Sequence record: OQ973471.1
Length of the DNA: 64,000 bases
Source of the DNA: Escherichia phage AV101
Reading direction: 5' to 3' (one strand)
Positions 1 through 64,000 of the stretch are shown here, piece by piece (positions within the stretch are counted from its first letter, which is position 1; every line of letters begins with the position of its first letter). The translations under genes were made by a program, and so were the position numbers. Below the pieces are notes generated by a model that was not told the origin of the DNA, did no database searches, and saw only the letters and a program-made list of their open reading frames with translations.

Positions 1-9153: not shown

Positions 9154-9495
9154 ATGAAACTCAATAAGATTCTTCTGGTGTGCGCTCTGGCTTTCTCTAC
9201 CACTGCGTGCTCCACCCTTCTGGACGTTGCGTCTACTGTAGACCTTGACGCGCCGACGTTCACCAATGAGCAGGCTGTGTCCAAGATGGAAGACACCATT
9301 AAGGCGCATGCGGCGTTGGATAACGCCACCCCAGGTCCGCTCCAAACTGTCTGCAACTATGACGATTCCATCCAGGAAGACGAAACTTACCACTGCATCA
9401 CCTACGTGAAGCAGGCCTCCGTCGTTCTGTATGCAGATTGTACCGAAGAACAGTGTGTTGCTACAGGCTACGATAAAGTTGAGGAAGACAAATGA
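9154..9495 (+). CDS. Small lipoprotein (putative)
   Basis: MKLNKILLVCALAFSTTACS is a signal peptide with a lipobox-like Cys; AGGTGA RBS. Start placed at the ATG at 9154. Confidence 0.5.
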   Translation: MKLNKILLVCALAFSTTACSTLLDVASTVDLDAPTFTNEQAVSKMEDTIKAHAALDNATPGPLQTVCNYDDSIQEDETYHCITYVKQASVVLYADCTEEQCVATGYDKVEEDK

Positions 9496-10271
9496 ACAAC
9501 CTGGTTTGTATCTATGATATGAAATCAAAGGTCGGTGGCCTGTATCGCGTTCTCGTGGATGTTGACCTGACGTTGGTCGACAGCCTCTCCCCTTGGGTGC
9601 AGTGGTTCAACGAAGAGAACATCGCCGCCGCTGCTATCGCTACGGGGGAACATAAGTCATACCAGTTCCAGCCGATTACCAAAGAGTGTTATATGTCCCA
9701 TGCTGGCGACCTGGCTATTCTGATGCGTGAACGTGCGCATCCGGCGTGGCTATACCATGAAGTCCAATTGGGGGTGCACAAACAACGTGTGCCAAGCGGT
9801 AACGATCCTATGGACTGGTGGCGTCGCCCTGACTTGTACGCCAAGATGAACCCGCTCCCCGGCGCTTACGAGTTCCTGGTAAATCTGAAGGATATCTTGC
9901 TTGAAGATTTCGACAATGTTGAATTCGTTGCGGTGTCGAAGTGCGAGCCGGAACACGAGCGCAGCAAGCGCCAGTTTGTCTACGACAAGTTCCCTGGTAT
10001 CTTCAACGGGTTTGTCAGCACCGACGAAAAGCATCTGCTGGCAGGCGATGTCCTGATTGATGACAATCCGAAGTATGTCGAGCCGTGCGGTCTGAACAAC
10101 ATCTTTGTCATCTTTGTTCCTCAGGGCAATTATGAAAAACTGGATCTTTCGAACTCGGAAGATATGCTTTATATTAAACCAGTAGAAGGTCAGAATCACT
10201 TCGACTTCCTGAATTACAATATTGTTGAAGTGGTTAACCGCCTGATTAGTCATTATCAATACGTCCGATAG
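9492..10271 (+). CDS. HAD-superfamily phosphatase, possibly a 5'(3')-deoxyribonucleotidase
   Basis: HAD motif I VDVDLTLVD (DxDxT) and motif IV VLIDDNP; start overlaps the upstream stop (ATGA). Confidence 0.5.
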   Translation: MNNLVCIYDMKSKVGGLYRVLVDVDLTLVDSLSPWVQWFNEENIAAAAIATGEHKSYQFQPITKECYMSHAGDLAILMRERAHPAWLYHEVQLGVHKQRVPSGNDPMDWWRRPDLYAKMNPLPGAYEFLVNLKDILLEDFDNVEFVAVSKCEPEHERSKRQFVYDKFPGIFNGFVSTDEKHLLAGDVLIDDNPKYVEPCGLNNIFVIFVPQGNYEKLDLSNSEDMLYIKPVEGQNHFDFLNYNIVEVVNRLISHYQYVR

Positions 10272-10280
10272 GAGGACATC

Positions 10281-10586
10281 GTGCAAGATCAGAATAAGTT
10301 CGGGGAAATCCCCGACGAGCGTTTCGGTGATAGCGACATGGATGGCGTGATTAACCATGTGAACAACTTCATTCGCCAGCAGGAGACTCCGACTCCTATC
10401 GGCGCAGCCAAGGCTCTTCATGATGTACTGGTGAAGATCGGCCAGCGCTCTGAAGCGGATGAAATCTTCTATAACTTCGACGACCAGTATAAAGTGAAGT
10501 TTGAAGAGAATGGCCGCCCACAGGTTGCTGTGTTCTGGGCACCTTGGCTGGGCGGCGTGAGCTGGCGTATTGAGGATGCTGTGTAA
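10281..10586 (+). CDS. Hypothetical protein
   Basis: GTG start with AGGAGG RBS; 101 aa. Confidence 0.45.
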   Translation: MQDQNKFGEIPDERFGDSDMDGVINHVNNFIRQQETPTPIGAAKALHDVLVKIGQRSEADEIFYNFDDQYKVKFEENGRPQVAVFWAPWLGGVSWRIEDAV

Positions 10587-11272
10587 TGCTGTCGCTCTAC
10601 CTGATCACGAATCTCGTCAATCATAAATTCTATATCGGTGTCACCTCAGAACCGGATAGGCGGTTGGCTGAGCATAAGTGTGGTCAGGGGAGCATTGCAT
10701 TACAACGAGCGTTCAAGAAATACGGTGAAGACCAGTTCAAGTTTGAAGTTCTGTTCCGAGGGAAAGATTCGGTTATCCTTCAGATAGAGTCTGAACTGGT
10801 CTGCCAGGAGATCCTTGACTCTGGGTGGTGCTACAACATGGTCGTCGGGGGTGGGAAGCCTCCATTGGCCACGCCTAATTCATCTGCAAAGAGTGCTGCA
10901 ACCCGCAAACGTTTGATCGCTGAAGGTAAGATTAAACCTCCACCAAGACTCACCCCTGAAGCACAAGCCAGAAAGGGTAAGATCATAAGCAAATTGATGT
11001 CAGAAGGGAAGATCCCCAAACCACCAAGACCTTCCTCTGAATCTCAAACGCGTGGAGGGGAAACTAGGAAGAGGCTGCATGCTCTTGGCCTGATAGACAT
11101 TGGTCCTGGCCGCGATGAAACGATTTACAAATGGCAGCACAAAGATGGTCGCATTGTTGAGTTAAGAAGATGCGATATGGAACTTCAATATGGCCTCCCT
11201 TCCGGTAATATAACGAATCTCTTGAAAGGTAGGGCTAAAACATGTCTCGGTTGGAGAATATTAAATGGCTAA
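10586..11272 (+). CDS. GIY-YIG homing endonuclease (Seg-like)
   Basis: N-terminal LYLITNLVNHKFYIGVT...RRLAEHK GIY-YIG core; C-terminal tandem basic repeats KIKPPPRLTPEAQ / KIPKPPRPSSESQ; TAATG overlap with the upstream gene. Confidence 0.65.
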   Translation: MLSLYLITNLVNHKFYIGVTSEPDRRLAEHKCGQGSIALQRAFKKYGEDQFKFEVLFRGKDSVILQIESELVCQEILDSGWCYNMVVGGGKPPLATPNSSAKSAATRKRLIAEGKIKPPPRLTPEAQARKGKIISKLMSEGKIPKPPRPSSESQTRGGETRKRLHALGLIDIGPGRDETIYKWQHKDGRIVELRRCDMELQYGLPSGNITNLLKGRAKTCLGWRILNG

Positions 11273-12182
11273 AATAATTGTAGTGAAAGGCACCTCGGCC
11301 ACGGGCAAGGGTACGAGAGTGGTTCAGTTCATCGAATGGCTCCGTACGAAGCTGGAGCCTACCGAACTGACCTACACAGTTGGTGACAAGACTCGCCCGT
11401 TTGGCTTGAAGTTCGGAGAGCTGAAGTTAATCTTCGTTGGACAGTACACCGTGTCTAACAAATCCGGCCTGGCTTCCTGGACTTCAATGGATGCAATCCA
11501 TGCTGCTACAGGCTCAGGCGATATTGCTCGTGATCTAATCAAGTGCTGGTTGGTTCAGGGATACACTCTGGTGTGCGAGGGTGAACCCCTCATGCTGTCG
11601 GACAAATGGCGTCCTGAATGGATGTTCAAGAACTATCCGATTGAATCATTGGCGCTGCTGTACTTTGCGTACCCCGACCGCTATCAGTACGATGCTCGTA
11701 TCCGTGGTCGCTCTGGTAAAGAAGCAGGGAACTCCGGCTGGTCGCGCAACGAATCTTACTCCAAGGAGTTTGAGAAGTCGAAGGCCGAAATGCTGGCGCT
11801 GGGCTTCACTGTGGCTGTTGATGATTACAGCGGACAGGATATCCTGTATAAATCACCGAATGTCAACACCCAGGAGTTCCTGACCAGCCAGCAGTCAGAG
11901 TTGGCGGTACTACCGTTCGACGCCCCGCTTTGGGTGGTGGGTAACGCGATTTGTCATCAGATACGGTCCGAACTGCGTGAAGTTAACATGGACACCAAAG
12001 ACTTCTACGCCTACTGTGAAACCAATCCGATGACCCGTGAGGTCGGCGGTGAGGATCCTTTGGCGCACAGAGTCCCTGAGAAGCCGCAGAAGGCATCCAA
12101 AACTAAAACCAAGGCGAGCGCCCAGCCAGAAGCAACGAAGGCAGCGTCGCGCTCTCTCCTTGACCTGATGAAGAAGGGGTGA
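11265..12182 (+). CDS. P-loop nucleotide/nucleoside kinase-like protein
   Basis: N-terminal IIVVKGTSATGKGT is an NMP-kinase-type P-loop (GxxxxGKGT); 305 aa; overlaps neighbours at both ends. Confidence 0.45.
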   Translation: MAKIIVVKGTSATGKGTRVVQFIEWLRTKLEPTELTYTVGDKTRPFGLKFGELKLIFVGQYTVSNKSGLASWTSMDAIHAATGSGDIARDLIKCWLVQGYTLVCEGEPLMLSDKWRPEWMFKNYPIESLALLYFAYPDRYQYDARIRGRSGKEAGNSGWSRNESYSKEFEKSKAEMLALGFTVAVDDYSGQDILYKSPNVNTQEFLTSQQSELAVLPFDAPLWVVGNAICHQIRSELREVNMDTKDFYAYCETNPMTREVGGEDPLAHRVPEKPQKASKTKTKASAQPEATKAASRSLLDLMKKG

Positions 12183-12184
12183 TC

Positions 12185-12382
12185 ATGAAACGGTTGTCTA
12201 ATTATCTGTTGTTCATCGGTCTGATTATGGCAGCTATTTCAATGTGCGTTGGCCTGGCGTATCATTTCACTTCTCTGGATTTAACGACCTCAGAGAAGTT
12301 GAATGTGACTGTGATGTACTGTATTGGCGCGGTGATGTCTATCGGCGCTGCTGGTTACAAAATATTCAAGGAACCAAAATGA
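12185..12382 (+). CDS. Small membrane protein
   Basis: 66 aa with two hydrophobic helices; ATG at 12185 with AAGGGG RBS. Confidence 0.4.
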   Translation: MKRLSNYLLFIGLIMAAISMCVGLAYHFTSLDLTTSEKLNVTVMYCIGAVMSIGAAGYKIFKEPK

Positions 12383-12756
12383 AAATTCAAATCCCTCGCG
12401 ATGCTGTAGCTATTGCGATTGACTACACCGGAAACGCCAAGCACATTACTGCCGTGCGCCTGATTCCTGAAAAGAACTGCGTCATCCCTCAGTTCCAGCT
12501 GAATGCCAATCCGTCGTCCAAAGACTTCGGCAAGTGGTTACAGGCTGCTCCGTTCCGTACCCAGACGAATGCTCAGATGTTCATCTCGGGTAAGACCCAC
12601 ACTGCAGCCCGTCTGTGGTTCGTGACCGCTGACCGTCGCTTTGTCGATATGTGGGAACGTCCGATGGGGTTCGTGAAGCCGGAAGATATTCAGCTGGCTC
12701 CTGAGCCTGAAGCTGTGGCTCCTGAAGAGGAAGCGAAAGATGCATCATTTATCTAA
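12379..12756 (+). CDS. Hypothetical protein
   Basis: ATG at 12379 overlaps the upstream stop (ATGA); 125 aa. Confidence 0.4.
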   Translation: MKIQIPRDAVAIAIDYTGNAKHITAVRLIPEKNCVIPQFQLNANPSSKDFGKWLQAAPFRTQTNAQMFISGKTHTAARLWFVTADRRFVDMWERPMGFVKPEDIQLAPEPEAVAPEEEAKDASFI

Positions 12757-13975
12757 AATGCCGACGGGCTATACGCCTCCGACTGAATGGAAGTACCCGA
12801 TTGACCTATCTGTTGACTACCGTAAACCTGAGAATCGCATGTACCTGCTCAAGGCTTGGGTGGAGGCGCTGTCCTATACAGAAGAGCACAACCAACAGAT
12901 GCGTCTGATGGACTATGCGATTGAAGTCACTGAAGGCATCAGCCTCGAACAGAAAGTCGAGCGCAAGATCTGGATGGCATTCCTGTGGGGTTGTTGCTAT
13001 AACGCTGTCGGACCGTGGACGATCTACAGTGAGTTCCCTGTGCCGCCTCAGTCTAAGGAAGAGATGCAGCGCTTCTCAGACTGGTACAACCTGAACTTTG
13101 AACGCATGCGATTCGATACCGACTGTCGCTACCGCAAGTCCAAGATGATTCCGTGTGTTCAGTCCTATATTGACTGGCTGGCTGGTCGTACTCAATATGA
13201 CGCTTTCCGTGGGATGCTGGTGTGCATCGATAAGACAGAACAATTCACCCAGCTGTGGGACACGGCGATGTCCTGGAAATACTTCGGTCGCCTGAGCGCC
13301 TGGAACTTCCTGGAAGCCCTGAACATGGTCTTCGGGAACGAATACACCATTGACGTCCCTGGCTTCATGCTGCGTGATCGTGATGGAAGCGAGTCCAACC
13401 GTAATGGCGCGGCGTTCTTGTCTAACCGTGACGATTGGGTGACTAAACACGGGAAGAAAAAGATCAACGGTTGCCCTATCACGGATGAAGAGTGTGACAT
13501 CCTTGAGGCCGACCTTGAGCAGGCGTTCCAGGATTGTGTGGCTGAGTTCGGGCACCTGACGTTCATCAACCGCCTGAACTTTGAAACCTCCGGTGCTTGT
13601 TGGCTGAAGAAATTCTTCCGACTGAAGAATACCCGTTACATCGGGTGGGACGCAGAGCGTACATGGGATGAGATCGACTACATGGAACGCGTCTGGCCTG
13701 AATACTCCTGCGCAGCGCTCTGGGAAGCCCGTTCGCTCTGGCTGCCAGATACCCTGTTGTGCGAAAAGGCTCCTGCAGGGCACGTTCCAGGCGTCCAGAA
13801 GTGGAAGATGCCTGTGTTCTTTGAGACTGGTGTTCCTCTGCATATCTGGCACCTGCAAAAGGGTACGCGCTGGGAACCATCCGAGGTATGTACGAACCTG
13901 AAGATGCCTGTGCGCAAGGTTGAGGACAAGTCGAAGTCCAGCAGCGTCAACCTCATGGCACTCTTGAAACGCTGA
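12740..13975 (+). CDS. Hypothetical protein; candidate base-modification enzyme by context only
   Basis: 411-aa ORF translationally coupled downstream of the P-loop kinase gene; no motif recognised by eye. Confidence 0.4.
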   Translation: MHHLSKMPTGYTPPTEWKYPIDLSVDYRKPENRMYLLKAWVEALSYTEEHNQQMRLMDYAIEVTEGISLEQKVERKIWMAFLWGCCYNAVGPWTIYSEFPVPPQSKEEMQRFSDWYNLNFERMRFDTDCRYRKSKMIPCVQSYIDWLAGRTQYDAFRGMLVCIDKTEQFTQLWDTAMSWKYFGRLSAWNFLEALNMVFGNEYTIDVPGFMLRDRDGSESNRNGAAFLSNRDDWVTKHGKKKINGCPITDEECDILEADLEQAFQDCVAEFGHLTFINRLNFETSGACWLKKFFRLKNTRYIGWDAERTWDEIDYMERVWPEYSCAALWEARSLWLPDTLLCEKAPAGHVPGVQKWKMPVFFETGVPLHIWHLQKGTRWEPSEVCTNLKMPVRKVEDKSKSSSVNLMALLKR

Positions 13976-13983
13976 TATAAATA
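13976..13983 (+). promoter_or_regulatory. T4-type late promoter core TATAAATA
   Basis: Exact TATAAATA directly after the stop of the preceding gene, overlapping a 10-bp perfect inverted repeat (13981-14007). Confidence 0.45.
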
Positions 13984-14011
13984 TCCTCGCCTATAAAGCG
14001 AGGATATTATC

Positions 14012-14179
14012 ATGTTACAAGATCTGCTGGTTTATGCGCTTCCTGGCGCGGTTGTCGGCTTCATTGCTGGTGCTCTGGTCTTCCGTAAACACGCGCAAGA
14101 CGGTGAAGTGATTGTTCAGAAGGGTAAAGATATCCTGGAACAAATCGAAGCCAAACTGGACGAGCTGAAGAAAAAGTAA
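14012..14179 (+). CDS. Small membrane protein (55 aa)
   Basis: Hand-translated MLQDLLVYALPGAVVGFIAGALVFRK...; below the ORF-track cutoff; its GAGGA RBS lies inside the upstream hairpin. Confidence 0.4.
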   Translation: MLQDLLVYALPGAVVGFIAGALVFRKHAQDGEVIVQKGKDILEQIEAKLDELKKK

Positions 14180-14207
14180 TCTGACTGGGGTTGCTTCCTT
14201 CAATAAA

Positions 14208-14248
14208 GGGGAATGGGTTATTATTAGCCCGTTCCCCTTTCTTTTTGC
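14208..14248 (+). terminator. Rho-independent terminator with embedded TATTAT
   Basis: Stem GGGGAATGGG/CCCGTTCCCC, loop TTATTATTAG, then TTTCTTTTT; preceded by TTCAATAAA at 14199. Confidence 0.65.
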
Positions 14249-14261
14249 AAGGATATACATC

Positions 14262-14459
14262 ATGGAAACCCAAGATTATAAGATCTTAGTGACAACTGTT
14301 GGCTTCGACGGGAAGAATCAATCTATTGCAGTAGACACTTCCGTTCTGGAGTTCAAGGACAAGAGTTCGGCAGAAACGGCGTTTGCTCATTTGGTAAAAT
14401 CACAAAGACATATGAGCACTTTTATGTGTGTCAAACAAACATACACCAAACTCTATTAA
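14262..14459 (+). CDS. Hypothetical protein
   Basis: 65-aa ORF after the terminator. Confidence 0.35.
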   Translation: METQDYKILVTTVGFDGKNQSIAVDTSVLEFKDKSSAETAFAHLVKSQRHMSTFMCVKQTYTKLY

Positions 14460-14471
14460 GAGGATTTCACT

Positions 14472-14696
14472 ATGGCAATGCAACGAATTGAAGATATGGA
14501 CTCCCTGGATATCGAATCTATGGTGTCTGTAATGCTCGAAGAAGATCGCAAGACCCCTGTGGTACAGTATCAGATGCCGGAATTGGGCGACGCTGATGGG
14601 CTGTGGAAAATGCTGAACGGCAACAAATCCTCCGGTAAGAGTGGGTTTGTCCGTGGCGAACTGAATATCATTTGTGTCGGAGGGTGTACAAGATGA
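14472..14696 (+). CDS. Hypothetical protein
   Basis: 74-aa ORF. Confidence 0.35.
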   Translation: MAMQRIEDMDSLDIESMVSVMLEEDRKTPVVQYQMPELGDADGLWKMLNGNKSSGKSGFVRGELNIICVGGCTR

Positions 14697-14911
14697 TCAA
14701 GAATACCCGAACAATGAAGCGCGCAATCGCTCACTGTGTCCATTCAGTGGCAACTATTATGTTCCGCCACCACATCACATTTGATGAAGCACTGGACCCA
14801 CAGTACCATGAAGAGCGTTGGGATTTGTTGTTAAAGAACGGTGCCAAACCTGAGCATAAAGATCAACTCCTTGGGATGACCAAGGCGCAGCTCGTCGGTG
14901 AATCCAAATGA
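14693..14911 (+). CDS. Hypothetical protein
   Basis: ATG at 14693 overlaps the upstream stop (ATGA), GGAGGG RBS; 72 aa. Confidence 0.35.
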   Translation: MIKNTRTMKRAIAHCVHSVATIMFRHHITFDEALDPQYHEERWDLLLKNGAKPEHKDQLLGMTKAQLVGESK

Positions 14912-16023
14912 TCTACCTCCTGTTTGGTGTGCCATTGGTACTGGCTATCCTGTTTGTGACCTACCACCGCAAGACCCATGAGCCGAAAGAGACTCTGATA
15001 GCGACCGCGATTGTGGTGGTGCTATCCTGTCTGATTCAGGCGGGGACTTATGCTGCGTTCTCTCTTGGTAGTTCAGGGGATGTTGAGATCCTGAACGGGT
15101 ACGTCACTGCAAAGGAGCGGAATAAGGTGAGCTGTGAGCATTCATATGAATGCAACTGCTACTACACCACATCATGCTCCGGCTCCGGCAGCAGCAAGTC
15201 CTGTACCCGCACTCGCCATTGCAGTACATGTTATGAGCATTCATATGACGTGGACTGGGATGTGTTGACGACTGTCGGTAATCTGACGATTGACCGCATT
15301 GATCGTCGCGGCCTTGGTCAGCCCCCGCGCTGGGCGCAGGTTCAGATCGGCGAACCCGCAGCCCGTGAGCATTCCTACATGAACTATGTGCTGGGTAACA
15401 AGGACTCTCTGTTCTCTCGCTCGGACCAGCAGTTTGCTGAGCGCTTCAAAGACAAGATTCCGAAGTATCCCGAAGTCTATGACTACTATCGCGTCACTCG
15501 TGTACTGAATGTGTCTGGTCTGGCGTTACCGACCACATACTGGAACGACTATCTGAATGATGTCCTGAAGAAGCTGGGCGCAGCCAAGCAGGTGAACATC
15601 GTCTGGGTTGTGACTTCCGGCCAGCCAGTTGAATACTTCCAGGGCTTGGTCTATGCTTGGGATGGTGGTAAAAAGAACGACGTTATCGTCGTGACCGACA
15701 TCAGCAAAGATCTGAAGATCAACTGGGGTAAGAGCACTTCGTTCGCTGATGGTATGCATAACCGTGAACTCCATTCTCGTAATGGCATGGCTCTCACAGG
15801 CCACGACATGGGTGTCGGTGTCATGGCTGATGTTGTCGCTAACATCACCAAAGGCTACAACCGCGTTGAGATGAAGGAAATGGAGTACCTGAAGTGGCGG
15901 GAACTCAAGACCTGGGAAGTTGTGATTGTTGTTCTACTGGGCTGTCTGCCGTTCACCGCAATTTTCATATTACAGCGAATGGAGTACAATGGTGGCCGTC
16001 GTCGTTATCCGTTTAATTTTTAA
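14908..16023 (+). CDS. Membrane protein with N- and C-terminal transmembrane segments and a Cys-rich central domain
   Basis: Hydrophobic N-terminus LLFGVPLVLAILFV and C-terminus VVIVVLLGCLPFTAIFIL; Cys cluster CEHSYECNCYYTTSC. Confidence 0.5.
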   Translation: MIYLLFGVPLVLAILFVTYHRKTHEPKETLIATAIVVVLSCLIQAGTYAAFSLGSSGDVEILNGYVTAKERNKVSCEHSYECNCYYTTSCSGSGSSKSCTRTRHCSTCYEHSYDVDWDVLTTVGNLTIDRIDRRGLGQPPRWAQVQIGEPAAREHSYMNYVLGNKDSLFSRSDQQFAERFKDKIPKYPEVYDYYRVTRVLNVSGLALPTTYWNDYLNDVLKKLGAAKQVNIVWVVTSGQPVEYFQGLVYAWDGGKKNDVIVVTDISKDLKINWGKSTSFADGMHNRELHSRNGMALTGHDMGVGVMADVVANITKGYNRVEMKEMEYLKWRELKTWEVVIVVLLGCLPFTAIFILQRMEYNGGRRRYPFNF

Positions 16024-16041
16024 TCAAAAGAGGAAGTAAGA

Positions 16042-16611
16042 ATGTCTCAATCTAAGGGTATCGCAACAGGTTGGATAGTTGGTTTGGCTTTGCTGGGTAT
16101 AGTGATTCTCGGCATCAGTACAGTCATCAGCTACTTCAACGACTTCAACCGCACTGAGCAGCAGGTCAAGAAGTTCAACAAAGACTCCGAGAACTACCTG
16201 AGCAACTACACGCTCAAAGTTCAGGAGACGGCGCAGATTCCTGACATGTATAAAGACGGCCTGAAGGAAGTGATCAAAGGCACGTTCGAAGGGCGTTATG
16301 GCGCTGATGGTTCCAAGGCCGTCATGCAGTGGATCCAGGAGCAGAATATTCAGTTCGATTCCAGCTTGTACAAAGAGATCCAGGTGGTGATCAGTTCTGG
16401 GCGTGATGAATTCCGCATCAGCCAGACCAAGAAGCTGGATATCTGCACAATATACGAAACCAAGCTGGCTCAGTTCCCTGGTTCGTTAATTGCTGGTATG
16501 TTTGGCTACCCGCGCATCGATCTTGACAAAACCTGTCAGGTGGTGAGTGATACCCGTACCCAAGCCGCGTTCGACGCTGGTATTCAGAAACCGATTAACT
16601 TCAAAGGCTGA
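16042..16611 (+). CDS. LemA-family membrane protein (putative)
   Basis: N-terminal transmembrane helix followed by a region resembling LemA (NDFNRTEQQVKKFNKD...); AAGAGGAAG RBS. Confidence 0.45.
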   Translation: MSQSKGIATGWIVGLALLGIVILGISTVISYFNDFNRTEQQVKKFNKDSENYLSNYTLKVQETAQIPDMYKDGLKEVIKGTFEGRYGADGSKAVMQWIQEQNIQFDSSLYKEIQVVISSGRDEFRISQTKKLDICTIYETKLAQFPGSLIAGMFGYPRIDLDKTCQVVSDTRTQAAFDAGIQKPINFKG

Positions 16612-16615
16612 TGTC

Positions 16616-17029
16616 ATGAGCGTGAAACTCACTGAATCCCTGACACTGGACCAACAGCAGGCTCTGTTGGATGAAGTAGTGATCTCTGCTATCAAGCAAG
16701 GGATCATCAAAGACGACATATTGATTACCCGCCCCGAGATGATCCATCATCTGGTGGTGTGCCTGGGTGAGGCCAGCAACCCTCGCAAGAAGATCGTGCT
16801 GTTTACTGATGGTGTGATCCTTCCGAGCGGGAACTGTGCGTTCTTGGATGTGGTTGAACATCCGAACACGAAAGGCAAAGAGGTCAAGACTTCTGTTCCG
16901 GTGACCCCATACACCGAGGGTGTTGATCAGCTGTCTTGGTTTGAGACAATCAACACCATTTATGTGATGGCACCGGACGGTAAACCAGTTCGGGATCTAC
17001 GAGGCGGCAAAGTAGAATCTGAAGACTAA
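16616..17029 (+). CDS. Hypothetical protein
   Basis: Start placed at the ATG at 16616, just after the upstream stop, instead of the overlapping ORF-track start. Confidence 0.45.
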   Translation: MSVKLTESLTLDQQQALLDEVVISAIKQGIIKDDILITRPEMIHHLVVCLGEASNPRKKIVLFTDGVILPSGNCAFLDVVEHPNTKGKEVKTSVPVTPYTEGVDQLSWFETINTIYVMAPDGKPVRDLRGGKVESED

Positions 17030-17046
17030 TCGTTCTTCAATAAAAG

Positions 17047-17077
17047 GGGATAGGGTATTATTGCTCTATCCCTTTTT
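17047..17077 (+). terminator. Rho-independent terminator with embedded TATTAT
   Basis: Stem GGGATAG/CTATCCC, loop containing TATTAT, then TTTTT; preceded by TTCAATAAA at 17036. Confidence 0.6.
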
Positions 17078-17140
17078 CGTGGACAGGAACATGACAGACA
17101 AGCCAAGAAAGATGAAGAACAAACGCCGGAGCAAACGCTG

Positions 17141-17596
17141 ATGACTACCAAACCAACTTATGAAGAACTGGCGCAGACCGTTCTGACCTTTGACAGCACC
17201 CTGAAGAATCTTTACAAGGTGCTGGGAAATAACCCGACTTCAGAGTCAGGAGAAACAGTTAATCTTCTGTTACTGATGAACCCTCTGTGGGATATTGATG
17301 CCACTATTGCTGCCCTGAAAGATCCTAGGGCACAGGAGCCGGAGCCAACCCCTGTATCCACTGGGATTCAGAAATACCTGGAGAACTTTGACGAGTACTC
17401 CTTCACCGATCTGCTCCTGCGTGATATGATCAACGCAGAACGCCGTCGCCAGGGGAAGAACTGTCCTGTGGTCCAGTCTGATGAAGAAATCGAGCAGAGT
17501 GTTAGAGAAGATCTGAACAGCACCTACTCGCCGATCGATCTGGCTGTAATGATTGTTCAGGCGCTGTCCTACGCCGCCAAAGGAGAAACGAAATGA
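17141..17596 (+). CDS. Hypothetical protein
   Basis: 151-aa ORF. Confidence 0.45.
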   Translation: MTTKPTYEELAQTVLTFDSTLKNLYKVLGNNPTSESGETVNLLLLMNPLWDIDATIAALKDPRAQEPEPTPVSTGIQKYLENFDEYSFTDLLLRDMINAERRRQGKNCPVVQSDEEIEQSVREDLNSTYSPIDLAVMIVQALSYAAKGETK

Positions 17597-17793
17597 AGAA
17601 ATCATCTGCGGCTGTTGCTGCTATGCTAGCGTTGTCAGAAATGGAAATCGTCGCCGCGCATCGTGGTGATGACATGTGGGGGCGTCGTTACACTCAGGGT
17701 GGCACACCCGGCGAACCGGGACATGGTCGCCCATCTGTAACCCGCAAGAAGAAGGCGAAGACCAATGGAAAGAACAAGCGCAAACGTAAGTGA
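17593..17793 (+). CDS. Hypothetical small basic protein
   Basis: 66 aa; Lys/Arg-rich C-terminus; ATGA overlap with the upstream gene. Confidence 0.35.
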   Translation: MKKSSAAVAAMLALSEMEIVAAHRGDDMWGRRYTQGGTPGEPGHGRPSVTRKKKAKTNGKNKRKRK

Positions 17794-17934
17794 GGAGTGC
17801 CTGAAGGATCTTTCTGCAGGCACTCCAAAGTTGGCCAGATCATGGGTGATGTTTGATGACCGACGAGATAATCTTCCTTCGAGCAGAGGTCGCTCGATTA
17901 AGTAAAACCGAACCCAAAAAGTAGAGGATATGTT

Positions 17935-18282
17935 ATGAGTTCTATTGAACAGCTGATCACCCCACAGTATGTGTACTCCAACATTGTTGAGCACCTGCGC
18001 TCACAGTTGAACGTGGGAACCCTGAGCAGCACTGACCTGAAAGATCTACAAATCGTTGAAGTCGAAGTGGCGGCCTTTGGTTCTCGCTATCACTTCAATG
18101 TGGAATACACGCGTGTAGAAGAGCAGCAGTCCTCTATCATCGCGCTGGCTACTCCAGTCAACCCACGCAAAGAGCCTGTGTCGGTCACCCGCACCATCAT
18201 CGGCTATCTGGAAGAGAAGTTGGAACCTGGTGCCCAGCGCCCAACATTCGACTTCCAGGCGCGATTTGCCACCGAAGATTGA
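17935..18282 (+). CDS. Hypothetical protein
   Basis: 115 aa; GAGGA RBS; terminator follows. Confidence 0.45.
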   Translation: MSSIEQLITPQYVYSNIVEHLRSQLNVGTLSSTDLKDLQIVEVEVAAFGSRYHFNVEYTRVEEQQSSIIALATPVNPRKEPVSVTRTIIGYLEEKLEPGAQRPTFDFQARFATED

Positions 18283-18291
18283 TCTGAACAA

Positions 18292-18313
18292 AGCCCTCTG
18301 CTGAGGGCTTTTT
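18292..18313 (+). terminator. Rho-independent terminator
   Basis: AGCCCTC-TGCT-GAGGGCT followed by TTTTT; TTCAAT 15 nt TATTAT element immediately downstream (18312-18338). Confidence 0.6.
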
Positions 18314-18389
18314 CAATTGAAGACACCCACCGTATTATACCCACTCAACCAATATGTTTCCCCTTTGACATTGATAGGATTTCTATACT

Positions 18390-21146
18390 ATGAAAATGCG
18401 CAAGTCCGAGCACTTTATCCGCTCGTCGTCTTCCATTCAGGGGCAGGCGTTCAACGTGAAGATGAACGATAAGATGTTTGAGACTCTGTTCTCATCATTG
18501 TATCGTTACAAAGAGGCTGCAGCCCTGCGCGAAACCGTCTGTAACGCCATCGACTCCCATGGCATGCGTGATCGTATGCACCGTGTGATGGCATCCCACT
18601 ACGCGCCTCTCACTCCGCCTCCTGCCCGCCATAGCAAATACCTTGCACCGAAGGGTAAGCAGGTTGTTGTGCATCTACCTGATGACTTTGAACCATGGCT
18701 GGAAATACGTGATTACGGCATCGGTCTGCCACTTGAGAAGATCATTGGCGAGCCTATCCCAGCGCAGGAAGATGAGGTGCTGCTGGAAGGTAACATGGTG
18801 GTCAAGGAAGATGAGATCCCTGACTCAGCTGAGGTCATCGGCGTGCCTGCGTTCTATAATGGTGGTCTAGTGTTCCGTCGTGAAGATGGTGAAATCATTC
18901 GTACGCCTGGGTTGTATACCACTCTCTTCCACAGTACGAAGGAAGAAGATGATGATCAGATTGGGGCATTCGGTCTTGGCTCCAAATCACCATTTGCGGT
19001 ATCGGATTCGTTCACTGTGGAAAGCCGCATGGACGGTAAACTCCATCGCTTCCTGATGTACCTGAATGCCAAGCGCATCCCGACTGTTGATCTGATCACC
19101 AAAGATCTTGAAACCCGTGATCCTAAGCCGGAAGACACCGATGAGTTCAACGGCATGACGGTGAAGATCCCGGTGAAGAACGCTCGTTTCTCTGCATTCT
19201 CCGATGAACTGGTCCGTCTTGGTCGTGTTATGCGCCCTGAACAGCGTCCAATTGTTGAGAACGCTTCATACCGCTTCAGCTGGGAAGATATCAGTTATGA
19301 ATTCAAGGTCAACAACACGTACATCCAGCCGAAAGGCCAGGGGAACACCCATTATGCTGTAATGGGTGGCGTGTCGTACCCGATTGACCTGAATCAGCTC
19401 GATCCAGACACTTCCTCTATCATGAGCAAGTTTCCATCGTCCTATACGTTCTTCGAACTTGGCTCGCTGAACGTACCGCCGTCGCGTGAAGACCTTTCAT
19501 ATGACGAATTCACGCGTGAGACGCTCTCTGAGGAGTTTAAGGGCACCGCCAATGCAATCTTGACAGAAAAGATGCGTGACCTGGAGCTGGCGTGTAAGCG
19601 CGGTCCTCTTGCCCTGTATATGGAGAAGGCAAGACTGAGCGAAATGTTCGGCAGCGGGTTCCGCAAGATGGTTGAAAAGGAATACCCGGCTGACAAGCGC
19701 TTCCACGATTCATATTACCGTTACCCGCTGCCTGTTGAGATTGATCGCGATTATGACCATACCGCGCCGTTCAATGAGCTGTCATCGCCGTTTTCTATGG
19801 AGATCTTCTATGACTGGGGTGAGTCCAGTACCCTGACCATTTCAGAAATCCAGAAGTGGATTGATCGCGGCCAGCATGTTACTGTGGTGATTGAAGATAG
19901 TGTTCGCGCACGTAATCTGAAGATCAAGCAGCTGAAAGATACAGGGACGATAGTCATCGTGGCCAAGCCGAACACATCCTATGTCACCAAGCGCAACCAA
20001 TCTAAGGACAACCCTGCGTTCAAGAATTCTCAGGCTCTCTATGATTTCTTTGAAACTTGGATTGGTAAAGAAGAAACGACGGTTGATTATCTGTGCTTCG
20101 CTGACAAGTTCGTCGATTGGCTGAGTGCGGTGCTGGAGCCTGCTGAAGTTAAGTTCATGAACGAACTGACGTATGTCACGCCCCCGGTCACCAAAGACCC
20201 TGGCATGTTTCCGTTCACGCGCAGCAACTTCGACATATACCAGTCTGAAGAACTGACGGGCGACCAGATCTCAGATATCATCAACAAGGGCGAGCGCATC
20301 GTCTATATTGAGGTGTCTGGCTATGAGTGTATCCATCAGGTGATGGGCAGAACGTTGACCACAGCTGCGGCGCGAGGCATCCGCGAGTCTCTCTACAAAC
20401 ATGCCGTTCACGCGGATGAAGATGGCAAGCCTGTGTACATCAAAGATATGCTCAATATTCACGACAGAATATTCTTGGCTCGCCGTAAATCCGTGCCAAT
20501 GATGAAGAAGTTCCCAGAAGTCTTCATTCCGATTGATGAGATTCTGAAGATTATGTTGGAGAATGCCAAGCCGATGCTGGAACGCCACAACGCGATACGG
20601 TTGCTGAAATCTCATCAGAGACTTCACCTTGGTTCTAATCGCCTGAAATACGGGTGTCATCTGGTAAAACAGGCGTTCGGTGAAGGGGAAGACGGGCGTT
20701 ATAATCAGCTGGTTAATCGGTATAACCAAATGCTGTATTATGTTGACAATATCTTGGACGAACAAACTATCCGCCATTATCAGGCGATGTCGAAGCGTAA
20801 TGTTTCTCTTCATGAGGTTCGCCGCTTCAAACATTTCCAGGATACGATCAGCACTCTGAATCTGAATCTGTATACCAATGAGCGGGATGAAAGGGTGTTC
20901 CGCGCGGAACAACGTATGTTGCAAATCTTCAGTCGCGCATCGGAAGTTCTGAGGATTCACGGATTCGTACCGTTTGATTTACTGAAGACGCCAACACGGA
21001 ACGCGAAAAAGGCGAACCGCATGACCGTAGAACGTCATCGTGTTGTCCGGTTCTTGAAAGAGAATTACAAACCAAGCGCCCTGAACCCGATTGAAAATTC
21101 TTCGGATTACTTGGACGTTATTTCAAATTCCATTATCAGGGCATAA
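18390..21146 (+). CDS. rIIA: rIIA-like protein (GHKL-type ATPase-like N-terminus)
   Basis: ETVCNAIDSHG, IRDYGIGLP and GAFGLGSKSPFAVSDSFTVESR match the conserved N-terminal blocks of T4 rIIA as I recall them. Confidence 0.8.
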   Translation: MKMRKSEHFIRSSSSIQGQAFNVKMNDKMFETLFSSLYRYKEAAALRETVCNAIDSHGMRDRMHRVMASHYAPLTPPPARHSKYLAPKGKQVVVHLPDDFEPWLEIRDYGIGLPLEKIIGEPIPAQEDEVLLEGNMVVKEDEIPDSAEVIGVPAFYNGGLVFRREDGEIIRTPGLYTTLFHSTKEEDDDQIGAFGLGSKSPFAVSDSFTVESRMDGKLHRFLMYLNAKRIPTVDLITKDLETRDPKPEDTDEFNGMTVKIPVKNARFSAFSDELVRLGRVMRPEQRPIVENASYRFSWEDISYEFKVNNTYIQPKGQGNTHYAVMGGVSYPIDLNQLDPDTSSIMSKFPSSYTFFELGSLNVPPSREDLSYDEFTRETLSEEFKGTANAILTEKMRDLELACKRGPLALYMEKARLSEMFGSGFRKMVEKEYPADKRFHDSYYRYPLPVEIDRDYDHTAPFNELSSPFSMEIFYDWGESSTLTISEIQKWIDRGQHVTVVIEDSVRARNLKIKQLKDTGTIVIVAKPNTSYVTKRNQSKDNPAFKNSQALYDFFETWIGKEETTVDYLCFADKFVDWLSAVLEPAEVKFMNELTYVTPPVTKDPGMFPFTRSNFDIYQSEELTGDQISDIINKGERIVYIEVSGYECIHQVMGRTLTTAAARGIRESLYKHAVHADEDGKPVYIKDMLNIHDRIFLARRKSVPMMKKFPEVFIPIDEILKIMLENAKPMLERHNAIRLLKSHQRLHLGSNRLKYGCHLVKQAFGEGEDGRYNQLVNRYNQMLYYVDNILDEQTIRHYQAMSKRNVSLHEVRRFKHFQDTISTLNLNLYTNERDERVFRAEQRMLQIFSRASEVLRIHGFVPFDLLKTPTRNAKKANRMTVERHRVVRFLKENYKPSALNPIENSSDYLDVISNSIIRA

Positions 21147-21177
21147 TAGTCCTGTTAACCAACGTGGGAACTACAAG

Positions 21178-22743
21178 ATGAACAAGATTGAAGAAAATAT
21201 CCTGAAGCATTTGAAGGAAGGCAAAAGTCAGAGCGCAATTGCTACTCTGTTGGGCATACCCCGCTCGACTGTACAACGTGTTTCCGACACGGAACTCGGT
21301 GTTGACCCTACTTCGCTGAAATCTCTGACAACAGATCAGATCGCCAATATCCAAAGGGATTCGGCGGCAGGTAATGTCAGCAATGCATTCTTGGCCAAGG
21401 TGTACGGTGTGTCCGCCAAGACGATCGCCCGTGCCCTGTTGGTCCGGATTACCGAGGAGAAAAACAAGGTAACTGTGATCTCTCCTATCAAGCCGGAAGA
21501 GCAGGAAGTATTCGAGGTCCAACCGGGCGGCACGGCCAAAGACAAAGATGGCACAGAATGGTATGTTGGGGCATATCTGCCAAACCACAACAAGTATCTG
21601 TGTCTCACTAACGACGGCAATTTCAAAGGGGCTTTCTTTGAAAAGTCTGAATTGACTCCTGTGGAAGGTGATAGTCGCGCTTTCGATGTTGAAGCTATCG
21701 GCGAGATGGCAGAAATTTCTGTGGCACTGTCAGAAGGTGCGGACAAAGTTCCTAGCAACGTTGAAATCAGCGTTGTGGTTGACGGGGAAACCTATCCTAT
21801 CCGTGGATCCTTGGATGCCCGTCGCCGTGTTGGTTACTTCGATGGCATCCTCGGTCGCACCCTGCGTCTGGCTCTGTCTTCTGTAGAATTCACCGTCGCT
21901 GTCAAAGACGTTGAAGAAGTGGCTGATGACAAGAAGACCAAGCAGGACTTCGGTGCGAAAGACCTGGACGTGTTCCTGAACGAACACCAGATCCTGATTC
22001 TGCCTGACAGCGTTGTTATCGCGATTGACGGTAAGCCGGAAACGATCACCACTTCACACCCGGCCTACGACCGCATCGTACAGGCGATCAAAGACAAAGA
22101 CGTGAAGCTGGCCTACTCGCTGATGCGACCTCGTGAAGCCATCGCGAAGTACGCTGCTGGTCTGGTAGACGTGTCTGACAACCGTGTCCGCTGGTCCGGT
22201 CATGACATCACAGGCACATCCATCGCCAAGCGTGTACTGGCGCTGATGCTGAAGGGTGACTTCCACAATCTGGACCGCATGGCGAAGTTTATGGACAAAA
22301 TGTTTCAGAACCCGTCAGCTTCTCTGGTTCAGTCCGGGCGCATCTATGAGTTCATGGCGTACTCTGACATCGAAATTGACGACGATGGTGACATCATCCT
22401 CTACAAATCGGTGCGCGGCAACTACATGGACAAGCACAGCAACACGATCAGCAACGCCCCAGGCACTATCGTGCGGATGGCTCGCTCATTCGTGAACGAC
22501 AACAACGCCACCCTGTGTTCATACGGTCTGCATGTGTGCTCCCTGGCCTACCTGAAGGAGTGTTTCGGTTCTGTGGGACAGCGTGTCGTTCGCTGTAAGC
22601 TGAACCCGCGTGACATCGTGTCGGTCACCGATGATTTTGGTTCAAGCAAAATCCGCTGCTGTGAATACCTGGTGTTGGATGACTACACTGCTGAGTACAA
22701 CCGCCAGCACAAGTCTATTGACGTGACAGGTCTTTACAAGTAA
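21178..22743 (+). CDS. rIIB: rIIB-like protein
   Basis: N-terminal helix-turn-helix (SQSAIATLLGIPRSTVQRV) and C-terminal YKSVRGNYMDKHSN...YGLHVCSLAYL...RCCEYLVLDD closely resemble T4 rIIB; directly downstream of rIIA. Start set to the ATG at 21178. Confidence 0.8.
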   Translation: MNKIEENILKHLKEGKSQSAIATLLGIPRSTVQRVSDTELGVDPTSLKSLTTDQIANIQRDSAAGNVSNAFLAKVYGVSAKTIARALLVRITEEKNKVTVISPIKPEEQEVFEVQPGGTAKDKDGTEWYVGAYLPNHNKYLCLTNDGNFKGAFFEKSELTPVEGDSRAFDVEAIGEMAEISVALSEGADKVPSNVEISVVVDGETYPIRGSLDARRRVGYFDGILGRTLRLALSSVEFTVAVKDVEEVADDKKTKQDFGAKDLDVFLNEHQILILPDSVVIAIDGKPETITTSHPAYDRIVQAIKDKDVKLAYSLMRPREAIAKYAAGLVDVSDNRVRWSGHDITGTSIAKRVLALMLKGDFHNLDRMAKFMDKMFQNPSASLVQSGRIYEFMAYSDIEIDDDGDIILYKSVRGNYMDKHSNTISNAPGTIVRMARSFVNDNNATLCSYGLHVCSLAYLKECFGSVGQRVVRCKLNPRDIVSVTDDFGSSKIRCCEYLVLDDYTAEYNRQHKSIDVTGLYK

Positions 22744-22968
22744 CCAAACCCCCATCCACCAAGGAGGCTCCGGCCTCCTTTCAGTTCGAAGGCGAGACCA
22801 GAGAATACTCCCACAAGAACTTTCCTCCCCGTGAAGTTCATGACCAACAGTTCGTGAAATTGTTCTGTCGCTGTGGTGGTTGCGACTTCACAGGCGAAGG
22901 ATACGCGATGCACGTATACTGTTGCAATTGCTGTGGTAAATACGTAACAGTCTATAGGAGAACCAAAC

Positions 22969-23394
22969 ATGGCGAAGAAACCTGAAGTCAAGAAAGTTGA
23001 AATTAAAACCGAAGCCCCAGTCGATGACATCCAGGCGAAGGAGGAAGGTGTGTTGCCTACTTACCTACAACGCGCCATCGATAACATCCCTCCAGGGGGA
23101 GACGGAGGCGTCGTCTACGCTGGCGGGTACGGTTGGGTGTGCGAATACCAAGACGGCACGAAGGAACTCCTCCAGGAGCTTCCAGGGCTGGCTGCGACCC
23201 TCAAGCGTTATGGTCGCGACAAGTTCGGCAAGCCGTTTGAAACCGGGGCTGTGATTGAAACCAACATCACAGCCGAGACTCTGAACCTGTTGGGGGTTGA
23301 CGATCTCAAGTTGTTGGCTGCGCCGCTGGGTATCACAGAAGAAGATCGCATTCAGCTGATTGCGAAGCTGATCGAAAAATTGCAGATTAAATAA
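22969..23394 (+). CDS. Hypothetical protein
   Basis: 141-aa ORF. Confidence 0.45.
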   Translation: MAKKPEVKKVEIKTEAPVDDIQAKEEGVLPTYLQRAIDNIPPGGDGGVVYAGGYGWVCEYQDGTKELLQELPGLAATLKRYGRDKFGKPFETGAVIETNITAETLNLLGVDDLKLLAAPLGITEEDRIQLIAKLIEKLQIK

Positions 23395-23424
23395 GCCGAT
23401 ATACAACAGCTGAACTTATTCAAT

Positions 23425-23817
23425 ATGCCTATCGTTGACGAAAGCAACTTGATGGATTATGCACTGAGGCATTATATTGTAGATTCTGTCTCGTGGGATG
23501 AACTGCTGGTAGACATTCAGCGGATTTCGCTAATTAATCAATCATTGAAGAGATTTGTCCCTGGTAAGAGTCCTCGGTTGATTCTCAATCAATTGATTAC
23601 TGTCTTCAATACGTTCGAAACAGAGGCCGCTTGCCGCATGCTCGTTTTGAAGGTGGATAAGCCCCAGTTGCCACGCCTCAAGGCTGCTTTGTTGACATTA
23701 GGCGTATGGCGCGATGATTTATGTTCCGGTTCATACGAACCAGATAATGAGCTGATGATGGCTCTGAACAACGATTTGGATGAGTGGAGGAAACCATGCC
23801 AACGATCACTGTATTAG
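23425..23817 (+). CDS. Hypothetical protein
   Basis: 130-aa ORF; 3' end overlaps the next gene. Confidence 0.4.
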   Translation: MPIVDESNLMDYALRHYIVDSVSWDELLVDIQRISLINQSLKRFVPGKSPRLILNQLITVFNTFETEAACRMLVLKVDKPQLPRLKAALLTLGVWRDDLCSGSYEPDNELMMALNNDLDEWRKPCQRSLY

Positions 23818-24605
23818 TAGCACCGGAAGTTGTTCGCAACAAACCGGAAACTGAGCGTCTTCACACTGTAACAGGTACTGCTCGTGGTTGGGAAAAGACC
23901 AGTCTTAACCAAGACCCAGACGAGATCCTGACTGAGTGTAAAGGTCTGGATGCACTGCTGACCAAGAGCAATTTGCAGGCCGATGGCGTCACCAAAGTGG
24001 ATCCAACCAAGCCCGTTGGCTTCCAGCTGTCTTATGAAATCCACGACCCAAGCGCTGTGCTGACCACTGGCCTGACCATCACCCCTGAAACTGCTAATGG
24101 TGAAGTCGGTCAGGTTGTTGAACTGAAGGCGGTCGTCGCTCCGGAGAACGCGACCTACCAGGGTGTCAACTGGTACTCTGGGGATCTGACCAAAGCTGTG
24201 CACATCGGTGGTGGTAAATTCAAGCTGCTGGCGCCGGGTTCAGTGACTGTTTACGGTGTAACCATCGAAGGTGACCACACTGACTCTACCGTCATTACAG
24301 TGGCAGGTGCTCTGTCTCTGTCTACCGATCTGGCTGCTTCTCAGGATGTAACAACAGGTGAATCCGCAACCTTCACCATCGCTGCTACAGGCGGCACTAC
24401 CCCATACAAACACACTTGGTACTTCTCTGATGTCCCTGGTGGTGAAGGTGAGGTGATCGATGCTGGCACTAACCCCACTGCTGCAACTGCGAGCCTGGTT
24501 ATCACTGCAGTTGCTGCCGAAAACGAGGGTGAGTACTGGTGTGTTGTTGAAGACGCTGACGGTCACTCTGTGACCTCTACTCGTTGCGAAATGGCTGCGG
24601 TCTAA
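23796..24605 (+). CDS. Ig-like domain protein (Big_2 / I-set-like), possible capsid decoration protein
   Basis: GGAGGA RBS before the ATG at 23796; Big_2-like segment (ATYQGVNWYSGD...GSVTVYGVT) and Ig motif GEYWCVVED. Confidence 0.5.
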   Translation: MPTITVLVAPEVVRNKPETERLHTVTGTARGWEKTSLNQDPDEILTECKGLDALLTKSNLQADGVTKVDPTKPVGFQLSYEIHDPSAVLTTGLTITPETANGEVGQVVELKAVVAPENATYQGVNWYSGDLTKAVHIGGGKFKLLAPGSVTVYGVTIEGDHTDSTVITVAGALSLSTDLAASQDVTTGESATFTIAATGGTTPYKHTWYFSDVPGGEGEVIDAGTNPTAATASLVITAVAAENEGEYWCVVEDADGHSVTSTRCEMAAV

Positions 24606-24607
24606 TC

Positions 24608-24841
24608 ATGAAAGGCTTCCAGGACTTCCTTGAAGACTCGGCAGCCCCTGGAACCACGACCGCCGATGTGGGGAAACCCGAAGGCGGTATGGTGAAAGAG
24701 CCTGTCAAGAAACCCAAGGATCTTGAGGAAGAACAAGAGCAGACTTCCTTCCAAAAGATCTTTGGAAACATCTTCAAAGACCTCGACCTGAAGAATGCAA
24801 GAAAGTGGAACTTCAGGACAGGAAAATACGAAGAGGAATGA
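24608..24841 (+). CDS. Hypothetical protein
   Basis: 77-aa ORF from the ATG at 24608. Confidence 0.35.
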   Translation: MKGFQDFLEDSAAPGTTTADVGKPEGGMVKEPVKKPKDLEEEQEQTSFQKIFGNIFKDLDLKNARKWNFRTGKYEEE

Positions 24842-24871
24842 GCCATGAACGCGATGATCATGGGTTAACAA

Positions 24872-24895
24872 AAGAGGCTCCGGCCTCTTTTTCAT
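24872..24895 (+). terminator. Rho-independent terminator
   Basis: AAGAGGC-TCCG-GCCTCTT followed by TTTTT; shares the GAGGCTCCGGCCTC core with the hairpin at 22763-22785. Confidence 0.6.
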
Positions 24896-24959
24896 TTCCG
24901 GTATTCGGTGTATAATGGACTCGTTCCCCATGAGCGGAACCTAACTGAGGATACACCAA

Positions 24960-25460
24960 ATGAAATCCATGGTCAAACGTAAAGTCGAAATCTCCCTGAC
25001 TGCCCATATTGAAATGGTCCAACAACTTATCCTGGATGCGTATGAAATCCAGAAAGATCGCCAATCGAGGGGAGGTGTGACGGACCCCACCTGTCCTGGA
25101 AACATACTGTACTATCGCATGCTGCGCCAGACTGGGCACACCGCCGCGCTGAAGAAGATTCTGTCCTATGATTTCCAGACAGAGAACAACCTCAACATCA
25201 TGGGTGTCTTCCATAGCGTTAGTGAACGCGATTCTTTCTTCCGCTCCCGAGCAGGTGCGGATGTATCATTGCCCGATGTAGACAAGAAACAGCACACGAC
25301 AACCATATCCCATTACATGGGCACGGACATCGATAAAGCAAACATCATCGTGTTCTCTGATACGTTGCATGACCCCAAGCGCCTTGCATCTGCGCATGAA
25401 ATGCTGCGGGAAGGTCGCAGCGCCCTCACTAATTTGACTTTAGTAGTGTTTCTGGGCTAG
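24960..25460 (+). CDS. Hypothetical protein
   Basis: 166-aa ORF; TGTATAAT -10-like sequence upstream near 24910. Confidence 0.45.
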   Translation: MKSMVKRKVEISLTAHIEMVQQLILDAYEIQKDRQSRGGVTDPTCPGNILYYRMLRQTGHTAALKKILSYDFQTENNLNIMGVFHSVSERDSFFRSRAGADVSLPDVDKKQHTTTISHYMGTDIDKANIIVFSDTLHDPKRLASAHEMLREGRSALTNLTLVVFLG

Positions 25461-25509
25461 ATAGTTACAGGGGAGTTTCCTCCCCTATTTCCCTAACAGG
25501 AGGTGCGCA

Positions 25510-25707
25510 ATGTACAAGTTCAGAATTAACAGAGAACGTAATTCGTTCAAATTCGGTGTAATCGCTGGGGTGTGTTTGTTCCTGGCGCTCGAAAGCGTTA
25601 TCGGCCTGCTTACAACACCACAAATGCAGGTGACTCGTTACCTTCTTGCCATTATATTTTCTGTTGTCGGTTTACTCTGCTCCTATTTGGGGTGTGTGAA
25701 GAAATAA
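25510..25707 (+). CDS. Small membrane protein
   Basis: 65 aa, two hydrophobic helices; AGGAGG RBS. Confidence 0.4.
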   Translation: MYKFRINRERNSFKFGVIAGVCLFLALESVIGLLTTPQMQVTRYLLAIIFSVVGLLCSYLGCVKK

Positions 25708-25749
25708 ACTGGCTGCACACAGCAATACTTTGATTTGAGAAACTACATC

Positions 25750-26238
25750 ATGATGTTGTTAATGAGCGTTCCACAGAACAAGATGACCCCTGCAACAGAG
25801 GGTAAGAATCACTTCAACATCTACAGCCGGAGCCAGACGGAACTCGGGCGCTTCCTCTCGCATTTTACCCATCATCCAATGACTACCCATGAACATGGTG
25901 TGTTTAACTCCATGGAGGGGTACTGGTATTGGCTGAAGTATAGGGATGACAACCTGCGCCTGCTCGACGGTTATGAGGCCAAGCAATATGGACAGGGATT
26001 GGCGGCTTCCCGCGTCATTGTCCTGGACCCGTCTACCGAAGAATTCAAGCGCGATATCCTATTTGCAACTAGTATGAAACTCCAGACAATGCCTGAACGT
26101 CTGAAGATCAGATTGGCGTACAGTCGCCTACCCCTGATCCATGCATATGTTCAGAACGGGAAATACAGTTTTCAAAACTCTATGGACTATATCATTGCCC
26201 ACATTAATCGTCTCCGCATACAAGGAACTTTGAAATGA
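25750..26238 (+). CDS. NADAR (YbiA-like, DUF1768) domain protein (putative)
   Basis: FNIYSRSQTELGRFLSHF resembles the NADAR F-Y-S...F-S-N-F core; a later W/Y-rich segment roughly matches the second conserved block. From memory of E. coli YbiA. Confidence 0.45.
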   Translation: MMLLMSVPQNKMTPATEGKNHFNIYSRSQTELGRFLSHFTHHPMTTHEHGVFNSMEGYWYWLKYRDDNLRLLDGYEAKQYGQGLAASRVIVLDPSTEEFKRDILFATSMKLQTMPERLKIRLAYSRLPLIHAYVQNGKYSFQNSMDYIIAHINRLRIQGTLK

Positions 26239-26816
26239 AATTTCTACACACTATCGTCGACACTTCTTATGACTGCACTGCTCATACCCCAGACCGTTCG
26301 CCTGTGTTTGTTCTGAACAAACTAGGTGAAGAGATCTGTGAACTGTCTGATGTGTTTCATGGCATAGTATCTTCCGAGCCGTTGAATGGCGAAGTTGCTG
26401 ATGTCATTATCTCTGCTATTGACCTTCTGTACGTCATGGATTATGACGACGTCCAAATGCGCGGCTCTCTGAACAAGGCCGAAATGATCGACTCTGTCAT
26501 CAACCACATGGCGACAGTGAACGATATTTCTTCTAATCTGTTGGAAGAAGACTGGTTCCGTCTGATTGATCGTGATCCTCAAAAGCATCTGAATCTTATT
26601 CATCATTATCATGGCCGGATTATCCGATTGTGCAACCAGCCTTATCGCAGTCAAGACAGATTGGATCAACTCGTCAATGACCTAATCAAGCATGTTGCGC
26701 GCATGGGGTGTGGGGAAGGGGCGATCCGTGGATCCTCTTTGACGGCCACTCGCATTAAAGTGGAGCACGCTATTGAACACAAGGTTGAAAAGTGGCGTAG
26801 CAAATTTGGTCTATAA
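26235..26816 (+). CDS. MazG-like nucleoside triphosphate pyrophosphohydrolase
   Basis: KLGEEICELSD...EVADVIISAIDLLY is the MazG E-x-x-E / E-x-x-D metal-binding motif pair. Confidence 0.55.
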   Translation: MKFLHTIVDTSYDCTAHTPDRSPVFVLNKLGEEICELSDVFHGIVSSEPLNGEVADVIISAIDLLYVMDYDDVQMRGSLNKAEMIDSVINHMATVNDISSNLLEEDWFRLIDRDPQKHLNLIHHYHGRIIRLCNQPYRSQDRLDQLVNDLIKHVARMGCGEGAIRGSSLTATRIKVEHAIEHKVEKWRSKFGL

Positions 26817-26865
26817 GCCGACCCCATACATAATCTTGTGTGTTTACCATTGACGGGATAGGCCG

Positions 26866-28776
26866 ATGTCCAACAAAATTGATATTGAACGCAAGTACAA
26901 GAAGCTCACTCACGTTGAGCATATCCTACTCCGCCCAGAGCGTCATCTGGGCAGTATTCGTTCGTCTGTGGGGACGGTGTGGGTGTATGACCCAACTAAG
27001 GACAAAGTTATCTTCCGTGACAACTTTGAGTACTCCCCCGCGCTGATCAAACAGTTTGATGAAATCATCACCAACTGTGTTGACCACAGCAAGACCCCTG
27101 AGGGCAAATCCCTGACGGAAATCACCGTCACAGTTTCCCCGATGAACGGTCAAATCATCGTTGCTGACAACGGGGGTATCCCTGTGGTCAAACATGGCGT
27201 CACCAACGAGTGGCTTCCTGAAATGTTGTTCGGCTCTCTATATGCGGGATCGAACTTCAACGACGAAGACGAAGAGTACAACAACCAGAAGTCCGGTGGT
27301 CAGAATGGCGAAGGGGCGTCCCTCGTCAACGTGTTCTCCAAATGGTTCCGCGTCACGACTAATGACGGCAAGAAGTCTTATACTCAGACGTTTGAAGACA
27401 ACATGAGCAAGAAATCTAACCCAGTCATCAGCAACGTGAACAGTCCTGGCACATCCATCGCCTGGATCCCCGACTATGCTCGCCTGGGCGTCAAAGGACT
27501 TGACCAGAACAACCTGCTGATGATCTATCGCCGCGCGTTTGAAGTGGCTGCGTGTAACCCGCGCCTGAAGATTGTTCTCAACGGGAAGCAAATCCGGATT
27601 GACCGCTTTGGTCACTTCGTTGATTACTTCCATGCTGGCTCGGCTGTTGACGAAACCGGGGATTGGTCTGTTGCTGTAGCCCCTTCATCCGGTATGTTCA
27701 TGCACGCATCATACGTGAACTCAATTGCCACCCACATCGGTGGTCCTCACGTTGATTATGTTGCCGACCAGATCGTGGCTGCGATTCGTCCTCAGCTGGT
27801 GAAGAAGTTCAAGACCGAGCTGAAACCTGCCATGATCAAGAACCACATGTCCTTGTTCATCGCTGCCGACATCAACAACCCGCGCTTTGACAGCCAGACC
27901 AAGGAGCGCATGACGACTCCTGTGAGCCAGTTTGGTACGTCCTACAAGCCCAGTGACAAGCTGATCCGCAAGGCGCTTGAGTTCGTTATGGCTGGCCTGA
28001 GCAAAGAACTGGCTTCCCTGCGCAATGAGCAGGATGATGCTGAGTTTGAAAAGGCCAAGAAGGATATCAGCAGGCGCGATTATCGTGAGATTGAGAAGTA
28101 TTACCCGGCGACAGCCCGTGGTGACCGCAGCAGTTGTTCCCTGTTGCTGACAGAGGGTGATAGCGCCTCCAACCCTATCCTGAACGCCCGTGACACCAAA
28201 AAGATCGGTTTGTTCCCGCTTCGTGGTAAGTTCATCAACTGTTTGAACGCCCCGCGCTCAAAGGTGATGGCAAACGAAGAGTTCAAGAATCTGTGTACCA
28301 TCCACGGTGGTGCAGTACCAGGCCAGCCCCTTGACATCAGCCGTTACCCACAGACTGTTGTGGCTACCGATGCGGACGACGACGGCATTCACATCCGTGG
28401 GTTGTTGATCACCCTGTATTGTACGTTCTGGCCAGAGTACGTCCGTCAGGGCAGGCTGAAGCTGCTGCGTACTCCTTATATGCGCGTGTGGTGTGGTAAG
28501 GTGATGCATGAGTTCATGAACAACACCGAGTATGAGGAGTTCCTGAAGACCCCCGATGCCAAGAAGATCACGAAGAAGAAATATCTGAAAGGTCTGGGTG
28601 GCAACAGCACTGAAGACTTCAAGCGTATTCTAAACAACCTGGATGCGTATACTACGACGGTCACGCTGGACGATGGCTATCAACAGTCACTGAAGAATGG
28701 CTTCGGTGATGAGGCCGCCGATTACCGCAAAACCTGGTTTAGCGATGTTTGTCTATTTGAAACCGAGGATGAATGA
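26866..28776 (+). CDS. DNA topoisomerase II large subunit (GyrB-like ATPase plus TOPRIM; T4 gp39 and gp60 regions in one ORF)
   Basis: GHKL ATPase N-terminus (EIITNCVDH...ADNGGIP), TOPRIM-like ATDADDDGIH; 636 aa. Confidence 0.85.
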   Translation: MSNKIDIERKYKKLTHVEHILLRPERHLGSIRSSVGTVWVYDPTKDKVIFRDNFEYSPALIKQFDEIITNCVDHSKTPEGKSLTEITVTVSPMNGQIIVADNGGIPVVKHGVTNEWLPEMLFGSLYAGSNFNDEDEEYNNQKSGGQNGEGASLVNVFSKWFRVTTNDGKKSYTQTFEDNMSKKSNPVISNVNSPGTSIAWIPDYARLGVKGLDQNNLLMIYRRAFEVAACNPRLKIVLNGKQIRIDRFGHFVDYFHAGSAVDETGDWSVAVAPSSGMFMHASYVNSIATHIGGPHVDYVADQIVAAIRPQLVKKFKTELKPAMIKNHMSLFIAADINNPRFDSQTKERMTTPVSQFGTSYKPSDKLIRKALEFVMAGLSKELASLRNEQDDAEFEKAKKDISRRDYREIEKYYPATARGDRSSCSLLLTEGDSASNPILNARDTKKIGLFPLRGKFINCLNAPRSKVMANEEFKNLCTIHGGAVPGQPLDISRYPQTVVATDADDDGIHIRGLLITLYCTFWPEYVRQGRLKLLRTPYMRVWCGKVMHEFMNNTEYEEFLKTPDAKKITKKKYLKGLGGNSTEDFKRILNNLDAYTTTVTLDDGYQQSLKNGFGDEAADYRKTWFSDVCLFETEDE

Positions 28777-29222
28777 TGGAATATCCACTAACTCATCAGA
28801 TGCAGCCAACAAAAGACACGTGTATGTCAACGTGCCTGGCGATGTTACTTGAGCGTCCGGTCGCCGAGGTTGCTGAAATATGGCATGAAAGTTTCGCGAA
28901 TTGGGAAACCACGATTGGTGACGTTCTTTGTATGGAAGGGGTTCCGTTCTTGCAAGGGAAAGGGATCAACCAAACCGCCACCATCTATCATGATTATGTT
29001 TATCTGCTTTGCGTGCCAAGTCCAGCAACGCCAGGGTTATTGCACCAGATCATCTTAGACACTCGTCATGAAAAACTTGTTGTGTACGACCCACTGAAGG
29101 GTACTGGCAAAAGATATTACACCCTGGATGAAGAAGACAAATCTCCTCTGGCGGTAAAACTTGAAACTTGGATTGTGGACTACATTGTCGATCCATATGA
29201 AGTGGGAGGTTATCGTGGGTAA
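28773..29222 (+). CDS. Papain-like (C39-like) cysteine peptidase domain protein (putative)
   Basis: Q-x5-C motif (HQMQPTKDTCMSTCLAMLL), downstream His (IYHDYVYLL) and Asp, in the order of a C39 catalytic set; inserted between the two topoisomerase genes. Confidence 0.4.
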   Translation: MMEYPLTHQMQPTKDTCMSTCLAMLLERPVAEVAEIWHESFANWETTIGDVLCMEGVPFLQGKGINQTATIYHDYVYLLCVPSPATPGLLHQIILDTRHEKLVVYDPLKGTGKRYYTLDEEDKSPLAVKLETWIVDYIVDPYEVGGYRG

Positions 29223-29223
29223 G

Positions 29224-30555
29224 ATGGTTGCCAAGAGCATTACTGTAACGGACTTCGTCAACACTGACCATAAACAGTTTTCTGTGGTCAACAGCATCCG
29301 TCAAATCCCTCAGCTGATTGACAGCCTCAAGCCAAGCCAGCGCAAGATCCTTTTCGCTGCTCTTGAGTACAACAAGGAGGAGATTGTTGACCGCCTTGGT
29401 ATGTTCGCCGCCGCTCGCACCAACTACAAGTCTGGTGGTGAGAACATGAGCGGCACTATCGTGAACATGGCTCAGGGGTTCCCAGGCACGAACAACATCC
29501 CGTACTTTGACCGCGATGGCCAGTTTGGTTCTATCATGGGGCGTGATGCTTCATCTGCCCGATACATATCCGTCGCTGTATCTGACGTTATCCGCAAGAT
29601 CTTCCGCAAGGAGGATGAGGGTATCTTGGAATACAACTACCTTGGTGAAGAAAGGCTGGAGCCGAAGTTCTTTCTGCCCATCCTACCCATGTTCCTGGTG
29701 AATGGGATCAATGGTATCGGCACCGGATATTCCACCGACACCCCGTGTCATTGCGTTAAGTCCGTGCTCAGTGCCCTGAGAGCGCTTCTCCGTGGCGAAG
29801 ACCCGAAAGACTTAAAACCGTACTGGAACGGCTTCAAAGGAGAGACAGGCTATACTGAGGAAGGAAGAGCATACAGTCGCGGTATCTTCCGTCGCGTCAA
29901 TGCCACCACCCTGCATATCACCGAAGTCCCAGTGGGTTGGTTCGCCAAAACCTATGAGACCAAGGTGTTGTTGCCTCTGTACAAGGCTGGTATCCTCACC
30001 GAGTACGCCAACGACACGACGGAAGATGGCTGGGATATCACGGTTGTGTTTAAGCGCGGCGAACTCTCTAAGCTGAGTGACGAGCAGGTTGAGCAGATGT
30101 TCAAGCTGTATTCAGCCACCAAGCCTGTTTGGACAGCATGGGATGAAGACGGTGTCATTCATCGTTATTCTGGTTGGCGGGACATGTTGCTGCCGTTCTT
30201 CAATTATCGCCTGTCACGGTACGAAGACCGTCGCCAGTATCTGTTGAAGGACATGGCAGACAGGATCCGCAAGCTGGGTGACCGGGCGGTGTTCATTGAA
30301 TGGGCGACGCGTGTTGATCTCCGCCAAAAGATTGACGTGCTGAAGTCTCTGTTCATGCAGGACTACCCGGACTTTGGTGGTGATCTTGACGAGTTGTTCA
30401 AGATGCCTCTGTCGTCTATTACTCTGGACGCCCGTGAGCGCCTACTCAAGCAGATTGAGAACCTTGAAGCACAACATAAGGAATTAAGTAAGAAAGAGGA
30501 CATCGATCTTTACACTGAAGACCTTGATGACCTTGAAAAGGCTCTTGACCTTTAA
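29224..30555 (+). CDS. DNA topoisomerase II medium subunit (GyrA-like; T4 gp52-like)
   Basis: LKPSQRKILFAAL matches the GyrA-type active-site region; GGGAGG RBS. Start could be the GTG at 29215 or the ATG at 29224. Confidence 0.8.
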   Translation: MVAKSITVTDFVNTDHKQFSVVNSIRQIPQLIDSLKPSQRKILFAALEYNKEEIVDRLGMFAAARTNYKSGGENMSGTIVNMAQGFPGTNNIPYFDRDGQFGSIMGRDASSARYISVAVSDVIRKIFRKEDEGILEYNYLGEERLEPKFFLPILPMFLVNGINGIGTGYSTDTPCHCVKSVLSALRALLRGEDPKDLKPYWNGFKGETGYTEEGRAYSRGIFRRVNATTLHITEVPVGWFAKTYETKVLLPLYKAGILTEYANDTTEDGWDITVVFKRGELSKLSDEQVEQMFKLYSATKPVWTAWDEDGVIHRYSGWRDMLLPFFNYRLSRYEDRRQYLLKDMADRIRKLGDRAVFIEWATRVDLRQKIDVLKSLFMQDYPDFGGDLDELFKMPLSSITLDARERLLKQIENLEAQHKELSKKEDIDLYTEDLDDLEKALDL

Positions 30556-30594
30556 CATAGGAGGGTTCGCCCTCCTCACCTGGAGGGTTGTGCT

Positions 30595-30882
30595 ATGTTC
30601 TATCTCCGTTCTGCAGCACCTATAGTATTCATCATTATCCTATTTGATTTCCTGGTTCCTCGCTTTATCAAAGAGGAGGTAGCGTTTGGTCTCTATAGTG
30701 AGACGGAAGACCCAGAGGTCGATGAATATTATCCAATGTGCGCCCTGAAAGATATCGAGGAAGGGGAAGATGTTGCAATGGTAGGCACTATGCGTTCTTT
30801 CAACCTGTTCGGGATTGCACTCTTTCCGAAACTGGTTGGTGAACTGCGCCCCTACGATCCTGAAGCCACTGTAGATGGTTGA
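30595..30882 (+). CDS. Hypothetical protein
   Basis: 95 aa; GGAGGG RBS that doubles as the stem of a hairpin. Confidence 0.4.
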   Translation: MFYLRSAAPIVFIIILFDFLVPRFIKEEVAFGLYSETEDPEVDEYYPMCALKDIEEGEDVAMVGTMRSFNLFGIALFPKLVGELRPYDPEATVDG

Positions 30883-30917
30883 TCATAACATAGCTTCTGA
30901 GTCCTAAACTTCGGTCT

Positions 30918-31139
30918 ATGGATGATTCCTTGTATTTTCATTGTCCTGGGTGTGATATACTTCATCTATATCGCATTAAGGGCGAAACCCAAGGTCCGAT
31001 GTGGTCGTGGAACAACAATGTTATTGAGCCTACGTTCACACCGAGCCTGCTGGTGAATGCAACTGATCCAGCATCATTTTGCCATCCGTTCCTGACCGAC
31101 GGCAAAATACAATTCCTCGGCGACTGTTCCATGATCTGA
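30918..31139 (+). CDS. Small Cys-containing (possibly zinc-binding) protein
   Basis: CPGC...C...C pattern; 73 aa. Confidence 0.35.
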   Translation: MDDSLYFHCPGCDILHLYRIKGETQGPMWSWNNNVIEPTFTPSLLVNATDPASFCHPFLTDGKIQFLGDCSMI

Positions 31140-31198
31140 AGAACCAGACAGTGGATATGGTCGACATCTCTGAACCTGAAATTTGGATTGAATAGATT

Positions 31199-31609
31199 AT
31201 GAAATTACTGGGATATTTTCGTGAACTCCCAACGGGAACTGAAGGCAAGTTGTTCTCACAGGTGAAGGGGGATGACATCGGTGATACGATGATTCCATTG
31301 TACACTCGTGAACTTCCTGTCGAAGGTGCCTGGGAGCGCCGTGTGGTCGCTGCCGCCAACAAATATGGTGATGTAATCGTCGTTGCTGACCGTCACCACA
31401 GCCGATTCATGAACAACCAGCTCAAGATCCTGAAAGAAGCAGGCGTCATTAAATCCACCCATACCCGCGAACAGGGATTCATCGACAACCAGGGCAACTT
31501 CCTCACTCGTGAAGAGGCATGCATCGTAGCCCGTGAAGCTGGACAGATCAATCAGGTGCGCCTGAAGACAACCCCTTTCCGTGAACTCTTTTCCGAAGAC
31601 CTCTATTGA
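31199..31609 (+). CDS. Hypothetical protein
   Basis: 136 aa; conserved-looking block GFIDNQGNFLTREEACIVAREAGQI that I could not assign. Confidence 0.45.
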   Translation: MKLLGYFRELPTGTEGKLFSQVKGDDIGDTMIPLYTRELPVEGAWERRVVAAANKYGDVIVVADRHHSRFMNNQLKILKEAGVIKSTHTREQGFIDNQGNFLTREEACIVAREAGQINQVRLKTTPFRELFSEDLY

Positions 31610-31615
31610 AGAAAA

Positions 31616-31640
31616 AGGCGGTATTATTACCGCCTCGACC
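31616..31640 (+). terminator. Stem-loop with TTAT loop (terminator-like)
   Basis: AGGCGGTA-TTAT-TACCGCCT directly after the stop codon, preceded by TATTGAAGAA. Confidence 0.5.
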
Positions 31641-31659
31641 TCTTGTTTGGTAACATCAA

Positions 31660-31902
31660 ATGAACCCAGAATTTGAAAATCTGTTCGAGCGATGCTTCGA
31701 ACCAGGTTCTGTGTCCGGTTACATGGACCGTCTTTGCACTGCCATTGTAATACGCCTTGCTGCCAAGGGTATCGTTGTCAACACCATTATCCGCAATGGG
31801 AACAACTTTATCATGCAGATGACTGATTATCACCGCCGCACAGGCATCATCCAGGTGTCATGTGTTGACAATAGCATTATTGAATGGAGACAGTACGCAT
31901 GA
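31660..31902 (+). CDS. Hypothetical protein
   Basis: 80-aa ORF. Confidence 0.4.
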   Translation: MNPEFENLFERCFEPGSVSGYMDRLCTAIVIRLAAKGIVVNTIIRNGNNFIMQMTDYHRRTGIIQVSCVDNSIIEWRQYA

Positions 31903-32498
31903 CCACATATGTAATCAATGGTGGCGATCTACTGAAAGCCGCCTGTAGCTTCAATCTGATCGACATCTTTGCCCACGGTGCCAACTGTTGGTCTACCATG
32001 GGCGCGGGTATTGCCCTGCACATCGGCAACAACTTCCCAGCGCTGCGCGAAGTCGATGCGAACGACCCTCGTGGTCCAGAGCAACGCCTGGGTGGCATGT
32101 CCTATGCATTTGACCACAGCACTGGTGTCTGGGGTGCGAACCTCTACACTCAGTTTTATCCAGGTCCGAACGCTCGCATGCCGTCTGTCATCAGTTCTGT
32201 TCAGACCCTGTTTGAGCAGGTGCATGAAATTGTGGAAGCAACTAAAGACGAAACTGTCTATGTCGGCCTGCCTGCTATCGGCTGTGGCATTGGTGGCCTG
32301 AACCTCTACAGTGTAGTGCGCCATATCAATCGAATCTCTGAAAGCGTGTATGAAGAGACCCGCCGTCGTGTCGTCCCAGTCTTCTATATCAGGGAAGGAG
32401 ACGGGTTCGATGATGATCTGATGGAACTTTCTCATCTGGACACAGAAAGTATCATGATTGTCGAAGATGAGCAAGAAATCATCGACGAGGAGGGGTGA
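31899..32498 (+). CDS. Macro-domain protein (ADP-ribose binding/hydrolase)
   Basis: VINGGDLLKA...FNLIDIFAHGANCWSTMGAGIALHI and LPAIGCGIGGL match the macro-domain N-x6-GGGV and G-x-G-x-G motifs; GGAGA RBS; ATG at 31899. Confidence 0.65.
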   Translation: MTTYVINGGDLLKAACSFNLIDIFAHGANCWSTMGAGIALHIGNNFPALREVDANDPRGPEQRLGGMSYAFDHSTGVWGANLYTQFYPGPNARMPSVISSVQTLFEQVHEIVEATKDETVYVGLPAIGCGIGGLNLYSVVRHINRISESVYEETRRRVVPVFYIREGDGFDDDLMELSHLDTESIMIVEDEQEIIDEEG

Positions 32499-32501
32499 AT
32501 A

Positions 32502-32753
32502 ATGATATGCGCGTTTGATCAAGAATTTTATAAAAAGGTCAATATTCTAAAACTTGTCATGTCTGGAACTAGTTCGAAAGAAGTATCAGAAATTTATTGT
32601 ATTTCACAGGCCAGGGTGAGCCAGATTTTGAGGGAAACTATAGGGTTACTTTGCCCAGAGATAGAAATTAAGCGCGTCAACAAAAAGTTCATTGATGAAA
32701 ATTATTATACAGTAAAAGCCAAAATAAAGTGTTGGGAGAATAAGCATGTATAA
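32502..32753 (+). CDS. Small helix-turn-helix protein (putative regulator)
   Basis: EVSEIYCISQARVSQILRE is helix-turn-helix-like. Confidence 0.4.
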   Translation: MICAFDQEFYKKVNILKLVMSGTSSKEVSEIYCISQARVSQILRETIGLLCPEIEIKRVNKKFIDENYYTVKAKIKCWENKHV

Positions 32754-33378
32754 ATCAAATTTTTTGGCTGTGGCTGACAGTGAAACCTTGGGGCGCTGGG
32801 ATGATGCAGTCATGCTGTCTTGGGCACACACCATCGCTGACTTGACCAAGCGTTATACTCTTCAGCAGCTGGTTGAGGAGCGCACGACGTTCATTAAGCT
32901 GAATGTCAAAGAGCAGATCGAACTCGGTCGCGTGAAGGACCAGGGGACGGTAGAATGGTGGTTGGGGGCGGGCAAGCGCAACCCGTGTGATGCGGCTCGC
33001 GCCGTCAGTCTGTATCCCAAGGAAGATGACATCTCTATCTTCCAGCTGGCCGATGAAATCCGCAAGGGTTGTCATCGTCTTGGGGTAGACCCGCGCTCGG
33101 TTGACTGGTGTGACCGTAACTTGTTCGATCTGCGCAAGGCTCAACACATCATTGAGGTGACGTGTAAGCAGGACTCCAACGAGCCATGGGATTACCACCA
33201 CACGTTCGACATCGTGAGCTGGCTGAAGGGTGTCGGACAACAGGATCGCTACGCTGGCATCAAGGCGTGGGAACTGGAAGGTATGGTCTATCATGACCCT
33301 CGTTATGATGCGGCGCTTGACTGGCTGCGTATTCAGAAGACCATGGAAGATCTGATGGGGCTGGAGGTTGTGGGATGA
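32746..33378 (+). CDS. DEDDh 3'-5' exonuclease (DexA-like)
   Basis: Motif I FLAVADSETLG (D-x-E), motif II region NPCDAARAV, motif III YHDPRYDAAL (H-x4-D). Confidence 0.55.
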   Translation: MYKSNFLAVADSETLGRWDDAVMLSWAHTIADLTKRYTLQQLVEERTTFIKLNVKEQIELGRVKDQGTVEWWLGAGKRNPCDAARAVSLYPKEDDISIFQLADEIRKGCHRLGVDPRSVDWCDRNLFDLRKAQHIIEVTCKQDSNEPWDYHHTFDIVSWLKGVGQQDRYAGIKAWELEGMVYHDPRYDAALDWLRIQKTMEDLMGLEVVG

Positions 33379-33677
33379 TTGTATTCACTGTCATCGGTGT
33401 GATCGTAACAGCTGGGGTGTTCGCAGCCATATTGGGCTACCTGTACTTCATGTTCCTTCATCCGTTATTTCAGGCGTTCAGTCTCACGAATTGGTACTTG
33501 GCCTGCCTAAAGGCCGACGGCGGCGTGAACATGGCCTCTCTTCCTTACTGGCGGCTGGTGGCGCATTACTACTCGGTCGGTGGCTGGCCTGGGGAAAGGA
33601 CATGGAACTCTATCGGTGAGTGGTATGGAATAGGTCGATGGCGTATATTCCCTGATGAAGACGATCAAGCCCCGTGA
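33375..33677 (+). CDS. Small membrane protein
   Basis: Two hydrophobic segments; 100 aa. Confidence 0.4.
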   Translation: MIVFTVIGVIVTAGVFAAILGYLYFMFLHPLFQAFSLTNWYLACLKADGGVNMASLPYWRLVAHYYSVGGWPGERTWNSIGEWYGIGRWRIFPDEDDQAP

Positions 33678-33740
33678 GGGGCTTTTCTATATCCGGGATA
33701 GAGTATCATTGTTCACCAACGAATCCTCGGGAGAGGCGAT

Positions 33741-34082
33741 ATGAAACGTTCGGTTGTTGTAAATGACATCACGAGATTGATAAACCTTGTCAAAGATGTG
33801 TTTCCACAACAGGTGGATGTCGAGTACGTGGGGAAGAACGGGAAGTGTTACCAGGTCGCTCTGTTGTTGAAGCACGTGTACCCTCAAGCAGAGATCCATT
33901 ACAGTCAGATTGAAGGTCATGTGTATACTCTGATTGATGGGCATTACTACGACATCGACGGCATCCACTTCAGTGTCCCACCGGACACGTGTTTGCTCGA
34001 ACACAACAGAGGTCACAAACCACATCGCTGGCATAAAGGGTTTGTGAACGTACCGATTTTAGAATGGTTGAGGAGACCATAA
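33741..34082 (+). CDS. Hypothetical protein
   Basis: 113-aa ORF. Confidence 0.4.
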
Positions 34083-34642
34083 TGGCAGGAATTGTAAAGT
34101 ATCTGGGCGACACCCACCTCGGACACAAGAAGATCTTCAAGCCCCGTGGGTTCGATACCCAAGAGACGCATGATGCTGCAGTCATCGACAGTATCTTTCA
34201 GGGGCTGAAGTCTCGAGACGTCCTTGAACTGGCTGGGGACATCTGCTTCATCGGGGCTGAGGGGTTCATTCGCCTGATGCGCGAGGGTGCCAAGCGGAAT
34301 ATTGATGAGTTCAAGCGCCGCCCGGTTCCCGATGACTGGCGACCGAACTTTATCATCAGGGTGGCACAAGGCAACCATGACAGATTCAAGATGTTGATGC
34401 AGCTGTATCAAGAGGGATGGATTAGATCCTTTGGTGCGATGTATGAGCGTGATACTCCAGTTGGTCGTGTATTGACCACTCACGTTCCTTATCAATTAGA
34501 CCGCTGGGTGTATAATATCCATGGTCATCTTCACGAAAATATTCGCGAAGAGCGCGAATACCTGAACTGCAGCTGGGAACAATTCAAGCGTCCTGTAACC
34601 CTGTCTGAGTTGTTATACACAAATTTAGGAATTGTGCTATGA
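34082..34642 (+). CDS. Calcineurin-like metallophosphoesterase
   Basis: GDTHLGH, GNHD and HGHLH motifs; GAGGAG RBS; TAATG overlap. Confidence 0.65.
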
Positions 34643-34971
34643 AAATATTCTTTCCTGGTCAGAAAGTACCCGAAGAAATAGAAAAGGTCGAGTTATTTGG
34701 TTATAAAATCGGTGATCCGTTCCTGCGATTTTCTTCACCATGTATCGTGAAGCGCGATCATGAAGGGTATTATGTGCGCCCAATCATTCTCATGGGTTCT
34801 GTCATGACGCTGAGAGCCAAAACAGACTCCGTCGTTATTACCGGAAGTCCTAACATACCCAATGGGAAGACCACACTCAATGGAAAGCCTATCCTGTCGT
34901 CTTGGGCGTTAATTGGATTTCTGTCTATAATCTTGTTTTATCGTTACCTTACCGACTTGGGGATCTTATGA
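34639..34971 (+). CDS. Hypothetical protein
   Basis: 110-aa ORF, hydrophobic C-terminus. Confidence 0.4.
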
Positions 34972-35297
34972 AAAAGCCACGCATCACAGGACATCAACTC
35001 TGCGTCCTTTTAGGAATGTTGAACTTTGAGAAAGGTCATTGCCGTTATGGTGAATGGTACTTTCATCCCAAATCCTGGACCAATGACAAGGGCAACACCG
35101 TCTGGACGTTCCGGGTATGCCCGAACGCTGGTGGTTTCACCTCCGTCAAAGGCAACCCCCGCACTGGGGCTTCCCTGTTGTCCAAAGGGTTAATTGAACC
35201 AGCTGGCTCAATGGTTCATGACGGTTCTTACGTGAACTGGCCGAACACTGAGGTGACGTTCTATCGCCTGACCGAACTCGGTAAATCTTATCTCTGA
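34968..35297 (+). CDS. Hypothetical protein
   Basis: ATG at 34968 overlapping the upstream stop (ATGA). Confidence 0.4.
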   Translation: MKKPRITGHQLCVLLGMLNFEKGHCRYGEWYFHPKSWTNDKGNTVWTFRVCPNAGGFTSVKGNPRTGASLLSKGLIEPAGSMVHDGSYVNWPNTEVTFYRLTELGKSYL

Positions 35298-35367
35298 ATA
35301 AAGATTCAGCGGTTATTGAAGAAGGGGGAGTATATACTTCCCCTTAGTTTATTAAGAGGAACCGGAA

Positions 35368-35682
35368 ATGACCCCATTAAAAGAAATGTATGAGCGCCTG
35401 TCTGAACTACAGGCGAAGGAAAAGCGCTTCTCAGAAGAAGAGACAGAGCTGTCCGAGCTGAACACTTTGATCGCCACTCGTGAGAAGTACCTGCAGCGCT
35501 ACATTAATCACCCGCCGCGCATGGTAGACCGCGTCAGCACTATCATGGACCTGGATGAAGTTACTCCTGGCAAAGAAATCATTGTCAGGGAAGTCCACCA
35601 GATGGTCGCCATGGGTCAGATCTTTGGTCGTGCAGACCAAGACGACATGATCTTCCTCCTTGAAAAGAAACTGGTGATGTGA
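35368..35682 (+). CDS. Hypothetical protein
   Basis: 104-aa ORF; GAGGAAC RBS. Confidence 0.4.
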   Translation: MTPLKEMYERLSELQAKEKRFSEEETELSELNTLIATREKYLQRYINHPPRMVDRVSTIMDLDEVTPGKEIIVREVHQMVAMGQIFGRADQDDMIFLLEKKLVM

Positions 35683-36188
35683 TGGCTATCAAACCCCGTA
35701 TGTTGTTTGCGCATATGCGCTCGGCTCATGCATACGCTCTGTCCAGCTATGCACAACGCCTGAAGGTCGGCTGTGTTATCGTTGACCCGCGTGTTGACCA
35801 GCCCCTGTCTATCGGTTGGAACGGGACTGCTCCTGGCGCTCCTAATGTCTGTGAGAAGGAAGTAGACGGTCAACTGGTATCGGTGGGTGTTATCCACGCC
35901 GAGGAGAATGCTCTGAGCAAACTCCCCCAGCACACCGAAGACTGTTGTGGCCTGGTGATGTTTGTCACTCATAGTCCATGCCCAGAGTGCACCCGTCGTA
36001 TTATCGACAGTGGCAAGATCGCTAAAGTATTCTATGACCGACCATATCGTATCATAGACGGTATTATTGAAATGCTGGCTGCTGGGATTGAAGTATATCG
36101 CATGGTCGATCAGATTGTTGTAGTCCAGCATTCTGTGAAGAACGGCGAACTGGTATCCACCCCTGTTTTAGTGAACCCTGACAAATAA
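35682..36188 (+). CDS. dCMP deaminase (cytidine/deoxycytidylate deaminase family)
   Basis: Zinc-binding motifs HAEENAL and SPCPEC; about 168 aa. Confidence 0.7.
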   Translation: MAIKPRMLFAHMRSAHAYALSSYAQRLKVGCVIVDPRVDQPLSIGWNGTAPGAPNVCEKEVDGQLVSVGVIHAEENALSKLPQHTEDCCGLVMFVTHSPCPECTRRIIDSGKIAKVFYDRPYRIIDGIIEMLAAGIEVYRMVDQIVVVQHSVKNGELVSTPVLVNPDK

Positions 36189-36198
36189 GGAATTTATC

Positions 36199-36606
36199 AT
36201 GCGTTATGTAGATCGTATGCTCGGCAAAGACGAGCACGTTATTGCCTTCACCCGCCCGACTTGGTGGAGCGGTTTTTGGATTTACGTTCTGGTTATTTTA
36301 ACGTTTATTCCAACATTTGGATTCAGCTTGTTATTTCTGATACCAACAATTTTAAATGTATTGACAACTGAATTCGCTGTGACTAACAAGCGCGTCATCG
36401 TCAAACGTGGTTTCATCCGTCGTGATGCTGATGAGTTGCGCATTGGTAAGGTGGAGACAGTGAAGGTTGATCAGTCCATCACAGGCCGCATCTTGGGCTT
36501 CTCAACAATCAGCGTGATCGGTACGGGTGGCACCCGCCTGCTGGCCAAGGGTTGTGCTGGTGGTAATGCTTTCCGTCAGAAGATCTACGATCACCTAGAA
36601 GACTGA
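36199..36606 (+). CDS. Membrane protein with bacterial PH-like (YdbS/bPH_2-like) domain
   Basis: Two N-terminal transmembrane helices followed by RVIVKRGFIRRDADELRIGKVETVKV. Confidence 0.4.
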   Translation: MRYVDRMLGKDEHVIAFTRPTWWSGFWIYVLVILTFIPTFGFSLLFLIPTILNVLTTEFAVTNKRVIVKRGFIRRDADELRIGKVETVKVDQSITGRILGFSTISVIGTGGTRLLAKGCAGGNAFRQKIYDHLED

Positions 36607-36608
36607 TC

Positions 36609-36821
36609 ATGATCATTTCAGGTTACACCATCGATCTTTATTGTGAATGCTCAGATTGCAAGGCATGCAGTTGGGCTTGGGAAGAGCATCACCCCAAGTG
36701 CGGGTTCAAACAATACACTGGTGAGACTTGGGGTGAGTGTGTCAGGCAGGCTCGGGCTGATGGTTGGAAAATCGGGCGCGACAGACATACCTGTTACGCC
36801 CCTGGCCACAAGAGAAGTTAA
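36609..36821 (+). CDS. Small Cys-rich protein
   Basis: CECSDCKAC...C...C pattern; 70 aa. Confidence 0.35.
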   Translation: MIISGYTIDLYCECSDCKACSWAWEEHHPKCGFKQYTGETWGECVRQARADGWKIGRDRHTCYAPGHKRS

Positions 36822-37432
36822 GGTAAGAGCAGCCCATCATCCCGCTCCGTTGGGGCGGGTTTAATCTCCTTCCGCATCTGTTCCTTCAGCACCCTGACAC
36901 GTTCGGCATGTCGGCGATCTTGCATCTCCATATCCCGTTTCTTTTTCGACTTCAATTCGAACTGTTTACGAACATCCGGATCTTCACCTGGAACAAGATG
37001 CTCTTCAGTCCAGATAATGAACTTCCAGTTCTTCTTGGCACACAGTTCGCGGGTGGCCTCCCACTTGGCAGAATTGACCAACCAGGTTCGCATCGCATTG
37101 TTGAATGTCGACTCCTTCATGTTCGGAGTCTTCTTCGGCTGCTTGATCTGGTCTTTGGGCTTGATCTCAATGAGGGTGACCTGTAGTTCCTCTTGCCCTT
37201 CACGGCGCGTCCAGACCTTGAGGTCCATGAAGTAACGATGGGTGCGCCCGTCGACTGGGGAAATGTAAGGGATTACGGTCTCCTCACTAGACCACTTCAC
37301 TATCGCGGAGTTCATATCACAGAACTTGAAAGCCACCAACTCCAGCGAAGAGCGGAAGATGATGTTGTTCACATTCCCCTGATACTTCTTGGGATTAACC
37401 GGGGTGTACTTCCCCTGAAGATAGTTGCTCAT
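36818..37432 (-). CDS. Putative endonuclease-like protein (TnsA-N/restriction-fold-like)
   Basis: Lone minus-strand gene in a plus-strand block; pattern RSSLE...W..E...PY...Y..D...E.K resembles TnsA-N-type nucleases. Weak, by eye. Confidence 0.3.
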   Translation of the reverse strand: MSNYLQGKYTPVNPKKYQGNVNNIIFRSSLELVAFKFCDMNSAIVKWSSEETVIPYISPVDGRTHRYFMDLKVWTRREGQEELQVTLIEIKPKDQIKQPKKTPNMKESTFNNAMRTWLVNSAKWEATRELCAKKNWKFIIWTEEHLVPGEDPDVRKQFELKSKKKRDMEMQDRRHAERVRVLKEQMRKEIKPAPTERDDGLLLP

Positions 37433-37482
37433 AATCTAGTCCTAAATAGCCATAACACTCTATCTATTTAAGGGCTGAGACC

Positions 37483-38451
37483 ATGGCCGACTTCAAGAAG
37501 ACAATCGATAAGATCAAGGTTCTGAACACGAAGGGATTGTCCCAGGCTCAGAAGCAATTGTCTTATCCCCTGGACGTTACTGGGGGTAAAACCTTGGGAC
37601 ACTATGTCCTATTCAACATCAACCGCATCTCCGGTTCATCTTATGGCAACACGGCTACTCAGACTATCGAGAACCCAATACAGAACCCTCTGGGGAATAC
37701 TCCTGTGGTCTATGGGTCCAAGTCTGGTTCCATCACCAAATATGCATGGGCGCGTCACGTTCGTTCAAACGAATCTATTGTTCTGTGTATGCCGGAGTCC
37801 ATTACAACCAACTATGGCGTTGGCTGGAACGGTAGCGAGCTGGGGCTGGCTGGTATGGGGGCACAGTTCCTTTCCCGCGCCGCCCAAGACATGACTCAGT
37901 TTAAACTGGGTGATGCGCTCAACGTCGGGAAGGAGATGGGGCGATTCGCTGCCACCAAGGCTATCCAATCTGCGTCGGAGGCTATTCCATTCCTGCCGAG
38001 CATTAACGCCCATGACACCCTTGAGTTGTTCACAGGCACCATGACCAACCCATATGTGGAGATGATCTTCCAGGGTGTACGCAACCGTGAGATTCCATTT
38101 ACATTCAAATTCACGCCGCGATCTCAGAAGGAAGCCAAGATGGTCCGTGAGATCATCCGCATGTTCAAGATGCACATGTACCCAGAGTACAAGTACAACA
38201 AGAACTCCAGTGCCTTCTATCTGCATCCATCGACCTTTGATATCACGTTCATGGTCAATGGTGAGCGTAACCAATGGCTCCACCGCATCTCCACCTGCGT
38301 GCTGTCCAACATGTTCGTCAACGAAACGCCGGACAGTTCATATGCAGTACACAAGGATGATGGGATCGTGTCTACACAGGTTGACATGACCTTCATCGAA
38401 CTGGAGCCTCTGCATAAAGGGCGCTTTGAAACCGAAGGCGATAGCTTCTAA
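37483..38451 (+). CDS. Putative virion structural (baseplate/tail) protein
   Basis: 322-aa ORF at the head of a block that ends in a tape-measure-like gene; no specific motif. Confidence 0.3.
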   Translation: MADFKKTIDKIKVLNTKGLSQAQKQLSYPLDVTGGKTLGHYVLFNINRISGSSYGNTATQTIENPIQNPLGNTPVVYGSKSGSITKYAWARHVRSNESIVLCMPESITTNYGVGWNGSELGLAGMGAQFLSRAAQDMTQFKLGDALNVGKEMGRFAATKAIQSASEAIPFLPSINAHDTLELFTGTMTNPYVEMIFQGVRNREIPFTFKFTPRSQKEAKMVREIIRMFKMHMYPEYKYNKNSSAFYLHPSTFDITFMVNGERNQWLHRISTCVLSNMFVNETPDSSYAVHKDDGIVSTQVDMTFIELEPLHKGRFETEGDSF

Positions 38452-38462
38452 GAGAGGATGCC

Positions 38463-39017
38463 ATGAAATATTTTGAGAAGTTTCCACTTGTTTGGCATCA
38501 ATTGCAAGATGTCCAAGAGAATGATCAGGTGCTGTTACAGAACTTAACGCGCCGGGTGATGATCTTACAGAAAATTAAGGACATCGAAGGGCTTCTCCTG
38601 CCGTATACGATCCAAGAGGGGGAAACCCCAAGGTCTTTTGCAGAACGCGTTTACGGATCCTTCGAGTTGTTTTGGATACCTTGTCTGATAAATGGCATCA
38701 TGGACATCAATAAGGACTGGCCGAAACCGGAACGCCGTATTATTGAAGAACTGACTGCAGATTATGGCATCGATGGTATGTGGGATACAGCCTATTATGT
38801 CGACCAGTTCAACAATGTGACCGACGCCCGTGCTATCAAATTTGCATATAACCTAGACCTGGATGAGCCGTCCATAATTGCTAACTATGGTCTGACGGCA
38901 GTTTCATACCATGATGATGCAATCAGTAAGAATGAAGCCAAACGGAACATCCAAGTACTCGACCCAGATTATGTGTCTTCGTTTGTCAATCAGCTGGAGC
39001 AGGAGTTGGCGAAATGA
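38463..39017 (+). CDS. Hypothetical protein (structural block)
   Basis: 184-aa ORF. Confidence 0.4.
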   Translation: MKYFEKFPLVWHQLQDVQENDQVLLQNLTRRVMILQKIKDIEGLLLPYTIQEGETPRSFAERVYGSFELFWIPCLINGIMDINKDWPKPERRIIEELTADYGIDGMWDTAYYVDQFNNVTDARAIKFAYNLDLDEPSIIANYGLTAVSYHDDAISKNEAKRNIQVLDPDYVSSFVNQLEQELAK

Positions 39018-40402
39018 TCGAAAACAGAGAGACCCAAGACGGTATTGTAACACCGTCAACAACATTTGACCTGAAGTATATGGCGATCCTCCCTCATACG
39101 CCCCAGGGTGGATCACCAACGCCATATGACCTGACGGCGTTGTTTGAGGAGTTCAACGTCTTCCAGGATCTGGGTCTTGAAGGGAAGTCATCTCCATCAC
39201 TTACAGCCAATGTCTTGATAAAAGAGGGGTGGGACATTCTTGACACAATGCCTATCTTGGGTGGTGAAGAAGTTGTGGTGTCATTCAAGAGTCCGGCAGC
39301 CTCGGAATACACCACTCTCTCCCTGCGCGTAGCGCGTGTTGGGCGCGTAGCTGATGAGTCCAACAGCTCGTCCAAGAAAGCATTCTGGTTGCACATGGTG
39401 ACCACCGATGCCTATAAGGACAGCATGATCCGATGCTCCCTCGGTCTTGACGGTTCGTATTCTGACATGGCGAAGACAATCTTCAATCAGCTGGAGTCGC
39501 GCACCAAGTTCGAAGACATCGACCCGTCGTATGGAATTCAAGAGCGGTTCGCCACCCCGCTCTGGCCTGTGCTGCGATCTATTGATTATATGGCGAGCCG
39601 TTCTTATGACGAATTGTTCATGCCATTCGTGTTCTATGAAGACTTCAATGGCTATCACTTCAAGAGCCTGACGACGTTGTTCAACCAGGGCAGCCAGTCA
39701 TTGACAGCAGAAGAGAAGCAGGAACTAGCTCAGCAGAACAAGTTGTTCCGTGATCCTCAGGACGCGCCGCTCATGCAGGATAACAACTTCAACTCTGAGC
39801 GCTTTATGCGCACGATCATCAAGGCAGAGAAGAAGCTGGCGCGTGACCAGTTCATGGCAAACTACCGCGATGTCCTGGCGGTGAACGAGCGCGTCTACGA
39901 CTTTGAGACCAAGACAGTCACCCCAACACAGCGCGTCTACACTGAGTGGTTTGCAGAGACGGCTCACCTTGATCCGTTCCCGATGTTCTCAGATGAATTC
40001 AATCGTCAGAACGTCCGTTACATTGAAGCCCAGCCGGATGGAGCGGAGCAGATTGATTATGCTCGTCGTGTTATCAACTTCAGTCTTGCCAGCACTGTGA
40101 TGCGCGTGTTGCTCGTTGGTGATAACCGCCTGAACGTCGGTCAGGTGTTCTACGTTGAAGACCAGTCCAACCGTCCTAAGAAGAACGAAAACCTGGCAGA
40201 GTTAAGTAAGCTATCGACAGGCCACTATATCGTGACCAAAGTGCGTCACAAGATTTCCCGCCTGACCAAAGATTATCAGTGCATCGCTGAGATTGCCAAG
40301 GACAGTTTGCTGGAGCAGGTGCTTCCACCTCAGACCAATCAGACAACTGCTTCCACCACTACTCCTCAGGCGATTGAGAAAGGCCAAGCACAGAAGGTTT
40401 AA
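39014..40402 (+). CDS. Hypothetical protein (possibly baseplate hub-associated)
   Basis: 462-aa ORF directly upstream of the tape-measure-like gene. Confidence 0.35.
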   Translation: MIENRETQDGIVTPSTTFDLKYMAILPHTPQGGSPTPYDLTALFEEFNVFQDLGLEGKSSPSLTANVLIKEGWDILDTMPILGGEEVVVSFKSPAASEYTTLSLRVARVGRVADESNSSSKKAFWLHMVTTDAYKDSMIRCSLGLDGSYSDMAKTIFNQLESRTKFEDIDPSYGIQERFATPLWPVLRSIDYMASRSYDELFMPFVFYEDFNGYHFKSLTTLFNQGSQSLTAEEKQELAQQNKLFRDPQDAPLMQDNNFNSERFMRTIIKAEKKLARDQFMANYRDVLAVNERVYDFETKTVTPTQRVYTEWFAETAHLDPFPMFSDEFNRQNVRYIEAQPDGAEQIDYARRVINFSLASTVMRVLLVGDNRLNVGQVFYVEDQSNRPKKNENLAELSKLSTGHYIVTKVRHKISRLTKDYQCIAEIAKDSLLEQVLPPQTNQTTASTTTPQAIEKGQAQKV

Positions 40403-40413
40403 CGAGGTGACCC

Positions 40414-42360
40414 ATGGCACAGGAAGCAACGAACAATGATGTTGTCAAAGTTCTAGACAAGATCAAGGCGGAGATGATGCAGCGCAAACAACTCCGTGCT
40501 CAGAATGAAACCAACAGACAGCTTGACCGGATGAACAAGAATCTGGCCAAGCTGGAATCTGCCACTAAACAGGGCACCAAGGCCGAGTCCAAGCCATTTG
40601 AAATCCGTATCCCGACAGTCAATGAGATCGTCATGGGATTCGCTCGCATGTCTCCGATCTTCACCCGCGACTTCAGCGTATGGATGAAGGATACTGTCGA
40701 TGTGGGTAACGAAGGCAATCGGGAACTGGAGAATATCGCAGGCAAGATTGACCGCCTCGGTGAGATCACCCGCATGCCAACAGATGACACGTCCCTGGAG
40801 TATCTTAACCTGATCTCAGACCAGCTGAAGTCTGCCAATGATGACACCCTCAAGCGCATGGACGAGCAGAGCGTGTCTCTGGTCCGCGTAGGATCATTCT
40901 TGAACATGATCGACGGAGTGATGATCGAGGTTCGTGACGATGTTGCTGAACTGAAAAAGAACTCCGATGACAACCTTACTCGCTTGTCTAGCATTGAAAA
41001 CAAGATTGGGCGCACGGGCGGTCATATCGTTGGAGTTCTGACACGCATCTTTGATGAAGACCAGAAGTGGCGTGAGAAGGACGAGATGCGCCGTGGGGAA
41101 ACCGACAAAGAAACGGGTGGTCACCCTCAGGCGGGTTCTGTTATACCCAAAGACGATGACCAGAAAGACGATTCCTCCGGTATCGGGGCTGCTGTGGCGG
41201 CCATGCTTGGCCTGAATGCACTGAAGGGCTTCTTGCTCAAGCCGTTCAAGATCATCGGTGGTGTTGTCGGGACTTTCCTCGGCATGTTCTCCAAGCTGGG
41301 AGAAGGTATCACCAAACTTCTGGGTCCATTTGGGAAGGTGTTCAAGTTCCTGAAAGTCGGCCCACTGGCTCTCCTGTCTATGATCTGGGACTTCGGTAAA
41401 GGCTTCATTGATGCGAAGGAGATCCTGGGTAAAGGTGCTGTCACGATAGTTGACCGAGTACGGGCGGGGATATCAGAACTGGTTGGTGGATTTGGTGATC
41501 TATTTGACTGGGTGTCCAAGATCTTTGGCTTTGATACCAAGGCGGGAGAAACCCTGCGCAAATACACCCTCATGATCACTGAGGCTCCCGCTCGTTGGCT
41601 GAATGGTATTATCGACTGGATTAGCAACGACTTGTTTGCAGGGATCGGGAGAGACACGTCTCTTACGGATATCCCTGGCAAGTTAGCAGACAACCTACAG
41701 TCCGAGTTGATGAAGCTGGTAGACTGGATCACAGGGGGTATCAGTAGTGTGATCGACGAGGGCATGGGTGTGGCCAACAAGGTTATTGACGAAATCAAGA
41801 AGGGATTTGCCGAAAATGTGAAGAAACCTTTCTTCAACATGCTGAACACAATCACCAATGCGATGTTCGATATCGTTGACAAGTTCGTCAGCATCATCCC
41901 TGACGCTCTGGGTGGACAGGCTGCGAAGCAGAAGATGGATGAGGCTCGCCAGTCTATGCTGATTGACACTGATGAGAATCCGTCTCCTAATGTGACAGAG
42001 ACCCAGCAGCCACAGACGCCAGCACAACCGAACGTTGATCCACAAACGCTGACTCCAATACCTTCTGGTGTGTCTTCAGATTACAAGAATATGACTAATG
42101 ACCGCACCTCTCAGCTGAAAGCCGCGTATGGTTCTATCGGGGGTGGTACTCTGGGCGGGGCCATGCCATCACAAGGGAGGGCGCTGTCTAATATCGAGCA
42201 AGTACAAGGCGGCTATTCACCGCCTCCAGCCAGCGTCGTGATGCCAGTACAGCAGAATGTGGATGCTTCTAAGAGGATCAACACGACCAATAACTTCAAC
42301 AGCTCATCTCTTGAGCCTGAGAACAAAACAGATAATTCCCGCATCCTGTGGGAATGGTAA
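40414..42360 (+). CDS. Tape-measure/baseplate-hub-like protein (putative)
   Basis: Coiled-coil-like N-terminus, Gly-rich hydrophobic central segment (GIGAAVAAMLGLNALKGF...GGVVGTFLGMF), 648 aa. Confidence 0.35.
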   Translation: MAQEATNNDVVKVLDKIKAEMMQRKQLRAQNETNRQLDRMNKNLAKLESATKQGTKAESKPFEIRIPTVNEIVMGFARMSPIFTRDFSVWMKDTVDVGNEGNRELENIAGKIDRLGEITRMPTDDTSLEYLNLISDQLKSANDDTLKRMDEQSVSLVRVGSFLNMIDGVMIEVRDDVAELKKNSDDNLTRLSSIENKIGRTGGHIVGVLTRIFDEDQKWREKDEMRRGETDKETGGHPQAGSVIPKDDDQKDDSSGIGAAVAAMLGLNALKGFLLKPFKIIGGVVGTFLGMFSKLGEGITKLLGPFGKVFKFLKVGPLALLSMIWDFGKGFIDAKEILGKGAVTIVDRVRAGISELVGGFGDLFDWVSKIFGFDTKAGETLRKYTLMITEAPARWLNGIIDWISNDLFAGIGRDTSLTDIPGKLADNLQSELMKLVDWITGGISSVIDEGMGVANKVIDEIKKGFAENVKKPFFNMLNTITNAMFDIVDKFVSIIPDALGGQAAKQKMDEARQSMLIDTDENPSPNVTETQQPQTPAQPNVDPQTLTPIPSGVSSDYKNMTNDRTSQLKAAYGSIGGGTLGGAMPSQGRALSNIEQVQGGYSPPPASVVMPVQQNVDASKRINTTNNFNSSSLEPENKTDNSRILWEW

Positions 42361-43020
42361 TCAGATTCCGTGGGCTTGTATTAGCTCACGGAGTCTCTGT
42401 TTTGAATATGTGGTATCCTCATCCGGAACCACAGCATTCGTCTTCCTGAGCAAGAACGCCTCTGAGTTCCAGTAGATGTCATCACGCAGAATCGTATCAT
42501 ATAGATGAATGAAACCAACGATCTTGTTCAGACCGACAAGGAACCAAATCGGGAACTTCTTGATGATGATGTCTGTCAGCAACGGTGGATGGCCTGTACC
42601 CGTCCCCTTGATGTACTCAATGAAGGTGCAGTTGCGCTCCCTTATGGCAGGGATCATCGCCCGCTCGAACTCCTCAAGGAAGTTATATGTGAAGTTCTCG
42701 TACAGCTTACGGTATTCATCATAATTGGCCTGAGCCTGGCGTGTAAGTAATGTCGTCACCCAGGTCTTGGGTGATTTGATGAAGTTGGCAATGATGTAGT
42801 TCTCTACCACTTCACCCTGTGATGACTCGAACCGACGGGCAAGGCGAGCAAACTGTTTGCACACGGCCTCCTTCGCCAAGAACGTCTCGAACTTGTAATT
42901 CATCGGTCCATACAAGCTGTAATCGAAGTCCTTAGTGGTGAAGTGCAGCTTGATCGCCATGAAGACACAGTAAACGTTGAACGCCCGCTCGAACTCCATC
43001 TTCTGCCACTCTGTTAGCAT
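42361..43020 (-). CDS. Hypothetical protein; weak resemblance to a helicase-loader (gp59-like) N-terminus
   Basis: VYCVFMAIKLHFTTKDFDYSLYGPMNYKFETFLAK loosely resembles what I recall of the gp59 N-terminus; low certainty. Confidence 0.3.
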   Translation of the reverse strand: MLTEWQKMEFERAFNVYCVFMAIKLHFTTKDFDYSLYGPMNYKFETFLAKEAVCKQFARLARRFESSQGEVVENYIIANFIKSPKTWVTTLLTRQAQANYDEYRKLYENFTYNFLEEFERAMIPAIRERNCTFIEYIKGTGTGHPPLLTDIIIKKFPIWFLVGLNKIVGFIHLYDTILRDDIYWNSEAFLLRKTNAVVPDEDTTYSKQRLRELIQAHGI

Positions 43021-43268
43021 TTGCGTTCCTCTTCTTTAATAAATTGCAATAACTCTTCCATCAGCCCTTTCTTCTTGATGAACTGTAACACCAGGATGAA
43101 GCGACGGAAGGAGCGGGGGACAACACGATAACCCTTCGCCCAGTAGTTCACAACATTAGAACAATCCAATAAACGAGCCAGCCCAGATTGTGACACCCCG
43201 AGGCTCAGCAGAACCTTGTACATGTACTTCTTGTCATTTACCGGAAGCTCTTTCATTCTTAAACTCAT
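43014..43268 (-). CDS. Small helix-turn-helix DNA-binding protein
   Basis: LGVSQSGLARLLDCSNVVNYWAKG is helix-turn-helix-like. Confidence 0.4.
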   Translation of the reverse strand: MSLRMKELPVNDKKYMYKVLLSLGVSQSGLARLLDCSNVVNYWAKGYRVVPRSFRRFILVLQFIKKKGLMEELLQFIKEEERKC

Positions 43269-43491
43269 GATACTTGTCCGCTAATGTCTTGTAATATTTG
43301 TTAGGATTATACTCCTGTTTGGAATAGTGAAGAGTAAGGGAAGTACTCAGACCTAGGATAATCACGACAACGAGCGCCTTGTGGTTATTGATCTCGGGAA
43401 TAGCTATCCACACCAGCAACAACACGAGCGAGCTGATAATCAAGGACAGCAAGAACGTTAATGTAATCACCAATGCGAATAGCTCGTCCAT
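43234..43491 (-). CDS. Small membrane protein
   Basis: Two long hydrophobic helices. Confidence 0.35.
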   Translation of the reverse strand: MDELFALVITLTFLLSLIISSLVLLLVWIAIPEINNHKALVVVIILGLSTSLTLHYSKQEYNPNKYYKTLADKYHEFKNERASGK

Positions 43492-43495
43492 CAGA

Positions 43496-43729
43496 TCACA
43501 CCTCTTTGTGATTCTTCATCTTGCGGACAGTGCCCACAAACCCAAGATCCTTCCCGCAATGGGTGCAGATAGCATGGCAAGCACGGTTCTCACGATAGGT
43601 GCTGTGTTTGCAGCGCCATTGCTTGAACGCCGAACGGGCAACTGGGATCACGGCGATCAAGAAGACGATGCCGGATATCTGAAGTTCAACCAAGAACTTC
43701 GCCCACCAGAAACTTATGTACTCACCCAT
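43496..43729 (-). CDS. Small membrane protein with C-terminal CxxC
   Basis: Start placed at internal Met (MGEYISFWW...) to limit overlap with the ligase gene. Confidence 0.3.
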   Translation of the reverse strand: MGEYISFWWAKFLVELQISGIVFLIAVIPVARSAFKQWRCKHSTYRENRACHAICTHCGKDLGFVGTVRKMKNHKEV

Positions 43730-45152
43730 TACTCTTCTCCAACAGGAATGCGATGTTTTCGATATACGCTTTCTGTATCGCATAGACTTCATCCAGTGTG
43801 TTGGCCACTTTCTTGTCAATGCGGACTTCTACAAGGCGAGGTAGGAACAAAGACTTCATCGCATCATCTGTCTTATCCTGTACGCCATTGGAGAGCACTG
43901 CGGCGATCTTGCCAATGTAGTCGCCCTGGTTCTCCCACATATGGCGTCTCAGCTCATCTGAGATCCCTGATACACCAACAACAAGCAGGCCGTCGGAAGT
44001 TTTACAAATCAGTGAGCCAAAAGTCTTGGCGTGTTTACCCTTCTTGTCGGCCTCGTTAAAGCCCACGATTTCAAGGTCACACTCAACCTCCATCTTCAGC
44101 TTCAGACCTTCAGAAGAAGTACCATCTTCCCACGGCATGTCTGCGGCCTTACATATCGTGCCTTCTTCTTTGCGAGCCAGCGCGTCTTTGAAGTGGTCGA
44201 CGGCTTCGGCAAATGAGTGAACAACACGAGTTTCCTGAACCTGAACCAGACCGTCGTCTTCATCAAACAGTTGCTGGATGATATCGAAGCGGCGCTCATA
44301 CGGGGTGTCCACGCGCTGGGCGTTGAACCATTGTTCATATGGCACAACATCCCACACCCGGTAGATCACCCGATAACGATCTTCTAGGGGTTCTCCTGTC
44401 TGAATCACGCTGTTGAGTTTACCGTTACCGACAGCACGAGGCAGGATGGTATTCGACTTGAGGTCAACAACGAGAAGTTCACCATGGAACACACTCTCAC
44501 CAATCCCCGCATCGTAGATCAGGTCTTTGAACACCAGTGAAAGGTTATCAACCGAACCACCTGCGATAAGGGAACCGGAGCGAGAGCGAATCTCAGGCTC
44601 TTTATTGTAACGACAGATGATGTTGGCGAACATACCGTCTGACTTCAGCTGGCTGTAGACACCACGCTTGAAGTCCATCTTCTTCAGCAGGTCAATCGTC
44701 ATGTTGTCATAACGATGATATGGAAGGATGTTGATCAGGCGTCCAGTACCTCCGGCGGCGTTGAATGCAGCGTTGATGCCCTTCTCAGCGATACCCGCCT
44801 TGATATCACGGTCTAGGATCATCTGAATGAGTTCGTGGTATTGGGGATCCATCTTCAGGGCGACAGAGGCCAACAGGGCATCAGCCTTTTGGCCACCGAC
44901 AAGGCGCTGCGCCATCTGGTCGAGGACGTCATAGACTTCGCTGATGTCATCAGTCTTCTCACGGACGAGCATGCGAGGATACGCGCTGAGTTTCAACTCA
45001 GTCCGATAGAACGACATCATTGGGTCATAGACATACTGCAGGAAGTCTGCCAAGTCTGGGTTGTTCTTGAATGCTTCGGTCAGCACGGCTTTCTTCGCAT
45101 TGCTGCCTTTGGTTTCGCGAAGTCGGTGGACTGTTTCAAGGATAGGGATCAT
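43722..45152 (-). CDS. ATP-dependent DNA ligase (T4 gp30-like)
   Basis: Adenylation motif I KSDGMF, motif EGTICKA, 476 aa; GGAGA RBS. Confidence 0.8.
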   Translation of the reverse strand: MIPILETVHRLRETKGSNAKKAVLTEAFKNNPDLADFLQYVYDPMMSFYRTELKLSAYPRMLVREKTDDISEVYDVLDQMAQRLVGGQKADALLASVALKMDPQYHELIQMILDRDIKAGIAEKGINAAFNAAGGTGRLINILPYHRYDNMTIDLLKKMDFKRGVYSQLKSDGMFANIICRYNKEPEIRSRSGSLIAGGSVDNLSLVFKDLIYDAGIGESVFHGELLVVDLKSNTILPRAVGNGKLNSVIQTGEPLEDRYRVIYRVWDVVPYEQWFNAQRVDTPYERRFDIIQQLFDEDDGLVQVQETRVVHSFAEAVDHFKDALARKEEGTICKAADMPWEDGTSSEGLKLKMEVECDLEIVGFNEADKKGKHAKTFGSLICKTSDGLLVVGVSGISDELRRHMWENQGDYIGKIAAVLSNGVQDKTDDAMKSLFLPRLVEVRIDKKVANTLDEVYAIQKAYIENIAFLLEKSNG

Positions 45153-45265
45153 GTGGTGTCTCCAGGGTTATATGTGCTGCTATTATAACCCTGGGGACTT
45201 CAATAGATTATTGGCGGGTACGGGATCTTGCCTGGCCGATAATGAGGTCAGTGTGTAGTCCTCGG

Positions 45266-45607
45266 TTATTTCTTCGGGGGTTCAATTGAGGTGAAAGAAT
45301 CCTTCCAACTCTTGAATTTTTCAACCAGAGCTTCTTTACCCAGCTCGTCATTTGACACGCTGTGAATATAGGCGAATGCTCCATAGCCGGATCCTGACAT
45401 AGCCTTGCAGATGCGCAGACTGACCAAAGAATCTCCTACGGAAACAAGATAGTGGTCACGACGATTGTTCAGGGCATAATGGTTGTCGTGAAACTTGTCA
45501 ACAATAACACAGTTCTGAGGTTCGACGTCAATCGGTAGCCCGTTGGCTTCGGATCCGCCGCGCCCAAGTACGCAGCCTGGGAATAATGTTTCTACGAGTG
45601 TGGTCAT
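45266..45607 (-). CDS. Hypothetical protein
   Basis: 113 aa; promoter-like TTCATTAAA 11 nt TATAAT upstream on the minus strand. Confidence 0.4.
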   Translation of the reverse strand: MTTLVETLFPGCVLGRGGSEANGLPIDVEPQNCVIVDKFHDNHYALNNRRDHYLVSVGDSLVSLRICKAMSGSGYGAFAYIHSVSNDELGKEALVEKFKSWKDSFTSIEPPKK

Positions 45608-45859
45608 GGTATGTTCCTTCTGTAAGTTCCCATGTATTATATGGGTGAATCGTTTAATGAATTATTTGTTATGGAAACCCAGAGCCTTGTGGACTTCTTC
45701 ACGATTTTAATTTCGGCCTGAGCCTCTGTGTGATTATCCGGTGCTTGTGATGTCAGACGAGGACTTTGTAAACAGCATTGGCGTCAATGGCATCGATTAG
45801 ACAACGGATCTCAGCGCATCAGGGGCTTACCCAACAGCCAGTTGAAATACTTGCGCATG

Positions 45860-46072
45860 TCACTTCCTCATCAGTGAGAGCAGGTTGACCGTAGCCGGGC
45901 GCGCATCAGGGGCGTAGAAGACGTCCTGAGAGTGCCTCTTACAGCACGGGCAATCCTTCGTGGCGATTACACAGGGAGCCTTGTCCACGGCAAATCCAGC
46001 GGCTTCGGCTTCCTTCACAGTGGTGAACGGCAGGTAAGCACTTGTGCCCTGCCCTCCGCATGAACATTCCAT
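45860..46072 (-). CDS. Small Cys-rich protein
   Basis: MECSCGGQ...CPCCKRH; start at the ATG one codon inside the ORF-track start. Confidence 0.35.
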   Translation of the reverse strand: MECSCGGQGTSAYLPFTTVKEAEAAGFAVDKAPCVIATKDCPCCKRHSQDVFYAPDARPATVNLLSLMRK

Positions 46073-46184
46073 CAACGTTTCCTCTTAAAGGGGATGACCA
46101 GGGCTATGATGAGAAGCATAGCTGTAATCATCCCACATGCTATCAGACCGAAGGCGAACGACTTCAGAACAAACTCAATCAAAT

Positions 46185-47411
46185 TCATAATTTCCTCAAT
46201 TTGGCTCTGGTGACCTGAGTTTGTTTAACGCCGTTGTACTCAGTCAGTTCTTTGACACGACCACGGATGATCATATCGCCCTGCAAGAACTCTGTATCCA
46301 TATAAGAGGTCTTCCAGGTAATTGTATTACCTTCTGCTGTTTTGAAAGTAAACAGGTAGCTATCACCATATTCATTGGAGAAGAGGAAGGTGCGCTTGTC
46401 GAACCTGACTTGCACTTCCAGCATTTCACCGACTTCACCCACCCATTTGTTCTCCGCCTTGCGGTCAGCACGAGGACGATGGATGTAATCGTAATACTTC
46501 TTGGCACCCCAGCGGACTGTGTTGTTATCCTTGATGAGGTGATAACCGGGTTCACACATGCGTTTCAGGCGAACATTGAACTCATTAGATTCGGACAGCG
46601 CACTGATGAAAAGCTTCATATGGTACATTTCCGACTCGGCGTCTTCACAGTATTCGTGTGCCTTGTTTACGAAATACTCTTCATCGGAACCTGCTTTTGG
46701 TTTCTGATGAGACCGGACATAGCCCAGTACTTTGTCAAACAGTTCAGACTTGATATCCACGCCTGCCAGCATCACCTGGAAGCATGCACGCAGGAAACTG
46801 TGGGTGTCAGTGAAGCGCTCATTTTGGACGCGATATATACCCTCTGGGTCGTCCTCGTCTGGCATGAAGAACTCTTGGATTTCCAGATAGTAAGACATAA
46901 TCGCGTCAAGCGATTTCTGATGAGGTACATAATGATGCATACAGGTGCTACCAATCAGCATCTGGGCATGCGTTTCCTCATTTTCAATCACATACGTGTT
47001 CTTGCGACGGATGACTAGATTGCAATGCTGACACCAAGAGACGTTCTCTGTCTCGAAGCGACGGATGAATTCTGGGTTGATGTTGTCAACCAGTTTGTTC
47101 AGAATGACCTTTGGATATTCATGATTGAACTGACCGATGATCTTCCAGCCACCATAAGAGACGGGGCGGTCAATGCCTTCGCCTTCGAGAGTAACAGGTT
47201 TCCACCAGTGAGTAAGGATCTCACCAGTGAAGTCGCGGGTGTGGGTTTTGAAGGGTTCACCATAAGTCACAGTCGGAAACGGAACACCCAACCTTTCGGC
47301 AGTGCGCTCGAGCTTCTTCAGTCGCTCAACTACCAACCCTTCATTGTCGATCGGAATATTGAATGTTTTGACGTTCATTTCCAGCCTCATGATGTAGTTG
47401 TAACTCTTCAA
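46185..47411 (-). CDS. Hypothetical protein
   Basis: 408-aa ORF near the helicase gene; no TOPRIM or ligase motif found, so not called a primase. Confidence 0.45.
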   Translation of the reverse strand: MKSYNYIMRLEMNVKTFNIPIDNEGLVVERLKKLERTAERLGVPFPTVTYGEPFKTHTRDFTGEILTHWWKPVTLEGEGIDRPVSYGGWKIIGQFNHEYPKVILNKLVDNINPEFIRRFETENVSWCQHCNLVIRRKNTYVIENEETHAQMLIGSTCMHHYVPHQKSLDAIMSYYLEIQEFFMPDEDDPEGIYRVQNERFTDTHSFLRACFQVMLAGVDIKSELFDKVLGYVRSHQKPKAGSDEEYFVNKAHEYCEDAESEMYHMKLFISALSESNEFNVRLKRMCEPGYHLIKDNNTVRWGAKKYYDYIHRPRADRKAENKWVGEVGEMLEVQVRFDKRTFLFSNEYGDSYLFTFKTAEGNTITWKTSYMDTEFLQGDMIIRGRVKELTEYNGVKQTQVTRAKLRKL

Positions 47412-47455
47412 TACAGATTAAATATTAGGCGATTATTTCTTGAAAGTAAAGTTAT

Positions 47456-47488
47456 TGAAGTTAAAAAGCCCAGTACTTGACTGGGCTT
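47456..47488 (-). terminator. Rho-independent terminator (minus strand)
   Basis: AAGCCCAGT-loop-ACTGGGCTT followed on the minus strand by TTTTT, then TTCAATAAC. Confidence 0.55.
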
Positions 47489-47505
47489 CTTGGTGTTCTA
47501 TTGAC

Positions 47506-47820
47506 TTATTCGCCACTGGCATTCGGATCTCGATCGGGCTTGGCGTTCGGGAATAGAGACTCGTATAAGTCTTGATATTTCTCGCTCGTTTCGATCGTCT
47601 TATGGTAAGTTCCATTGGCGCGGTCGGATACAACCTTGCGCAAGTCGCTGGCCTTGATACCCGTGTCTTTCGCCAGCTCGGCCAGAGTCTCAGTAATGAA
47701 AGTCTGTTCTGACTTGATGCGGACCTGGGCGGCACGACAGTTTTCAATTGCACCTATCAGCTTGCGACGGGATTCAGGATCAGATGGTAGTACATAAAAG
47801 CCGATTTGTTCTACAGACAT
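47506..47820 (-). CDS. Hypothetical protein
   Basis: 104-aa ORF. Confidence 0.4.
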   Translation of the reverse strand: MSVEQIGFYVLPSDPESRRKLIGAIENCRAAQVRIKSEQTFITETLAELAKDTGIKASDLRKVVSDRANGTYHKTIETSEKYQDLYESLFPNAKPDRDPNASGE

Positions 47821-47835
47821 TTGGTGTTCCTCTTG

Positions 47836-48171
47836 TTAAGATCTCATACCTTGTGGGATCAGATTAGTCCCGCAACGGCGTAAAAAGAAGTTTACGATTG
47901 AGTGATACTGGAACTTCGGGATGATCTCTACACCATCTTCCGTCGTATACCATTCCACTGTGTTGGTGCGCACTGGAAGGGGAAATGACGGCAGATCCAG
48001 CTGTACGAGTTCACCCTCTTGGCATATCATACCAATTCCATATTCCTCCCAGATTTTACGATTGTTGAAGAACTCCAGAGTCTGCTCCGGACTCAGCTCA
48101 ATCGCTTGTTTGGTGTGGCACACCTGTTTGGCGGCCTGCACCAGGCCAGCCATAAAATCATTGTGTGACAT
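47836..48171 (-). CDS. Hypothetical protein
   Basis: 111-aa ORF; TTCAATAAA...TATAAT element upstream on the minus strand. Confidence 0.4.
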   Translation of the reverse strand: MSHNDFMAGLVQAAKQVCHTKQAIELSPEQTLEFFNNRKIWEEYGIGMICQEGELVQLDLPSFPLPVRTNTVEWYTTEDGVEIIPKFQYHSIVNFFLRRCGTNLIPQGMRS

Positions 48172-48235
48172 GATGTGCTCCTGGTTTACATTCAGATCAT
48201 AGAATTATACCCTATGACCTGCTTTATTGAATTGC

Positions 48236-49660
48236 CTAGAATTTCCAATTATTGACTGTTTGGGCTTTCTGCTCATCACTGGCAGTAGCCCCGGACTTGT
48301 TGAGGTCATGTTTGATGTGTACGTTTTCGACATATTTGGCCTCAGCCTCAGTCAGGTCCTTCTTAACTTCGTTCCAGTCCAGGTCAAACAGGATCTGTTT
48401 GTCTTGGTCCATACCAAACAGGAATGATTTCAGCTTCTGCTTGTTGGCATAACGGTTCTTGAGTATTGAGGCTCGGGCTTTCTTGACCGCCGCCAGTTCG
48501 TCAGGAGCATAGAATGCCATGATGAAGTCGGCCACCTTCGGAATACCGATAGCATCTGCCAAATCACTGATTCCACCATCAGTGCTATTCTGATTCTCAC
48601 GATTGAACTGCATACCAGTCCATACAGGGACATCAAACTCAAATCCCAGCGCACGAAACTCACGAGCCACAGACGTGTAATAGACGTTCGTGTTCTGCAT
48701 CAGGTGGGCAGGCAGGCGCGAGGAAGCAGCTTCGCCAAGATAGTCAATAACGATAACATCAGGAGCACGACCAGTTGCCTGGATGTACTCAAGGATATCG
48801 CGGCGGAATAAACCTGTGTGTCCGGTACCGGAAGGATATTCCTTGATGACGATATCACCCTTGGGCGCACCATCTTGGCGACTGCGGAGCTTCTCTATCG
48901 TTGCAATATACTCGTGCCTTGTGAGTTTCTCTAAAGACTCAAAGTCACGACGCATGATACGGGCATCAAGACGGTGTCGCCAGACGTTCTCGGCCACTTC
49001 AAGGGTGAAGACAAAGACGTTCAGCCCCTGCTCCGAGTACCCTGCGGTCAGGTCAATCAGCGTTGTGGTCTTACCTGCGTTGATCGCACCTGTTACGATG
49101 TTCAGTGTCTTCTTACCAACGCCACCACGTGTCGCCTTATTGAATATCTCAACTGCGAACGGGATCTTGGCCTCGTTGGAGTTCATGTGGTCATACTGCT
49201 CTGCCGCCATCTCCCAATAGATGTGACCGAGGTATGAATCAAACCGGATCGCCAGGGCTTCCTGCAACATGGTCGGGATGTTGTTCATCTCGTCCTTGCG
49301 CTTCTCGTCACCGTAGATGTTAACGGCGGTCTTGATTGCGTTGTGTACGGCCTTTTGCCGCGCCCAAGCCTCGGTTTCCTTCGCCAGCCACTCTTCATTG
49401 AAGGTGTTGTCGTTGATGTTCTCCAGGGCAGATACCGCCTGGTCAAACACATATTCGTTCAGCTTTGTCCGTTCAAGAATTATAGATAGTGCTTCGACAG
49501 ACGGGCGGGCATTGTACTCTGAGGTATAACTGTCAATCAGACCAAAGATGACCTTTTCGCCTTCGTTGTCAAAATAATCGGCTTTCAGGTACGGCAGGAT
49601 CTTTCTTTGGTAATCTTCATTGTAAATCAACTGTGAAAGCACGACAGATTCGAGTAACAT
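48236..49660 (-). CDS. DnaB-family replicative DNA helicase (T4 gp41-like)
   Basis: Walker A GAINAGKTT, DnaB-like C-terminal domain; 474 aa. Confidence 0.8.
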   Translation of the reverse strand: MLLESVVLSQLIYNEDYQRKILPYLKADYFDNEGEKVIFGLIDSYTSEYNARPSVEALSIILERTKLNEYVFDQAVSALENINDNTFNEEWLAKETEAWARQKAVHNAIKTAVNIYGDEKRKDEMNNIPTMLQEALAIRFDSYLGHIYWEMAAEQYDHMNSNEAKIPFAVEIFNKATRGGVGKKTLNIVTGAINAGKTTTLIDLTAGYSEQGLNVFVFTLEVAENVWRHRLDARIMRRDFESLEKLTRHEYIATIEKLRSRQDGAPKGDIVIKEYPSGTGHTGLFRRDILEYIQATGRAPDVIVIDYLGEAASSRLPAHLMQNTNVYYTSVAREFRALGFEFDVPVWTGMQFNRENQNSTDGGISDLADAIGIPKVADFIMAFYAPDELAAVKKARASILKNRYANKQKLKSFLFGMDQDKQILFDLDWNEVKKDLTEAEAKYVENVHIKHDLNKSGATASDEQKAQTVNNWKF

Positions 49661-49666
49661 TGGCCA

Positions 49667-49996
49667 CTACCCCACCAAAAATTTATTATATTCCTGAGCA
49701 TTACGCTGCATGAGGTCTACAAGGATATCCCCTGACACCTCAGTGAACAAGTCATTTTCTTTCAAATTCACAAACATCAGACGCAATGGTTTCTTCAATA
49801 TATCAGTCACGAAAGACAGGCGGGGTTCGCCGTCCACTTCGTTGATGGCCACCTTGCCGAACCGGAATTGAACACCACGGAATTTGCCAGAAGTGATCTT
49901 GATGATCGCCAGCTGTTCAGCACCAGGGTCGATGATTGTGTAGTTATTGGGGGAGTCTCCTCCCCCTCCACTGTTATTCGCTTGTGTTGATAACAT
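49667..49996 (-). CDS. Hypothetical protein
   Basis: Small ORF between UvsX and the helicase; start uncertain. Confidence 0.3.
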   Translation of the reverse strand: MLSTQANNSGGGGDSPNNYTIIDPGAEQLAIIKITSGKFRGVQFRFGKVAINEVDGEPRLSFVTDILKKPLRLMFVNLKENDLFTEVSGDILVDLMQRNAQEYNKFLVG

Positions 49997-51059
49997 GGTC
50001 CATTTGCTCCAGCATGTTCGCAGGCATAACAGTACCGTTAGAAACACCGAACATCTTCTTCACGTCATTGGCGAAGTCAACATTCTCCAGTAGCGGATAC
50101 CAGAAATCATCGCCCATCTGGCGCTTCTGATATTTCTTTTCCTTCTCGGGATCGAAACCACCCTTGGCTGTACGCACATACCAGCCGGAAGACGGCATAT
50201 CAACATAACCCAGAGCACGAGCGATCTCAAGCAGGCCGCTCCAGCGATCAATACCGCCGTTGTACAGTACCGTCACAGGGAGCTTGGCTTTCTCTTTGAC
50301 ATGGCGACCTTTCATGATGCTTATGTTGAAGTTCCAGCCCAGCAGATCTTTGTCTTCCTTCACCTGAGAACGGGTGATAAACCAGATCAAGTTGGATGAT
50401 AAGAAGCCCTGCTTGCCGCCTTTGATGTTAGGCTCGGCATACTGGTTGCCGATCTCATCGTAATAGGAGTTGATCCAAACACACACGAGATTTTTGCTGT
50501 TGATTTCAGGAGTCATGACACGCCAGAAGCTGTTGAGGGCACGGGCGCGGGTCATGTCTTGAGTGTCGTTCCCTTTGATCGCATCTTCAACTTCCTTGGT
50601 GGAGGGAAGTTGGCTGATAGAGTCGATGAAGATTATAACATGGTCGCCTTTCTTGACTTCCTGTAGGATCTGCAGCAAGCGGATCTTGGTCTGTTCAACG
50701 TTGTCGATCGGTACGTACAGGACGCGGTCCATGTCAATGCCCATAGAGGTCCAGTAATCAGCGTTGGCACCCTTTTCCGAGTCAGCAAATACACAGATAG
50801 CATCAGGGAACTTGTCCATATAAGCCTTGACGTCCACCAGACCGAACATCGTTTTGAAGGTACGGGAATCACCCACCATCATCTTGATACCGGAGATCAG
50901 GCCGCCGTCAATACGCCCAGACCATGCGATGTCGATCAGGGGAATACCAGTAGAACATATGATAGACGGTTCCAGAGCGTCTGATTGGGACAGTACTGAA
51001 GCCTGGTCGTCATGTTTCTTGGCAACCTTCAGCATGCGGTCCATTAATGAACTGGCCAT
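49974..51059 (-). CDS. uvsX: UvsX recombinase (RecA-like)
   Basis: RecA-fold core (GGLISGIKMMVGDSRTFKT... IFIDSISQL), 361 aa, adjacent to the helicase as in T4-like genomes. Confidence 0.8.
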   Translation of the reverse strand: MASSLMDRMLKVAKKHDDQASVLSQSDALEPSIICSTGIPLIDIAWSGRIDGGLISGIKMMVGDSRTFKTMFGLVDVKAYMDKFPDAICVFADSEKGANADYWTSMGIDMDRVLYVPIDNVEQTKIRLLQILQEVKKGDHVIIFIDSISQLPSTKEVEDAIKGNDTQDMTRARALNSFWRVMTPEINSKNLVCVWINSYYDEIGNQYAEPNIKGGKQGFLSSNLIWFITRSQVKEDKDLLGWNFNISIMKGRHVKEKAKLPVTVLYNGGIDRWSGLLEIARALGYVDMPSSGWYVRTAKGGFDPEKEKKYQKRQMGDDFWYPLLENVDFANDVKKMFGVSNGTVMPANMLEQMDHVINTSE

Positions 51060-51586
51060 TTCACTTCCTCTTTGTTGTTAATCGTCGTTAGTAAGTCTAC
51101 ACCCATAACCTTCTGGGACAAAATGTTAACCGCCTCTTGGATGCTCTTCAGGGACATTGTCTCAACAAGCGACGATGCGTCATTATGCCGGTCGGTTAGG
51201 TACATATTGCGCAGATTGTTGTAGTTCGTGCGGTTGATGCACGCAGTGTTCAGTGCTATATTCAGGATATACATTATCTGTTCAATGGTTACATCCTTTG
51301 GCATAGCGTGGATGTAATAGATCGAGCCTTCAAAATAGACGTCTACCAGTTCATCTGGTATCTTGATGCCACCACTGGCATACTCTTCGATCATTCTGAA
51401 CAGAGACTCTGGTTGCTCGCTGGCGATCTTATGCGTAACAGTCGCCGAAAGACCGTCGCCCGGTTTAACAGGCCTGTTGTATTCAGTAAGGAATACATTA
51501 TGTCCGCCGCCGATGATGTGCTCGGCGAATTTGGAAGATGCCTGAGCAGCGTTCTCCGCATGGTATGAAACGACGACTGTAAACAT
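51044..51586 (-). CDS. Hypothetical protein
   Basis: 180-aa ORF. Confidence 0.4.
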   Translation of the reverse strand: MFTVVVSYHAENAAQASSKFAEHIIGGGHNVFLTEYNRPVKPGDGLSATVTHKIASEQPESLFRMIEEYASGGIKIPDELVDVYFEGSIYYIHAMPKDVTIEQIMYILNIALNTACINRTNYNNLRNMYLTDRHNDASSLVETMSLKSIQEAVNILSQKVMGVDLLTTINNKEEVKWPVH

Positions 51587-52140
51587 TAGAACTCCAGGGT
51601 CAGAGGGGTTTCTGCGGACTTATCGTAATCCGCGCCACCAGCAGCACGCAGGCGATTGCGATCGTTCTTGCGTTTGTGTGCCAGTATGTAAGTCTCAATG
51701 TCGATCTCCATATAAGAACACGCAGACGACAGGAAGAACATGAGAGTCTCAACGCAAGGATCGTTCATGAATTGCCCAAGGCGGTACGTAACATTGCGAT
51801 GCCCTACAACACCCAAAGCAGGTGGGGTGAATTCGCGATTACTAAGGACTTCAAATTCTTCTTCGATCTCACCTTTGGTGCGGTCCACAAGGATGAAGCA
51901 CAACATGAAGTGTACCACGTCCACCAGTTCATAAACTGCGTTCGTATGGTCAAACCCGATGTCGTTGCCATAGACCTTCCAGTCACGGGTGGTTTCATCA
52001 AGGAACTCTGCCCACTCACGATAGATAGAGTTGATGACTGCGTTCTGACTCCATACATTCTTCCACTCTTCCCCAAAGTAGGCCACGTTAGTGGCCTTTT
52101 GGAGTTCGAGCAGGCTTTTGATATGCCCTGCTGTGATCAT
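51586..52140 (-). CDS. All-alpha NTP pyrophosphohydrolase (MazG/dUTPase-2/gp56 dCTPase-like)
   Basis: E-x-x-E / E-x-x-D pattern (IYREWAEFLDETTRDW; ELVDVVHF). Confidence 0.45.
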   Translation of the reverse strand: MITAGHIKSLLELQKATNVAYFGEEWKNVWSQNAVINSIYREWAEFLDETTRDWKVYGNDIGFDHTNAVYELVDVVHFMLCFILVDRTKGEIEEEFEVLSNREFTPPALGVVGHRNVTYRLGQFMNDPCVETLMFFLSSACSYMEIDIETYILAHKRKNDRNRLRAAGGADYDKSAETPLTLEF

Positions 52141-52706
52141 TTACGTTCTCCGTAGAATTTAACGAACGGCTCCCAACCATCAAATGGATTGAGGAATTCG
52201 TAGTCCACTTTCATTTGGTCAATGAAAGCCTCTATATCGTCCTCTATGATACCAGCACGGTCGGCCTTTGAAATACGGGTGATAGGACATTTCGTACTCA
52301 GCGCCCATTCATATTCCTGAGGGGTACGCAGATCGCTCACGATATAATGGACGTGGGGGTTCTGCTCTACCAGAGGAAGCTGGAAACGCTTGAAGAATGC
52401 CAGGAACAGATCGGGTTGTACGTAACGCAAGCCCGTATCGCTGCCTAGATGAAGCCAGATCTGCCGGGGAGTTAAGCCCTTGGGGTTATCAGGGTGCACG
52501 TAAGGAACGTCCTTCACGGCATCCTCTACCTCCGCTGGCAGCCATGGATAGATGAAGTTGGCAACCCGGCGCAGTTCATCTGAGAACGAAAGGCGCTGGA
52601 TGTCCATATCACCCTGTAGTTGGTGATAGCTGATGAGGGACTCCAAACAGAAGTCCTTGCCGGAACGCTTGCGCCCCGTAAAGAATTCAAGATTTGGGTA
52701 CATCAT
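52137..52706 (-). CDS. Deoxynucleoside monophosphate kinase (T4 gp1-like)
   Basis: P-loop FFTGRKRSGKDF compared with T4 gp1 GVKRSGKDT; second block HYIVSDLR. Confidence 0.55.
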   Translation of the reverse strand: MMYPNLEFFTGRKRSGKDFCLESLISYHQLQGDMDIQRLSFSDELRRVANFIYPWLPAEVEDAVKDVPYVHPDNPKGLTPRQIWLHLGSDTGLRYVQPDLFLAFFKRFQLPLVEQNPHVHYIVSDLRTPQEYEWALSTKCPITRISKADRAGIIEDDIEAFIDQMKVDYEFLNPFDGWEPFVKFYGERK

Positions 52707-53749
52707 ACTACACCTTCCAGGAACTTAGGATCAACGATCTTGCGGTCAACCGGAGAATGGGTGAGCGCGGTGTTCAATCCATGATCCTGAATCAGGTCCA
52801 GGTTAATGAGCTTGTTATTCAATTTGCAGTGCAGGCAGTATGCCATCTGCACAATCAGACCGCGATCCGCATCATACTCCTTCAGGAAGGCAACAACAGT
52901 TTCCCAAGGACTACCGAAGTCACAATGAACAAGCACGCCAGTGAACAGATCGCGGATATGGTTCTGGTTGGTCACGTTCGTGAAGTGGATCATGGAGTTG
53001 ATGAACCCAGCTTCTACTTTGGTGTCCTTCGTGATCTTGCCCAGCTGCTTCTGGCTGACTTCATTGTTGTAGTAATGAAGATTGTTGGAGAAGAGCTTGT
53101 ACTGGCCGACGTCAACATCCAACACCCGAGCAATCACTTCCTGAAGAATAGAGAACTCAATGAAGTTGATTGAACTCATACCCCACAGAACATCCTGTGA
53201 GCGATTGATAACCGTCAGGTTCAGGCGACCTTCAACGATGGCGAACAACAGAGCCAGGTTACACACCATGTCCTTGGTCTTTGCTTCGCCACTCTCACTG
53301 AACTTCGCCAGACCAGCATCTGAATCCAGAGCCGGATCATAGATGGTGAGGTACGCCTGGCGAGTGTTTGGATTCTTGCGCAGGCGGTTGATGACGCTAT
53401 CCAGCTGGCCATGGGCGTACAGACGCGGACCATAAGCGGCTCGCCATGTGTGGCCGTTGTCGGAAAAGTTGGCGGCGCGGGGCAACACGCGGGACAGGAA
53501 GCGAACGTCATCGCGCCCGGACAGAACCCAGAAGGTCTCGCCGATGGCGGCGATAGCCGATGAGTTACGACCTTCAACGGATAGCCAGCGGTCACGGATG
53601 TCGGCGACGGTTATGGTCACGCCATCAAGGAAGCGGGTGCTATCAGTATTGATTTCAGCATTACCAGGATCAGATTCGATCCCGAATTCACGGATAGCCA
53701 AGACAGCCTGTTTCAGCATGTCATTGTTGTTTATTGCTTTGATTTCCAT
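52703..53749 (-). CDS. Thymidylate-synthase-family enzyme, candidate dUMP hydroxymethylase
   Basis: TS-family blocks RQAYLTIYDP and MVCNLALLF...NRSQDVLWGMSSINF (catalytic Cys; Q-R-S-x-D; Asn near the TS uracil-specificity position). Confidence 0.6.
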   Translation of the reverse strand: MEIKAINNNDMLKQAVLAIREFGIESDPGNAEINTDSTRFLDGVTITVADIRDRWLSVEGRNSSAIAAIGETFWVLSGRDDVRFLSRVLPRAANFSDNGHTWRAAYGPRLYAHGQLDSVINRLRKNPNTRQAYLTIYDPALDSDAGLAKFSESGEAKTKDMVCNLALLFAIVEGRLNLTVINRSQDVLWGMSSINFIEFSILQEVIARVLDVDVGQYKLFSNNLHYYNNEVSQKQLGKITKDTKVEAGFINSMIHFTNVTNQNHIRDLFTGVLVHCDFGSPWETVVAFLKEYDADRGLIVQMAYCLHCKLNNKLINLDLIQDHGLNTALTHSPVDRKIVDPKFLEGVV

Positions 53750-54408
53750 CAGATACTCCCAAAATCACGACAGAGGAATGCCATCACAGCCTGGTCTACT
53801 GTTAGGCCGTGAGACTTCATCATACCCGCAGCCACCGTAGGGAACAAGTCTTTATGTCGTTGACGATGGTCATGAACTCTCTCCCACTTCTCGACCACCA
53901 GACTTTCATTGAAATCCACACCGCCGTTGCGTGATTTAACGCGGGTGATACACGTTTCAAGAGGAGTGTCCATAAAGAGCACAACCAATTCACGTGGTGG
54001 GCGTGTCAGGCGGGGGATCCAAGAACTCAATAATGTGGATGGAATGATACCTTCGAAAATCACATCATATTTCAAGTATTCTGGTTGGTCAGCAATAGAC
54101 AACGCGAACAACATCTGCTCAGTGTCCTTCAGGGAATCAACCCCCTTGGACTTCGACTTGTCATATTTACCGATACAGACCACGTTGAACGAAGGACAGA
54201 CAGTCAGCATGACCTTGCCGTTATGGGTCACGACATACGCCTGAGGATCCCTCTCCGCCAGCTGAGACGGCACAGTGGATTTACCGCTACCATTGGAGCC
54301 TTTGACGTAGTAGATTTGCCCTCGTGCTGGGTAGATCCCCTTTACGACGGGTGGTTTAAAGAATGTGTGGACGGGGCGCTTCATCAGCCCCTTCAGGGAG
54401 TAGGACAT
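53749..54408 (-). CDS. P-loop kinase (polynucleotide-kinase-like), candidate DNA hydroxymethyl-dU kinase
   Basis: Walker A GSNGSGKST; 219 aa; start overlaps the stop of the TS-family gene. Confidence 0.45.
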   Translation of the reverse strand: MSYSLKGLMKRPVHTFFKPPVVKGIYPARGQIYYVKGSNGSGKSTVPSQLAERDPQAYVVTHNGKVMLTVCPSFNVVCIGKYDKSKSKGVDSLKDTEQMLFALSIADQPEYLKYDVIFEGIIPSTLLSSWIPRLTRPPRELVVLFMDTPLETCITRVKSRNGGVDFNESLVVEKWERVHDHRQRHKDLFPTVAAGMMKSHGLTVDQAVMAFLCRDFGSI

Positions 54409-54483
54409 AAACTGCTCCGATAAACAAAAGGAGCTGCTATTATAGCAACCCCTTCATCTATTGAACAGTTTCTGAACTTAAAT

Positions 54484-55323
54484 TTACACAGCTTTCGCTT
54501 CAGCCAGAGCCTGTGGAAGCCATTCATTGATCGCCTTAACCAGAGACTCAGCATCAGACTCTTTGATCTTCTGACGTTTGGTGAAGGACTTGCCGTTCAC
54601 GTACAGACTGAAGCCCCAGCCACCGGAAACGATAGGCGCAACGTCGACATACGTATTGGTGCGGGCGTGAAGGTTTTCAGGGTTAGCCAGTTCGGTGACC
54701 GGGAACTGGAACCAACGCATGTCTGGGTTCACGTAGCTCAGGAACACGCCGGGGACAACACCAGCTTCAATCGCCGCCAAGACCGGACCGTGATTAGAAG
54801 CGCGAGCCACGTCAACCATTTCCTCACGTTTGGTGTGACGGCGTTTACGCTCTACCAGCGCCGCCTGCGGGGTCAGGGTCTTACCCTTCGATGCTTCTTT
54901 CAGCATAGAAGACGCCAAGGAACCGATTTTCGCGTCGGACGGCTGATTGCCTTCTTCCAGCGCCGCGTTGACTGCATCTTTAACTGCGTCTACCGGGGCG
55001 TCGGACACTACTGGGGCTTCACATGCATCGGCAGAGATCGGTGCTTCAGCATCAACGGTTTCAGCGACTTTCAGGGATACTTCAGCTTGGGCTTGCTCTT
55101 GGGCTTGCGCCAGAGCCTGCTGAGTTTCTTCCTTCTCTTCGGCGCTCAGACCTTCAATCAGTTCGAAGCCGTTGGCAGCCTGAAGAACACCTTCAACCAT
55201 ACGGCGCAGGGTAACGTTTCCGATGATCAGACCTGCTTCTTTGATTTCAGCCTGGATAGCCGCAACGTCTTTGCCTTCAATTTCAATTTTGGTTCCAGAA
55301 TCCACATGAAGAATATATGACAT
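54484..55323 (-). CDS. Hypothetical protein
   Basis: 279-aa ORF, acidic Ala-rich central region. Confidence 0.45.
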   Translation of the reverse strand: MSYILHVDSGTKIEIEGKDVAAIQAEIKEAGLIIGNVTLRRMVEGVLQAANGFELIEGLSAEEKEETQQALAQAQEQAQAEVSLKVAETVDAEAPISADACEAPVVSDAPVDAVKDAVNAALEEGNQPSDAKIGSLASSMLKEASKGKTLTPQAALVERKRRHTKREEMVDVARASNHGPVLAAIEAGVVPGVFLSYVNPDMRWFQFPVTELANPENLHARTNTYVDVAPIVSGGWGFSLYVNGKSFTKRQKIKESDAESLVKAINEWLPQALAEAKAV

Positions 55324-55512
55324 AATAAAAACCCTTTCGTTATTAAGACCGTATCCGCAGCATATTGTTGTTCTGACTGTGTAGTGAGAACATAATATAC
55401 TGCATTTTCATAGATGTAAACTACTTTTTATTGAAAAGAAAGTTAACACCTTAGTGTTATAAGGTGCGCGACCAAGCGGAGCGCGAACTTGCGTGAATAT
55501 TAACTTTCTACG

Positions 55513-55794
55513 TCAATATAGAAAAACCATTTCCGGTGGCCAACAATTTGTTAGCTCGACTTTTGCGAACCGTGGTTGGCAGTACGCATCAACCGACTCA
55601 TCAAACAGACAGTGTTCTACATTTGCAATCATCAGATCATCATCCACCACTTCAACAGAATGGACAATGATCTTGTGGTCATACGTCAGGCAACCGTCTA
55701 AATGCATGTTGTCAGCGCGGAGGTGTTGCATGATGAAATACTCTATGATCGACTCAAGGACAGTCGTCAGCTTCAGATAACGTTTCATACACAC
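55513..55794 (-). CDS. Hypothetical protein
   Basis: 93-aa ORF. Confidence 0.35.
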   Translation of the reverse strand: MCMKRYLKLTTVLESIIEYFIMQHLRADNMHLDGCLTYDHKIIVHSVEVVDDDLMIANVEHCLFDESVDAYCQPRFAKVELTNCWPPEMVFLY

Positions 55795-55808
55795 CTCTCA
55801 CAGTGGAG

Positions 55809-56558
55809 TTATTTGGACAGATAGAAGTTTGGAACTTCAGGGAAATGCTCTGGTAGATATCCCACCAGAACATCCTGTTTCACCTTCCCTTCGATATCTT
55901 CGCGGATACGACGAATCACATCTTCCTGTTGTTCTGCTGCCATCACTTCTTCCATGGCTGAGTACAAGTTTTCTAGAATGACACCTACGTAGTTGTGGAT
56001 GGCACGACAGGAGTTCTGATCATACTCCATATCCGGATGAATCGCCAGGTCGACCTGATCACGCCCTACCAGCAGATGTCCAGACACCAGATTTATCGGG
56101 TATTTGAATACTTCACTAGATTTGACAGCAACTCCGTCGGCTTGCTCCAGCAGGAATTCGGTTTCAGAGAAGCGTTCAAGTAGTTCCGATGGGAATACCA
56201 TATCGAGATTCTGACGCTTGCGACCAAAGAAGTATAGACAATGCGCCAGCTTCAGGCAAGCCTCTGTCGCCATCTTCATATGCGCTTTGGCATGTTCATA
56301 TCCAGCGATCACATCACGGACATAATCGTACAGGTCGGCATGACCAAAACGAATGTCTTCGCTGAACTGAATTGCGGTTTCGCTGTCTTCTTTCAGACCC
56401 AGCACGTCGAAGATATTGTGTTCACGGACAGATCTGCCGTTTCGATCGAAACCCAGAACGCAACCGACTTCGAATCCACTCTTTTCAAAATTTGGGAGTT
56501 TCATATCAAGGCGAGCTGGGGTAAACTCTAACCCGAACATACGATAAATTTGTGACAT
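55809..56558 (-). CDS. Hypothetical protein
   Basis: 249-aa ORF. Confidence 0.45.
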   Translation of the reverse strand: MSQIYRMFGLEFTPARLDMKLPNFEKSGFEVGCVLGFDRNGRSVREHNIFDVLGLKEDSETAIQFSEDIRFGHADLYDYVRDVIAGYEHAKAHMKMATEACLKLAHCLYFFGRKRQNLDMVFPSELLERFSETEFLLEQADGVAVKSSEVFKYPINLVSGHLLVGRDQVDLAIHPDMEYDQNSCRAIHNYVGVILENLYSAMEEVMAAEQQEDVIRRIREDIEGKVKQDVLVGYLPEHFPEVPNFYLSK

Positions 56559-56620
56559 GTTATAGCCTCATCATTTAGGATTACCTGTTCACGAATTATC
56601 CCTCGGAACGGGTTATAGAA

Positions 56621-57325
56621 CTATTTCTTCTTATGCATACGACGTGCATCTTTCCACACAGACATCTGGCTCTGTTTCTGGAAGCGGGCAGTGCGCATGA
56701 AGAGAACGATCTCCCAGTACTGTGGCTCAATCTCGTAAAGCTGTGAACGGAACTGATCGGCGCGGTACAGCTTCACACAGTGATTGTACAGCGGATGGTT
56801 GGCGAAGCGCTTCAGGGCTTCCCAGGTGAGCTTCAGACGCGTCTTTGAGCGGTATGCCCGTTCGTTACGCAACTTGATCAGATCCTCAAACACCAACAGC
56901 CTGAGCTTCGGTGGCAGGTAGTGCATGTTGAGTCCCCAGAGGTATGTCACACCCTTCTCTCCAAAGGTGATACCATCACCCTTGACAAAGTTGAAGAAGA
57001 ACACCAGAGGGTACATATCCCAGTAGGGTAGTTCATTCTTCGTCAGAGCATCATATTTGAAATAGAACATACGCCCGACTATATACCGCACACCTTGTAC
57101 CGGACGTTTATGATCAGCGAATGCCTGTTTCATATGGTTGGGGCTCAGGTTGGCGTCCTTAGACACACGCTCCATGAACCACACATGCGAACGGCGGATG
57201 TTACGCTTCGCCTCTGGGCCGAAGTGTTGACGGTACTTGCGGATGTAACGCTTGACCAGCTCGGGGGCGTCCATCTCGGCCGGAAACAGCAACGGATCTT
57301 CTTCGCCAGCTGCATTCTTTGCCAT
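56621..57325 (-). CDS. Hypothetical protein
   Basis: 234-aa basic protein downstream of the SSB gene. Confidence 0.45.
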   Translation of the reverse strand: MAKNAAGEEDPLLFPAEMDAPELVKRYIRKYRQHFGPEAKRNIRRSHVWFMERVSKDANLSPNHMKQAFADHKRPVQGVRYIVGRMFYFKYDALTKNELPYWDMYPLVFFFNFVKGDGITFGEKGVTYLWGLNMHYLPPKLRLLVFEDLIKLRNERAYRSKTRLKLTWEALKRFANHPLYNHCVKLYRADQFRSQLYEIEPQYWEIVLFMRTARFQKQSQMSVWKDARRMHKKK

Positions 57326-57336
57326 TTGTCAACTCC

Positions 57337-57344
57337 TATAAATA
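57337..57344 (+). promoter_or_regulatory. T4-type late promoter core TATAAATA
   Basis: Exact TATAAATA about 35 nt upstream of the plus-strand structural-like gene at 57379, in a divergent intergenic region. Confidence 0.5.
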
Positions 57345-57378
57345 ATAACAGTTATTTTATTTAAGTGGAGTCCTCATC

Positions 57379-64000: not shown

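Follow-up and report, generated by a model that had tools for sequence, protein, structure and literature searches.

Within the thymidine-hypermodification gene cluster of Escherichia phage AV101, an open reading frame with a GIY-YIG nuclease domain lies between the DUF7254 gene and the gene for the HMUD2 5-hmdU DNA kinase. The question raised by this locus is whether the ORF is a mobile gene that still acts on the junction it occupies, or a gene that has been kept for another task, shuffled passively among relatives or left to decay. The region was analysed in a window of 64,000 nucleotides from the sequence record OQ973471.1, and the features discussed are collected in Table 1. With a probability of roughly 80%, we read the ORF as an active free-standing (Seg-type) GIY-YIG homing endonuclease, specific for the DUF7254/5-hmdU kinase junction of Ackermannviridae.

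The product of the ORF is 100% identical to a 'SegD-like protein' of Escherichia phage AV101 (Agtrevirus) in GenBank and matches phrog_19446 'homing endonuclease' (E=2.5e-104). The surrounding 5 kb display 91-95% identity to the Agtrevirus-like Ackermannviridae phages A221, RPN242, ChubbyThor and Ag3. Neither the kind of gene nor its annotation is new, since genes of this family have been annotated as homing endonucleases from the Ag3 genome record onwards and the PHROG family carries the same name. No functional data on the gene are given in the LIMEstone1 paper, the Dickeya phage paper, the Ackermannviridae review or the AV101 paper; the last does not mention it, and these papers do no more than list genes of such type. 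The public record of A221 leaves the ORF without annotation. A tblastn search of the 64 kb window returned only the gene itself and no paralogue.

Table 1. Features of the endonuclease locus and its surroundings (positions are those of the window).
Feature	Position	Strand	Basis
Family B DNA polymerase gene (polB)	6092-9091		
DUF7292 gene	9145-9495		
NT5C-like nucleotidase gene	9492-10271		
DUF7254 gene, upstream neighbour; stop overlaps the endonuclease ATG (TAATG)	10281..10586	+	Pfam PF23912, E=2.7e-50; junction alignment
GAGGA ribosome-binding site, 9 nt before the endonuclease ATG	10572..10576	+	read from sequence
Endonuclease ORF, putative free-standing GIY-YIG homing endonuclease	10586..11272	+	ORF listing; ATG to TAA, 228 aa plus stop
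GIY-YIG catalytic domain, aa 1-92	10586..10861	+	Pfam, 1MK0 profile match, invariant columns, hhalign, AF2/Foldseek
Basic module R1, aa 95-121; predicted helix 97-112, then linker EGKIKPPPR	10868..10948	+	shuffle test, AF2
Mosaic segment, nt ~336-503 of the gene	10921..11089	+	alignment, segment identities, mismatches in 12-nt bins
Basic module R2, aa 122-148; predicted helix 124-139, then linker EGKIPKPPR	10949..11029	+	shuffle test, AF2
Basic module R3, aa 149-175; predicted helix 151-166, then linker LGLIDIGPGR	11030..11110	+	shuffle test, AF2
C-terminal beta-beta-alpha-alpha-beta domain (predicted), aa 176-228 (about 53 aa)	11111..11269	+	AF2 model
GGAGA ribosome-binding site for the kinase, within the last endonuclease codons	11253..11257	+	read from sequence
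8-nt overlap ATGGCTAA, endonuclease end/kinase start	11265..11272	+	endonuclease stop TAA drawn from kinase codons 2-3 (GCT AAA)
Kinase gene first ~75 nt, apparently travelling with the element	11265..11340	+	identity drop past about 11340; allele survey
HMUD2 5-hmdU DNA kinase gene, downstream neighbour, thymidine-hypermodification enzyme	11265..12182	+	Pfam PF18747, E=4.8e-157
Kinase P-loop codons 11-13, candidate recognition/immunity site	11295-11303	+	allele survey
Amino-acid:DNA transferase-like protein gene	12740-13975		

The N-terminal part bears out the GIY-YIG core and homing-endonuclease identity that a sequence-only reading had proposed. It matches Pfam PF01541 well above the cutoff (33.4 bits vs 22.6, E=5.5e-8, aa 3-57), as do all 12 family members, and a profile built from these 12 members matches the catalytic domain of I-TevI (1MK0) at E=4e-7. 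When full-length I-TevI, the archetypal GIY-YIG homing endonuclease from the td intron of phage T4, was aligned with the family profile by hhalign, a probability of 94% was obtained over aa 3-87. This alignment equates Y5, Y16, R26, H30, E68 and N84 with the six catalytic residues Y6, Y17, R27, H31, E75 and N90 of I-TevI, and all six are invariant in the family alignment, which includes members down to 50% identity. The AF2 model has a mean pLDDT of 81 overall and about 84-95 over aa 1-80, and Foldseek matches it to 1LN0/1MK0 at E about 2e-4 with a TM score of 0.67-0.72 normalised to the target, suggesting that the alpha/beta fold of the I-TevI catalytic domain is present. The protein can thus be placed in the GIY-YIG superfamily by sequence, with putative metal-dependent DNA cleavage. 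Assignment to the group I intron endonuclease family TIGR01453 (NCBIfam) was rejected, since the match is confined to aa 4-111 and, at 46.8 bits, falls short of the cutoff of 56.05.

Downstream of this domain, the protein consists of three basic modules and a small C-terminal domain. Each module of 27 residues comprises a predicted 16-residue helix followed by a Gly/Lys/Pro-rich linker, and the whole array (aa 95-175) contains 18 Lys+Arg vs 6 Asp+Glu. Using composition-preserving shuffles (5000 per pair), the observed pair score was never reached for R1-R2, reached once for R1-R3 and 48 times for R2-R3. TRF detected no DNA-level tandem repeat under the modules; the repeat is old and visible in the protein only. 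The tandem basic KPPR repeats described in the sequence-only reading are therefore real at the protein level, but there are three modules rather than two, of which R1 and R2 end in KPPPR and KPPR, and they occupy the central part of the protein rather than its C-terminus, which is formed by the domain of about 53 aa. This domain is the most conserved part of the endonuclease, with 97.8% nucleotide identity to the Kuttervirus copy, and is presumed to be a sequence-specific DNA-binding head.

The general architecture of an N-terminal nuclease, an extended linker and a small, presumably DNA-binding C-terminal domain appears to be shared with I-TevI. Beyond the homologous catalytic domain, the likeness of the repeats to the DNA-binding modules of Seg/I-TevI-type enzymes holds for the architecture only. 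The hhalign alignment with I-TevI stops at residue 87, and the DNA-binding half shows no detectable similarity to that of I-TevI. At E up to 10, Pfam NUMOD3 matched neither the complete protein nor its module region taken separately, and none of the 12 family members showed a match. I-TevI contains a zinc finger, whereas the AV101 endonuclease contains none and has no Cys between residues 83 and 195; I-TevI uses a single minor-groove helix, in contrast to the three tandem helix/Pro-linker modules found here; and I-TevI is encoded in an intron whereas the AV101 endonuclease is free-standing. The best fold match for the modules and C-terminal domain is I-HmuI of phage SPO1 (PDB 1U3E), although all matches fall below significance: the full model gives E=0.026, the C-terminal half by itself E=0.09 with a probability of 0.89. 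Pfam I-HmuI_NUMOD-like likewise produced sub-threshold matches in 10 of the 12 family members. I-HmuI differs in its nuclease class, which is HNH rather than GIY-YIG. Across Pfam, fold search and hhalign, the modules and C-terminal domain have no significant match to any characterised DNA-binding family.

The position of the gene had been described as close downstream of the DNA polymerase gene, which is only loosely true: polB ends 1.5 kb upstream, and three genes (DUF7292, NT5C-like and DUF7254) lie in between. The neighbour that matters is the kinase gene, which is presumed to be the target gene of the endonuclease. The endonuclease ORF shares 1 nt with the DUF7254 stop and 8 nt with the kinase start; both neighbours are intact, and the ORF lies between them rather than inside an intron or intein. 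Kinase codon 2, from which part of the endonuclease stop codon is drawn, is GCT in the window vs GCA in naive empty-site alleles. In phages without the element, the GAGGA site upstream of the endonuclease serves the kinase gene. The GGAGA site in the last endonuclease codons is kept in all endonuclease copies, including those of Vibrio phages. Since the endonuclease takes over the old ribosome-binding site of the kinase and supplies a replacement within its own last codons, insertion of the element would barely disturb expression at the junction. In 9000-12500, promoter and terminator consensus matches do not exceed their frequency in shuffled sequence, and the stretch immediately ahead of the gene has none. 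The endonuclease gene is probably co-transcribed with its neighbours.

This translational interlock with the kinase gene, whose start overlaps the ORF by 8 nt and whose ribosome-binding site lies within it, also fits a former homing endonuclease that no longer homes and is kept for another job. Such a protein might exclude or outcompete relatives in the same cell without spreading its own gene, or it might repress or adjust expression of the kinase gene that overlaps it; I-TevI, for comparison, acts as an autorepressor. That the DNA-binding C-terminus, and not the nuclease domain, is the most conserved part agrees with a role of this kind, but the invariance of all catalytic residues speaks against it, and we consider it improbable.

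The distribution of the gene among relatives bears on its mobility. About 276 phage records holding the DUF7254/kinase junction were surveyed, and the endonuclease gene was found in 21 of them (about 8%, or about one in thirteen); in roughly 215 the site is empty, and in up to 39 it is occupied by something different. The 21 carriers, at identities of at least 87%, belong to four enterobacterial genera, namely Agtrevirus, Limestonevirus, Kuttervirus and Taipeivirus. A precise empty site, in which the DUF7254 stop overlaps the kinase ATG, occurs in LHE287, MK-13, SKML-39, kage, Marshall and HMGUkp5. In the closely related LHE287, the two genes overlap directly as TAATG with no gene between, and comparison with the window defines an insertion of 679 bp between TAATG and the kinase ATG, bounded by repeated AATG. 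Homologues of 50-76% identity in Vibrio phages and metagenome contigs occupy exactly the same junction. The presence/absence comparison with related phages suggested in the sequence-only reading thus revealed a true insertion polymorphism. Neither of the signs of domestication it had named, uniform presence and loss of catalytic residues, was found. A gene recruited for another job would be expected to be fixed in its lineage, which is at odds with its occurrence in only about 8% of records spread over four genera.

The same junction is filled in LIMEstone1 and PC3 by a different, distantly related GIY-YIG-like ORF. This gene, F-LimXI (ORF186 of Dickeya phage LIMEstone1), has been listed as a free-standing GIY-YIG endonuclease (PMC3296691). 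Like the AV101 endonuclease, it follows DUF7254 and precedes the kinase gene, and the two nuclease domains are distantly related (hhalign probability 88%), with phrog_314 matched by both proteins. Unlike the AV101 endonuclease, F-LimXI has no basic module array and runs in frame into the kinase gene without a stop codon, giving an ORF of 498-531 aa; it is absent from the 39 records that match the AV101 endonuclease at an identity of at least 50%.

Sequence identities across the junction are consistent with transfer of the gene between lineages. Compared with the Kuttervirus phage pertopsoe, the endonuclease gene has 89-98% nucleotide identity vs 71-84% in the flanks, and the Taipeivirus copy likewise exceeds its flanks in identity, but more weakly than the Kuttervirus copy. 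In 60-nt windows, identity to pertopsoe remains at 96-100% from 11040 to about 11340 and then falls to 75-88%, and identity to XF4 drops to 56-76% past about 11340. The high identity reaches into the start of the kinase gene, where no difference separates the window, XF4 and pertopsoe over the first ~57 nt. Conversely, the kinase of the element-less LHE287 matches the window at only 81% over its first 100 nt (19 differences) vs 97% over the rest. The endonuclease gene, for which likely mobility had been proposed from sequence alone, is apparently spreading between phage genera; its being far more alike between genera than its flanks is hard to reconcile with a gene retained for another job.

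The coding sequence itself appears to be maintained. All three parts of the endonuclease have a dN/dS of 0.06-0.10, indicating purifying selection, and the copies are full length (228 aa) in all 10 phage loci examined. A decaying, functionless relic at the end of the homing cycle is scarcely credible: nothing specific favours it apart from the missing annotation in A221, and it is contradicted by the low dN/dS, the full-length copies and the invariant catalytic set. In turn, strong purifying selection shows only that some function has been retained, which would suit a gene with another job.

A further reading ascribes the patchy occurrence to ordinary homologous recombination with occasional deletion among co-infecting Ackermannviridae, the nuclease being inactive or acting on another substrate. 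The region is indeed mosaic throughout, as exemplified by the divergent kinase alleles of XF4 and PC3 and by a swapped segment inside the endonuclease gene, and the shared kinase flank could have resulted from plain recombination instead of break-driven co-conversion. Nevertheless, this reading leaves poorly explained the strict occupancy of a single site across lineages as distant as 50% identity, and the retention of the catalytic residues together with low dN/dS. In other phages the junction is occupied by a second, different GIY-YIG-like gene, as would be expected if it were a homing site. Patchiness from recombination and deletion by themselves is thus very improbable.

The swapped segment distinguishes two types of the endonuclease. 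It has about 62% nucleotide identity to Ag3/RPN242/A221, whereas the rest of the gene has 96-99%, and its exchange between the AV101-type and Ag3-type lineages affects module R2 and the beginning of R3. In AV101-type copies R2 is similar to R1, in Ag3-type copies to R3.

Where in the kinase gene a homing endonuclease might act is suggested by the alleles at codons 11-13. In the naive empty-site alleles of Vi01, Marshall, MK-13, LHE287 and HMGUkp5, these codons read AGC GGC/GGT ACG (Ser-Gly-Thr) and belong to the Walker A loop. In carriers with an intact kinase they read TCG GCC ACG, AGT GGC GTG, TCG GGT GGC, AGT GGC GTA, TCG GGG GTG, AGC GGC GTG and AGT TCA ACT, and residues 12-13 are never Gly-Thr in the intact carrier lineages examined (AT, GV, GG, GV, GV, GV and ST, respectively). 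The carrier P46FS4 has naive-like codons 11-13 and a 1-nt deletion just downstream. Among the 30 listed of the 43 records with the Vi01-type tract, none contains the element. Carriers in three genera have the first ~57-75 nt of the kinase gene in common, yet the same AV101-type tract occurs without the element in 17 of 28 records, including Det7, CBA120 and S118. The tract is thereby ruled out as an exclusive mark of carriers, and the existence of element-linked kinase tracts without the element fits passive recombination as well. From these alleles we infer that recognition or cleavage by the endonuclease may involve 11295-11303 and its surroundings, with the carrier substitutions conferring immunity; the inference is weak, since the pattern covers about seven lineages only, P46FS4 is an exception and 17 of the 28 AV101-type tracts are element-less. 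Phages with such a tract could have lost the element or received the flank alone. The tract, being found in element-less records, could also be the ordinary allele in which the element first landed.

In a small set of copies, the type of endonuclease and the P-loop variant go together: all five AV101-type copies lie next to TCG GCC ACG, and three of the four Ag3-type copies next to AGT GGC GTG. Simple linkage may explain this pairing equally well. A doubtful, speculative extension is that the three-module array is a groove-tracking head that reads DNA with bulky hypermodified thymines (5-NeOmdU) in the major groove, and that the R2 swap retunes its specificity in step with the P-loop variants. 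If true, endonuclease specificity and target-site immunity would be evolving against each other, in an arms race fought on the gene that starts the hypermodification pathway.

On the favoured reading as an active homing endonuclease, the protein would be expressed together with the neighbouring replication and modification genes. During mixed infection with an element-less relative, its C-terminal domain would bind the start of the kinase gene, and the three basic helix/Pro-linker modules would lie along the DNA, like the extended DNA-binding regions of I-TevI and I-HmuI. The tethered GIY-YIG domain would then cut near the kinase gene start, probably in or next to the P-loop codons. Repair of the break by the phage recombination machinery from an element-bearing template would copy the 679-bp element together with about 75 nt of the kinase gene, while the carrier genome would be protected by its substitutions in kinase codons 11-13.

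The Seg endonucleases of T4-type phages (SegA-G) are GIY-YIG homing endonucleases encoded by free-standing genes, and flanking sequence is co-converted as these genes spread. The AV101 gene resembles them in standing free between conserved genes, in its sporadic occurrence among relatives and in the flanking tract apparently shared with the gene, and its catalytic domain is 36-43% identical to Seg proteins of T4-like phages. Seg-like proteins of some T4-like Klebsiella and Acinetobacter phages align to residues 171-188, i.e., through the modules. Orthology to SegD, as implied by the name 'SegD-like', was rejected, the similarity being confined to the catalytic domain: KVP40 SegD aligns over aa 1-89 only (40% identity), and the T4 matches cover aa 2-89 only. 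The AV101 endonuclease further differs from the Seg group in its locus, a thymidine-hypermodification kinase gene, and in the phage family that hosts it, the Ackermannviridae.

The endonuclease matters little beyond annotation. Within a phage family with hypermodified DNA, it provides a clean and testable case of a homing endonuclease bound to a single site. It also points to a recombination hot spot in the initial ~60 nt of the kinase gene, at a site that two different endonuclease genes occupy in different phages. When Ackermannviridae are compared or engineered, the gene explains both the mosaic junction and the mosaic 5' end of the kinase gene. If characterised, the enzyme could become a tool for site-specific cleavage of DNA in the presence of 5-hmdU-derived modifications.

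The endonuclease gene lies within a thymidine hypermodification cluster, whose other members are listed in the table. At the DUF7254/kinase junction of the phages LIMEstone1 and PC3, a different ORF is found, a distant relative of the AV101 endonuclease family (hhalign probability 88%) for which Pfam returned no match. No stop codon separates this ORF from the HMUD2 kinase gene, whose reading frame it shares, and the kinase N-terminus MAKIIVVKG is replaced there by ...TPGIVVIRG. The labels 'guanylate kinase' and even 'homing endonuclease F-LimXI', which the kinase gene bears in several records, appear to be annotation errors passed down from the fused LIMEstone1 ORF. Public annotation also misses the intact 228-aa endonuclease ORF of Escherichia phage A221, in whose record the start of the kinase gene is placed 54 nt late.

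The DNA polymerase gene is intact in AV101; the annotation of RPN242, PC3, XF4 and LIMEstone1 splits it into fragments, with intron or endonuclease insertions interrupting it, those of LIMEstone1 being I-LimII and I-LimIII.

Homologues of the endonuclease differ in length and architecture. The protein of Vibrio phage 207E48.1 carries an additional, fourth basic module between R2 and R3 (the second and third 27-residue basic modules of the AV101 protein), indicating that module count is variable across the family. The metagenome homologue is 4 residues longer at the C-terminus, and its gene has 23 nt in common with the kinase gene, versus 8 nt in AV101.

Features in the window and in homologous loci (L)
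Feature	Location	Description
Family B DNA polymerase gene	window 6092-9091	single intact ORF, 999 aa
Hypermodification cluster	window 9492-13975	NT5C-like nucleotidase; HMUD2 5-hmdU DNA kinase; ADDT / aGPT-pyrophosphorylase-like transferase
F-LimXI, LIMEstone1	L013:2698-4293	divergent GIY-YIG-like ORF, DUF7254/kinase junction
PC3 counterpart	L003:3689-5185	divergent GIY-YIG-like ORF, DUF7254/kinase junction
Endonuclease, A221	L015:1201-1887	
Homologue, Vibrio phage 207E48.1	L019:2501-3238	50% identical, 245 aa
Homologue, metagenome contigs	L023:2286-2984; L024:428-1126	63% identical
Kinase P-loop codons, P46FS4	L016:1880-1945	1-nt deletion

In Salmonella phage P46FS4, which carries the element, the kinase P-loop codons read GGGAAAGG-TACG. 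The 1-nt deletion shifts the kinase frame, and the record annotates a shortened kinase whose start lies 220 nt further downstream. A sequencing error may account for the missing nucleotide, or else damage where the enzyme presumably cuts.

The element-linked 5' tract of the kinase gene (window 11265-11341) is also present in many phages without the element, including Det7, CBA120, S118, SJ3, SKML-39 and kage. Over its 77 nt, 17 such records are 97-100% identical to the window, and they also hold the GCT codon that is the source of the endonuclease stop codon. The tract in these phages is possibly the footprint of past element loss, or of conversion of the flank only.

Follow-up and report, generated by a model that had tools for sequence, protein, structure and literature searches.

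An Ackermannviridae DNA-modification kinase and amino acid:DNA transferase with polymerase-like C-terminal tails

Two proteins of 305 and 411 aa, encoded in a 64-kb stretch of DNA from an Ackermannviridae coliphage (the whole of which is referred to as the window), very probably catalyse two consecutive post-replicative steps of the 5-(2-aminoethoxy)methyl-dU (5-NeOmdU) pathway of this phage family. Such a kinase–transferase pair is ordinary for Ackermannviridae and the module is already known. What is new is a short peptide at the end of each protein; it resembles the C-terminal tail of the phage DNA polymerase, which suggests that the two enzymes may ride on the replication sliding clamp. 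The pathway assignment is based on family membership, orthology, catalytic motifs, fold and gene adjacency; the chemistry is taken from published experiments on the orthologues of phage ViI.

Organization of the locus

The first-pass annotation correctly recorded a 305-aa protein with a P-loop, which lies at residues 9–17, and a 411-aa protein, and proposed that their genes were translationally coupled through small ORFs. Since each of the four ORFs matches a PHROG family (E = 3e-33 to 3e-231) and has a syntenic orthologue in ViI, all four (305, 65, 125 and 411 aa) are real genes (Table 1). They are indeed chained by overlaps via the two small genes, but there is no direct coupling between the kinase gene and the 411-aa gene: the ATG of the 65-aa gene lies 2 nt past the kinase stop, the 125-aa gene overlaps the 65-aa gene by ATGA, and the 411-aa gene begins 17 nt before the end of the 125-aa gene. 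The likely true starts of both small genes were taken from the sequence and the PHROG alignments. Their products are 34% (65 aa) and 59% (125 aa) identical to the ViI counterparts (tblastn), and no match for the 125-aa protein was found in Pfam, NCBIfam or PADLOC. The order HMUD2 then ADDT was seen in all the lineages examined (the window, ViI, phiMAM1, D528, L010 and L013); the 65-aa gene is missing between them in phiMAM1, D528, L010 and L013, and in phiMAM1 the HMUD2 and ADDT genes overlap by 4 nt.

A GIY-YIG homing endonuclease gene is inserted just upstream of the kinase, its stop overlapping the kinase start by 8 nt; it is absent from the corresponding site in ViI and LHE287. A promoter-like site and a terminator-like hairpin could delimit the unit downstream of the polymerase, although the promoter scan of the region returned 11 sites when 12.6 were expected from shuffles, which is not above chance.

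Table 1. Features of the window, with the evidence for each
Feature	Position	Strand	Evidence
PLP-dependent decarboxylase, ViI gp226 orthologue	2300..3493	+	92% identity; Pfam PALP match weak
Family-B DNA polymerase (gene 6092-9091), C-terminal tail RRVNLLAMMQKKKG, reference motif	9047..9088	+	RB69 gp43 alignment
Promoter-like site TTGATT-18-TATAAT, head of polymerase-downstream unit	9088..9117	+	Consensus scan only, 10/12 matches
GIY-YIG homing endonuclease	10586..11272	+	Pfam GIY-YIG; phrog_19446, E 2.5e-104
5-hmdU DNA kinase 2 (HMUD2), ViI gp243 orthologue, 305 aa	11265..12182	+	Pfam PF18747, 85% identity, AF2
Walker A P-loop GTSATGKGT, kinase residues 9-17	11289..11315	+	Read from sequence
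Kinase C-terminal tail SRSLLDLMKKG, polymerase-like, putative clamp-binding peptide	12147..12179	+	Tail comparison
65-aa predicted membrane protein, ViI orf00244 counterpart	12185..12382	+	phrog_4514, E 2.9e-33
125-aa protein, ViI orf00245 counterpart	12379..12756	+	phrog_4163, E 1.8e-65
Amino acid:DNA transferase (ADDT), ViI gp247 orthologue, 411 aa	12740..13975	+	Pfam PF18724, AF2, Foldseek
Catalytic motif E282-T283-S-G-A-C287 (E-T-x3-C), transferase residues 282-287	13583..13600	+	Homologue alignment
Transferase C-terminal tail SSSVNLMALLKR, polymerase-like, putative clamp-binding peptide	13937..13972	+	Tail ranking
Terminator-like hairpin closing unit, 16-bp stem then T run	14205..14240	+	Sequence scan
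Thymidylate-synthase-like enzyme, ViI orf00066 orthologue, presumed dUMP hydroxymethylase	52703..53749	-	Thymidylat_synt, E 1.5e-15
5-hmdU DNA kinase 1 (HMUD1), ViI gp67 orthologue	53749..54408	-	Pfam PF18748, E 1.6e-108

The kinase, the transferase and the 5-NeOmdU pathway

The kinase matches Pfam PF18747 (HMUD2) over its full length (residues 1–304 on profile positions 1–298 of 298; 522.2 bits against a cut-off of 25; E = 4.8e-157) and is 85% identical, again over the full length, to ViI gp243 (YP_004327565), a kinase that acts in vitro on 5-hmdU within DNA (PMC8989533). Both have the same P-loop, in which G9, S11, G14, K15 and G16 are invariant among 36 HMUD2 family members, are encoded at the same place downstream of the polymerase, and end in a tail of the same type; the window kinase differs in the homing endonuclease gene directly upstream, and diverges most at residues about 195–245. 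ATP-dependent phosphorylation of 5-hmdU in DNA would thus be its predicted activity. NCBIfam and PADLOC gave no match for the kinase, the transferase or either of the small ORFs. HMUD1 and HMUD2 show only marginal similarity (23% identity, E = 0.009), for which reason an origin by tandem duplication was rejected.

The 411-aa protein had been described as lacking any recognisable motif, which does not hold: it matches Pfam PF18724 (ADDT) with 203.7 bits (cut-off 26.2; E = 4.5e-60; residues 49–292 on profile positions 2–228 of 232) and bears an E-T-x3-C motif. ADDT is the new name of aGPT-Pplase clade 2. E282, T283 and C287 are invariant in 29–30 homologues (39–90% identity) and align with E243, T244 and C247 of PaMx11 gp46, albeit weakly (hhalign, E = 0.024), and the catalytic motifs of the two proteins fall at the same position of the Pfam profile (about 223). 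C341, which a four-sequence MAFFT alignment had indicated as the catalytic Cys, was an artefact; a 30-sequence alignment, hhalign and the Pfam coordinates all give C287. The roles of the catalytic residues in ADDT enzymes have been described (PMC11472151, PMC8989533). When the AF2 model (pLDDT 90.1) was compared with the PDB using Foldseek, the first-ranked structure, and the single meaningful fold match, was 8z2n, the 5-PmdU glycinyltransferase PaMx11 gp46 (probability 1.00, target-normalised TM 0.58, E only 0.077); the model shares its all-helical, HhH-glycosylase-like fold, and an AGOG glycosylase appeared at rank 12. Single-sequence and profile searches against PDB sequences gave nothing useful and no link to PaMx11 gp46, and BLASTP detected no similarity to M6 gp51 or PaMx11 gp46. 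Since the hhalign and Foldseek E-values are weak and BLASTP gave nothing, what ties the transferase to the solved structure is membership of the same Pfam family, together with the motifs and the rank of the fold match.

The transferase is 90% identical to the serine:DNA transferase gp247 of ViI (YP_004327568), which in vitro transfers L-serine to 5-PmdU DNA via the side-chain oxygen; Cys and Glu mutants lose activity (PMC8989533). Both are 411 aa long and have every cysteine, the E-T-x3-C motif and the tail in common, while 43 of the 411 residues are substituted, in clusters at residues 60–70, 105–115 and 150–170. With Taipeivirus-type transferases, the window protein shares about 86% identity. 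The glycine:DNA transferases PaMx11 gp46 (PUGT, 8z2n) and M6 gp51 belong to the same Pfam family and fold, and their catalytic Glu/Thr/Cys, FG helix and FMxxD motif align with those of the window transferase. Compared with these 292-aa siphovirus enzymes, however, the window transferase is longer by about 48 residues at the N-terminus and continues after the catalytic Cys with a structured extension of ~100 residues (293–385), a flexible linker and the tail, none of which the siphovirus enzymes have. The nucleophile would also differ, being the serine hydroxyl in the window transferase, judging by its orthology to gp247, and the glycine amine in PaMx11 gp46 and M6 gp51. The window transferase is therefore expected, from this orthology, to move L-serine onto 5-PmdU DNA.

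The TS-like enzyme, HMUD1, HMUD2, ADDT and the PLP decarboxylase are all encoded in the window and are 75–92% identical to their ViI orthologues (75% for the TS-like enzyme, and 88% for HMUD1 with gp67). No tblastn match to the gp160-type HMUDK_hel protein (formerly aGPT-Pplase clade 1) was found in the 64 kb; its gene is expected outside the window since that of ViI lies about 50 kb from the kinase/transferase region. In the proposed pathway, the TS-like enzyme would produce 5-hm-dUMP, which the phage polymerase would place in DNA. HMUD2, using ATP, would then phosphorylate the hydroxymethyl group of 5-hmdU in DNA to give 5-PmdU. ADDT would flip the base out, its Cys287 attacking C6, and the departure of the phosphate would leave an exocyclic methylene, to which the side-chain hydroxyl of free L-serine would add, forming O-serinyl-thymidine. 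Decarboxylation of the latter by the PLP enzyme would yield 5-NeOmdU. This modification has been measured in ViI and CBA120 (Kuttervirus; PMC11721090) and in phiHS2 (Taipeivirus; bioRxiv 10.64898/2026.05.19.726188). From the sequence comparisons, we infer that the window enzymes perform the same reactions as their ViI orthologues, with the same amino acid.

The pairing of a DNA-modification kinase with an aGPT-Pplase-type transferase, which the first-pass annotation had proposed from context, was thus borne out by both the profile and the structure searches. Co-occurrence with the TS-like gene was also seen, in the window, ViI, Vibrio phage D528 and the metagenomic locus L013, and the genus counts of HMUD2 and ADDT are nearly identical (50,697 phage records). 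The pair is not a second module, however, but part of a single, dispersed and already described pathway. The kinase has, as suggested, an NMP-kinase-type P-loop, and its nearest PDB folds are NMP kinases, but it is expected to act on DNA and not on free NMPs; similarly, the supposed pyrophosphorylase/transferase is a transferase, but its substrate base is monophosphorylated, not pyrophosphorylated (PMC8989533).

Two departures from this scheme were considered. RefSeq and PHROG, like many database annotations, label the 305-aa protein a guanylate kinase, and guanylate kinases are the nearest PDB folds of its AF2 model (pLDDT 85.8), as would befit an ordinary nucleotide-pool kinase acting on free NMPs and lying beside the transferase by coincidence. 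These fold matches are nevertheless weak (TM 0.3–0.45, 10–12% identity), the protein is a full-length HMUD2 member, its ViI orthologue phosphorylates 5-hmdU in DNA (PMC8989533), and a separate dNMP-kinase-like gene (52137–52706) adjoins the TS-like gene, which together make a pool kinase extremely improbable. It is also very unlikely, if slightly less so, that the families are as assigned but serine is not the nucleophile that the transferase installs (it could be, e.g., glycine or a polyamine), giving a different hypermodified thymidine. Glycine, serine and putrescine are known nucleophiles in the ADDT family (PMC8989533, Table 1), and the 10% divergence from gp247 (the 43 substitutions noted above) could in principle change the nucleophile. 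Against this, the protein is 90% identical to a serine enzyme, whereas pairwise comparison with the glycine enzymes detected no similarity; the O-SerT-processing decarboxylase (gp226 type) is conserved at 92%; and measurements have shown 5-NeOmdU in two further genera of Ackermannviridae.

Polymerase-like C-terminal tails

The reference for the tail comparison was the C-terminus of the phage polymerase, which aligns with RB69 gp43 (1clq) through residue 900 of 903 (E = 4.5e-109); its tail occupies the position equivalent to that of the RB69 polymerase tail, which, like that of T4, binds the gp45 clamp (PMC2988020, PMC6212786). When this tail was used as a query against 367 ORF tails, ADDT ranked 2nd and the kinase about 6th. 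The kinase tail is preceded by a disordered linker rich in K/A/S/T/P (residues about 265–294), the AF2 model having a pLDDT <50 at residues 280–295 and a helix at 298–303; among 81 homologues the length of the linker varies while the tail motif is kept. In the transferase model, pLDDT is <50 at residues 391–408 and a helix lies at 405–410. The PLP decarboxylase has an internal polymerase-like motif, SVSLAGLL (positions 3158–3181), which is replaced by KTRRLF in its D528 homologue, and gp160-type HMUDK_hel proteins also carry a peptide resembling the polymerase tail. HMUD1 was checked for a tail and has none.

The transferase tail differs by lineage. Each of the 13 tails compared, from four lineages, is closest to the polymerase of the lineage it comes from (13/13), such that the peptide co-varies with the polymerase tail; scans of the whole ViI and D528 genomes lend support to this co-variation. 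The tail is absent from the transferases of M6 and PaMx11, both of which have family-A polymerases, and from ADDT homologues on small siphovirus-like contigs; on these grounds, it was not taken to be a trait of the whole ADDT family. An origin of the shared tails as a repeated DNA element was also rejected, because the codons differ between tails.

Possible clamp tethering and comparison with known systems

The tails point to a tethering of the modification enzymes to the clamp. We lean towards the view, as somewhat more probable than its competitors, that in phages with T4-like replisomes the hypermodification enzymes are held on the gp45-type clamp by mimics of the polymerase tail, forming a clamp-bound assembly line on fresh DNA. 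HMUD2, ADDT and the gp160-type HMUDK_hel would be tethered in this way, the PLP decarboxylase would be so via its internal loop, and HMUDK_hel on the clamp would probably bring the HMUD1 kinase along. The clamp gene itself lies outside the 64-kb window.

It is less likely, though worth serious consideration, that the shared tails do not bind the clamp but dock on the clamp loader, SSB, the helicase or a replication-compartment scaffold, or serve as a signal for targeting or for degradation. In favour of this, the aromatic residues of T4 LDFLF have no counterpart in the enteric motif (VNLLxMM and then basic residues), the enteric counterpart of the gp33 coactivator, an expected clamp binder, has a different end (...ALKSKKLV), and a tail-tube protein also fits the tail regex. 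On the other hand, the polymerase whose extreme C-terminus served as the reference aligns with RB69 gp43 to ≤3 residues from its end, where the RB69/T4 clamp-binding peptide sits, and the D528 gp33 homologue (PF16805) ends like the D528 polymerase; moreover, the binding of T4 ligase to gp45 was shown via a motif found by a similar likeness to the polymerase tail (PMC2988020, PMC6212786). The only earlier proposal of this kind, that T4 alpha-glucosyltransferase binds gp45, is disputed, the reported interaction not having been reproduced; the negative result was obtained with C-terminally tagged enzymes (bioRxiv 10.64898/2025.12.06.692756), and a tag in that place would hide any docking peptide located there. 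With the Ackermannviridae enzymes, the question could be put more cleanly and tested directly.

No description of a polymerase-like peptide on these modification enzymes was found in the searchable literature: the words 'clamp' and 'gp45' are absent from the texts of PMC5889632 and PMC8989533, and no paper pairing 'clamp-binding' with 'hypermodif' was found (Iyer et al. 2013, PMC3763556, and the EcoSal review, PMC11163837, being outside the scope). As a gene assignment, the present work matters little; it supplies correct names for two genes that are listed as 'hypothetical protein' and 'guanylate kinase' in most database records, and leads to the prediction that the DNA of this coliphage contains 5-NeOmdU, which confers resistance to many restriction enzymes. 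The tails could matter more, as they may bear on how hypermodification enzymes find newly replicated DNA. Clamp tethering, if true, would explain why modification coincides with replication, and might bear on the partial modification of thymidine and on the retention of two kinases; the tail motif could also serve to list clamp clients in uncultured phages.

The known clamp peptides of T4 and RB69 lie at the C-termini of gp43 (EKASLDFLFG), gp33 and gp55, and in an internal loop of T4 DNA ligase. Like these, the window tails are short, hydrophobic and placed at the extreme C-terminus after an unstructured linker of variable length, and they resemble the tail of their own polymerase; as in T4 ligase, one putative carrier, the PLP decarboxylase, has the peptide in an internal loop. 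They differ in that the putative carriers are DNA base-modifying enzymes rather than replication or transcription factors, and in that the enteric motif is aliphatic and basic, whereas that of T4 and RB69 is aromatic and acidic. In eukaryotes, maintenance DNA methylation is coupled to replication by DNMT1 and PCNA, a clamp-interaction peptide recruiting the modifier to new DNA. The enzymes and chemistry of the window are unrelated to those of DNMT1, and the comparison is one of analogy only, but the arrangement proposed for the phage enzymes would be of the same kind.

Identity of the kinase-transferase pair

The window derives from an Ackermannviridae coliphage: over positions 14000-38900 it shares ~96% identity with Escherichia phages A221, PH4, PC3, LHE287 and ZQ1, and the kinase-transferase region has matches in 281 phage records, chiefly of Salmonella, Klebsiella, Escherichia and Dickeya phages. 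The first-pass annotation had described a 305-aa ORF with a P-loop followed by small ORFs and a 411-aa ORF, an arrangement that is indeed present (see the table), and had proposed it as a second candidate modification module. The 305-aa protein (kinase 2) matches Pfam PF18747, '5-hmdU DNA kinase 2' (HMUD2), over its full length (E 4.8e-157). The 411-aa protein (transferase), thought to carry no recognisable motif, in fact matches Pfam PF18724, 'amino acid:DNA transferase' (ADDT; E 4.5e-60); ADDT being the present name of aGPT-Pplase clade 2, this is the type of transferase against which an HMM search had been suggested. A gene-by-gene comparison with Salmonella phage ViI (genome NC_015296) showed kinase 2 to be 85% identical to gp243 and the transferase 90% identical to gp247, of which they are orthologues. 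This supports the proposal that they are modification genes, but the module itself was already known. The window also encodes proteins matching the ViI PLP enzyme gp226 (92% identity), the kinase gp67 (88%) and the TS-like enzyme (75%). No gp160-type gene was found within the 64 kb; in ViI, the gp160 gene lies ~50 kb from the region corresponding to the pair.

In earlier work, 5-NeOmdU was rebuilt on 5-hmdU DNA by lysates expressing gp67, gp160, gp226, gp243 and gp247 (PMC5889632). Purified gp67 and purified gp243, each alone, make 5-PmdU; purified gp247 transfers L-serine to 5-PmdU DNA via the side-chain oxygen, the product being decarboxylated by gp226, and gp247 is inactivated by alanine substitution of a conserved Cys or of the adjacent Glu (PMC8989533).

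By tblastn, the transferase was found in 378 phage records and kinase 2 in 349, the surplus being due to 27 distant mycobacteriophage matches; the counts per genus were near-identical (transferase/kinase 2: Salmonella 164/162, Vibrio 62/65, Klebsiella 45/45, Escherichia 28/28, Dickeya 19/19). In every lineage examined the transferase gene directly follows that of kinase 2, the two overlapping by 4 nt in phiMAM1, being separated by 4 nt in Vibrio phage D528, and adjoining in the metagenomic loci L010 and L013. The TS-like gene accompanies the pair in all these lineages, so that the co-occurrence expected of a modification pair was borne out.

Gene layout around the pair

Features of the window and their positions
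Feature	Position	Strand	C-terminal end	Remarks
PLP decarboxylase (gp226 type)	2300-3493	+		internal motif at 3158-3181
Family-B DNA polymerase			...RRVNLLAMMQKKKG	gene 2 kb upstream of the pair
Promoter-like site	9088-9117	+		directly after polymerase stop
NT5C-like 5'(3')-deoxyribonucleotidase	9492-10271	+		Pfam match
GIY-YIG homing endonuclease	10586-11272	+		between DUF7254 gene and kinase 2; end falls 8 nt within kinase gene
Kinase 2, 305 aa	11265-12182	+	...SRSLLDLMKKG	GTSATGKGT at residues 9-17
65-aa membrane protein	12185-12382	+		start from junction sequence and PHROG alignments
125-aa protein	12379-12756	+		start from junction sequence and PHROG alignments
Transferase, 411 aa	12740-13975	+	...SSVNLMALLKR	
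Strong terminator-like hairpin	14205-14240	+		16-bp stem; after 55-aa ORF 14012-14179
371-aa membrane protein	14908-16023	+		Cys-rich segment; phrog_2087; 'host lysis protein' label in ViI
189-aa protein	16042-16611	+		LemA annotation in phage RPN242
DNA ligase	43722-45152	-	...AYIENIAFLLEKSNG	rank 3 of 367 in likeness to polymerase tail
71-aa Cys4 (zinc-ribbon-like) protein	45860-46075	-	...ATVNLLSLMRK	rank 1 in tail query; gene upstream of ligase gene
TS-like enzyme	52703-53749	-		
gp67-type kinase	53749-54408	-		
Tail-tube protein	57379-58323	+	...TSLLGLLKDVMGK	fits tail regex, in ViI too
gp33-like late coactivator (PF16805)	59710-59952	-	...ALKSKKLV	unlike polymerase tail; D528 homologue ends like D528 polymerase

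The 65-aa gene starts 2 nt past the kinase stop, an ATGA overlap joins it to the 125-aa gene, and the start of the 411-aa gene precedes the end of the latter by 17 nt. The four genes thus form a chain; of the translational coupling proposed earlier, the run of overlapping small ORFs stands, but the kinase and 411-aa genes are not directly coupled. Since kinase 2 directly adjoins the transferase in other lineages, the two small ORFs are an insertion restricted to enteric lineages.

The promoter-like site and the hairpin flank a unit of ~5 kb containing the nucleotidase, DUF7254 gene, homing endonuclease, kinase 2, two small ORFs and transferase; the genes for the 371-aa and 189-aa proteins lie downstream of it. 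In ViI, phiMAM1, D528 and L010, too, the nucleotidase gene is retained a short distance upstream of that for kinase 2; judging from its Pfam match only, the enzyme may remove dTMP or other dNMPs from the nucleotide pool, favouring the use of 5-hm-dUTP. The closest relative, LHE287, lacks the homing endonuclease at this site, as does ViI. Three phages, fGh-Ecl02, ZQ1 and LIMEstone1, have a kinase-2 allele of 50% identity that carries a different GIY-YIG domain as an in-frame fusion (532 aa; comparison locus L006, 2528-4126); the allele regains ~100% identity to the window over its last 41 codons, the breakpoint lying near window position 12057. This suggests that the homing endonuclease drives allele exchange of kinase 2, the tail being spared.

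Catalytic residues and fold

Alignments of 29 and 30 sequences, with homologues down to 39% identity, showed E282, T283 and C287 of the transferase to be invariant and C341 to be variable. They overturned an earlier pairing of C341 with the catalytic Cys of gp46 from PaMx11, a phage with a glycine:DNA transferase; that pairing, seen in a four-sequence alignment, was an artefact of a long insert. Hhalign matched NFETSgACWLKK to EVETI-LCKWKS, i.e. E282/T283/C287 to E243/T244/C247 of gp46, and on the Pfam profile both cysteines fall near position 223. In the gp46 crystal a metal ion is held by Glu243 and Thr244, with Cys247 proposed to act as the nucleophile (PMC11472151). AlphaFold modelled the transferase with confidence (pLDDT 90.1), and the structure-based search that had been advised returned gp46/PUGT (8z2n) as its sole meaningful PDB match (rank 1, probability 1.00, target-normalised TM 0.58, with a modest E of 0.077). 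For kinase 2 (pLDDT 85.8), NMP kinases were only distant fold relatives; to our knowledge, no HMUD2 structure has been solved.

Polymerase-like tails and a possible link to the sliding clamp

The C-terminal residues of kinase 2, the transferase and the family-B DNA polymerase are mutually alike, a likeness at the peptide level given that the codons differ. The polymerase aligned with RB69 gp43 up to residue 900 of 903 (E 4.5e-109), which makes its tail positionally equivalent to the gp45-clamp-binding peptide of RB69 and T4. When this tail was scored against those of the window's other six-frame ORFs, 367 in all (median score 9, 99th percentile 21), the transferase ranked second and kinase 2 about sixth. 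In the AlphaFold models, a disordered linker (residues 280-295 of kinase 2, 391-408 of the transferase) precedes a short terminal helix. All 81 full-length kinase-2 homologues retrieved end in a tail of one of the classes described here, and linker length varies, 285-aa variants lacking 20 linker residues while keeping the motif. A tail regex, composed post hoc from tails already seen, matched near the C-terminus of 6 of the 796 ORFs in the complete ViI genome: the polymerase, gp243, gp247, gp160, the Cys4 protein and, probably by chance, the tail-tube protein. The Cys4 protein (30355-30567 in ViI; apparent D528 counterpart at 55591-55890) had no Pfam or PADLOC match and could be a client or adaptor of the clamp.

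Since the regex was post hoc, other lineages provide the real test. D528 has tails ending ...ARKLW on the polymerase, ...TKKLW on kinase 2, ...TRKLW on the transferase and ...TKRLW on the gp160-type HMUDK_hel; across its whole genome (157 kb), [KR][KR]L[WF] occurs at the extreme end of only two more ORFs, a Cys4 protein (...KTKRLW) that is encoded beside the ligase gene and resembles the one of the window, and the PF16805 late coactivator (...TRKLF), whose T4 counterpart, gp33, is a known clamp binder (PMC2988020). Vibrio phage YC has ...ARRLF at the end of its polymerase and ...TNRLF at that of its kinase 2. In L013 the endings are ...TSALW (polymerase), ...NDLW and ...SSLW (kinase-2 paralogues), ...NALW (transferase) and ...NSLW (HMUDK_hel), with none such among 15 neighbouring proteins. 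The two paralogues, both bearing the lineage's xLW tail, lie in tandem at 8531-9988 (listed with proteins P0048, P0049 and P0052). Three enzymes of L010, whose polymerase lies outside the locus, end NVFDIF, NVLDFFG and SILDLL, near the SLDFLFG of T4. Over four lineages, 13 of 13 enzyme tails, with one tie, were most similar to the tail of the polymerase from the lineage to which they belong (naive binomial probability 1.5e-8, the tails not being fully independent). The negative controls agree with this pattern: no tail was found on the transferases of M6 and PaMx11, both with family-A polymerases, or on homologues from small siphovirus-like contigs. A separate group of ADDT homologues has a Cys-rich CSPCDC(E/D)WGN end instead. 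HMUD1 (gp67 type) is tailless; HMUDK_hel bears a tail and is adjacent or fused to HMUD1 in M6 and in comparison locus L014, so kinase 1 may be tethered via HMUDK_hel.

The most economical reading of these sequences, and one that we consider somewhat favoured, is that DNA-level hypermodification enzymes would dock on the sliding clamp remaining on newly replicated DNA. Caution is called for because the enteric motif, with its aliphatic and basic residues, is unlike the aromatic one of T4, because the end of the enteric gp33-like protein differs, and because the tail-tube protein also fits the regex. Moreover, the ViI enzymes function in vitro with no clamp present (PMC8989533), and a similar claim for T4 alpha-glucosyltransferase failed to reproduce, albeit in a study whose tags were C-terminal (bioRxiv 10.64898/2025.12.06.692756). 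No mention of polymerase-like tails on these enzymes, or of their docking on the clamp, was found in the searchable literature, coverage of which is incomplete.

While the gene assignment itself was known, the tails offer a testable lead on the coupling of hypermodification to replication. In T4, one clamp motif is common to, and interchangeable among, gp43, gp33 and gp55 (PMC2988020), and the same motif led to the discovery of an internal gp45-binding loop in the ligase (PMC6212786). The PLP decarboxylase of the window parallels that loop: it has an internal polymerase-like motif, ...SKSVSLAGLLSG..., and the aligned segment of the D528 enzyme, ...KPKTRRLFGG..., carries the D528 version (cf. 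comparison locus L009, 742-1893).

Follow-up and report, generated by a model that had tools for sequence, protein, structure and literature searches.

A putative T4-type late promoter within a hairpin over the ribosome-binding site of a 55-aa membrane protein gene in Escherichia phage AV101

Results

Genes and features of the locus

The stretch of the Escherichia phage AV101 genome analysed in this study is 64 kb long and is referred to as the window. The phage is ViI-like and resembles Kuttervirus in the family Ackermannviridae. Directly after the gene for a DNA-modification enzyme, it contains a putative late promoter box, a hairpin, and a small gene, which are followed by an intrinsic terminator. 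The features, all on the + strand, are as follows.

12740–13975, + strand: gene for an amino acid:DNA transferase (aGPT-Pplase2, thymidine hypermodification), 411 aa, with its TGA stop codon at 13973–13975
13962–14022, + strand: extended helix, 24 pairs in all, predicted by minimum-free-energy folds in read-through RNA only
13976–13983, + strand: putative late promoter box of the T4 type, TATAAATA, directly after the TGA, its last 4 nt being the base of the hairpin 5' arm
13980–13990, + strand: hairpin 5' arm, AATATCCTCGC, containing the anti-Shine-Dalgarno sequence TCCTC
13987–13991, + strand: predicted late transcription start (+1 near 13989), placed by the T4 box geometry (PMC2988020)
13991–13997, + strand: hairpin loop, CTATAAA, 7 nt
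13998–14008, + strand: hairpin 3' arm, GCGAGGATATT, containing the GAGGA ribosome-binding site
14012–14179, + strand: small gene, 55 aa, phrog_3879 (E = 7.5e-32), for a predicted single-pass membrane protein
14205–14250, + strand: strong intrinsic terminator found by a terminator scan, a 16-pair stem and then a T-run, which closes the unit

The product of the upstream gene matches Pfam PF18724 (ADDT, E = 4.5e-60), and its counterpart in fGh-Ecl02 is annotated as similar to aGPT-Pplase clade 2. The 17-nt overlap between this gene and the ORF before it suggests that the two form an operon. The small gene sits in the same-strand gene array, and its neighbours in the window encode small proteins without assigned function. 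The counterpart of the 14205–14250 terminator in LIMEstone1 is annotated as factor-independent, and in relatives that do not have the small gene the terminator stands directly after the stop codon of the upstream gene.

The small gene and its product

An earlier note, made from the letters of this DNA alone, had pointed to a small membrane-protein ORF at this site, and such an ORF is found at 14012–14179, encoding 55 aa, of which residues 5–24 make up a single hydrophobic segment. It is a real coding gene because its variable sites among nine relatives number 3, 3, and 28 at the first, second, and third codon positions, respectively. Related GenBank records also annotate the ORF, with the product name "putative membrane protein" in relatives. 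The transmembrane topology was predicted to be N-out/C-in, with no Lys or Arg on the N-terminal side of the segment and four on the C-terminal side, and the C-terminal 31 aa correspond to a charged amphipathic helix (8 K/R and 7 D/E). The product is predicted to be a small bitopic protein of the inner membrane whose amphipathic helix lies in the cytoplasm.

The phrog_3879 family is broad, comprising phage proteins of 41–84 aa with no assigned function. A Pfam search with the 55-aa peptide yielded no family at threshold (best scores of 16–21 bits versus a cut-off of 33.5). Membership in the ZapG/YhcB-like, DUF948, YtxH, and glycine-zipper families was considered and rejected, given that the matches were sub-threshold only, and they were taken as a resemblance in architecture. 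ZapG/YhcB, DUF948, and YtxH are N-terminally anchored cytoplasmic coiled-coil proteins, and the sub-threshold likeness is to the ZapG/YhcB-like N-terminal anchor.

The promoter box and the predicted late start site

The note had also placed a late promoter immediately after a stop codon, and the sequence agrees: TATAAATA at 13976–13983 abuts the TGA at 13973–13975 and corresponds to the late-promoter motif of the family. Promoters of the gp55-dependent T4 type have such an 8-bp box or a close variant of it and need no −35 element. The box is invariant in all the relatives that carry the small ORF, and the LIMEstone1 record (HE600015) labels it "putative late promoter". Exact TATAAATA occurs twice in the window, a count that is not significant alone, as 16 of 100 shuffles had two or more copies; the TAAATA core, as in the LIMEstone1 annotation, was used for the motif statistics in its place. 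On the coding strand, at least 9 of the 18 TAAATA copies lie 20–45 nt upstream of a start codon (P = 1.7e-11), and just three copies fall within coding sequence, though 91% of the window is coding. Genes preceded by TAAATA at this spacing include gp48, gp54, gp2, gp4, and gp5. The distance from the box to the ATG is 28 nt at the 13976 site and 26–39 nt for the boxes of gp48, gp54, gp2, gp4, and a RuvC-like resolvase gene described below. The DNA polymerase gene also has one TAAATA box upstream, and the box is therefore no proof of exclusively late expression. At the other late promoters of the phage, the sequence sCCCATAAC stands where the 13976 site has the anti-Shine-Dalgarno arm, which indicates that the anti-Shine-Dalgarno sequence is specific to this site.

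A gp33-like gene lies in the window at 59707–59952 (phrog_254, E = 2.8e-20). ViI-like phages encode homologues of gp55, gp33, and gp45 (PMC3121705, PMC3184105), and gp55 and gp45 homologues, both of which lie outside the window, are also reported for them in PMC10892097. According to the CBA120 paper, the late recognition sequence of ViI-like phages had not been identified, and in the literature on Ackermannviridae we found no transcriptome, transcription start site, 5'-end, RNA-seq, or translation data. The late box of T4 spans positions −13 to −6 (PMC2988020). With this geometry, the late +1 of the AV101 site would be the sixth nucleotide after the box, within the last 2–4 nt of the 5' arm.

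The hairpin over the ribosome-binding site

The inverted repeat ATATCCTCGC/GCGAGGATAT that had been noticed at 13981–13990 and 13998–14007 is present, and its perfect stem is in fact 11 bp long, not 10 bp. The GAGGA ribosome-binding site lies inside the hairpin, as proposed, at 14000–14004, which is 7 nt before the ATG at 14012. Apart from the hairpin at 13980–14008, the window contains no perfect stem of 10 bp or more with a loop of 3–10 nt, and first-order Markov simulations gave a mean of 0.77 such stems for the window. The RNA fold of the hairpin has an energy of −27.5 kcal/mol (z = −5.4 versus dinucleotide shuffles). In the extended helix, the 3' end of the upstream gene (13962–13977) would pair with 14008–14022, so that the last 14 nt of that gene constitute the outer strand and the AUG (14012–14014) is paired with the stop-codon region (13970–13973).

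In the relatives, 98.6% of the cells of the 11-bp helix are paired, with pairing kept via G-U wobbles. For the extended helix, the value was 94.6% over seven distinct relatives, compared with 23–53% in a control in which the partners were slid by 1–3 columns. A shuffle control for the pairing at 13980–14008 was uninformative because the columns are nearly invariant. The changes in this hairpin consist of two wobble-compatible single changes and one mismatch, and no compensatory double changes were found among the relatives compared; hence, part of its conservation could be due to constraint on the promoter box and on the Shine-Dalgarno sequence. An Rfam search with the hairpin returned no family, all matches being far below threshold.

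A stable stem that starts right after a stop codon could also serve as an end signal of the upstream operon, such as a weak terminator, a 3'-end stabiliser, or a site for host RNase III, which could conceivably accept the extended helix, given its length of about 24 pairs interrupted by small bulges. In that case, the ribosome-binding site would be covered only as a side effect. We regard this explanation as improbable: the stem has no U-tract after it (UAUCAUGUUAC), the terminator scan called the 14205 terminator and not the hairpin, the LIMEstone1 annotators placed no terminator at the hairpin, and the relatives without the small gene use a terminator of the 14205 type directly after the upstream gene. 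Moreover, the 5' arm is specifically complementary to the Shine-Dalgarno sequence.

Predicted accessibility in read-through and late RNA

Opening the 20-nt initiation region was predicted to cost 21.9 kcal/mol in read-through RNA versus 5.0 kcal/mol in late RNA, and the difference was insensitive to a shift of the +1 position by 2 nt either way. The background, determined at 996 random positions in the window, was 8.8 ± 3.3 kcal/mol; the value of 21.9 was reached by two of these positions and thus exceeds 99.8% of them. While the read-through RNA is predicted to be strongly structured (z = −3.8 to −5.4), the late leader (RNA from 13989) folds no better than its shuffles (z = +1.1), and a start near 13989 would leave at most 2–4 nt of the 11-nt 5' arm in the late RNA. 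The corresponding read-through and late values were 17.3 versus 3.5 kcal/mol for Vi01 and 12.4 versus 4.1 kcal/mol for LIMEstone1. Two divergent Ackermannviridae homologues, L067 and L068, have kept a late-like box and show little or no differential occlusion (9.9 versus 6.2 and 8.7 versus 10.2 kcal/mol, respectively). In consensus scans, a sigma-70-like site was found at 9088–9117 and no strong + strand terminator was found before 14205, which makes read-through into the small gene plausible.

The earlier note had envisaged late expression coupled to structure-dependent translational control. The promoter motif and the buried ribosome-binding site support the two elements of this proposal; the predicted late start does not fit a hairpin that controls the late transcript. 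Because a start near 13989 lies inside the 5' arm, late transcripts could not form the hairpin, and the structure would silence read-through transcripts instead. The hairpin would enter the late mRNA if transcription started at or upstream of 13980, and late translation might then depend on temperature, a helicase, or a trans-acting factor to melt the stem. We consider this very unlikely, given that a start before 13980 would fall within or before the box, which is incompatible with the gp55-type geometry of −13 to −6 (PMC2988020), that the 28-nt spacing between the box and the ATG fits the other late genes of the phage (26–39 nt), and that the T4 switches depend on leaving the 5' strand out of the late transcript (PMC3014915).

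Sister sites and a distant homologue

The arrangement recurs at two other sites in the window.

3501–3536, + strand: sister site 1, in which TAAATA at 3501–3506 opens a 14-pair hairpin (3501–3514 / 3521–3534)
3534–3998, + strand: ART-PolyVal ADP-ribosyltransferase gene, 154 aa, Pfam PF18760
61076–61122, − strand: sister site 2, in which TAAATA at 61122–61117 opens a hairpin of 13–14 pairs (61122–61110 / 61092–61080)
60488–61078, − strand: RuvC-like Holliday-junction resolvase gene, phrog_159, E = 1.9e-53

At sister site 1, the 3' arm ends in the ATG of the ADP-ribosyltransferase gene. The fold has an energy of −21.9 kcal/mol (z = −7.0), and the predicted opening energy is 22.3 kcal/mol in read-through RNA versus 8.9 kcal/mol in late RNA. 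Eight relatives have kept the stem, with differing loops. The hairpin of sister site 2 ends 1 nt before the resolvase ATG (61078), with a fold of −20.9 kcal/mol (z = −4.8) and opening energies of 18.7 versus 5.6 kcal/mol; a late promoter is annotated at this site in LIMEstone1. Compensatory changes are present in this hairpin, namely, an A-U pair replaced by U-A in one relative and a paired G/C insertion in the AV101 lineage. They were read directly from the sequences; the MAFFT alignment misplaced the paired insertion. The ORF at 61130–61732 was dismissed as the RuvC gene after the hairpin scan placed the resolvase at 60488–61078. Opening energies above 18.6 kcal/mol were found for 3 of about 12 late-box/gene pairs in the window versus 7 of the 996 random positions.

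A phrog_3879 gene with 41% identity (E = 9e-15 to the family) is present in Erwinia phage FBB1, a true T4-like phage of the Tevenvirinae. Its TATAAATA is followed by an 8-bp hairpin over AGGAGG, and the predicted opening energy is 11.2 kcal/mol in read-through RNA versus 1.8 kcal/mol in late RNA. A tblastn search with the FBB1 homologue found only FBB1 itself.

These comparisons bear on the idea that the palindrome acts as DNA. It would then be an operator, bound by a protein dimer that keeps the promoter repressed or sets its timing; I-TevI acts on its own late promoter in this way. The inverted repeat overlaps the promoter box, and operator sites overlapping late promoters exist in T4 (PMC2988022). 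However, the changes in relatives produce G-U pairs in the + strand RNA, whereas a DNA palindrome, or the opposite strand, would be mismatched at these positions, and the 3' arm sits over the Shine-Dalgarno sequence or AUG in each case. The inner sequences of the three palindromes are unrelated apart from the promoter motif, and thus one protein could not read all of them. Of the explanations considered here, we assign this one the lowest probability, close to negligible.

Discussion

Relation to the T4 switches

In T4, the late promoters of e, soc, 49, and I-TevI encode the 5' strand of a helix that sequesters the Shine-Dalgarno sequence or AUG, and late transcripts are devoid of this strand (PMC3014915, PMC2988022). 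The synthesis of lysozyme from long transcripts is reduced about 100-fold (PMC3014915). The location of the e and soc late promoters inside a hairpin that sequesters the ribosome-binding site was described by McPheeters et al. (1986), whose work we cite as reviewed in PMC3014915. The AV101 locus resembles e and soc in that TATAAATA is immediately upstream and encodes the 5' helix strand that buries the Shine-Dalgarno sequence and AUG, and in that a late gene appears to be embedded in an early/middle transcription unit. Long early transcripts of e and soc fold the helix and are translated poorly, while the late ones start inside it and are translated; AV101 would behave likewise by prediction. 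The systems differ in that the T4 genes belong to Straboviridae and the present locus to Ackermannviridae, and the regulated gene, coding for a 55-aa membrane protein, is unrelated. T4 e has two late boxes, whereas the AV101 site has one, and the AV101 helix, unlike those of e and soc, includes the stop-codon region of the upstream gene as well. The T4 switches have been studied experimentally, whereas the AV101 one is proposed from its sequence and predicted energies.

The same combination of hairpin and late promoter is found at T4 gene 49 (endonuclease VII), I-TevI/II/III, segB, and Aeh1 mobE (PMC2988022). The RuvC-like resolvase at the sister site is a functional analogue of T4 gene 49; the folds of the RuvC-like protein and endonuclease VII are different, and it is the regulatory design that is shared, not homologous genes. 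The LIMEstone1 ORF191 locus (HE600015; annotation by Adriaenssens et al.) is orthologous to the AV101 locus, with about 91% nucleotide identity. ORF191 is annotated with a "putative transmembrane domain and coiled coil", together with the late promoter and the factor-independent terminator, and the annotation is silent on the hairpin, the sequestration of the ribosome-binding site, and the relation of the start site to the stem. That the AV101 site is a new instance of the known T4 device is well supported, and the understanding of the mechanism itself is unchanged.

Proposed mode of action

We estimate at about two in three the probability that the 204 bp at 13976–14179 constitute a self-contained late-gene cassette within an early/middle operon, governed by a promoter-dependent translational switch of the T4 type. 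Before late transcription, read-through RNA from the DNA-modification gene would contain both arms of the hairpin, and the 11-bp stem, extended to about 24 pairs, would bury the GAGGA and the AUG. The membrane protein would not be made from this RNA or would be made at a trace level only. At the late stage, a polymerase of the gp55/gp33/sliding-clamp type would initiate at TATAAATA, starting approximately 6 nt past the box and inside the 5' arm. The resulting mRNA would have no anti-Shine-Dalgarno strand, its initiation region would be open and translated, and it would end at the 14205–14250 terminator.

The stop codon of the upstream gene is just 4 nt before the 5' arm. Terminating ribosomes would transiently melt this arm, and thus the silencing may be leaky, or the structure may be a coupling device. 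In the latter case, ribosomes ending at the upstream TGA would open the hairpin, the amount of the small protein made from read-through transcripts would follow how much the DNA-modification gene is translated, and the late promoter would be just a source of extra expression. In line with such coupling, the extended helix pairs the stop codon (13973–13975) with the AUG, most of 13976–13988 would lie under a ribosome terminating there, and the sister hairpins also begin 7–8 nt after an upstream stop codon. We nevertheless judge translational coupling to be unlikely, if the least unlikely of the alternatives. It gives no account of why, at three sites and likewise in the FBB1 homologue, the 5' arm incorporates the late box, and T4 sites of the same design act as silencers, with the reduction of about 100-fold mentioned above (PMC3014915). 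With 91% of the genome coding, a short distance between a stop codon and a hairpin is to be expected in any case, and a hairpin with a 7-nt loop should refold fast after the ribosome departs.

The promoter-dependent switch, if correct, extends the late-promoter-in-hairpin arrangement of T4 to Ackermannviridae, and the three sites together give a strong in-silico indication of where the late transcripts of this family start. It also singles out three genes whose early translation the phage apparently avoids, namely, those for a tiny membrane protein, a RuvC-like resolvase, and an ADP-ribosyltransferase. This apparent avoidance is a useful prior for the functions of the three genes.

Possible relation to lysis

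The earlier note had offered a holin or a spanin-like peptide as the possible product of the small gene. The spanin part did not hold: the tail after the membrane segment is just 31 aa and is predicted to be cytoplasmic, and no gene for a lipoprotein partner lies nearby, with no adjacent or embedded lipobox ORF among the ORFs examined at the locus. An i-spanin has a long periplasmic coiled coil and an N-in/C-out topology, opposite to the N-out/C-in topology predicted here. In Vi01-like genomes, the annotated spanins lie at other loci (PMC10892097).

That the peptide acts as a holin or as a lysis accessory is possible, with support from the gene context in the environmental lineage described below. 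The 55-aa length, the single membrane segment, the charged C-terminus, and the putative late promoter are generic holin traits, and late proteins of this build, small and single-pass with a highly charged C-terminus, are also found among holins and antiholins. These traits are common to many non-holin proteins. The protein matched no known holin family, phrog_3879 being its only match, and no endolysin gene adjoins the small gene in AV101. In one environmental phage lineage, phrog_3879 homologues occur in a block resembling a lysis cassette, in which a separate holin-family gene (phrog_6384) is located two genes from the homologue. Because of this separate gene, the phrog_3879 protein is probably not itself the holin in that block.

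Our best guess, held tentatively and at somewhat less than even odds, is that the 55-aa protein assists lysis or helps to time it, and that it would do harm if made early. It is a considerably more doubtful proposition that phrog_3879 represents a widespread class of tiny lysis or lysis-timing proteins and may be a holin/antiholin-like component of ViI-like phages. If true, the toxicity of such proteins would explain why a late promoter and a hairpin sequestering the ribosome-binding site have been kept independently in unrelated phages, namely, Ackermannviridae and one member of Tevenvirinae. Our search of the literature on ViI-like phages and Ackermannviridae found no identified holin; the lysis genes of the ViI-like therapeutic phages are incompletely known, and the phrog_3879 protein is a candidate. 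ViI-like phages show T4-like lysis inhibition.

A late-promoter box, a hairpin and a small gene

The locus comprises the following features:
12740–13975 (+), amino acid:DNA transferase gene aGPT-Pplase2 (Pfam PF18724, E = 4.5e-60), upstream
13976–13983 (+), late-promoter box TATAAATA, directly after the stop codon TGA (13973–13975)
13980–13990 / 13998–14008, inverted repeat, perfect over 11 bp with a 7-nt loop
14000–14004 (+), ribosome-binding site GAGGA within the 3' arm, 7 nt before the ATG at 14012
14012–14179 (+), ORF of 55 aa with one hydrophobic segment
14205–14250 (+), terminator (16-pair stem and T-run), 3' of the 55-aa ORF

The earlier note had described the late box, an inverted repeat sequestering the ribosome-binding site and a small membrane-peptide ORF; the element is real and was correctly described. 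Nowhere else in the 64 kb is there a short-loop perfect stem of 10 bp or more (Markov simulations gave a mean of 0.77 anywhere in the window), and the fold of the hairpin reaches −27.5 kcal/mol (z = −5.4). The opening energy, i.e., the predicted cost of unpairing the 20-nt initiation region, is 21.9 kcal/mol against a background of 8.8 ± 3.3, a value reached at 2 of 996 sampled positions, one of them in a second hairpin of the same design. High predicted energies (18–25 kcal/mol) also occur near 10680–10700 (+), 56009 (+), 41033 (+), 47928 (−) and 25929 (+), which indicates other strong local RNA structures at these positions as modeled; the site near 10697 lies inside an ORF (10586–11272). 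The hairpin could alternatively be a terminator, a stabilizer or an RNase III site. However, no U-tract follows the stem, the terminator scan did not call it, and the real terminator lies 200 nt downstream.

Variable sites in the 55-aa ORF among nine relatives are distributed 3/3/28 over the codon positions, mostly as synonymous differences, and on comparative grounds the ORF is a real gene. It is labeled a putative membrane protein in relatives' GenBank records, and at the orthologous positions the LIMEstone1 record carries a "putative late promoter" and a terminator. Public records thus already annotate the promoter, the ORF and the terminator, but not the hairpin.

Putative late promoters in the window

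ViI-like phages encode homologs of T4 gp55, gp33 and gp45 (PMC3121705, PMC3184105, PMC10892097), and the window carries one of these genes:
59707–59952 (−), gp33-like gene (phrog_254, E = 2.8e-20)

Exact TATAAATA occurs twice in the window, a count that alone is not significant. For the promoter scan, the core NNTAAATA was taken over from the LIMEstone1 annotators. Of its 18 copies on both strands, at least 9 (12 by inspection) precede a gene start on the coding strand by 20–45 nt (binomial P = 1.7e-11), and only 3 fall within coding regions, despite a coding share of 91% of the window. The genes behind the copies include the baseplate and head genes gp48, gp54, gp2, gp4 and gp5. The 13976 box carries the complete T4 consensus; 28 nt lie between its end and the ATG, a typical spacing for the late-box sites in the window.

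After many late boxes comes a conserved extension of the approximate form TAAATA-(C/G)CCCATA(A)C or ...TAACA..., as seen at 3501, 3996, 22937, 37443 and 61122 (−) and in the LIMEstone1 late promoters; the Ackermannviridae consensus may be longer than the T4 box. The first two box positions vary (GG, CC, CT, CG, TA). Opposite-strand boxes stand back to back at 37443–37475 and 57337–57368, forming divergent late promoters for gp48/gp4 and gp54/gp2, and within each pair one box is partly complementary to the other. A TAAATA box at 6047–6052 (+), 39 nt upstream of the DNA polymerase gene (6092–9091, phrog_262), is unexpected for a replication gene and is either a chance match or an additional late promoter for the polymerase.

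The predicted late transcript starts inside the hairpin

The T4 late box spans −13 to −6 (PMC2988020). By this geometry, +1 would lie at about 13989, within the last 2–4 nt of the 11-nt 5' arm, and with such a start the hairpin cannot form in the late transcript. RNA from 13989 folds no better than shuffled sequences (z = +1.1), and the opening energy of its initiation region is 5.0 kcal/mol (4.1–5.3 when +1 is moved 2 nt either way). Read-through RNA entering from the upstream gene is predicted to form the hairpin plus an extension, about 24 pairs in total, in which the last codons and stop of the upstream gene (13962–13977) pair with 14008–14022, so that the AUG would be paired with the stop-codon region.

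The earlier note tied late-stage expression to structure-dependent translational control. Read literally, with the hairpin present in late mRNA, this conflicts with gp55-type promoter geometry, and most likely the structure controls the non-late transcripts. The same arrangement is known from T4 e, soc and 49 and from I-TevI, I-TevII, I-TevIII, segB and mobE, where an inhibitory helix covers the SD/AUG on long early/middle transcripts; the 5' strand of the helix is encoded by the late promoter, and late transcripts without this strand are well translated (PMC3014915, PMC2988022). For lysozyme, the transcript types differ about 100-fold (PMC3014915). By analogy, the locus is best explained as a new instance of this T4-established device, here in another phage family and attached to another gene. 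We infer from the sequence that read-through RNA would fold the helix over GAGGA and AUG, blocking translation, and that late RNA, starting inside the 5' arm, would lack the hairpin and be translated.

Two further sites of the same design

When all TAAATA box contexts in the window were folded, two further sites were found at which a late box starts the 5' arm and the 3' arm abuts or includes the ATG.

Hairpins of the window with opening energies of read-through and late RNA
13980–14008 (+), 55-aa membrane protein (phrog_3879); 21.9 vs 5.0 kcal/mol
3501–3534 (+), ADP-ribosyltransferase; fold −21.9 kcal/mol, z = −7.0; 22.3 vs 8.9 kcal/mol
61122–61080 (−), RuvC-like resolvase; fold −20.9 kcal/mol, z = −4.8; 18.7 vs 5.6 kcal/mol

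Six other late-box genes give 8–16 kcal/mol in read-through versus 3.6–8 in late RNA. The hairpin at 3501–3536 (+) has 14 pairs and starts with TAAATA, and the last bases of its 3' arm are the ATG of the ribosyltransferase gene (3534–3998 (+), 154 aa, ART-PolyVal, PF18760); the stem is kept and the loops vary among 8 relatives. The RuvC-like Holliday-junction resolvase (60488–61078 (−), phrog_159, E = 1.9e-53) is a functional analog of T4 gene 49, a classic T4 example. The hairpin of this gene (61076–61122 (−)) has undergone compensatory evolution: it reads CCCATATC/GATATGGG in one relative (L050) and CCCATAAC/GTTATGGG in the others (A-U to U-A), and in the lineage of the window both arms carry a matched G/C insertion. 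The 5' arms of these two sites are the extended promoter consensus TAAATA-sCCCATAmC, present also at gp48 and ORF 4035, and it is the 3' arm that evolved to match. At the 55-aa gene, by contrast, the post-box TCCTCGC deviates from the consensus and is complementary to the Shine-Dalgarno sequence. The analysis flags three "late-only" genes and defines putative late-transcript starts for Ackermannviridae.

Conservation and distant homologs

The region 13400–14800 is 98.6% identical to Enterobacter phage fGh-Ecl02 and matches 236 phage records, nearly all Ackermannviridae (Kuttervirus, Limestonevirus and relatives). The box, stem and extended helix are kept in all relatives with the ORF, and 94.6% of cells are paired, compared with 23–53% when partners are slid 1–3 columns. 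Variation is limited to two single changes giving G-U pairs and one mismatch, with no double changes among the aligned relatives with the ORF; this pattern is compatible with + strand RNA structure but does not prove it statistically. The window's version is the most stable, having G-C where most relatives have G-U; read-through and late RNAs require 17.3 and 3.5 kcal/mol in Vi01, 12.4 and 4.1 in LIMEstone1, and 14.3 and 5.3 in L012. Two observations disfavor a DNA operator as the meaning of the inverted repeat: substitutions in relatives are of the G-U type, and the three palindromes have inner sequences unrelated to each other.

In some Ackermannviridae (L015, L018, L020, L021, L026), precisely the stretch from TATAAATA through the ORF stop is cleanly missing, and the terminator comes directly after the upstream stop; the unit thus behaves as a discrete cassette. 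The upstream gene ends with the codons for LLKR where the cassette is present and for LMKK where it is absent, a difference that may point to co-adaptation with the extended helix.

A profile run against 1.8 billion representative proteins matched 25 relatives of 41–84 aa, which have in common the motif VVGF[IV]AGALVFR[KN][HN]A and, after it, a short coiled coil; all homologs tested were phrog_3879. The T4-like Erwinia phage FBB1 (MT920315; Straboviridae, Tevenvirinae) encodes an 84-aa homolog just downstream of a tRNA cluster, preceded at 1472–1506 of locus L052 by TATAAATA-CTCTTGTT-AATT-AACAGGAG-GAATT-ATG, in which an 8-bp hairpin directly after the late box covers AGGAGG (11.2 kcal/mol in read-through vs 1.8 in late RNA). 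The architecture is the same despite unrelated regulatory sequences and a protein identity of 41%. Two divergent Ackermannviridae homologs (L067, L068), which lie elsewhere in the genome, retain a late-like box with little differential structure; the hairpin is therefore not universal in the family.

The most serious rival, translational coupling as the hairpin's main function, seems improbable. With 4 nt between the upstream stop codon and the 5' arm, terminating ribosomes must transiently melt the arm, but coupling fails to explain why the arm incorporates a late box at three sites and in FBB1. Since ribosomes would melt the arm, silencing of read-through RNA may be leaky or coupled to upstream translation, and coupling may be treated as a modifier of the transcript-dependent switch.

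The 55-aa protein

The protein has one membrane segment (residues 5–24), with no K/R on its N-side and four K/R in the 15 residues after it, and is thus predicted to be N-out/C-in; the 31-aa tail is charged and amphipathic. Pfam similarity is sub-threshold only (ZapG/YhcB-like, 16–21 bits against a cut-off of 33.5; also DUF948, YtxH and the RNase Y N-terminus), and these families are N-terminally anchored cytoplasmic coiled-coil proteins. The orthologue bears no structural-protein flag in the LIMEstone1 record, where confirmed virion proteins are marked.

The earlier note had proposed a holin or spanin-like peptide. A spanin was rejected: the tail is short and predicted to be cytoplasmic, no adjacent or embedded lipoprotein partner gene was found, and spanins are annotated elsewhere in Vi01-like genomes (PMC10892097). 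A lysis-related role is possible, making phrog_3879 a candidate lysis-associated protein. The AG3 and CBA120 papers identified no holin in ViI-like phages, and CBA120 exhibits lysis inhibition (PMC3121705, PMC3184105).

In one environmental viral contig lineage (loci L069–L212), a 43-aa phrog_3879 homolog lies in a conserved block.

Gene order of the environmental block (L142, 3667–5666)
1, tail fiber
2, 64-aa ORF
3, 43-aa phrog_3879 homolog
4, 244-aa protein with lipobox, coiled coil and C-terminal membrane segments
5, 95-aa HExxH protein
6, 126-aa holin-family protein (phrog_6384, E = 3.4e-6)
7, 107-aa membrane protein

The block neighbors are present in 75/76 and 74/74 loci with enough sequence; the loci are closely related to each other and hence count as one evolutionary observation. 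The block looks like an undescribed lysis cassette, and its separate holin-family gene suggests that phrog_3879 is accessory there rather than the holin itself. The 244-aa protein has a unimolecular-spanin-like architecture.

Genomic setting

The upstream gene aGPT-Pplase2 encodes a thymidine hypermodification enzyme. The locus sits within a long + strand array with the DNA polymerase gene, homing-endonuclease-like genes, rIIA and rIIB further along, and four tRNA genes at the window start:
230–1200 (+), four tRNA genes (Rfam RF00005, 56–76 bits)

Three genes downstream (14908–17029 (+)) encode a cysteine-rich protein of 371 aa that carries membrane segments at its N- and C-terminal ends and whose Vi01 orthologue bears the gene name "host lysis protein", a 189-aa protein that is LemA-like by a relative's annotation, and a protein noted in a relative as similar to "rIIB lysis inhibitor"; rIIA and rIIB are next. 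This region may be a membrane- or lysis-related neighborhood.

Follow-up and report, generated by a model that had tools for sequence, protein, structure and literature searches.

A predicted pre-late promoter nested in a terminator-like hairpin recurs between genes of a ViI-like phage

The intergenic DNA at 14199-14248, on the plus strand of the window (the whole stretch of 64,000 nt analysed here), carries one copy of a recurrent cassette in which a box, TTCAATAAA, is followed by a -10-type hexamer at the apex of a hairpin. It is likely that such a cassette forms a transcription-unit boundary, that is, a pre-late promoter overlapping the inverted repeat of a terminator or attenuator, with a side role in recombination; the hairpin around this family-specific promoter probably stops transcription coming from the upstream gene. 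The core motif is already published, and the nested design extends known things. Judged by its nucleotide sequence the window is that of a ViI-like Ackermannviridae phage (Aglimvirinae): it shares 97% identity with Escherichia phage A221, itself a member of the Aglimvirinae, and 283 related records were found. Since no transcript mapping for any Ackermannviridae phage was found in the searchable literature, promoter and terminator activity are predictions here, and we likewise infer the start sites and a protein that reads the box. The focal cassette has the following parts:

14199..14207, plus strand: upstream box TTCAATAAA, at about -32 to -24 relative to the predicted start
14205..14240, plus strand: hairpin of 16 pairs, two of them G·U, with TATTAT at the apex
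14219..14224, plus strand: -10-type hexamer TATTAT; TA belongs to the stem, TTAT forms the loop
14238..14246, plus strand: T-tract TTTCTTTTT, tail of an intrinsic-terminator-like structure ending the 14012-14179 gene
14249..14264, plus strand: Shine-Dalgarno AAGGA and ATG (14262) of the downstream 65-aa gene

The spacer between box and TATTAT is 11 nt after TTCAATAAA, which equals 14 nt counted from TTCAAT, and the hexamer matches TATAAT at five of six positions, with A2 and T6 kept. The start of the putative promoter is predicted near 14231 (G), inside the 3' arm of the hairpin. The 14205-14240 hairpin folds with -26.5 kcal/mol (z = -6.2 against shuffles) and, when the strands are compared, with -26.0 as sense and -16.8 as antisense RNA; a generic scanner ranked it best among the terminator-like sites in window 1-20000. 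The box of this cassette is 95-100% conserved in 14 relatives, and a mosaic breakpoint into a hypervariable module begins at about 14254, just past the cassette.

Number, spacing and position of the cassettes

The earlier note had described this arrangement as recurring at eight places, and the genome-wide motif search found it at a frequency above that expected from composition. TTCAATAAA occurs seven times in the window where 0.56 matches are expected, and none of 100 shuffles reached seven; for the composite pattern TTCAAT-N13-16-TAT[AT]AT, there are seven matches, whereas 300 dinucleotide shuffles averaged 0.057 and never gave more than one. The complete genome of A221, the closest relative, has 13 copies of TTCAAT-N13-16-TATWAT. 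Under a relaxed definition, which allows N12-16, TATTAT, TTCATT and an inverted box, 15 cassettes were counted in the 64-kb window, the focal one and these:

444..468, plus strand: TTCAATAA, spacer N11, TATAGT, without hairpin; 10 nt before tRNA-Asn (478)
1507..1550, plus strand: box TTCAATGA; TAAAAT (1528-1533) in the loop of an 8-pair G5/C5 hairpin (1520-1550), z = -3.4; ATG at 1574
9092..9124, plus strand: box TTCAATAA; TATAAT (9112-9117) as the loop of AGGGGGA/TCCCCCT (9105-9124); ATG at 9154
17036..17077, plus strand: box TTCAATAA; TATTAT (17056-17061) at the apex of a 16-pair hairpin (17042-17077) with a TTTTT end, z = -6.5
18290..18338, plus strand: predicted rIIA promoter; terminator hairpin and T-run (18290-18313), box TTCAATTGAA (18312-18321), TATTAT (18333-18338); ATG at 18390
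24870..24916, plus strand: terminator hairpin and T-run (24870-24892) overlapping box TTCATTTC (24891-24898); TATAAT (24911-24916); ATG at 24960
31604..31635, plus strand: inverted box TATTGAAG, 10 nt, TATTAT (31622-31627) at the apex of an 8-pair hairpin (31616-31635), z = -3.3; ATG at 31660
35314..35345, plus strand: inverted box TATTGAAG, 9 nt, TATATA (35331-35336) at the apex of a 10-pair hairpin (35322-35345), z = -3.0; ATG at 35368
45158..45205, minus strand: predicted DNA ligase promoter; inverted box TATTGAAG (45205 to 45198), TATAAT (45187 to 45182) in the 5' arm of a hairpin; ATG at 45152
45629..45661, minus strand: box TTCATTAA; TATAAT (45641 to 45636); only a weak 5-bp stem, z = -0.9; ATG at 45607
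48193..48231, minus strand: box TTCAATAA; TATAAT (48209 to 48204) at the apex of a 13-pair hairpin (48221 to 48193), z = -3.9; ATG at 48171
54417..54465, minus strand: box TTCAATAG; TATAAT (54444 to 54439) at the apex of a 13-pair hairpin (54455 to 54427), then TTTTGTTT, z = -5.0; ATG at 54408
59429..59459, minus strand: box TTCAATGT; 12-nt spacing; TATAAT (59441 to 59436) at the apex of CGGGGTA/TACCCCG, z = -2.6
60606..60631, minus strand: TTCAATGT-N12-TATAAT within a coding region; doubtful member

Among the sites named first, box, hexamer and nested hairpin are all present at 9092, 14199, 17036 and 48231. Others hold in part: at 45661, TTCATTAAA and TATAAT are in place but the hairpin is reduced to the weak stem listed above; at 18312, which reads TTCAATTG-N13-TATTAT and whose TTCAATTGAA is a 10-bp palindromic box, the terminator hairpin lies upstream, overlapping the box by two T, and not around the hexamer; at 444, box-N13-TATAGT precedes tRNA-Asn but the hairpin is absent. 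The site at 55435 does not have this architecture and was rejected, its box lying 32 nt from the nearest hexamer; a canonical TTTACA-N17-TATTAT promoter (55420 to 55392) adjoins it. Beyond these eight, the search added direct boxes at 1507, 24891, 54465, 59459 (N12) and, doubtfully, 60631, which may be an internal promoter or chance, and opposite-strand boxes at 31604, 35314 and 45205, where TATTGAAG is the reverse complement of CTTCAATA.

TTCAAT is exact at ten of the 12 direct-box sites, the remaining two (24891, 45661) having TTCATT; at the 45661 site both A221 and an IMG/VR relative (locus L036) read TTCAATAA. An exact TATAAT is the second hexamer at 9092, 48231, 54465, 45661 and 59459. 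The distance from TTCAAT to the hexamer is 12-16 nt in the window, most commonly 14, and from the 9-mer box it is 11-13 nt at most direct-box sites (among them 9092, 14199, 17036, 48231 and 54465) and 9-13 nt overall. That this is too short for a standard -35/-10 pair, as had been suggested, is correct: TTCAAT at 14 nt is not a working sigma-70 geometry. No conserved sequence was seen in the cassettes at the 17-nt (-35) position, and the 12 nt 5' of the box are neither conserved nor AT-rich. A scan for canonical sigma-70 promoters gave 23 sites in window 1-20000 (19 ± 4.3 expected, no enrichment) and 39 across the A221 genome (24.6 ± 5.5, mild enrichment), which argues that the cassettes are not ordinary -35/-10 promoters. 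The box-hexamer spacing is held even where the hairpin lies upstream (18312, 24891) or is missing (444), which marks box and hexamer as the primary unit. The inverted pattern TATTGAA-N10-13-TATWWW, drawn up only after its sites had been seen, has three matches in the window and 0.04 in shuffles.

All cassettes except the intragenic 60631 are intergenic (14 of 15), each aimed at a downstream gene or tRNA. The box starts 0-20 nt past the stop codon of the upstream gene, and the end of the hexamer lies 28-51 nt before the ATG, or 75 nt at the gp32 cassette. The genes that follow are pre-replicative: rIIA, the gp32 ssDNA-binding protein gene (59459), DNA ligase, the 5-hmdU DNA kinase gene (54465) and small ORFs of unknown function. 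The 9092 cassette stands immediately 3' of the DNA polymerase stop codon and, alone among the cassettes, can also be read as TTGATT-N18-TATAAT. Three cassette orthologues are given as putative early promoters in phage AG3: that of 9092, catalogued there as the sigma-70-like promoter Porf237, that of 24891 (Porf009) and that of 54465 (Porf067). CCCTTTGACA was considered as a general part of the cassette and rejected, being conserved 3' of only two copies (9131, 18362).

Strand-specific hairpins and exchange of genes

Ten of the 15 cassettes have a hairpin, with z between -2.6 and -6.5, that carries the -10 hexamer at its apex or within its 5' arm, and in eight of these ten the dyad axis runs through the hexamer itself; in two further cassettes (18312, 24891) a terminator hairpin adjoins the box. 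As a control, all 60 TATWAT hexamers were examined for an enclosing hairpin of at least 7 pairs including at least 4 G-C pairs. Eight have one; five of them are cassettes already known, and the remaining three, 31622 (31604), 45187 (45205) and 59441 (59459), are cassettes as well. A laxer criterion (G·U allowed, loops of up to 16 nt) passes half of all hexamers.

The four long nested hairpins contain 2-3 G·U pairs each (three at 17036 and at 48231), and the hairpin at 35314 contains one. Their sense and antisense energies are -26.0 and -16.8, -21.1 and -9.8, -13.6 and -7.1, and -16.8 and -8.0 kcal/mol, so strong folding is expected in the sense RNA only. The stem of the DNA ligase cassette (hairpin 45198 to 45158, z = -4.8) is conserved family-wide with compensatory changes, and one of its pairs goes from A-T over G·T to G-C across genera. 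Together with the strand asymmetry, this series points to an RNA terminator or attenuator acting on upstream transcripts. Most other stems are conserved by sequence and do not covary, leaving a single clear compensatory pair; those at 9092, 14199 and 17036 are nearly invariant, with one-sided changes from G-C to G·U only, and the covariation test is therefore uninformative there. Rfam, applied to the whole window at gathering thresholds, reported nothing beyond four tRNAs.

The label of a G-rich terminator applies to some of the hairpins. The anatomy of an intrinsic terminator, with a G/C-rich stem, short loop and U-tract on the strand of the upstream gene, is found at 14205-14246, 17042-17077 and 54455-54419, thus for the cassettes 14199, 17036 and 54465, but the nested hairpins at 9092, 1507, 48231, 59459 and 31604 have no proper U-tract and would be weak intrinsic terminators at best. 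Cassette stems resemble the stand-alone terminators at 4496 and 5416 (AAAGGGG...CCCCTTT style).

The following working is proposed. The promoter part, which is the published family motif TTCAAT[N14]TATAAT, may serve early or middle genes by pairing a sigma-70-type -10 (TATAAT/TATTAT) with a TTCAATAA box centred near -28 that replaces the usual -35. About two thirds of the copies add an inverted repeat with the -10 hexamer at its apex. Read-through RNA of a co-directional upstream gene would fold into a G/C-rich stem-loop, acting as an intrinsic terminator where a U-tract follows and otherwise as an attenuator or protective 3' end. The cassette's own start, predicted about 7 nt past the hexamer, would always lie beyond the 5' arm, so that new transcripts lack half of the hairpin and should escape termination. 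Each small gene or module would in this way be shielded from upstream read-through and then restarted, all within a 60-80 nt spacer. In addition, the conserved cassettes may double as recombination homology by which the genes between them are added, deleted or swapped.

The comparison with relatives bears on this last point. Cassettes are 95-100% identical in 14-19 relatives, whereas flanking coding DNA is 65-90% identical. Insertion points of accessory genes had been proposed for comparison, and cassette-bounded gene gain and loss as well as mosaic breakpoints were found. In A221, near-identical cassettes at 31835 and 32095 bracket a 201-bp ORF; at the counterpart of A221 31835-32095, phage ZQ1 has a single cassette and the ORF is absent. 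Alignments in other relatives begin at query 235, 254 or 481, which are cassette positions, and in one locus (L016) homology picks up again exactly at the box. Within the window itself the evidence for shuffling is one recurrent breakpoint, at 14254-14268 in nearly all compared loci. Shuffling of the PeSL type appears to occur outside the T4-like phages proper. The indel at 17099-17113 beside the 17036 cassette was also considered as cassette recombination and rejected: the deletion runs between GCCAAGAA(A)GAT microhomologies within a gene that encodes about 110 aa, and it keeps the reading frame.

The relaxed definition covers most pre-late gene starts and gives a usable map of transcription units in a family whose phages, such as CBA120, LIMEstone and SPTD1.NL, are under wide development for use in biocontrol and in diagnostics. 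The promoter-in-terminator design might become relevant as a ready-made insulating part of 50 nt, and the cassettes might mark natural safe insertion points for payload genes.

What might read the box

It is possible, and we hold this tentatively, that a separate factor, encoded by phage or host, binds the DNA at the TTCAATAA box and that the cassettes are activator-dependent middle promoters, in which -35 recognition is replaced as in the 'sigma appropriation' of T4 MotA/AsiA or at class II activators. Such a reading would refine the promoter half of the preferred explanation and does not exclude it. The 9-mer box at 11-13 nt from the hexamer has the geometry of a MotA box, PmSLs combining a Mot box with TATTAT are already known, and nothing is conserved at the expected -35 place. 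At three hairpin-embedded promoters (31604, 35314, 45205) the box lies on the opposite strand, a genus further removed supplies another inverted instance (locus L020, position 10128), and at the rIIA promoter the block conserved across genera is a 10-bp dyad, TTCWATWGAA, while the spacer diverges. A box that is inverted or dyad-symmetric fits a separate DNA-binding factor better than region 4 of sigma-70. The mildly enriched canonical sigma-70 promoters could include a few that drive an immediate-early activator. Against this stand the post hoc definition of the inverted-box pattern and the presence of only a half-site in most direct boxes. A tblastn search of the A221 genome and the window, with a validated AsiA query and an unvalidated MotA query, returned no AsiA or MotA homologue, which leaves room for structural analogues; the best E-values, 0.006-0.013, fell within a topoisomerase gene. 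Kutter et al. 2011 likewise report no AsiA or MotA homologue. Furthermore, the cassettes are the sole strongly enriched pre-late class and stand before tRNA and rIIA genes, so that at least some copies must be used by host polymerase in its unmodified form, unless the virion injects a protein.

A narrower version, which we think rather unlikely, has a factor bind the box in either orientation, or as a dimer on the TTCWATWGAA dyad near -28, in a promoter takeover that would be independent of MotA/AsiA and specific to the Ackermannviridae. One may speculate that a phage HU/histone-like protein acts in this way on hypermodified-thymine DNA, similar to TF1 in phage SPO1. The authors of the CBA120 study state that early promoters or regulators could not be identified, and the inverted or dyad box offers a concrete handle on that question. 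If true, the box-binding factor would answer the question left by Kutter et al. 2011 of early/middle timing in ViI-like phages.

Improbable is a role of the hairpin at the DNA level, where a cruciform or single-strand hairpin extruded by supercoiling would present or hide the -10, as modelled on the early hairpin promoters of phage N4 and on cruciform-regulated promoters, and termination would be incidental. The dyad axis through the hexamer, the hairpins without U-tract, which are not textbook terminators, and the strong conservation of stem sequences are consistent with it. However, the G·U pairs become C·A mismatches on the other strand, which disfavours a symmetric cruciform, and the antisense fold is weaker by 6-11 kcal/mol. 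Predicted promoters of the same class lack a hairpin around the hexamer at 444, 18312, 24891 and 45661, the stems share their style with stand-alone terminators, and the A221 annotation holds no RNA polymerase gene, only the late factors gp55 and gp33.

Still less probable, indeed very hard to sustain, is a pure RNA signal, in which UUCAAUAAA and the stem-loop would direct 3'-end processing or stability of the upstream mRNA, with the TATAAT-like loop as incidental AT-rich sequence and no promoter. The start of the box shortly after the upstream stop codon and the sense-strand specificity of the hairpins agree with this, but the spacing of 12-16 nt is kept without an enclosing hairpin (444, 18312, 24891), one of these sites precedes a tRNA, the hexamers are far nearer to TATAAT/TATTAT than an AT-rich loop would need, the downstream ATG follows at a restricted distance, and inversion of the box makes no sense for an RNA motif. 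A chance or compositional artefact of AT-rich intergenic DNA is refuted, for although short strings such as ATTGAAG are frequent in coding DNA (44 matches) and one strict match (60631) is intragenic, the composite motif occurs seven times with 0.057 expected, orientation and intergenic placement are consistent, identity across genera is 95-100%, and the motif was published independently.

Comparison with known systems

As a transcription-unit boundary with a promoter inside a predicted terminator or attenuator, the cassette can be set beside several known designs. In the hairpin promoters of phage N4, a stem of 5-7 bp with a 3-nt loop serves a phage or virion RNA polymerase. The stems here differ from these in having 7-16 bp and G·U pairs functional on one strand only, in a phage type whose A221 annotation shows no RNA polymerase gene. 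The hairpins of T4 gene e, soc and I-TevI are active only in read-through RNA, the promoter starting inside the hairpin. In the same manner, RNA begun inside the inverted repeat of a cassette would lack the 5' arm and the longer upstream RNA would fold; there, however, the hairpin hides a ribosome-binding site, whereas its position here suits termination or attenuation of the transcript from upstream. As a separate observation, the companion late-type motif CTAAATAcCcc stands in the window at 3500 and 3995, and a T4-style hairpin version appears to be present at the late motif 3500-3536.

T4 middle promoters and PmSLs share with the cassettes a box near -28 to -30, 11-13 bp from a TAnnnT -10, without a -35. 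T4 middle promoters also serve DNA-metabolism genes, and their stem-loop version is the PmSL of vibriophage nt-1. In contrast, the MotA box is (a/t)3TGCTT(t/c)A and the box here, TTCAATAA, lacks TGCTT and is invertible or palindromic; MotA/AsiA homologues were not found here.

PeSLs were described from the T4-like phage pairs RB49/phi1, T4/PST and KVP40/nt-1 (Arbiol et al. 2010, PMC2839356; Comeau et al. 2014, PMC4122927). They are intergenic and followed by a Shine-Dalgarno sequence and start codon (Arbiol et al. 2010, PMC2839356), and PmSLs with a Mot box and a TATTAT -10 were added later (Comeau et al. 2014, PMC4122927). The likeness to PeSLs drawn in the earlier note holds on every testable point, in anatomy as in cassette-bounded gene gain and loss in relatives: an intergenic early promoter with a polyG/polyC stem-loop over the -10 or between the boxes, Shine-Dalgarno and ATG downstream, the stem-loop as terminator of upstream transcription (predicted here), and repeated copies that bracket small unknown ORFs and mark indel or mosaic boundaries. 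The differences are the phage family, the -35, which is TTGACA-N17 in PeSLs and here TTCAATAA at N14, at times inverted, the lack of an AT-rich UP region in the cassettes, and the position of many copies before core genes (rIIA, gp32, ligase, nrdA in A221) and not only in hyperplastic regions.

The nearest precedent lies in the Ackermannviridae themselves. The Viunalikevirus motif TTCAAT[N14]TATAAT reportedly goes back to Adriaenssens et al., in Arch Virol of 2012. It is one of the 'two unique regulatory motifs' of ViI-like phages in the EspM4VN paper (PMC7283392). A 2024 review of the Ackermannviridae leaves promoters and transcription unmentioned, and the literature searched contained neither a citation for experimental validation of the motif nor the nested hairpin, the overlap with a terminator, the longer box (TTCAATAA or the 10-bp dyad) or the link to gene shuffling. 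The published motif is a bare string with about five copies per genome, compared with about 15 in 64 kb under the relaxed definition used here; in sequence, spacing and phage family it agrees with the cassettes of the window.

The cassette at 14199 and its counterparts

The focal cassette lies within a run of small genes flanked by the DNA polymerase (6092-9091) and rIIA (18390-21146), and the gene 5' of it ends at 14179. Its hairpin is the top-ranked terminator-like site of a generic scanner within 1-20000, with a folding energy of -26.5 kcal/mol (z = -6.2).

Elements of the focal cassette
14199-14207, plus strand: box TTCAATAAA
14205-14240, plus strand: 16-pair hairpin with the hexamer at its apex
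14219-14224, plus strand: hexamer TATTAT, at the hairpin apex
14238-14246, plus strand: tract TTTCTTTTT
ATG at 14262, plus strand: downstream gene, preceded by AAGGA

The window has a G+C content of about 50%, with four tRNA genes near its left end. Over bases 12000-20000 it shares 97% identity with Escherichia phage A221 (Ackermannviridae, Aglimvirinae), and 283 related records belong to phages of Salmonella, Klebsiella, Escherichia, Dickeya and Shigella. The polymerase is a single 999-aa ORF on the plus strand, whereas A221 (locus L001, 12699-16163) is annotated with two CDSs about 400 bp apart and a small reverse ORF between them, which could reflect inserted DNA, a frameshift or an error of annotation. 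A 228-aa ORF at 10586-11272 (plus strand) is missing in many relatives, with alignment breaks at 10578-10588 and 11264, as would fit a homing endonuclease of the kind annotated in related phages.

In the window, TTCAATAAA was observed 7 times against 0.56 expected. TTCAAT-N13-16-TAT[AT]AT also has 7 occurrences, where 300 dinucleotide shuffles gave a mean of 0.057; the complete A221 genome holds 13 copies of it. The motif search proposed in the earlier note gave a frequency above expectation, and the pattern is genuine and far from random. That note had assigned one architecture to eight sites. Seven of them have the box-hexamer geometry, but a clearly nested hairpin was found only at 9092, 14199, 17036 and 48231: site 45661 has a weak stem only, at 18312 the terminator lies upstream, and at 444 there is no hairpin. 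The eighth, 55435, is a promoter of another, canonical kind that merely has a stray box next to it. Eight further cassettes were detected.

Further cassettes, by box position
1507, 24891, 54465, 59459: direct box
60631: direct box, intragenic, of doubtful membership
31604, 35314, 45205: box on the opposite strand

The box and hexamer as a probable promoter

Almost all cassettes (14 of 15) are intergenic and oriented towards a gene or tRNA 3' of them, with 28-51 nt between the hexamer end and the ATG (75 nt for gp32). They serve pre-replicative genes: rIIA, gp32, DNA ligase, 5-hmdU DNA kinase, nrdA (in A221), tRNA-Asn and many small uncharacterised ORFs. The box-hexamer spacing is maintained in cassettes with an enclosing hairpin, in those with the hairpin 5' of the box (18312, 24891) and in the one without a hairpin (444). 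From this we infer that box and hexamer form a promoter. Since canonical sigma-70 promoters showed no local enrichment in a scan of 1-20000 and only mild enrichment genome-wide, the TTCAAT-type cassette appears to be the main pre-late promoter class. One of the very few canonical sites, a near-consensus TTGACA-N17-AATAAT at 199-227 (plus strand), stands immediately 5' of tRNA-Met (230); tRNA-Asn, the next gene, carries its own TTCAAT-type promoter. The best reading is that of a promoter specific to the family, placed within a terminator hairpin or directly against one, which makes it an Ackermannviridae cassette of the PeSL/PmSL type.

The core motif TTCAAT[N14]TATAAT is already known, and so is the composite of promoter and stem-loop. 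The published regulatory motifs reportedly go back to 2012, when the genus Viunalikevirus was proposed. In the AG3 paper, orthologues of sites 9092, 54465 and 24891 are among the tentative sigma-70-like early promoters, and the CBA120 paper states that early and middle promoters were not identifiable and that MotA and AsiA are absent. No transcript mapping for Ackermannviridae was found in the literature searched, and a 2024 review of the family does not mention transcription. What appears to be unreported for Ackermannviridae in the searchable literature is the nested arrangement, the strand specificity of the stems, the evidence for shuffling, and a box that can be inverted or form a dyad.

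As the earlier note had argued, TTCAAT at N14 is too near the hexamer for a -35 element, and no conserved sequence was found at N17, the -35 position. T4 middle promoters have the same box-hexamer geometry, and a precedent for a stem-loop with a promoter of this type is given by PmSLs (PMC4122927). No AsiA or MotA homologue was detected by tblastn in the A221 genome and the window (AsiA query validated, MotA query unvalidated). That a separate factor, and not sigma-70 alone, reads the box is rather unlikely: direct boxes are mostly half-sites, and some cassettes must fire at the onset of infection with unmodified host polymerase. In its favour are the opposite-strand box at three hairpin-embedded promoters (TATTGAA-N10-13-TATWWW, 3 observed against 0.04 in shuffles, the pattern having been set after the sites were seen), a further such site in a more distant genus, and a 10-bp dyad at the rIIA promoter (18312-18321; TTCAATTGAA, TTCAATAGAA or TTCTATTGAA) kept across genera while the spacer diverged. 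This dyad, also seen in L003, L013, L020 and other related loci, is fused with the T-run of the terminator 5' of it, whose stem covaries between genera (GCCCTC/GAGGGC, GCCTCC/GGAGGC, GCCCC/GGGGC).

The hairpin in RNA and DNA

In ten cassettes the hexamer lies in the loop, apex or 5' arm of a hairpin (z -2.6 to -6.5). By coordinates, the predicted start about 7 nt beyond the hexamer is past the 5' arm in all ten, and RNA initiated there would therefore be unable to fold the hairpin. The stem style AAAGGGG...CCCCTTT is common to cassettes and stand-alone terminators of the phage. Long nested hairpins contain 2-3 G·U pairs each, and their antisense folds are 6-11 kcal/mol worse than the sense RNA. 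One pair of the ligase-promoter stem is A-T in the window type, G·T in Kuttervirus-like loci and G-C in the type of locus L038. Start position, stem style, strand bias and this pair series favour a role in the sense transcript and argue against a cruciform or N4-like DNA hairpin. Hairpins with a U-tract (14199, 17036, 54465) would act as intrinsic terminators, those lacking it as attenuators or 3'-end structures.

The second published, late-type motif CTAAATACCCC (quoted with the core motif in PMC7283392) was found at 3500-3536 and 3995-4035 (plus strand), each 25-40 nt 5' of an ATG. At 3500, AAATACCCC of the motif forms an inverted repeat as its 5' arm, and the 3' arm, GGGGTATTT, immediately precedes ATG 3534; the ribosome-binding region would be masked in read-through RNA alone, an arrangement known from the T4 genes e and soc. 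A221 has such arrangements at 3720, 34245 and 153141.

Conservation and apparent gene shuffling

Among 14-19 relatives, retrieved via a flanking protein, identity is 95-100% in cassettes and 65-90% in adjacent coding DNA. It falls to 40-60% just 3' of 14252, and 14254 to about 14700 is replaced or divergent in every compared locus. This hypervariable two-gene module (plus strand) encodes a 65-aa product (14262-14459). In L023, a relative with 97% identity, a highly diverged allele takes its place, and the second small gene differs too.

CCCTTTGACA occurs at 9130-9140 (94% conserved across relatives) and 18361-18370 (plus strand), about 13-25 nt 3' of two cassettes and just 5' of the ribosome-binding site; it was rejected as a general component. 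The indel at 17099-17113 was rejected as cassette shuffling, being an intragenic microhomology deletion: the 17-codon ORF at 17092-17142 (plus strand; MTDKPRKMKNKRRSKR) is what is left, in frame, of a gene encoding about 110 aa, intact in L023, L002, L006 and L009 and lost in the window between GCCAAGAA(A)GAT microhomologies.

The likeness to PeSL cassettes and their module shuffling, drawn in the earlier note, is supported by the module breakpoint, 6-20 nt 3' of the focal cassette, and by an ORF indel between cassettes. In A221 (L025, 31835-32130), near-identical cassettes (TTCAATAACGGGGCGAGAGGTATTATTGCCC...) at 31835 and 32095 enclose a 201-bp ORF; in ZQ1 (L028, 536-575) a single hybrid cassette is present and the ORF is missing. 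Judged from sequence, this pair, outside the window, is the clearest candidate for cassette-mediated gene gain or loss. In L016, homology to the window is regained precisely at the 9092 box, and alignments in other relatives start at query positions 235, 254 or 481, all cassette positions.

At the nrdA promoter of A221 (L026, 75128-75177), the inverted repeat CGCCGCC...GGCGGCG surrounds the TTCAAT box and not the -10 hexamer; the place of the hairpin within the cassette therefore varies, a likeness to reported PeSLs. The cassette-bounded indels and breakpoints likewise match the pattern described for PeSLs in T4-like phages (PMC2839356, PMC4122927).

Follow-up and report, generated by a model that had tools for sequence, protein, structure and literature searches.

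A TPM-like and a LemA-like gene of Escherichia phage AV101 very probably form one diverged LemA–TPM module

Introduction

What are two adjacent genes for membrane proteins doing among the replication, modification and rII genes of a phage, with rIIA and rIIB close by? The window analyzed here, i.e., the whole stretch of 64,000 nucleotides taken from Escherichia phage AV101 (sequence record OQ973471.1), belongs to an Agtrevirus-like Ackermannviridae phage. In the first-pass annotation of this DNA, the two genes were described as a Cys-rich two-transmembrane protein and a LemA-like protein, and envelope remodelling or superinfection exclusion was suggested as their role. The searchable literature yielded no functional data for the phage pair or for bacterial LemA–TPM, and nothing relevant on LemA or TPM in phages was found. 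The identity of the two proteins, their topology, their distribution and the explanations open to them were considered from profiles, predicted structures and gene neighborhoods.

Organization of the locus

Both genes were found exactly at the stated positions, on the + strand, and they are real, conserved genes. Among the PHROG profiles, ORF-A matched phrog_2087 (E 5e-163) and ORF-B matched phrog_1383 (E 5.8e-86). The features of the locus are as follows:

14205..14240, + strand: hairpin resembling a strong intrinsic terminator (stem of 16 bp, T run), 5' of the pair
14672..14911, + strand: small ORF 5' of ORF-A; its TGA stop and the ATG of ORF-A overlap (ATGA)
14908..16023, + strand: ORF-A, 371 aa; predicted to have three TM segments in the inner membrane and, in the periplasm, a beta domain rich in Cys and His and a domain of TPM fold
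16030..16034, + strand: Shine-Dalgarno GAGGA, read from the sequence, in the gap between the two genes and 7 nt 5' of the ORF-B ATG
16042..16611, + strand: ORF-B, 189 aa; predicted to cross the membrane once and to carry a diverged helical domain of the LemA type

The gap between ORF-A and ORF-B is 18 nt. The overlap of the upstream stop with the ORF-A start suggests translational coupling; according to flanking-gene clustering, this small ORF accompanies the pair only in close relatives. The transcription unit to which the pair belongs probably starts at the hairpin; from there to rIIA, every ORF lies on the + strand, and the ORFs are closely spaced or overlap. A scan for sigma-70 promoters gave 6 matches, where 6.8 were expected by chance. 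The replication/rII, non-structural neighborhood would fit expression of the pair in the early or middle phase.

ORF-B and its relation to LemA

When ORF-A and ORF-B were searched as single sequences against Pfam, NCBIfam, PADLOC and the PDB, nothing significant was returned; information on their identity came from profiles and predicted structure only. With the Pfam LemA family (PF04011), ORF-B gave 13.7 bits (E 0.055, residues 125–158 only), below the cut-off of 26.2, and nine of its 40 homologs matched below threshold, the best at E 0.0016. When the ORF-B family profile was used in hmmsearch, the top PDB match was the LemA structure 2ETD (E 4.8e-4, residues 32–160), and hhalign of the family with 2ETD gave E 5.6e-5. 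With a LemA profile built from 27 bona fide PF04011 proteins, hhalign reached a probability of 96.8% (E 2.2e-10) over 136 columns spanning the FPG...MFG(F/Y) signature. This C-terminal signature reads Y-N-x-x-I-x-x-F-P-...-F-G-F in LemA proteins, and ORF-B carries it as Y-x-T-...-F-P-G-...-M-F-G-Y. The earlier designation of ORF-B as LemA-like was thus correct, though the likeness is seen by profiles only; of the profile check proposed with it, the family-level part succeeded and the Pfam model stayed below its cut-off.

Two parts of the protein were delimited:

16069..16134, + strand: ORF-B N-terminal TM anchor, residues ~10–31, Kyte-Doolittle peak 2.56
16135..16524, + strand: ORF-B LemA-like domain, residues ~32–161, by alignment and hhalign

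This layout is that of LemA proteins, in which an N-terminal TM helix is followed by a helical bundle of ~150 aa; by hydropathy, the TM helix of ORF-B covers residues 12–30. The AlphaFold model of ORF-B was all-helical (pLDDT 82.7); when it was submitted to Foldseek, 2ETD was returned fifth (E 0.6, TM 0.29–0.35), and every match was non-significant. In some homologs a lipobox replaces the TM anchor (LGGC in Vibrio phi 3, IAGC in P0086). Moreover, Cys135 and Cys165 co-vary, both being present in 60 sequences, neither in 34 and one in 2.

The name under which ORF-B is listed in several places leads to another explanation, namely that the pair is packaged or forms part of the virion. In PHROGs and RefSeq, ORF-B is labelled a virion structural protein (Ea35-70, GAP32, PhiW-14, phi 3, May), and in PhiW-14 the pair lies 3' of baseplate genes. 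However, the label could not be traced to an experiment: the proteomic paper to which the trail led used crude lysates and did not have ORF-B among the structural proteins. In most records the product is called 'hypothetical' or 'membrane protein', and the three-TM partner ORF-A is never labelled as structural. The membrane anchor or lipobox, the LemA homology and the disulfide co-variation fit a host-membrane protein, and the setting of the window pair among replication, modification and rII genes also speaks against a structural role, which we rate the least probable of the explanations considered.

ORF-A topology and Cys/His domain

ORF-A was divided by hydropathy and by its AlphaFold model into the following parts:

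14908..14964, + strand: hydrophobic segment 1, residues 1–19, Kyte-Doolittle peak 2.35, AlphaFold helices 2–5 and 7–20
14983..15069, + strand: hydrophobic segment 2, residues ~26–54, Kyte-Doolittle peak 2.03, AlphaFold helix 26–54
15076..15381, + strand: beta-rich Cys/His domain, residues 57–158, with long beta-hairpins
15502..15897, + strand: TPM-fold domain, residues ~199–330, with the family motif W251-x-G-G-K-K-N-D258-V
15910..15978, + strand: C-terminal TM, residues ~335–357, Kyte-Doolittle peak 2.59, AlphaFold helices 335–345 and 347–357

Three hydrophobic segments, rather than the two first reported, were thus supported by both hydropathy and AlphaFold helices. The basic loop HRKTHEPKE precedes the second of them, and the third is followed by a basic, Arg-rich tail (GGRRRYPFNF). 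The description of ORF-A as Cys-rich held: seven Cys between residues 76 and 108, together with His78 and His111, were conserved at 71–98% in 260 homologs (C76, H78, C82, C84, C90, C99, C105, C108 and H111). The strands of this domain in the AlphaFold model were 57–74, 79–91, 98–109, 114–121, 124–128 and 150–158. Its Cys residues co-vary pairwise as C84–C105, C90–C99 and C82–C108, and a Cys-His-His metal site in the beta domain is probable. Foldseek gave this domain no confident match, with probabilities of at most 0.3 to the FliF collar and to toxin hairpins.

ORF-A and its relation to TPM

The C-terminal domain of ORF-A has the TPM alpha/beta fold, and the best structural matches of its ectodomain were the thylakoid-lumen TPM proteins TLP18.3, Psb32 and LMTP1. 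At the sequence level, the window ORF-A did not match PF04536 (TLP18.3/Psb32/MOLO-1) in Pfam at E up to 1 and did not reach the gathering threshold; ten of 46 homologs matched it weakly (best E 1.8e-4). The hhalign comparison of the ORF-A family with TPM covered 54 columns (E 0.0018, probability 15%), so that the sequence support is marginal, and the part that can be aligned is the central strand-helix-'W-G-x-G-x-K...N-x-V' segment only. The canonical TPM motifs (Y-V-x-D-x-A; N-N-G-V-L-L; I-E-V-G-Y-G-L-E-G) were not found in the ORF-A family, and none of the positions conserved at ≥90% corresponds to the IEVGYGLEG loop. Since this motif is not kept, any activity of ORF-A may be unlike the one that TPM proteins have. 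Asp192, in V-Y-D-Y-Y, is invariant in the family, and one could conjecture that it is the equivalent of the TPM N-terminal Asp. The third TM segment (335–357), the basic tail and the disulfide-type Cys co-variation of the ectodomain point to a TPM domain outside the cytoplasm, with a TM anchor C-terminal to it.

A periplasmic enzyme was considered on the basis of this domain: the TPM domain would be a metal-dependent phosphatase or nucleotidase acting on an envelope or periplasmic phospho-compound, e.g., lipid carriers, LPS or nucleotides, and ORF-B would be its membrane scaffold or regulator. The loss of the canonical acidic TPM loop motif argues against it, and whether TPM domains act as enzymes is itself a matter of dispute (PMC11237479). 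Because neighbor genes are not conserved, the substrate cannot be deduced from the neighborhood. We regard a periplasmic enzyme of this kind as unlikely.

Comparison with the bacterial LemA–TPM operon and related systems

In Thermotoga and Neobacillus, a PF04536 TPM gene comes directly after the bacterial lemA gene, its start codon overlapping the lemA stop codon, which bears out the earlier statement that a second membrane-anchored partner stands beside bacterial lemA. In Thermincola, the order is lemA, a gene for a 263-aa protein, NfeD and FloA. Given that ORF-A is itself the TPM-fold partner, the phage pair is homologous to the whole bacterial module, and the argument from pairing is stronger than in the first-pass annotation. 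The locus is very probably a diverged TPM plus LemA pair forming one module.

The phage pair shares with the bacterial operon (LemA, PF04011, COG1704, 2ETD; TPM, PF04536, YgcG-type) the same two folds or superfamilies in adjacent, coupled genes, and in both cases the two partners are membrane-anchored with extracytoplasmic domains. The differences are several. Bacterial lemA precedes the TPM gene, whereas the phage order is inverted, TPM-like and then LemA-like (159 of 160 loci), and both phage proteins score below the Pfam gathering cut-offs. The bacterial TPM partner has a signal peptide, a Gly-rich tail and no Cys/His domain; ORF-A instead has two extra N-terminal TM segments, a short Arg-rich tail and the Cys/His beta domain of ~100 residues. 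Finally, ORF-B carries the phage-specific motifs G-R-Y-G-x-D-G-S and Q-W-I-Q-E-x-N where bacterial LemA has its central segment.

Previous work has presented TPM proteins as assembly or repair factors, namely TLP18.3 and Psb32 in photosystem II repair and YdjH with PspA, and TPM is viewed as chaperone-like for membrane complexes (PMC11237479). The photosystem II repair and maturation factors TLP18.3, Psb32 and LMTP1 resemble the ORF-A ectodomain in their membrane anchor on the non-cytoplasmic side and in their service to membrane complexes. Their sequence identity to it is no more than 15–17%, they have neither a LemA partner nor a Cys-rich domain, and they act in another host system. The PspA-associated YdjG/YdjH/YdjI(L) proteins of B. 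subtilis (zinc-ribbon, TPM and SPFH proteins) combine a Cys-rich metal-binding element with a membrane-anchored TPM protein in a membrane-stress context, with which the Thermincola lemA locus (NfeD, FloA) may be compared. Unlike in that system, neither a PspA nor an SPFH gene adjoins the phage pair in the flanking-gene clustering, and the Cys-rich element of ORF-A is predicted to be periplasmic and, from its co-variation, largely of the disulfide type.

Pairing, distribution and evolutionary rate

The phage pair is obligate. In viral contigs, both genes were found on the same strand with ORF-A before ORF-B in 159 of 160 loci (79/80 and 80/80), separated by a median of ~18 nt, and tblastn detected ORF-A in 483 and ORF-B in 497 phage records, with nearly identical genus counts. 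The carriers belong to many families and include myoviruses, Ackermannviridae, T5-like siphoviruses, ICP1, PhiW-14, T4-like phages of Aeromonas and several jumbo-phage groups, which infect many proteobacterial hosts, from Vibrio to Delftia to Sinorhizobium. The family is present in ~1% of sequenced phage genomes and comprises >2,000 protein clusters. When a third linked gene was sought by flanking-gene clustering, no family was common to more than 4 of 69 lineages.

The pair also evolves far more slowly than the adjacent rIIA. Compared with the Kuttervirus and Taipeivirus relatives, respectively, identity was 83 and 68% for ORF-A, 87–90 and 84% for ORF-B, and 55 and 53% for rIIA. Strict pairing and slow evolution together suggest an important envelope target that is conserved in the host.

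These data bear directly on superinfection exclusion, in which an inner-membrane pair would keep later phages from bringing in their DNA or from penetrating the cell wall. T4 Imm and Sp act in this way, and T5 Llp is a known exclusion lipoprotein. Like them, the phage pair would be made of envelope proteins from outside the structural module and would act at the inner membrane or in the periplasm: it is predicted to be inner-membrane and periplasm-facing, lies among non-structural genes beside rIIA/rIIB, and in some phages ORF-B is a predicted lipoprotein. No sequence or fold relationship of the pair to Imm/Sp or Llp was detected, however. PADLOC gave nothing for ORF-A and only a weak LeoBC match for ORF-B (E 4e-4, 17.6 bits, in the TM/helix region), and neither PHROG nor Pfam returned a defence or exclusion family. 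Known exclusion genes are, to our knowledge, small, lineage-restricted and fast-evolving, and Imm/Sp and Llp are much smaller and more narrowly distributed than the broad, slowly evolving pair, which is shared at 30–50% identity by phages whose tails and injection systems are unrelated. Its rate of evolution, much slower than that of rIIA, argues against an exclusion arms race. The exclusion role proposed earlier thus found no positive support, is disfavored by the very broad distribution and slow evolution of the pair, and is fairly improbable in our estimate.

The neighborhood also suggested a lysis-timing device, i.e., holin/antiholin-type or spanin-type control of envelope breach, given that the rII genes nearby affect lysis inhibition and that a signal-anchored, helical and presumably periplasmic protein, in some phages a lipoprotein, bears a superficial resemblance to i-/o-spanins or T4 RI. 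ORF-B, however, is a compact, conserved LemA-type domain rather than a coiled-coil spanin, endolysin or holin genes were not linked to the pair in the 69 lineages, and phages with recognised lysis cassettes elsewhere still have the pair. Lysis timing is therefore very improbable. A spanin or holin identity as such was rejected, there being no coiled coil and no lysis-gene linkage.

Topology and proposed role

Signs in the sequences place both soluble domains in the periplasm, because Cys residues are gained and lost in pairs and because ORF-B has lipoprotein variants. The basic TM1–TM2 loop and C-terminal tail of ORF-A also fit periplasmic exposure, as do the signal peptides of the bacterial TPM partners and the start of bona fide LemA proteins, which is MKK followed by a TM segment.

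In the proposed arrangement, ORF-A would span the host inner membrane by three TM segments, and its periplasmic part would consist of a beta-rich stalk, which is stapled by disulfides and probably has a Cys-His-His metal site, and after it the TPM-fold domain. ORF-B would be signal-anchored, or a lipoprotein in some phages, with its LemA-like helical bundle also facing the periplasm. Produced from one tightly coupled transcript, the two proteins would most likely assemble into a hetero-complex on the periplasmic side of the inner membrane. By analogy, this complex may keep the inner membrane or its energy-transducing complexes working through the long infection of large virulent phages. The pair would thus be an envelope or membrane-homeostasis module whose target is a conserved feature of the host, not an incoming phage; this role is proposed because of the assembly/repair analogy of TPM proteins and the slow, lineage-independent conservation of the pair. 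The analysis shows that the genes are real, that they are related to LemA and TPM, that they are obligately paired and that their sequences carry signs of periplasmic exposure; the metal site, the physical interaction and the whole of the functional role are inferred. For the full statement, that a diverged LemA–TPM module forms a periplasm-facing complex for membrane or envelope upkeep during infection, we put the probability at about 0.45. Envelope remodelling by the pair, as suggested earlier, would be compatible with the data.

A more specific form of the upkeep reading is that the pair is a widespread auxiliary TPM/LemA membrane-maintenance module of large virulent phages, which sustains proton-motive force until lysis by repairing or stabilizing host complexes of the inner membrane, respiratory or other, or else the bilayer. 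This form is unlikely. If it were true, the pair would be the counterpart, in heterotroph hosts, of the photosystem II repair genes of cyanophages, and an easily deletable phage copy would provide a first tractable phenotype for the bacterial LemA–TPM system.

Several observations were counted against the preferred reading of a LemA–TPM upkeep module: the listing of ORF-B as a virion structural protein in several records, the gene order inverted relative to bacteria, the marginal TPM sequence support, the loss of the IEVGYGLEG motif, the occurrence of ORF-A alone in a few bacterial MAGs and a LemA fold unconfirmed by Foldseek.

Nearly all of this large family lacks annotation, its members being named 'hypothetical' or, probably wrongly, 'virion structural protein'. 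The LemA–TPM assignment would correct this propagated annotation, and it gives folds and a predicted topology to two conserved 'dark-matter' phage genes. By linking these genes to a membrane module of bacteria, it could also open the role of LemA–TPM to study by phage genetics.

A few bacterial MAGs have ORF-A alone, which indicates that ORF-A can function without the LemA-like partner. A purely cellular origin of the copies on genome contigs was rejected, given that most of these are MAG contigs and that the locus of the Achromobacter isolate is phage-like.

Locus and gene neighbourhood

The window belongs to a phage of the Ackermannviridae, and its bases 14000-17200 share 97.7% identity with Escherichia phage A221 and 96.8% with an Agtrevirus. 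The two genes and the hairpin upstream of them are located as follows.

14205-14240: terminator-like hairpin, 16-bp stem (7 GC pairs) followed by a T run, upstream of ORF-A
14908..16023 (+): ORF-A, 371 aa
16042..16611 (+): ORF-B, 189 aa

By PHROG profile search, ORF-A and ORF-B are clearly genuine genes, since they matched phrog_2087 (E 5e-163) and phrog_1383 (E 5.8e-86), respectively. In the sequence ATGA, the ORF-A start codon and the stop codon of a small ORF upstream overlap. An 18-nt gap separates ORF-A from ORF-B, which has a GAGGA ribosome-binding site, and 4 nt separate ORF-B from the start of the next gene. The hairpin, which is very strong, separates a 55-aa membrane ORF from the block containing the pair, and the frequency of sigma-70-like sites was at chance level in a sequence scan. 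Genes for replication and DNA modification (DNA polymerase, thioredoxin, nucleotide kinase, aGPT-pyrophosphorylase) flank the pair at one end and rIIA/rIIB at the other; as read from gene content, the pair sits within a non-structural gene block.

The 411-aa ORF directly upstream of the pair's transcription unit (12740-13975) carries, in a relative, the name alpha-glutamyl/putrescinyl thymine pyrophosphorylase clade 2, an enzyme of the thymidine-hypermodification pathway, so the phage DNA is probably hypermodified. Four clustered tRNA genes (Met-CAT, Asn-GTT, Tyr-GTA and Ser-GCT) were observed at the window start (230-1203, +). The small ORFs 3' of the pair are named 'adenylyl-sulfate kinase', 'rIIB lysis inhibitor' and 'NADH dehydrogenase-like protein' in Yersinia phage CAU_YEP3 (locus L001 8305-9354, equivalent to about 16616-17600 of the window) and 'hypothetical' in every other record; the CAU_YEP3 names are probably over-annotations.

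Relationship of ORF-B to LemA

Against the Pfam LemA model, ORF-B scored 13.7 bits, below the cut-off of 26.2, and a precomputed Pfam domain was found in none of 97 close homologs. When a family profile built from 40 homologs was searched against the PDB, however, the top match was the Thermotoga LemA structure 2ETD (E 4.8e-4, residues 32-160). Bona fide PF04011 proteins were gathered for a profile-profile test, in which the ORF-B profile matched the LemA profile with 96.8% probability (E 2.2e-10, 136 aligned columns), the alignment running from directly past the membrane anchor up to the Y-x-T/N-...-F-P-G-...-M-F-G-(F/Y) signature. Given the sub-threshold Pfam score and these two matches, ORF-B is, at the profile level, a diverged member of the LemA superfamily beyond the current Pfam boundary. 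The invariant phage-specific motifs G-R-Y-G-x-D-G-S and Q-W-I-Q-E-x-N stand where the central LemA segment would be. The AlphaFold model was helical throughout (pLDDT 82.7), and 2ETD was in fifth place (E 0.6) in a fold search by which helical bundles are not separable.

Architecture of ORF-A and its relationship to TPM

The AlphaFold model of ORF-A was confident (pLDDT 90.5, pTM 0.79), and the following parts were delimited from it, with hydropathy added for the hydrophobic helices.

Residues 7-20 and 26-54: hydrophobic helices with the basic loop HRKTHEPKE between them
Residues 57-158: beta-rich domain with unusually long hairpins
Residues about 199-330: alpha/beta domain
Residues 335-357: final hydrophobic helix, then the tail GGRRRYPFNF

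The first-pass annotation had described a Cys-rich two-transmembrane protein paired with a LemA-like protein; the pair stood, whereas three hydrophobic segments were found in ORF-A instead of two. A confident structural relative of the Cys-rich domain was not found by fold search. Across 260 homologs, its cysteines were gained and lost pairwise.

Occurrence of ORF-A cysteine pairs in 260 homologs (both, neither, one)
C84-C105: 230, 26, 4
C90-C99: 181, 61, 18
C82-C108: 249, 5, 6

Outside these pairs, C76, H78 and H111 were nearly invariant in the same homologs. These patterns point to three putative disulfides and a possible Cys-His-His metal site.

Sub-threshold PF04536 matches were obtained in 10 of 46 ORF-A homologs, and hhalign of the family against TPM proteins adjoining bacterial lemA gave E 0.0018 over the core strand-helix-'W-G-G-K-K-N-D-V' segment; the canonical TPM loop I-E-V-G-Y-G-L-E-G was not conserved across the phage family. 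The sequence comparisons are thus weakly consistent, in direction, with a TPM relationship. ORF-A is the TPM-type partner of ORF-B, with added parts.

The bacterial lemA-TPM precedent

In Thermotoga and Neobacillus mesonae, a PF04536 TPM gene directly follows lemA, with overlapping stop and start codons. In Thermincola (loci L170/L171, 4001-7812), lemA is followed by a 263-aa gene, NfeD and flotillin FloA; the 263-aa protein, which has no Pfam record, aligns with the Thermotoga and Neobacillus TPM partners, and this gene order would link LemA-TPM to SPFH-type membrane organisation. Because the bacterial TPM partners have a signal peptide (with a C-terminal TM segment and a Gly-rich tail) and bona fide LemA proteins have an MKK start followed by a TM segment, both domains should be extracytoplasmic.

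Distribution and pairing

By tblastn, 483 phage records contained ORF-A and 497 contained ORF-B; the counts by genus were nearly equal (Salmonella 168/166, Escherichia 62/62, Klebsiella 55/54, Erwinia 29/29 and Vibrio 22/22, among others). The pair was carried by Ackermannviridae, T5-like phages of Vibrio, Pectobacterium, Providencia and Aeromonas, ICP1, PhiW-14 (gp86/87), Aeromonas T4-likes (Aeh1 p307/p306), Acinetobacter phages, and jumbo phages of the Ea35-70, RaK2, 121Q and GAP32 groups. Among IMG/VR loci, ORF-B lay immediately downstream on the same strand in 79 of 80 seeded with ORF-A, the sole exception being a contig that ended 126 nt past ORF-A, and ORF-A lay upstream in all 80 seeded with ORF-B; the median gap was about 18 nt. 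No flanking family was common to more than 4 of the 69 lineages left after related pair loci were collapsed. Judged by gene neighbourhood, the two phage genes make up one self-contained module whose members are obligately paired. The expectation that LemA proteins pair with a membrane partner thus holds more strongly than first claimed, with a TPM gene after bacterial lemA and a TPM-type ORF-A beside ORF-B.

A 1.84-billion-protein library yielded 2,126 ORF-A representatives at 50% identity, all about 350-390 aa and matched full-length. Only 22 loci were found in 185,579 species genomes, the majority on MAG contigs; the Achromobacter isolate locus was phage-like (YqaJ recombinase, RecA, thymidine kinase). 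One (L176 341-1992) had the reversed order and was the sole locus seen with the bacterial-type arrangement, the LemA-like gene coming first with a small overlap with the ORF-A homolog after it. At four others (L186, L187, L191, L192), an ORF-A homolog occurred without a LemA-like gene detectable by the phage or canonical LemA profile; these contigs look cellular and high-GC (Kofleriaceae, Deltaproteobacteria), L187, L191 and L192 being high-GC bacterial MAG contigs. From these four loci, the TPM-like protein can apparently exist alone.

Seven of the 22 loci (L179, L180, L183, L184, L185, L194, L195) came from candidate-phyla-radiation MAGs (Saccharibacteria, Paceibacterota, Kaiserbacteria, Peribacteria, SR1) and are either mis-binned phage contigs or pair-bearing phages of those bacteria. 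The pairs in OR844942.1 (Enterococcus phage Efm 3-10) and MN871475.1 (Pseudomonas phage Pa-sanjiao) were 82-87% identical to those of Salmonella Kuttervirus phages despite the host names, which suggests mislabelled or contaminant records. Distant ORF-B-like matches (H143-H145, 28-36% identity) were observed in Prevotella Lak megaphages and Tenacibaculum phage PTm5, which have Bacteroidota hosts, with no ORF-A match to these records among the tblastn matches listed. In Cronobacter phage GAP32, the third gene upstream of the pair (L173 1-690) is a TelA-like 'tellurite resistance' gene and belongs to another family associated with membrane stress.

Predicted topology and function

Within the ORF-B family, 60 sequences have both Cys135 and Cys165, 34 have neither and 2 have only one of them, and some homologs have a lipobox instead of the anchor. 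Together with the Cys pairs, basic loop and tail of ORF-A, these features would place both soluble domains in the periplasm, with three predicted inner-membrane passes for ORF-A and one for ORF-B. A virion component is a rival reading; the 'virion structural protein' label that several records give to ORF-B was not traceable to data and is at odds with the membrane-protein features.

Nothing on the phage pair or on bacterial LemA-TPM was found in the searchable literature. TPM domains are viewed either as phosphatases or as chaperone-like factors for assembly or repair of membrane complexes (PMC11237479); for the pair, a periplasmic phosphatase and a lysis-timing device are rival readings. Identity to Kuttervirus and Taipeivirus relatives was 83% and 68% for ORF-A, 87-90% and 84% for ORF-B, and 55% and 53% for rIIA; conservation of the pair far exceeds that of the adjoining rIIA, unlike what an arms-race gene would show, and phages with unrelated injection machines have the pair in common. 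Both observations disfavour superinfection exclusion, one of the two roles first suggested beside envelope remodelling, and a conserved feature of the host envelope would fit better as the target. The initial interpretation was partly supported, in its LemA-likeness and pairing logic. As the best model, we infer that ORF-A and ORF-B would form an inner-membrane hetero-complex facing the periplasm, which may maintain the integrity of the membrane or of membrane complexes during infection.
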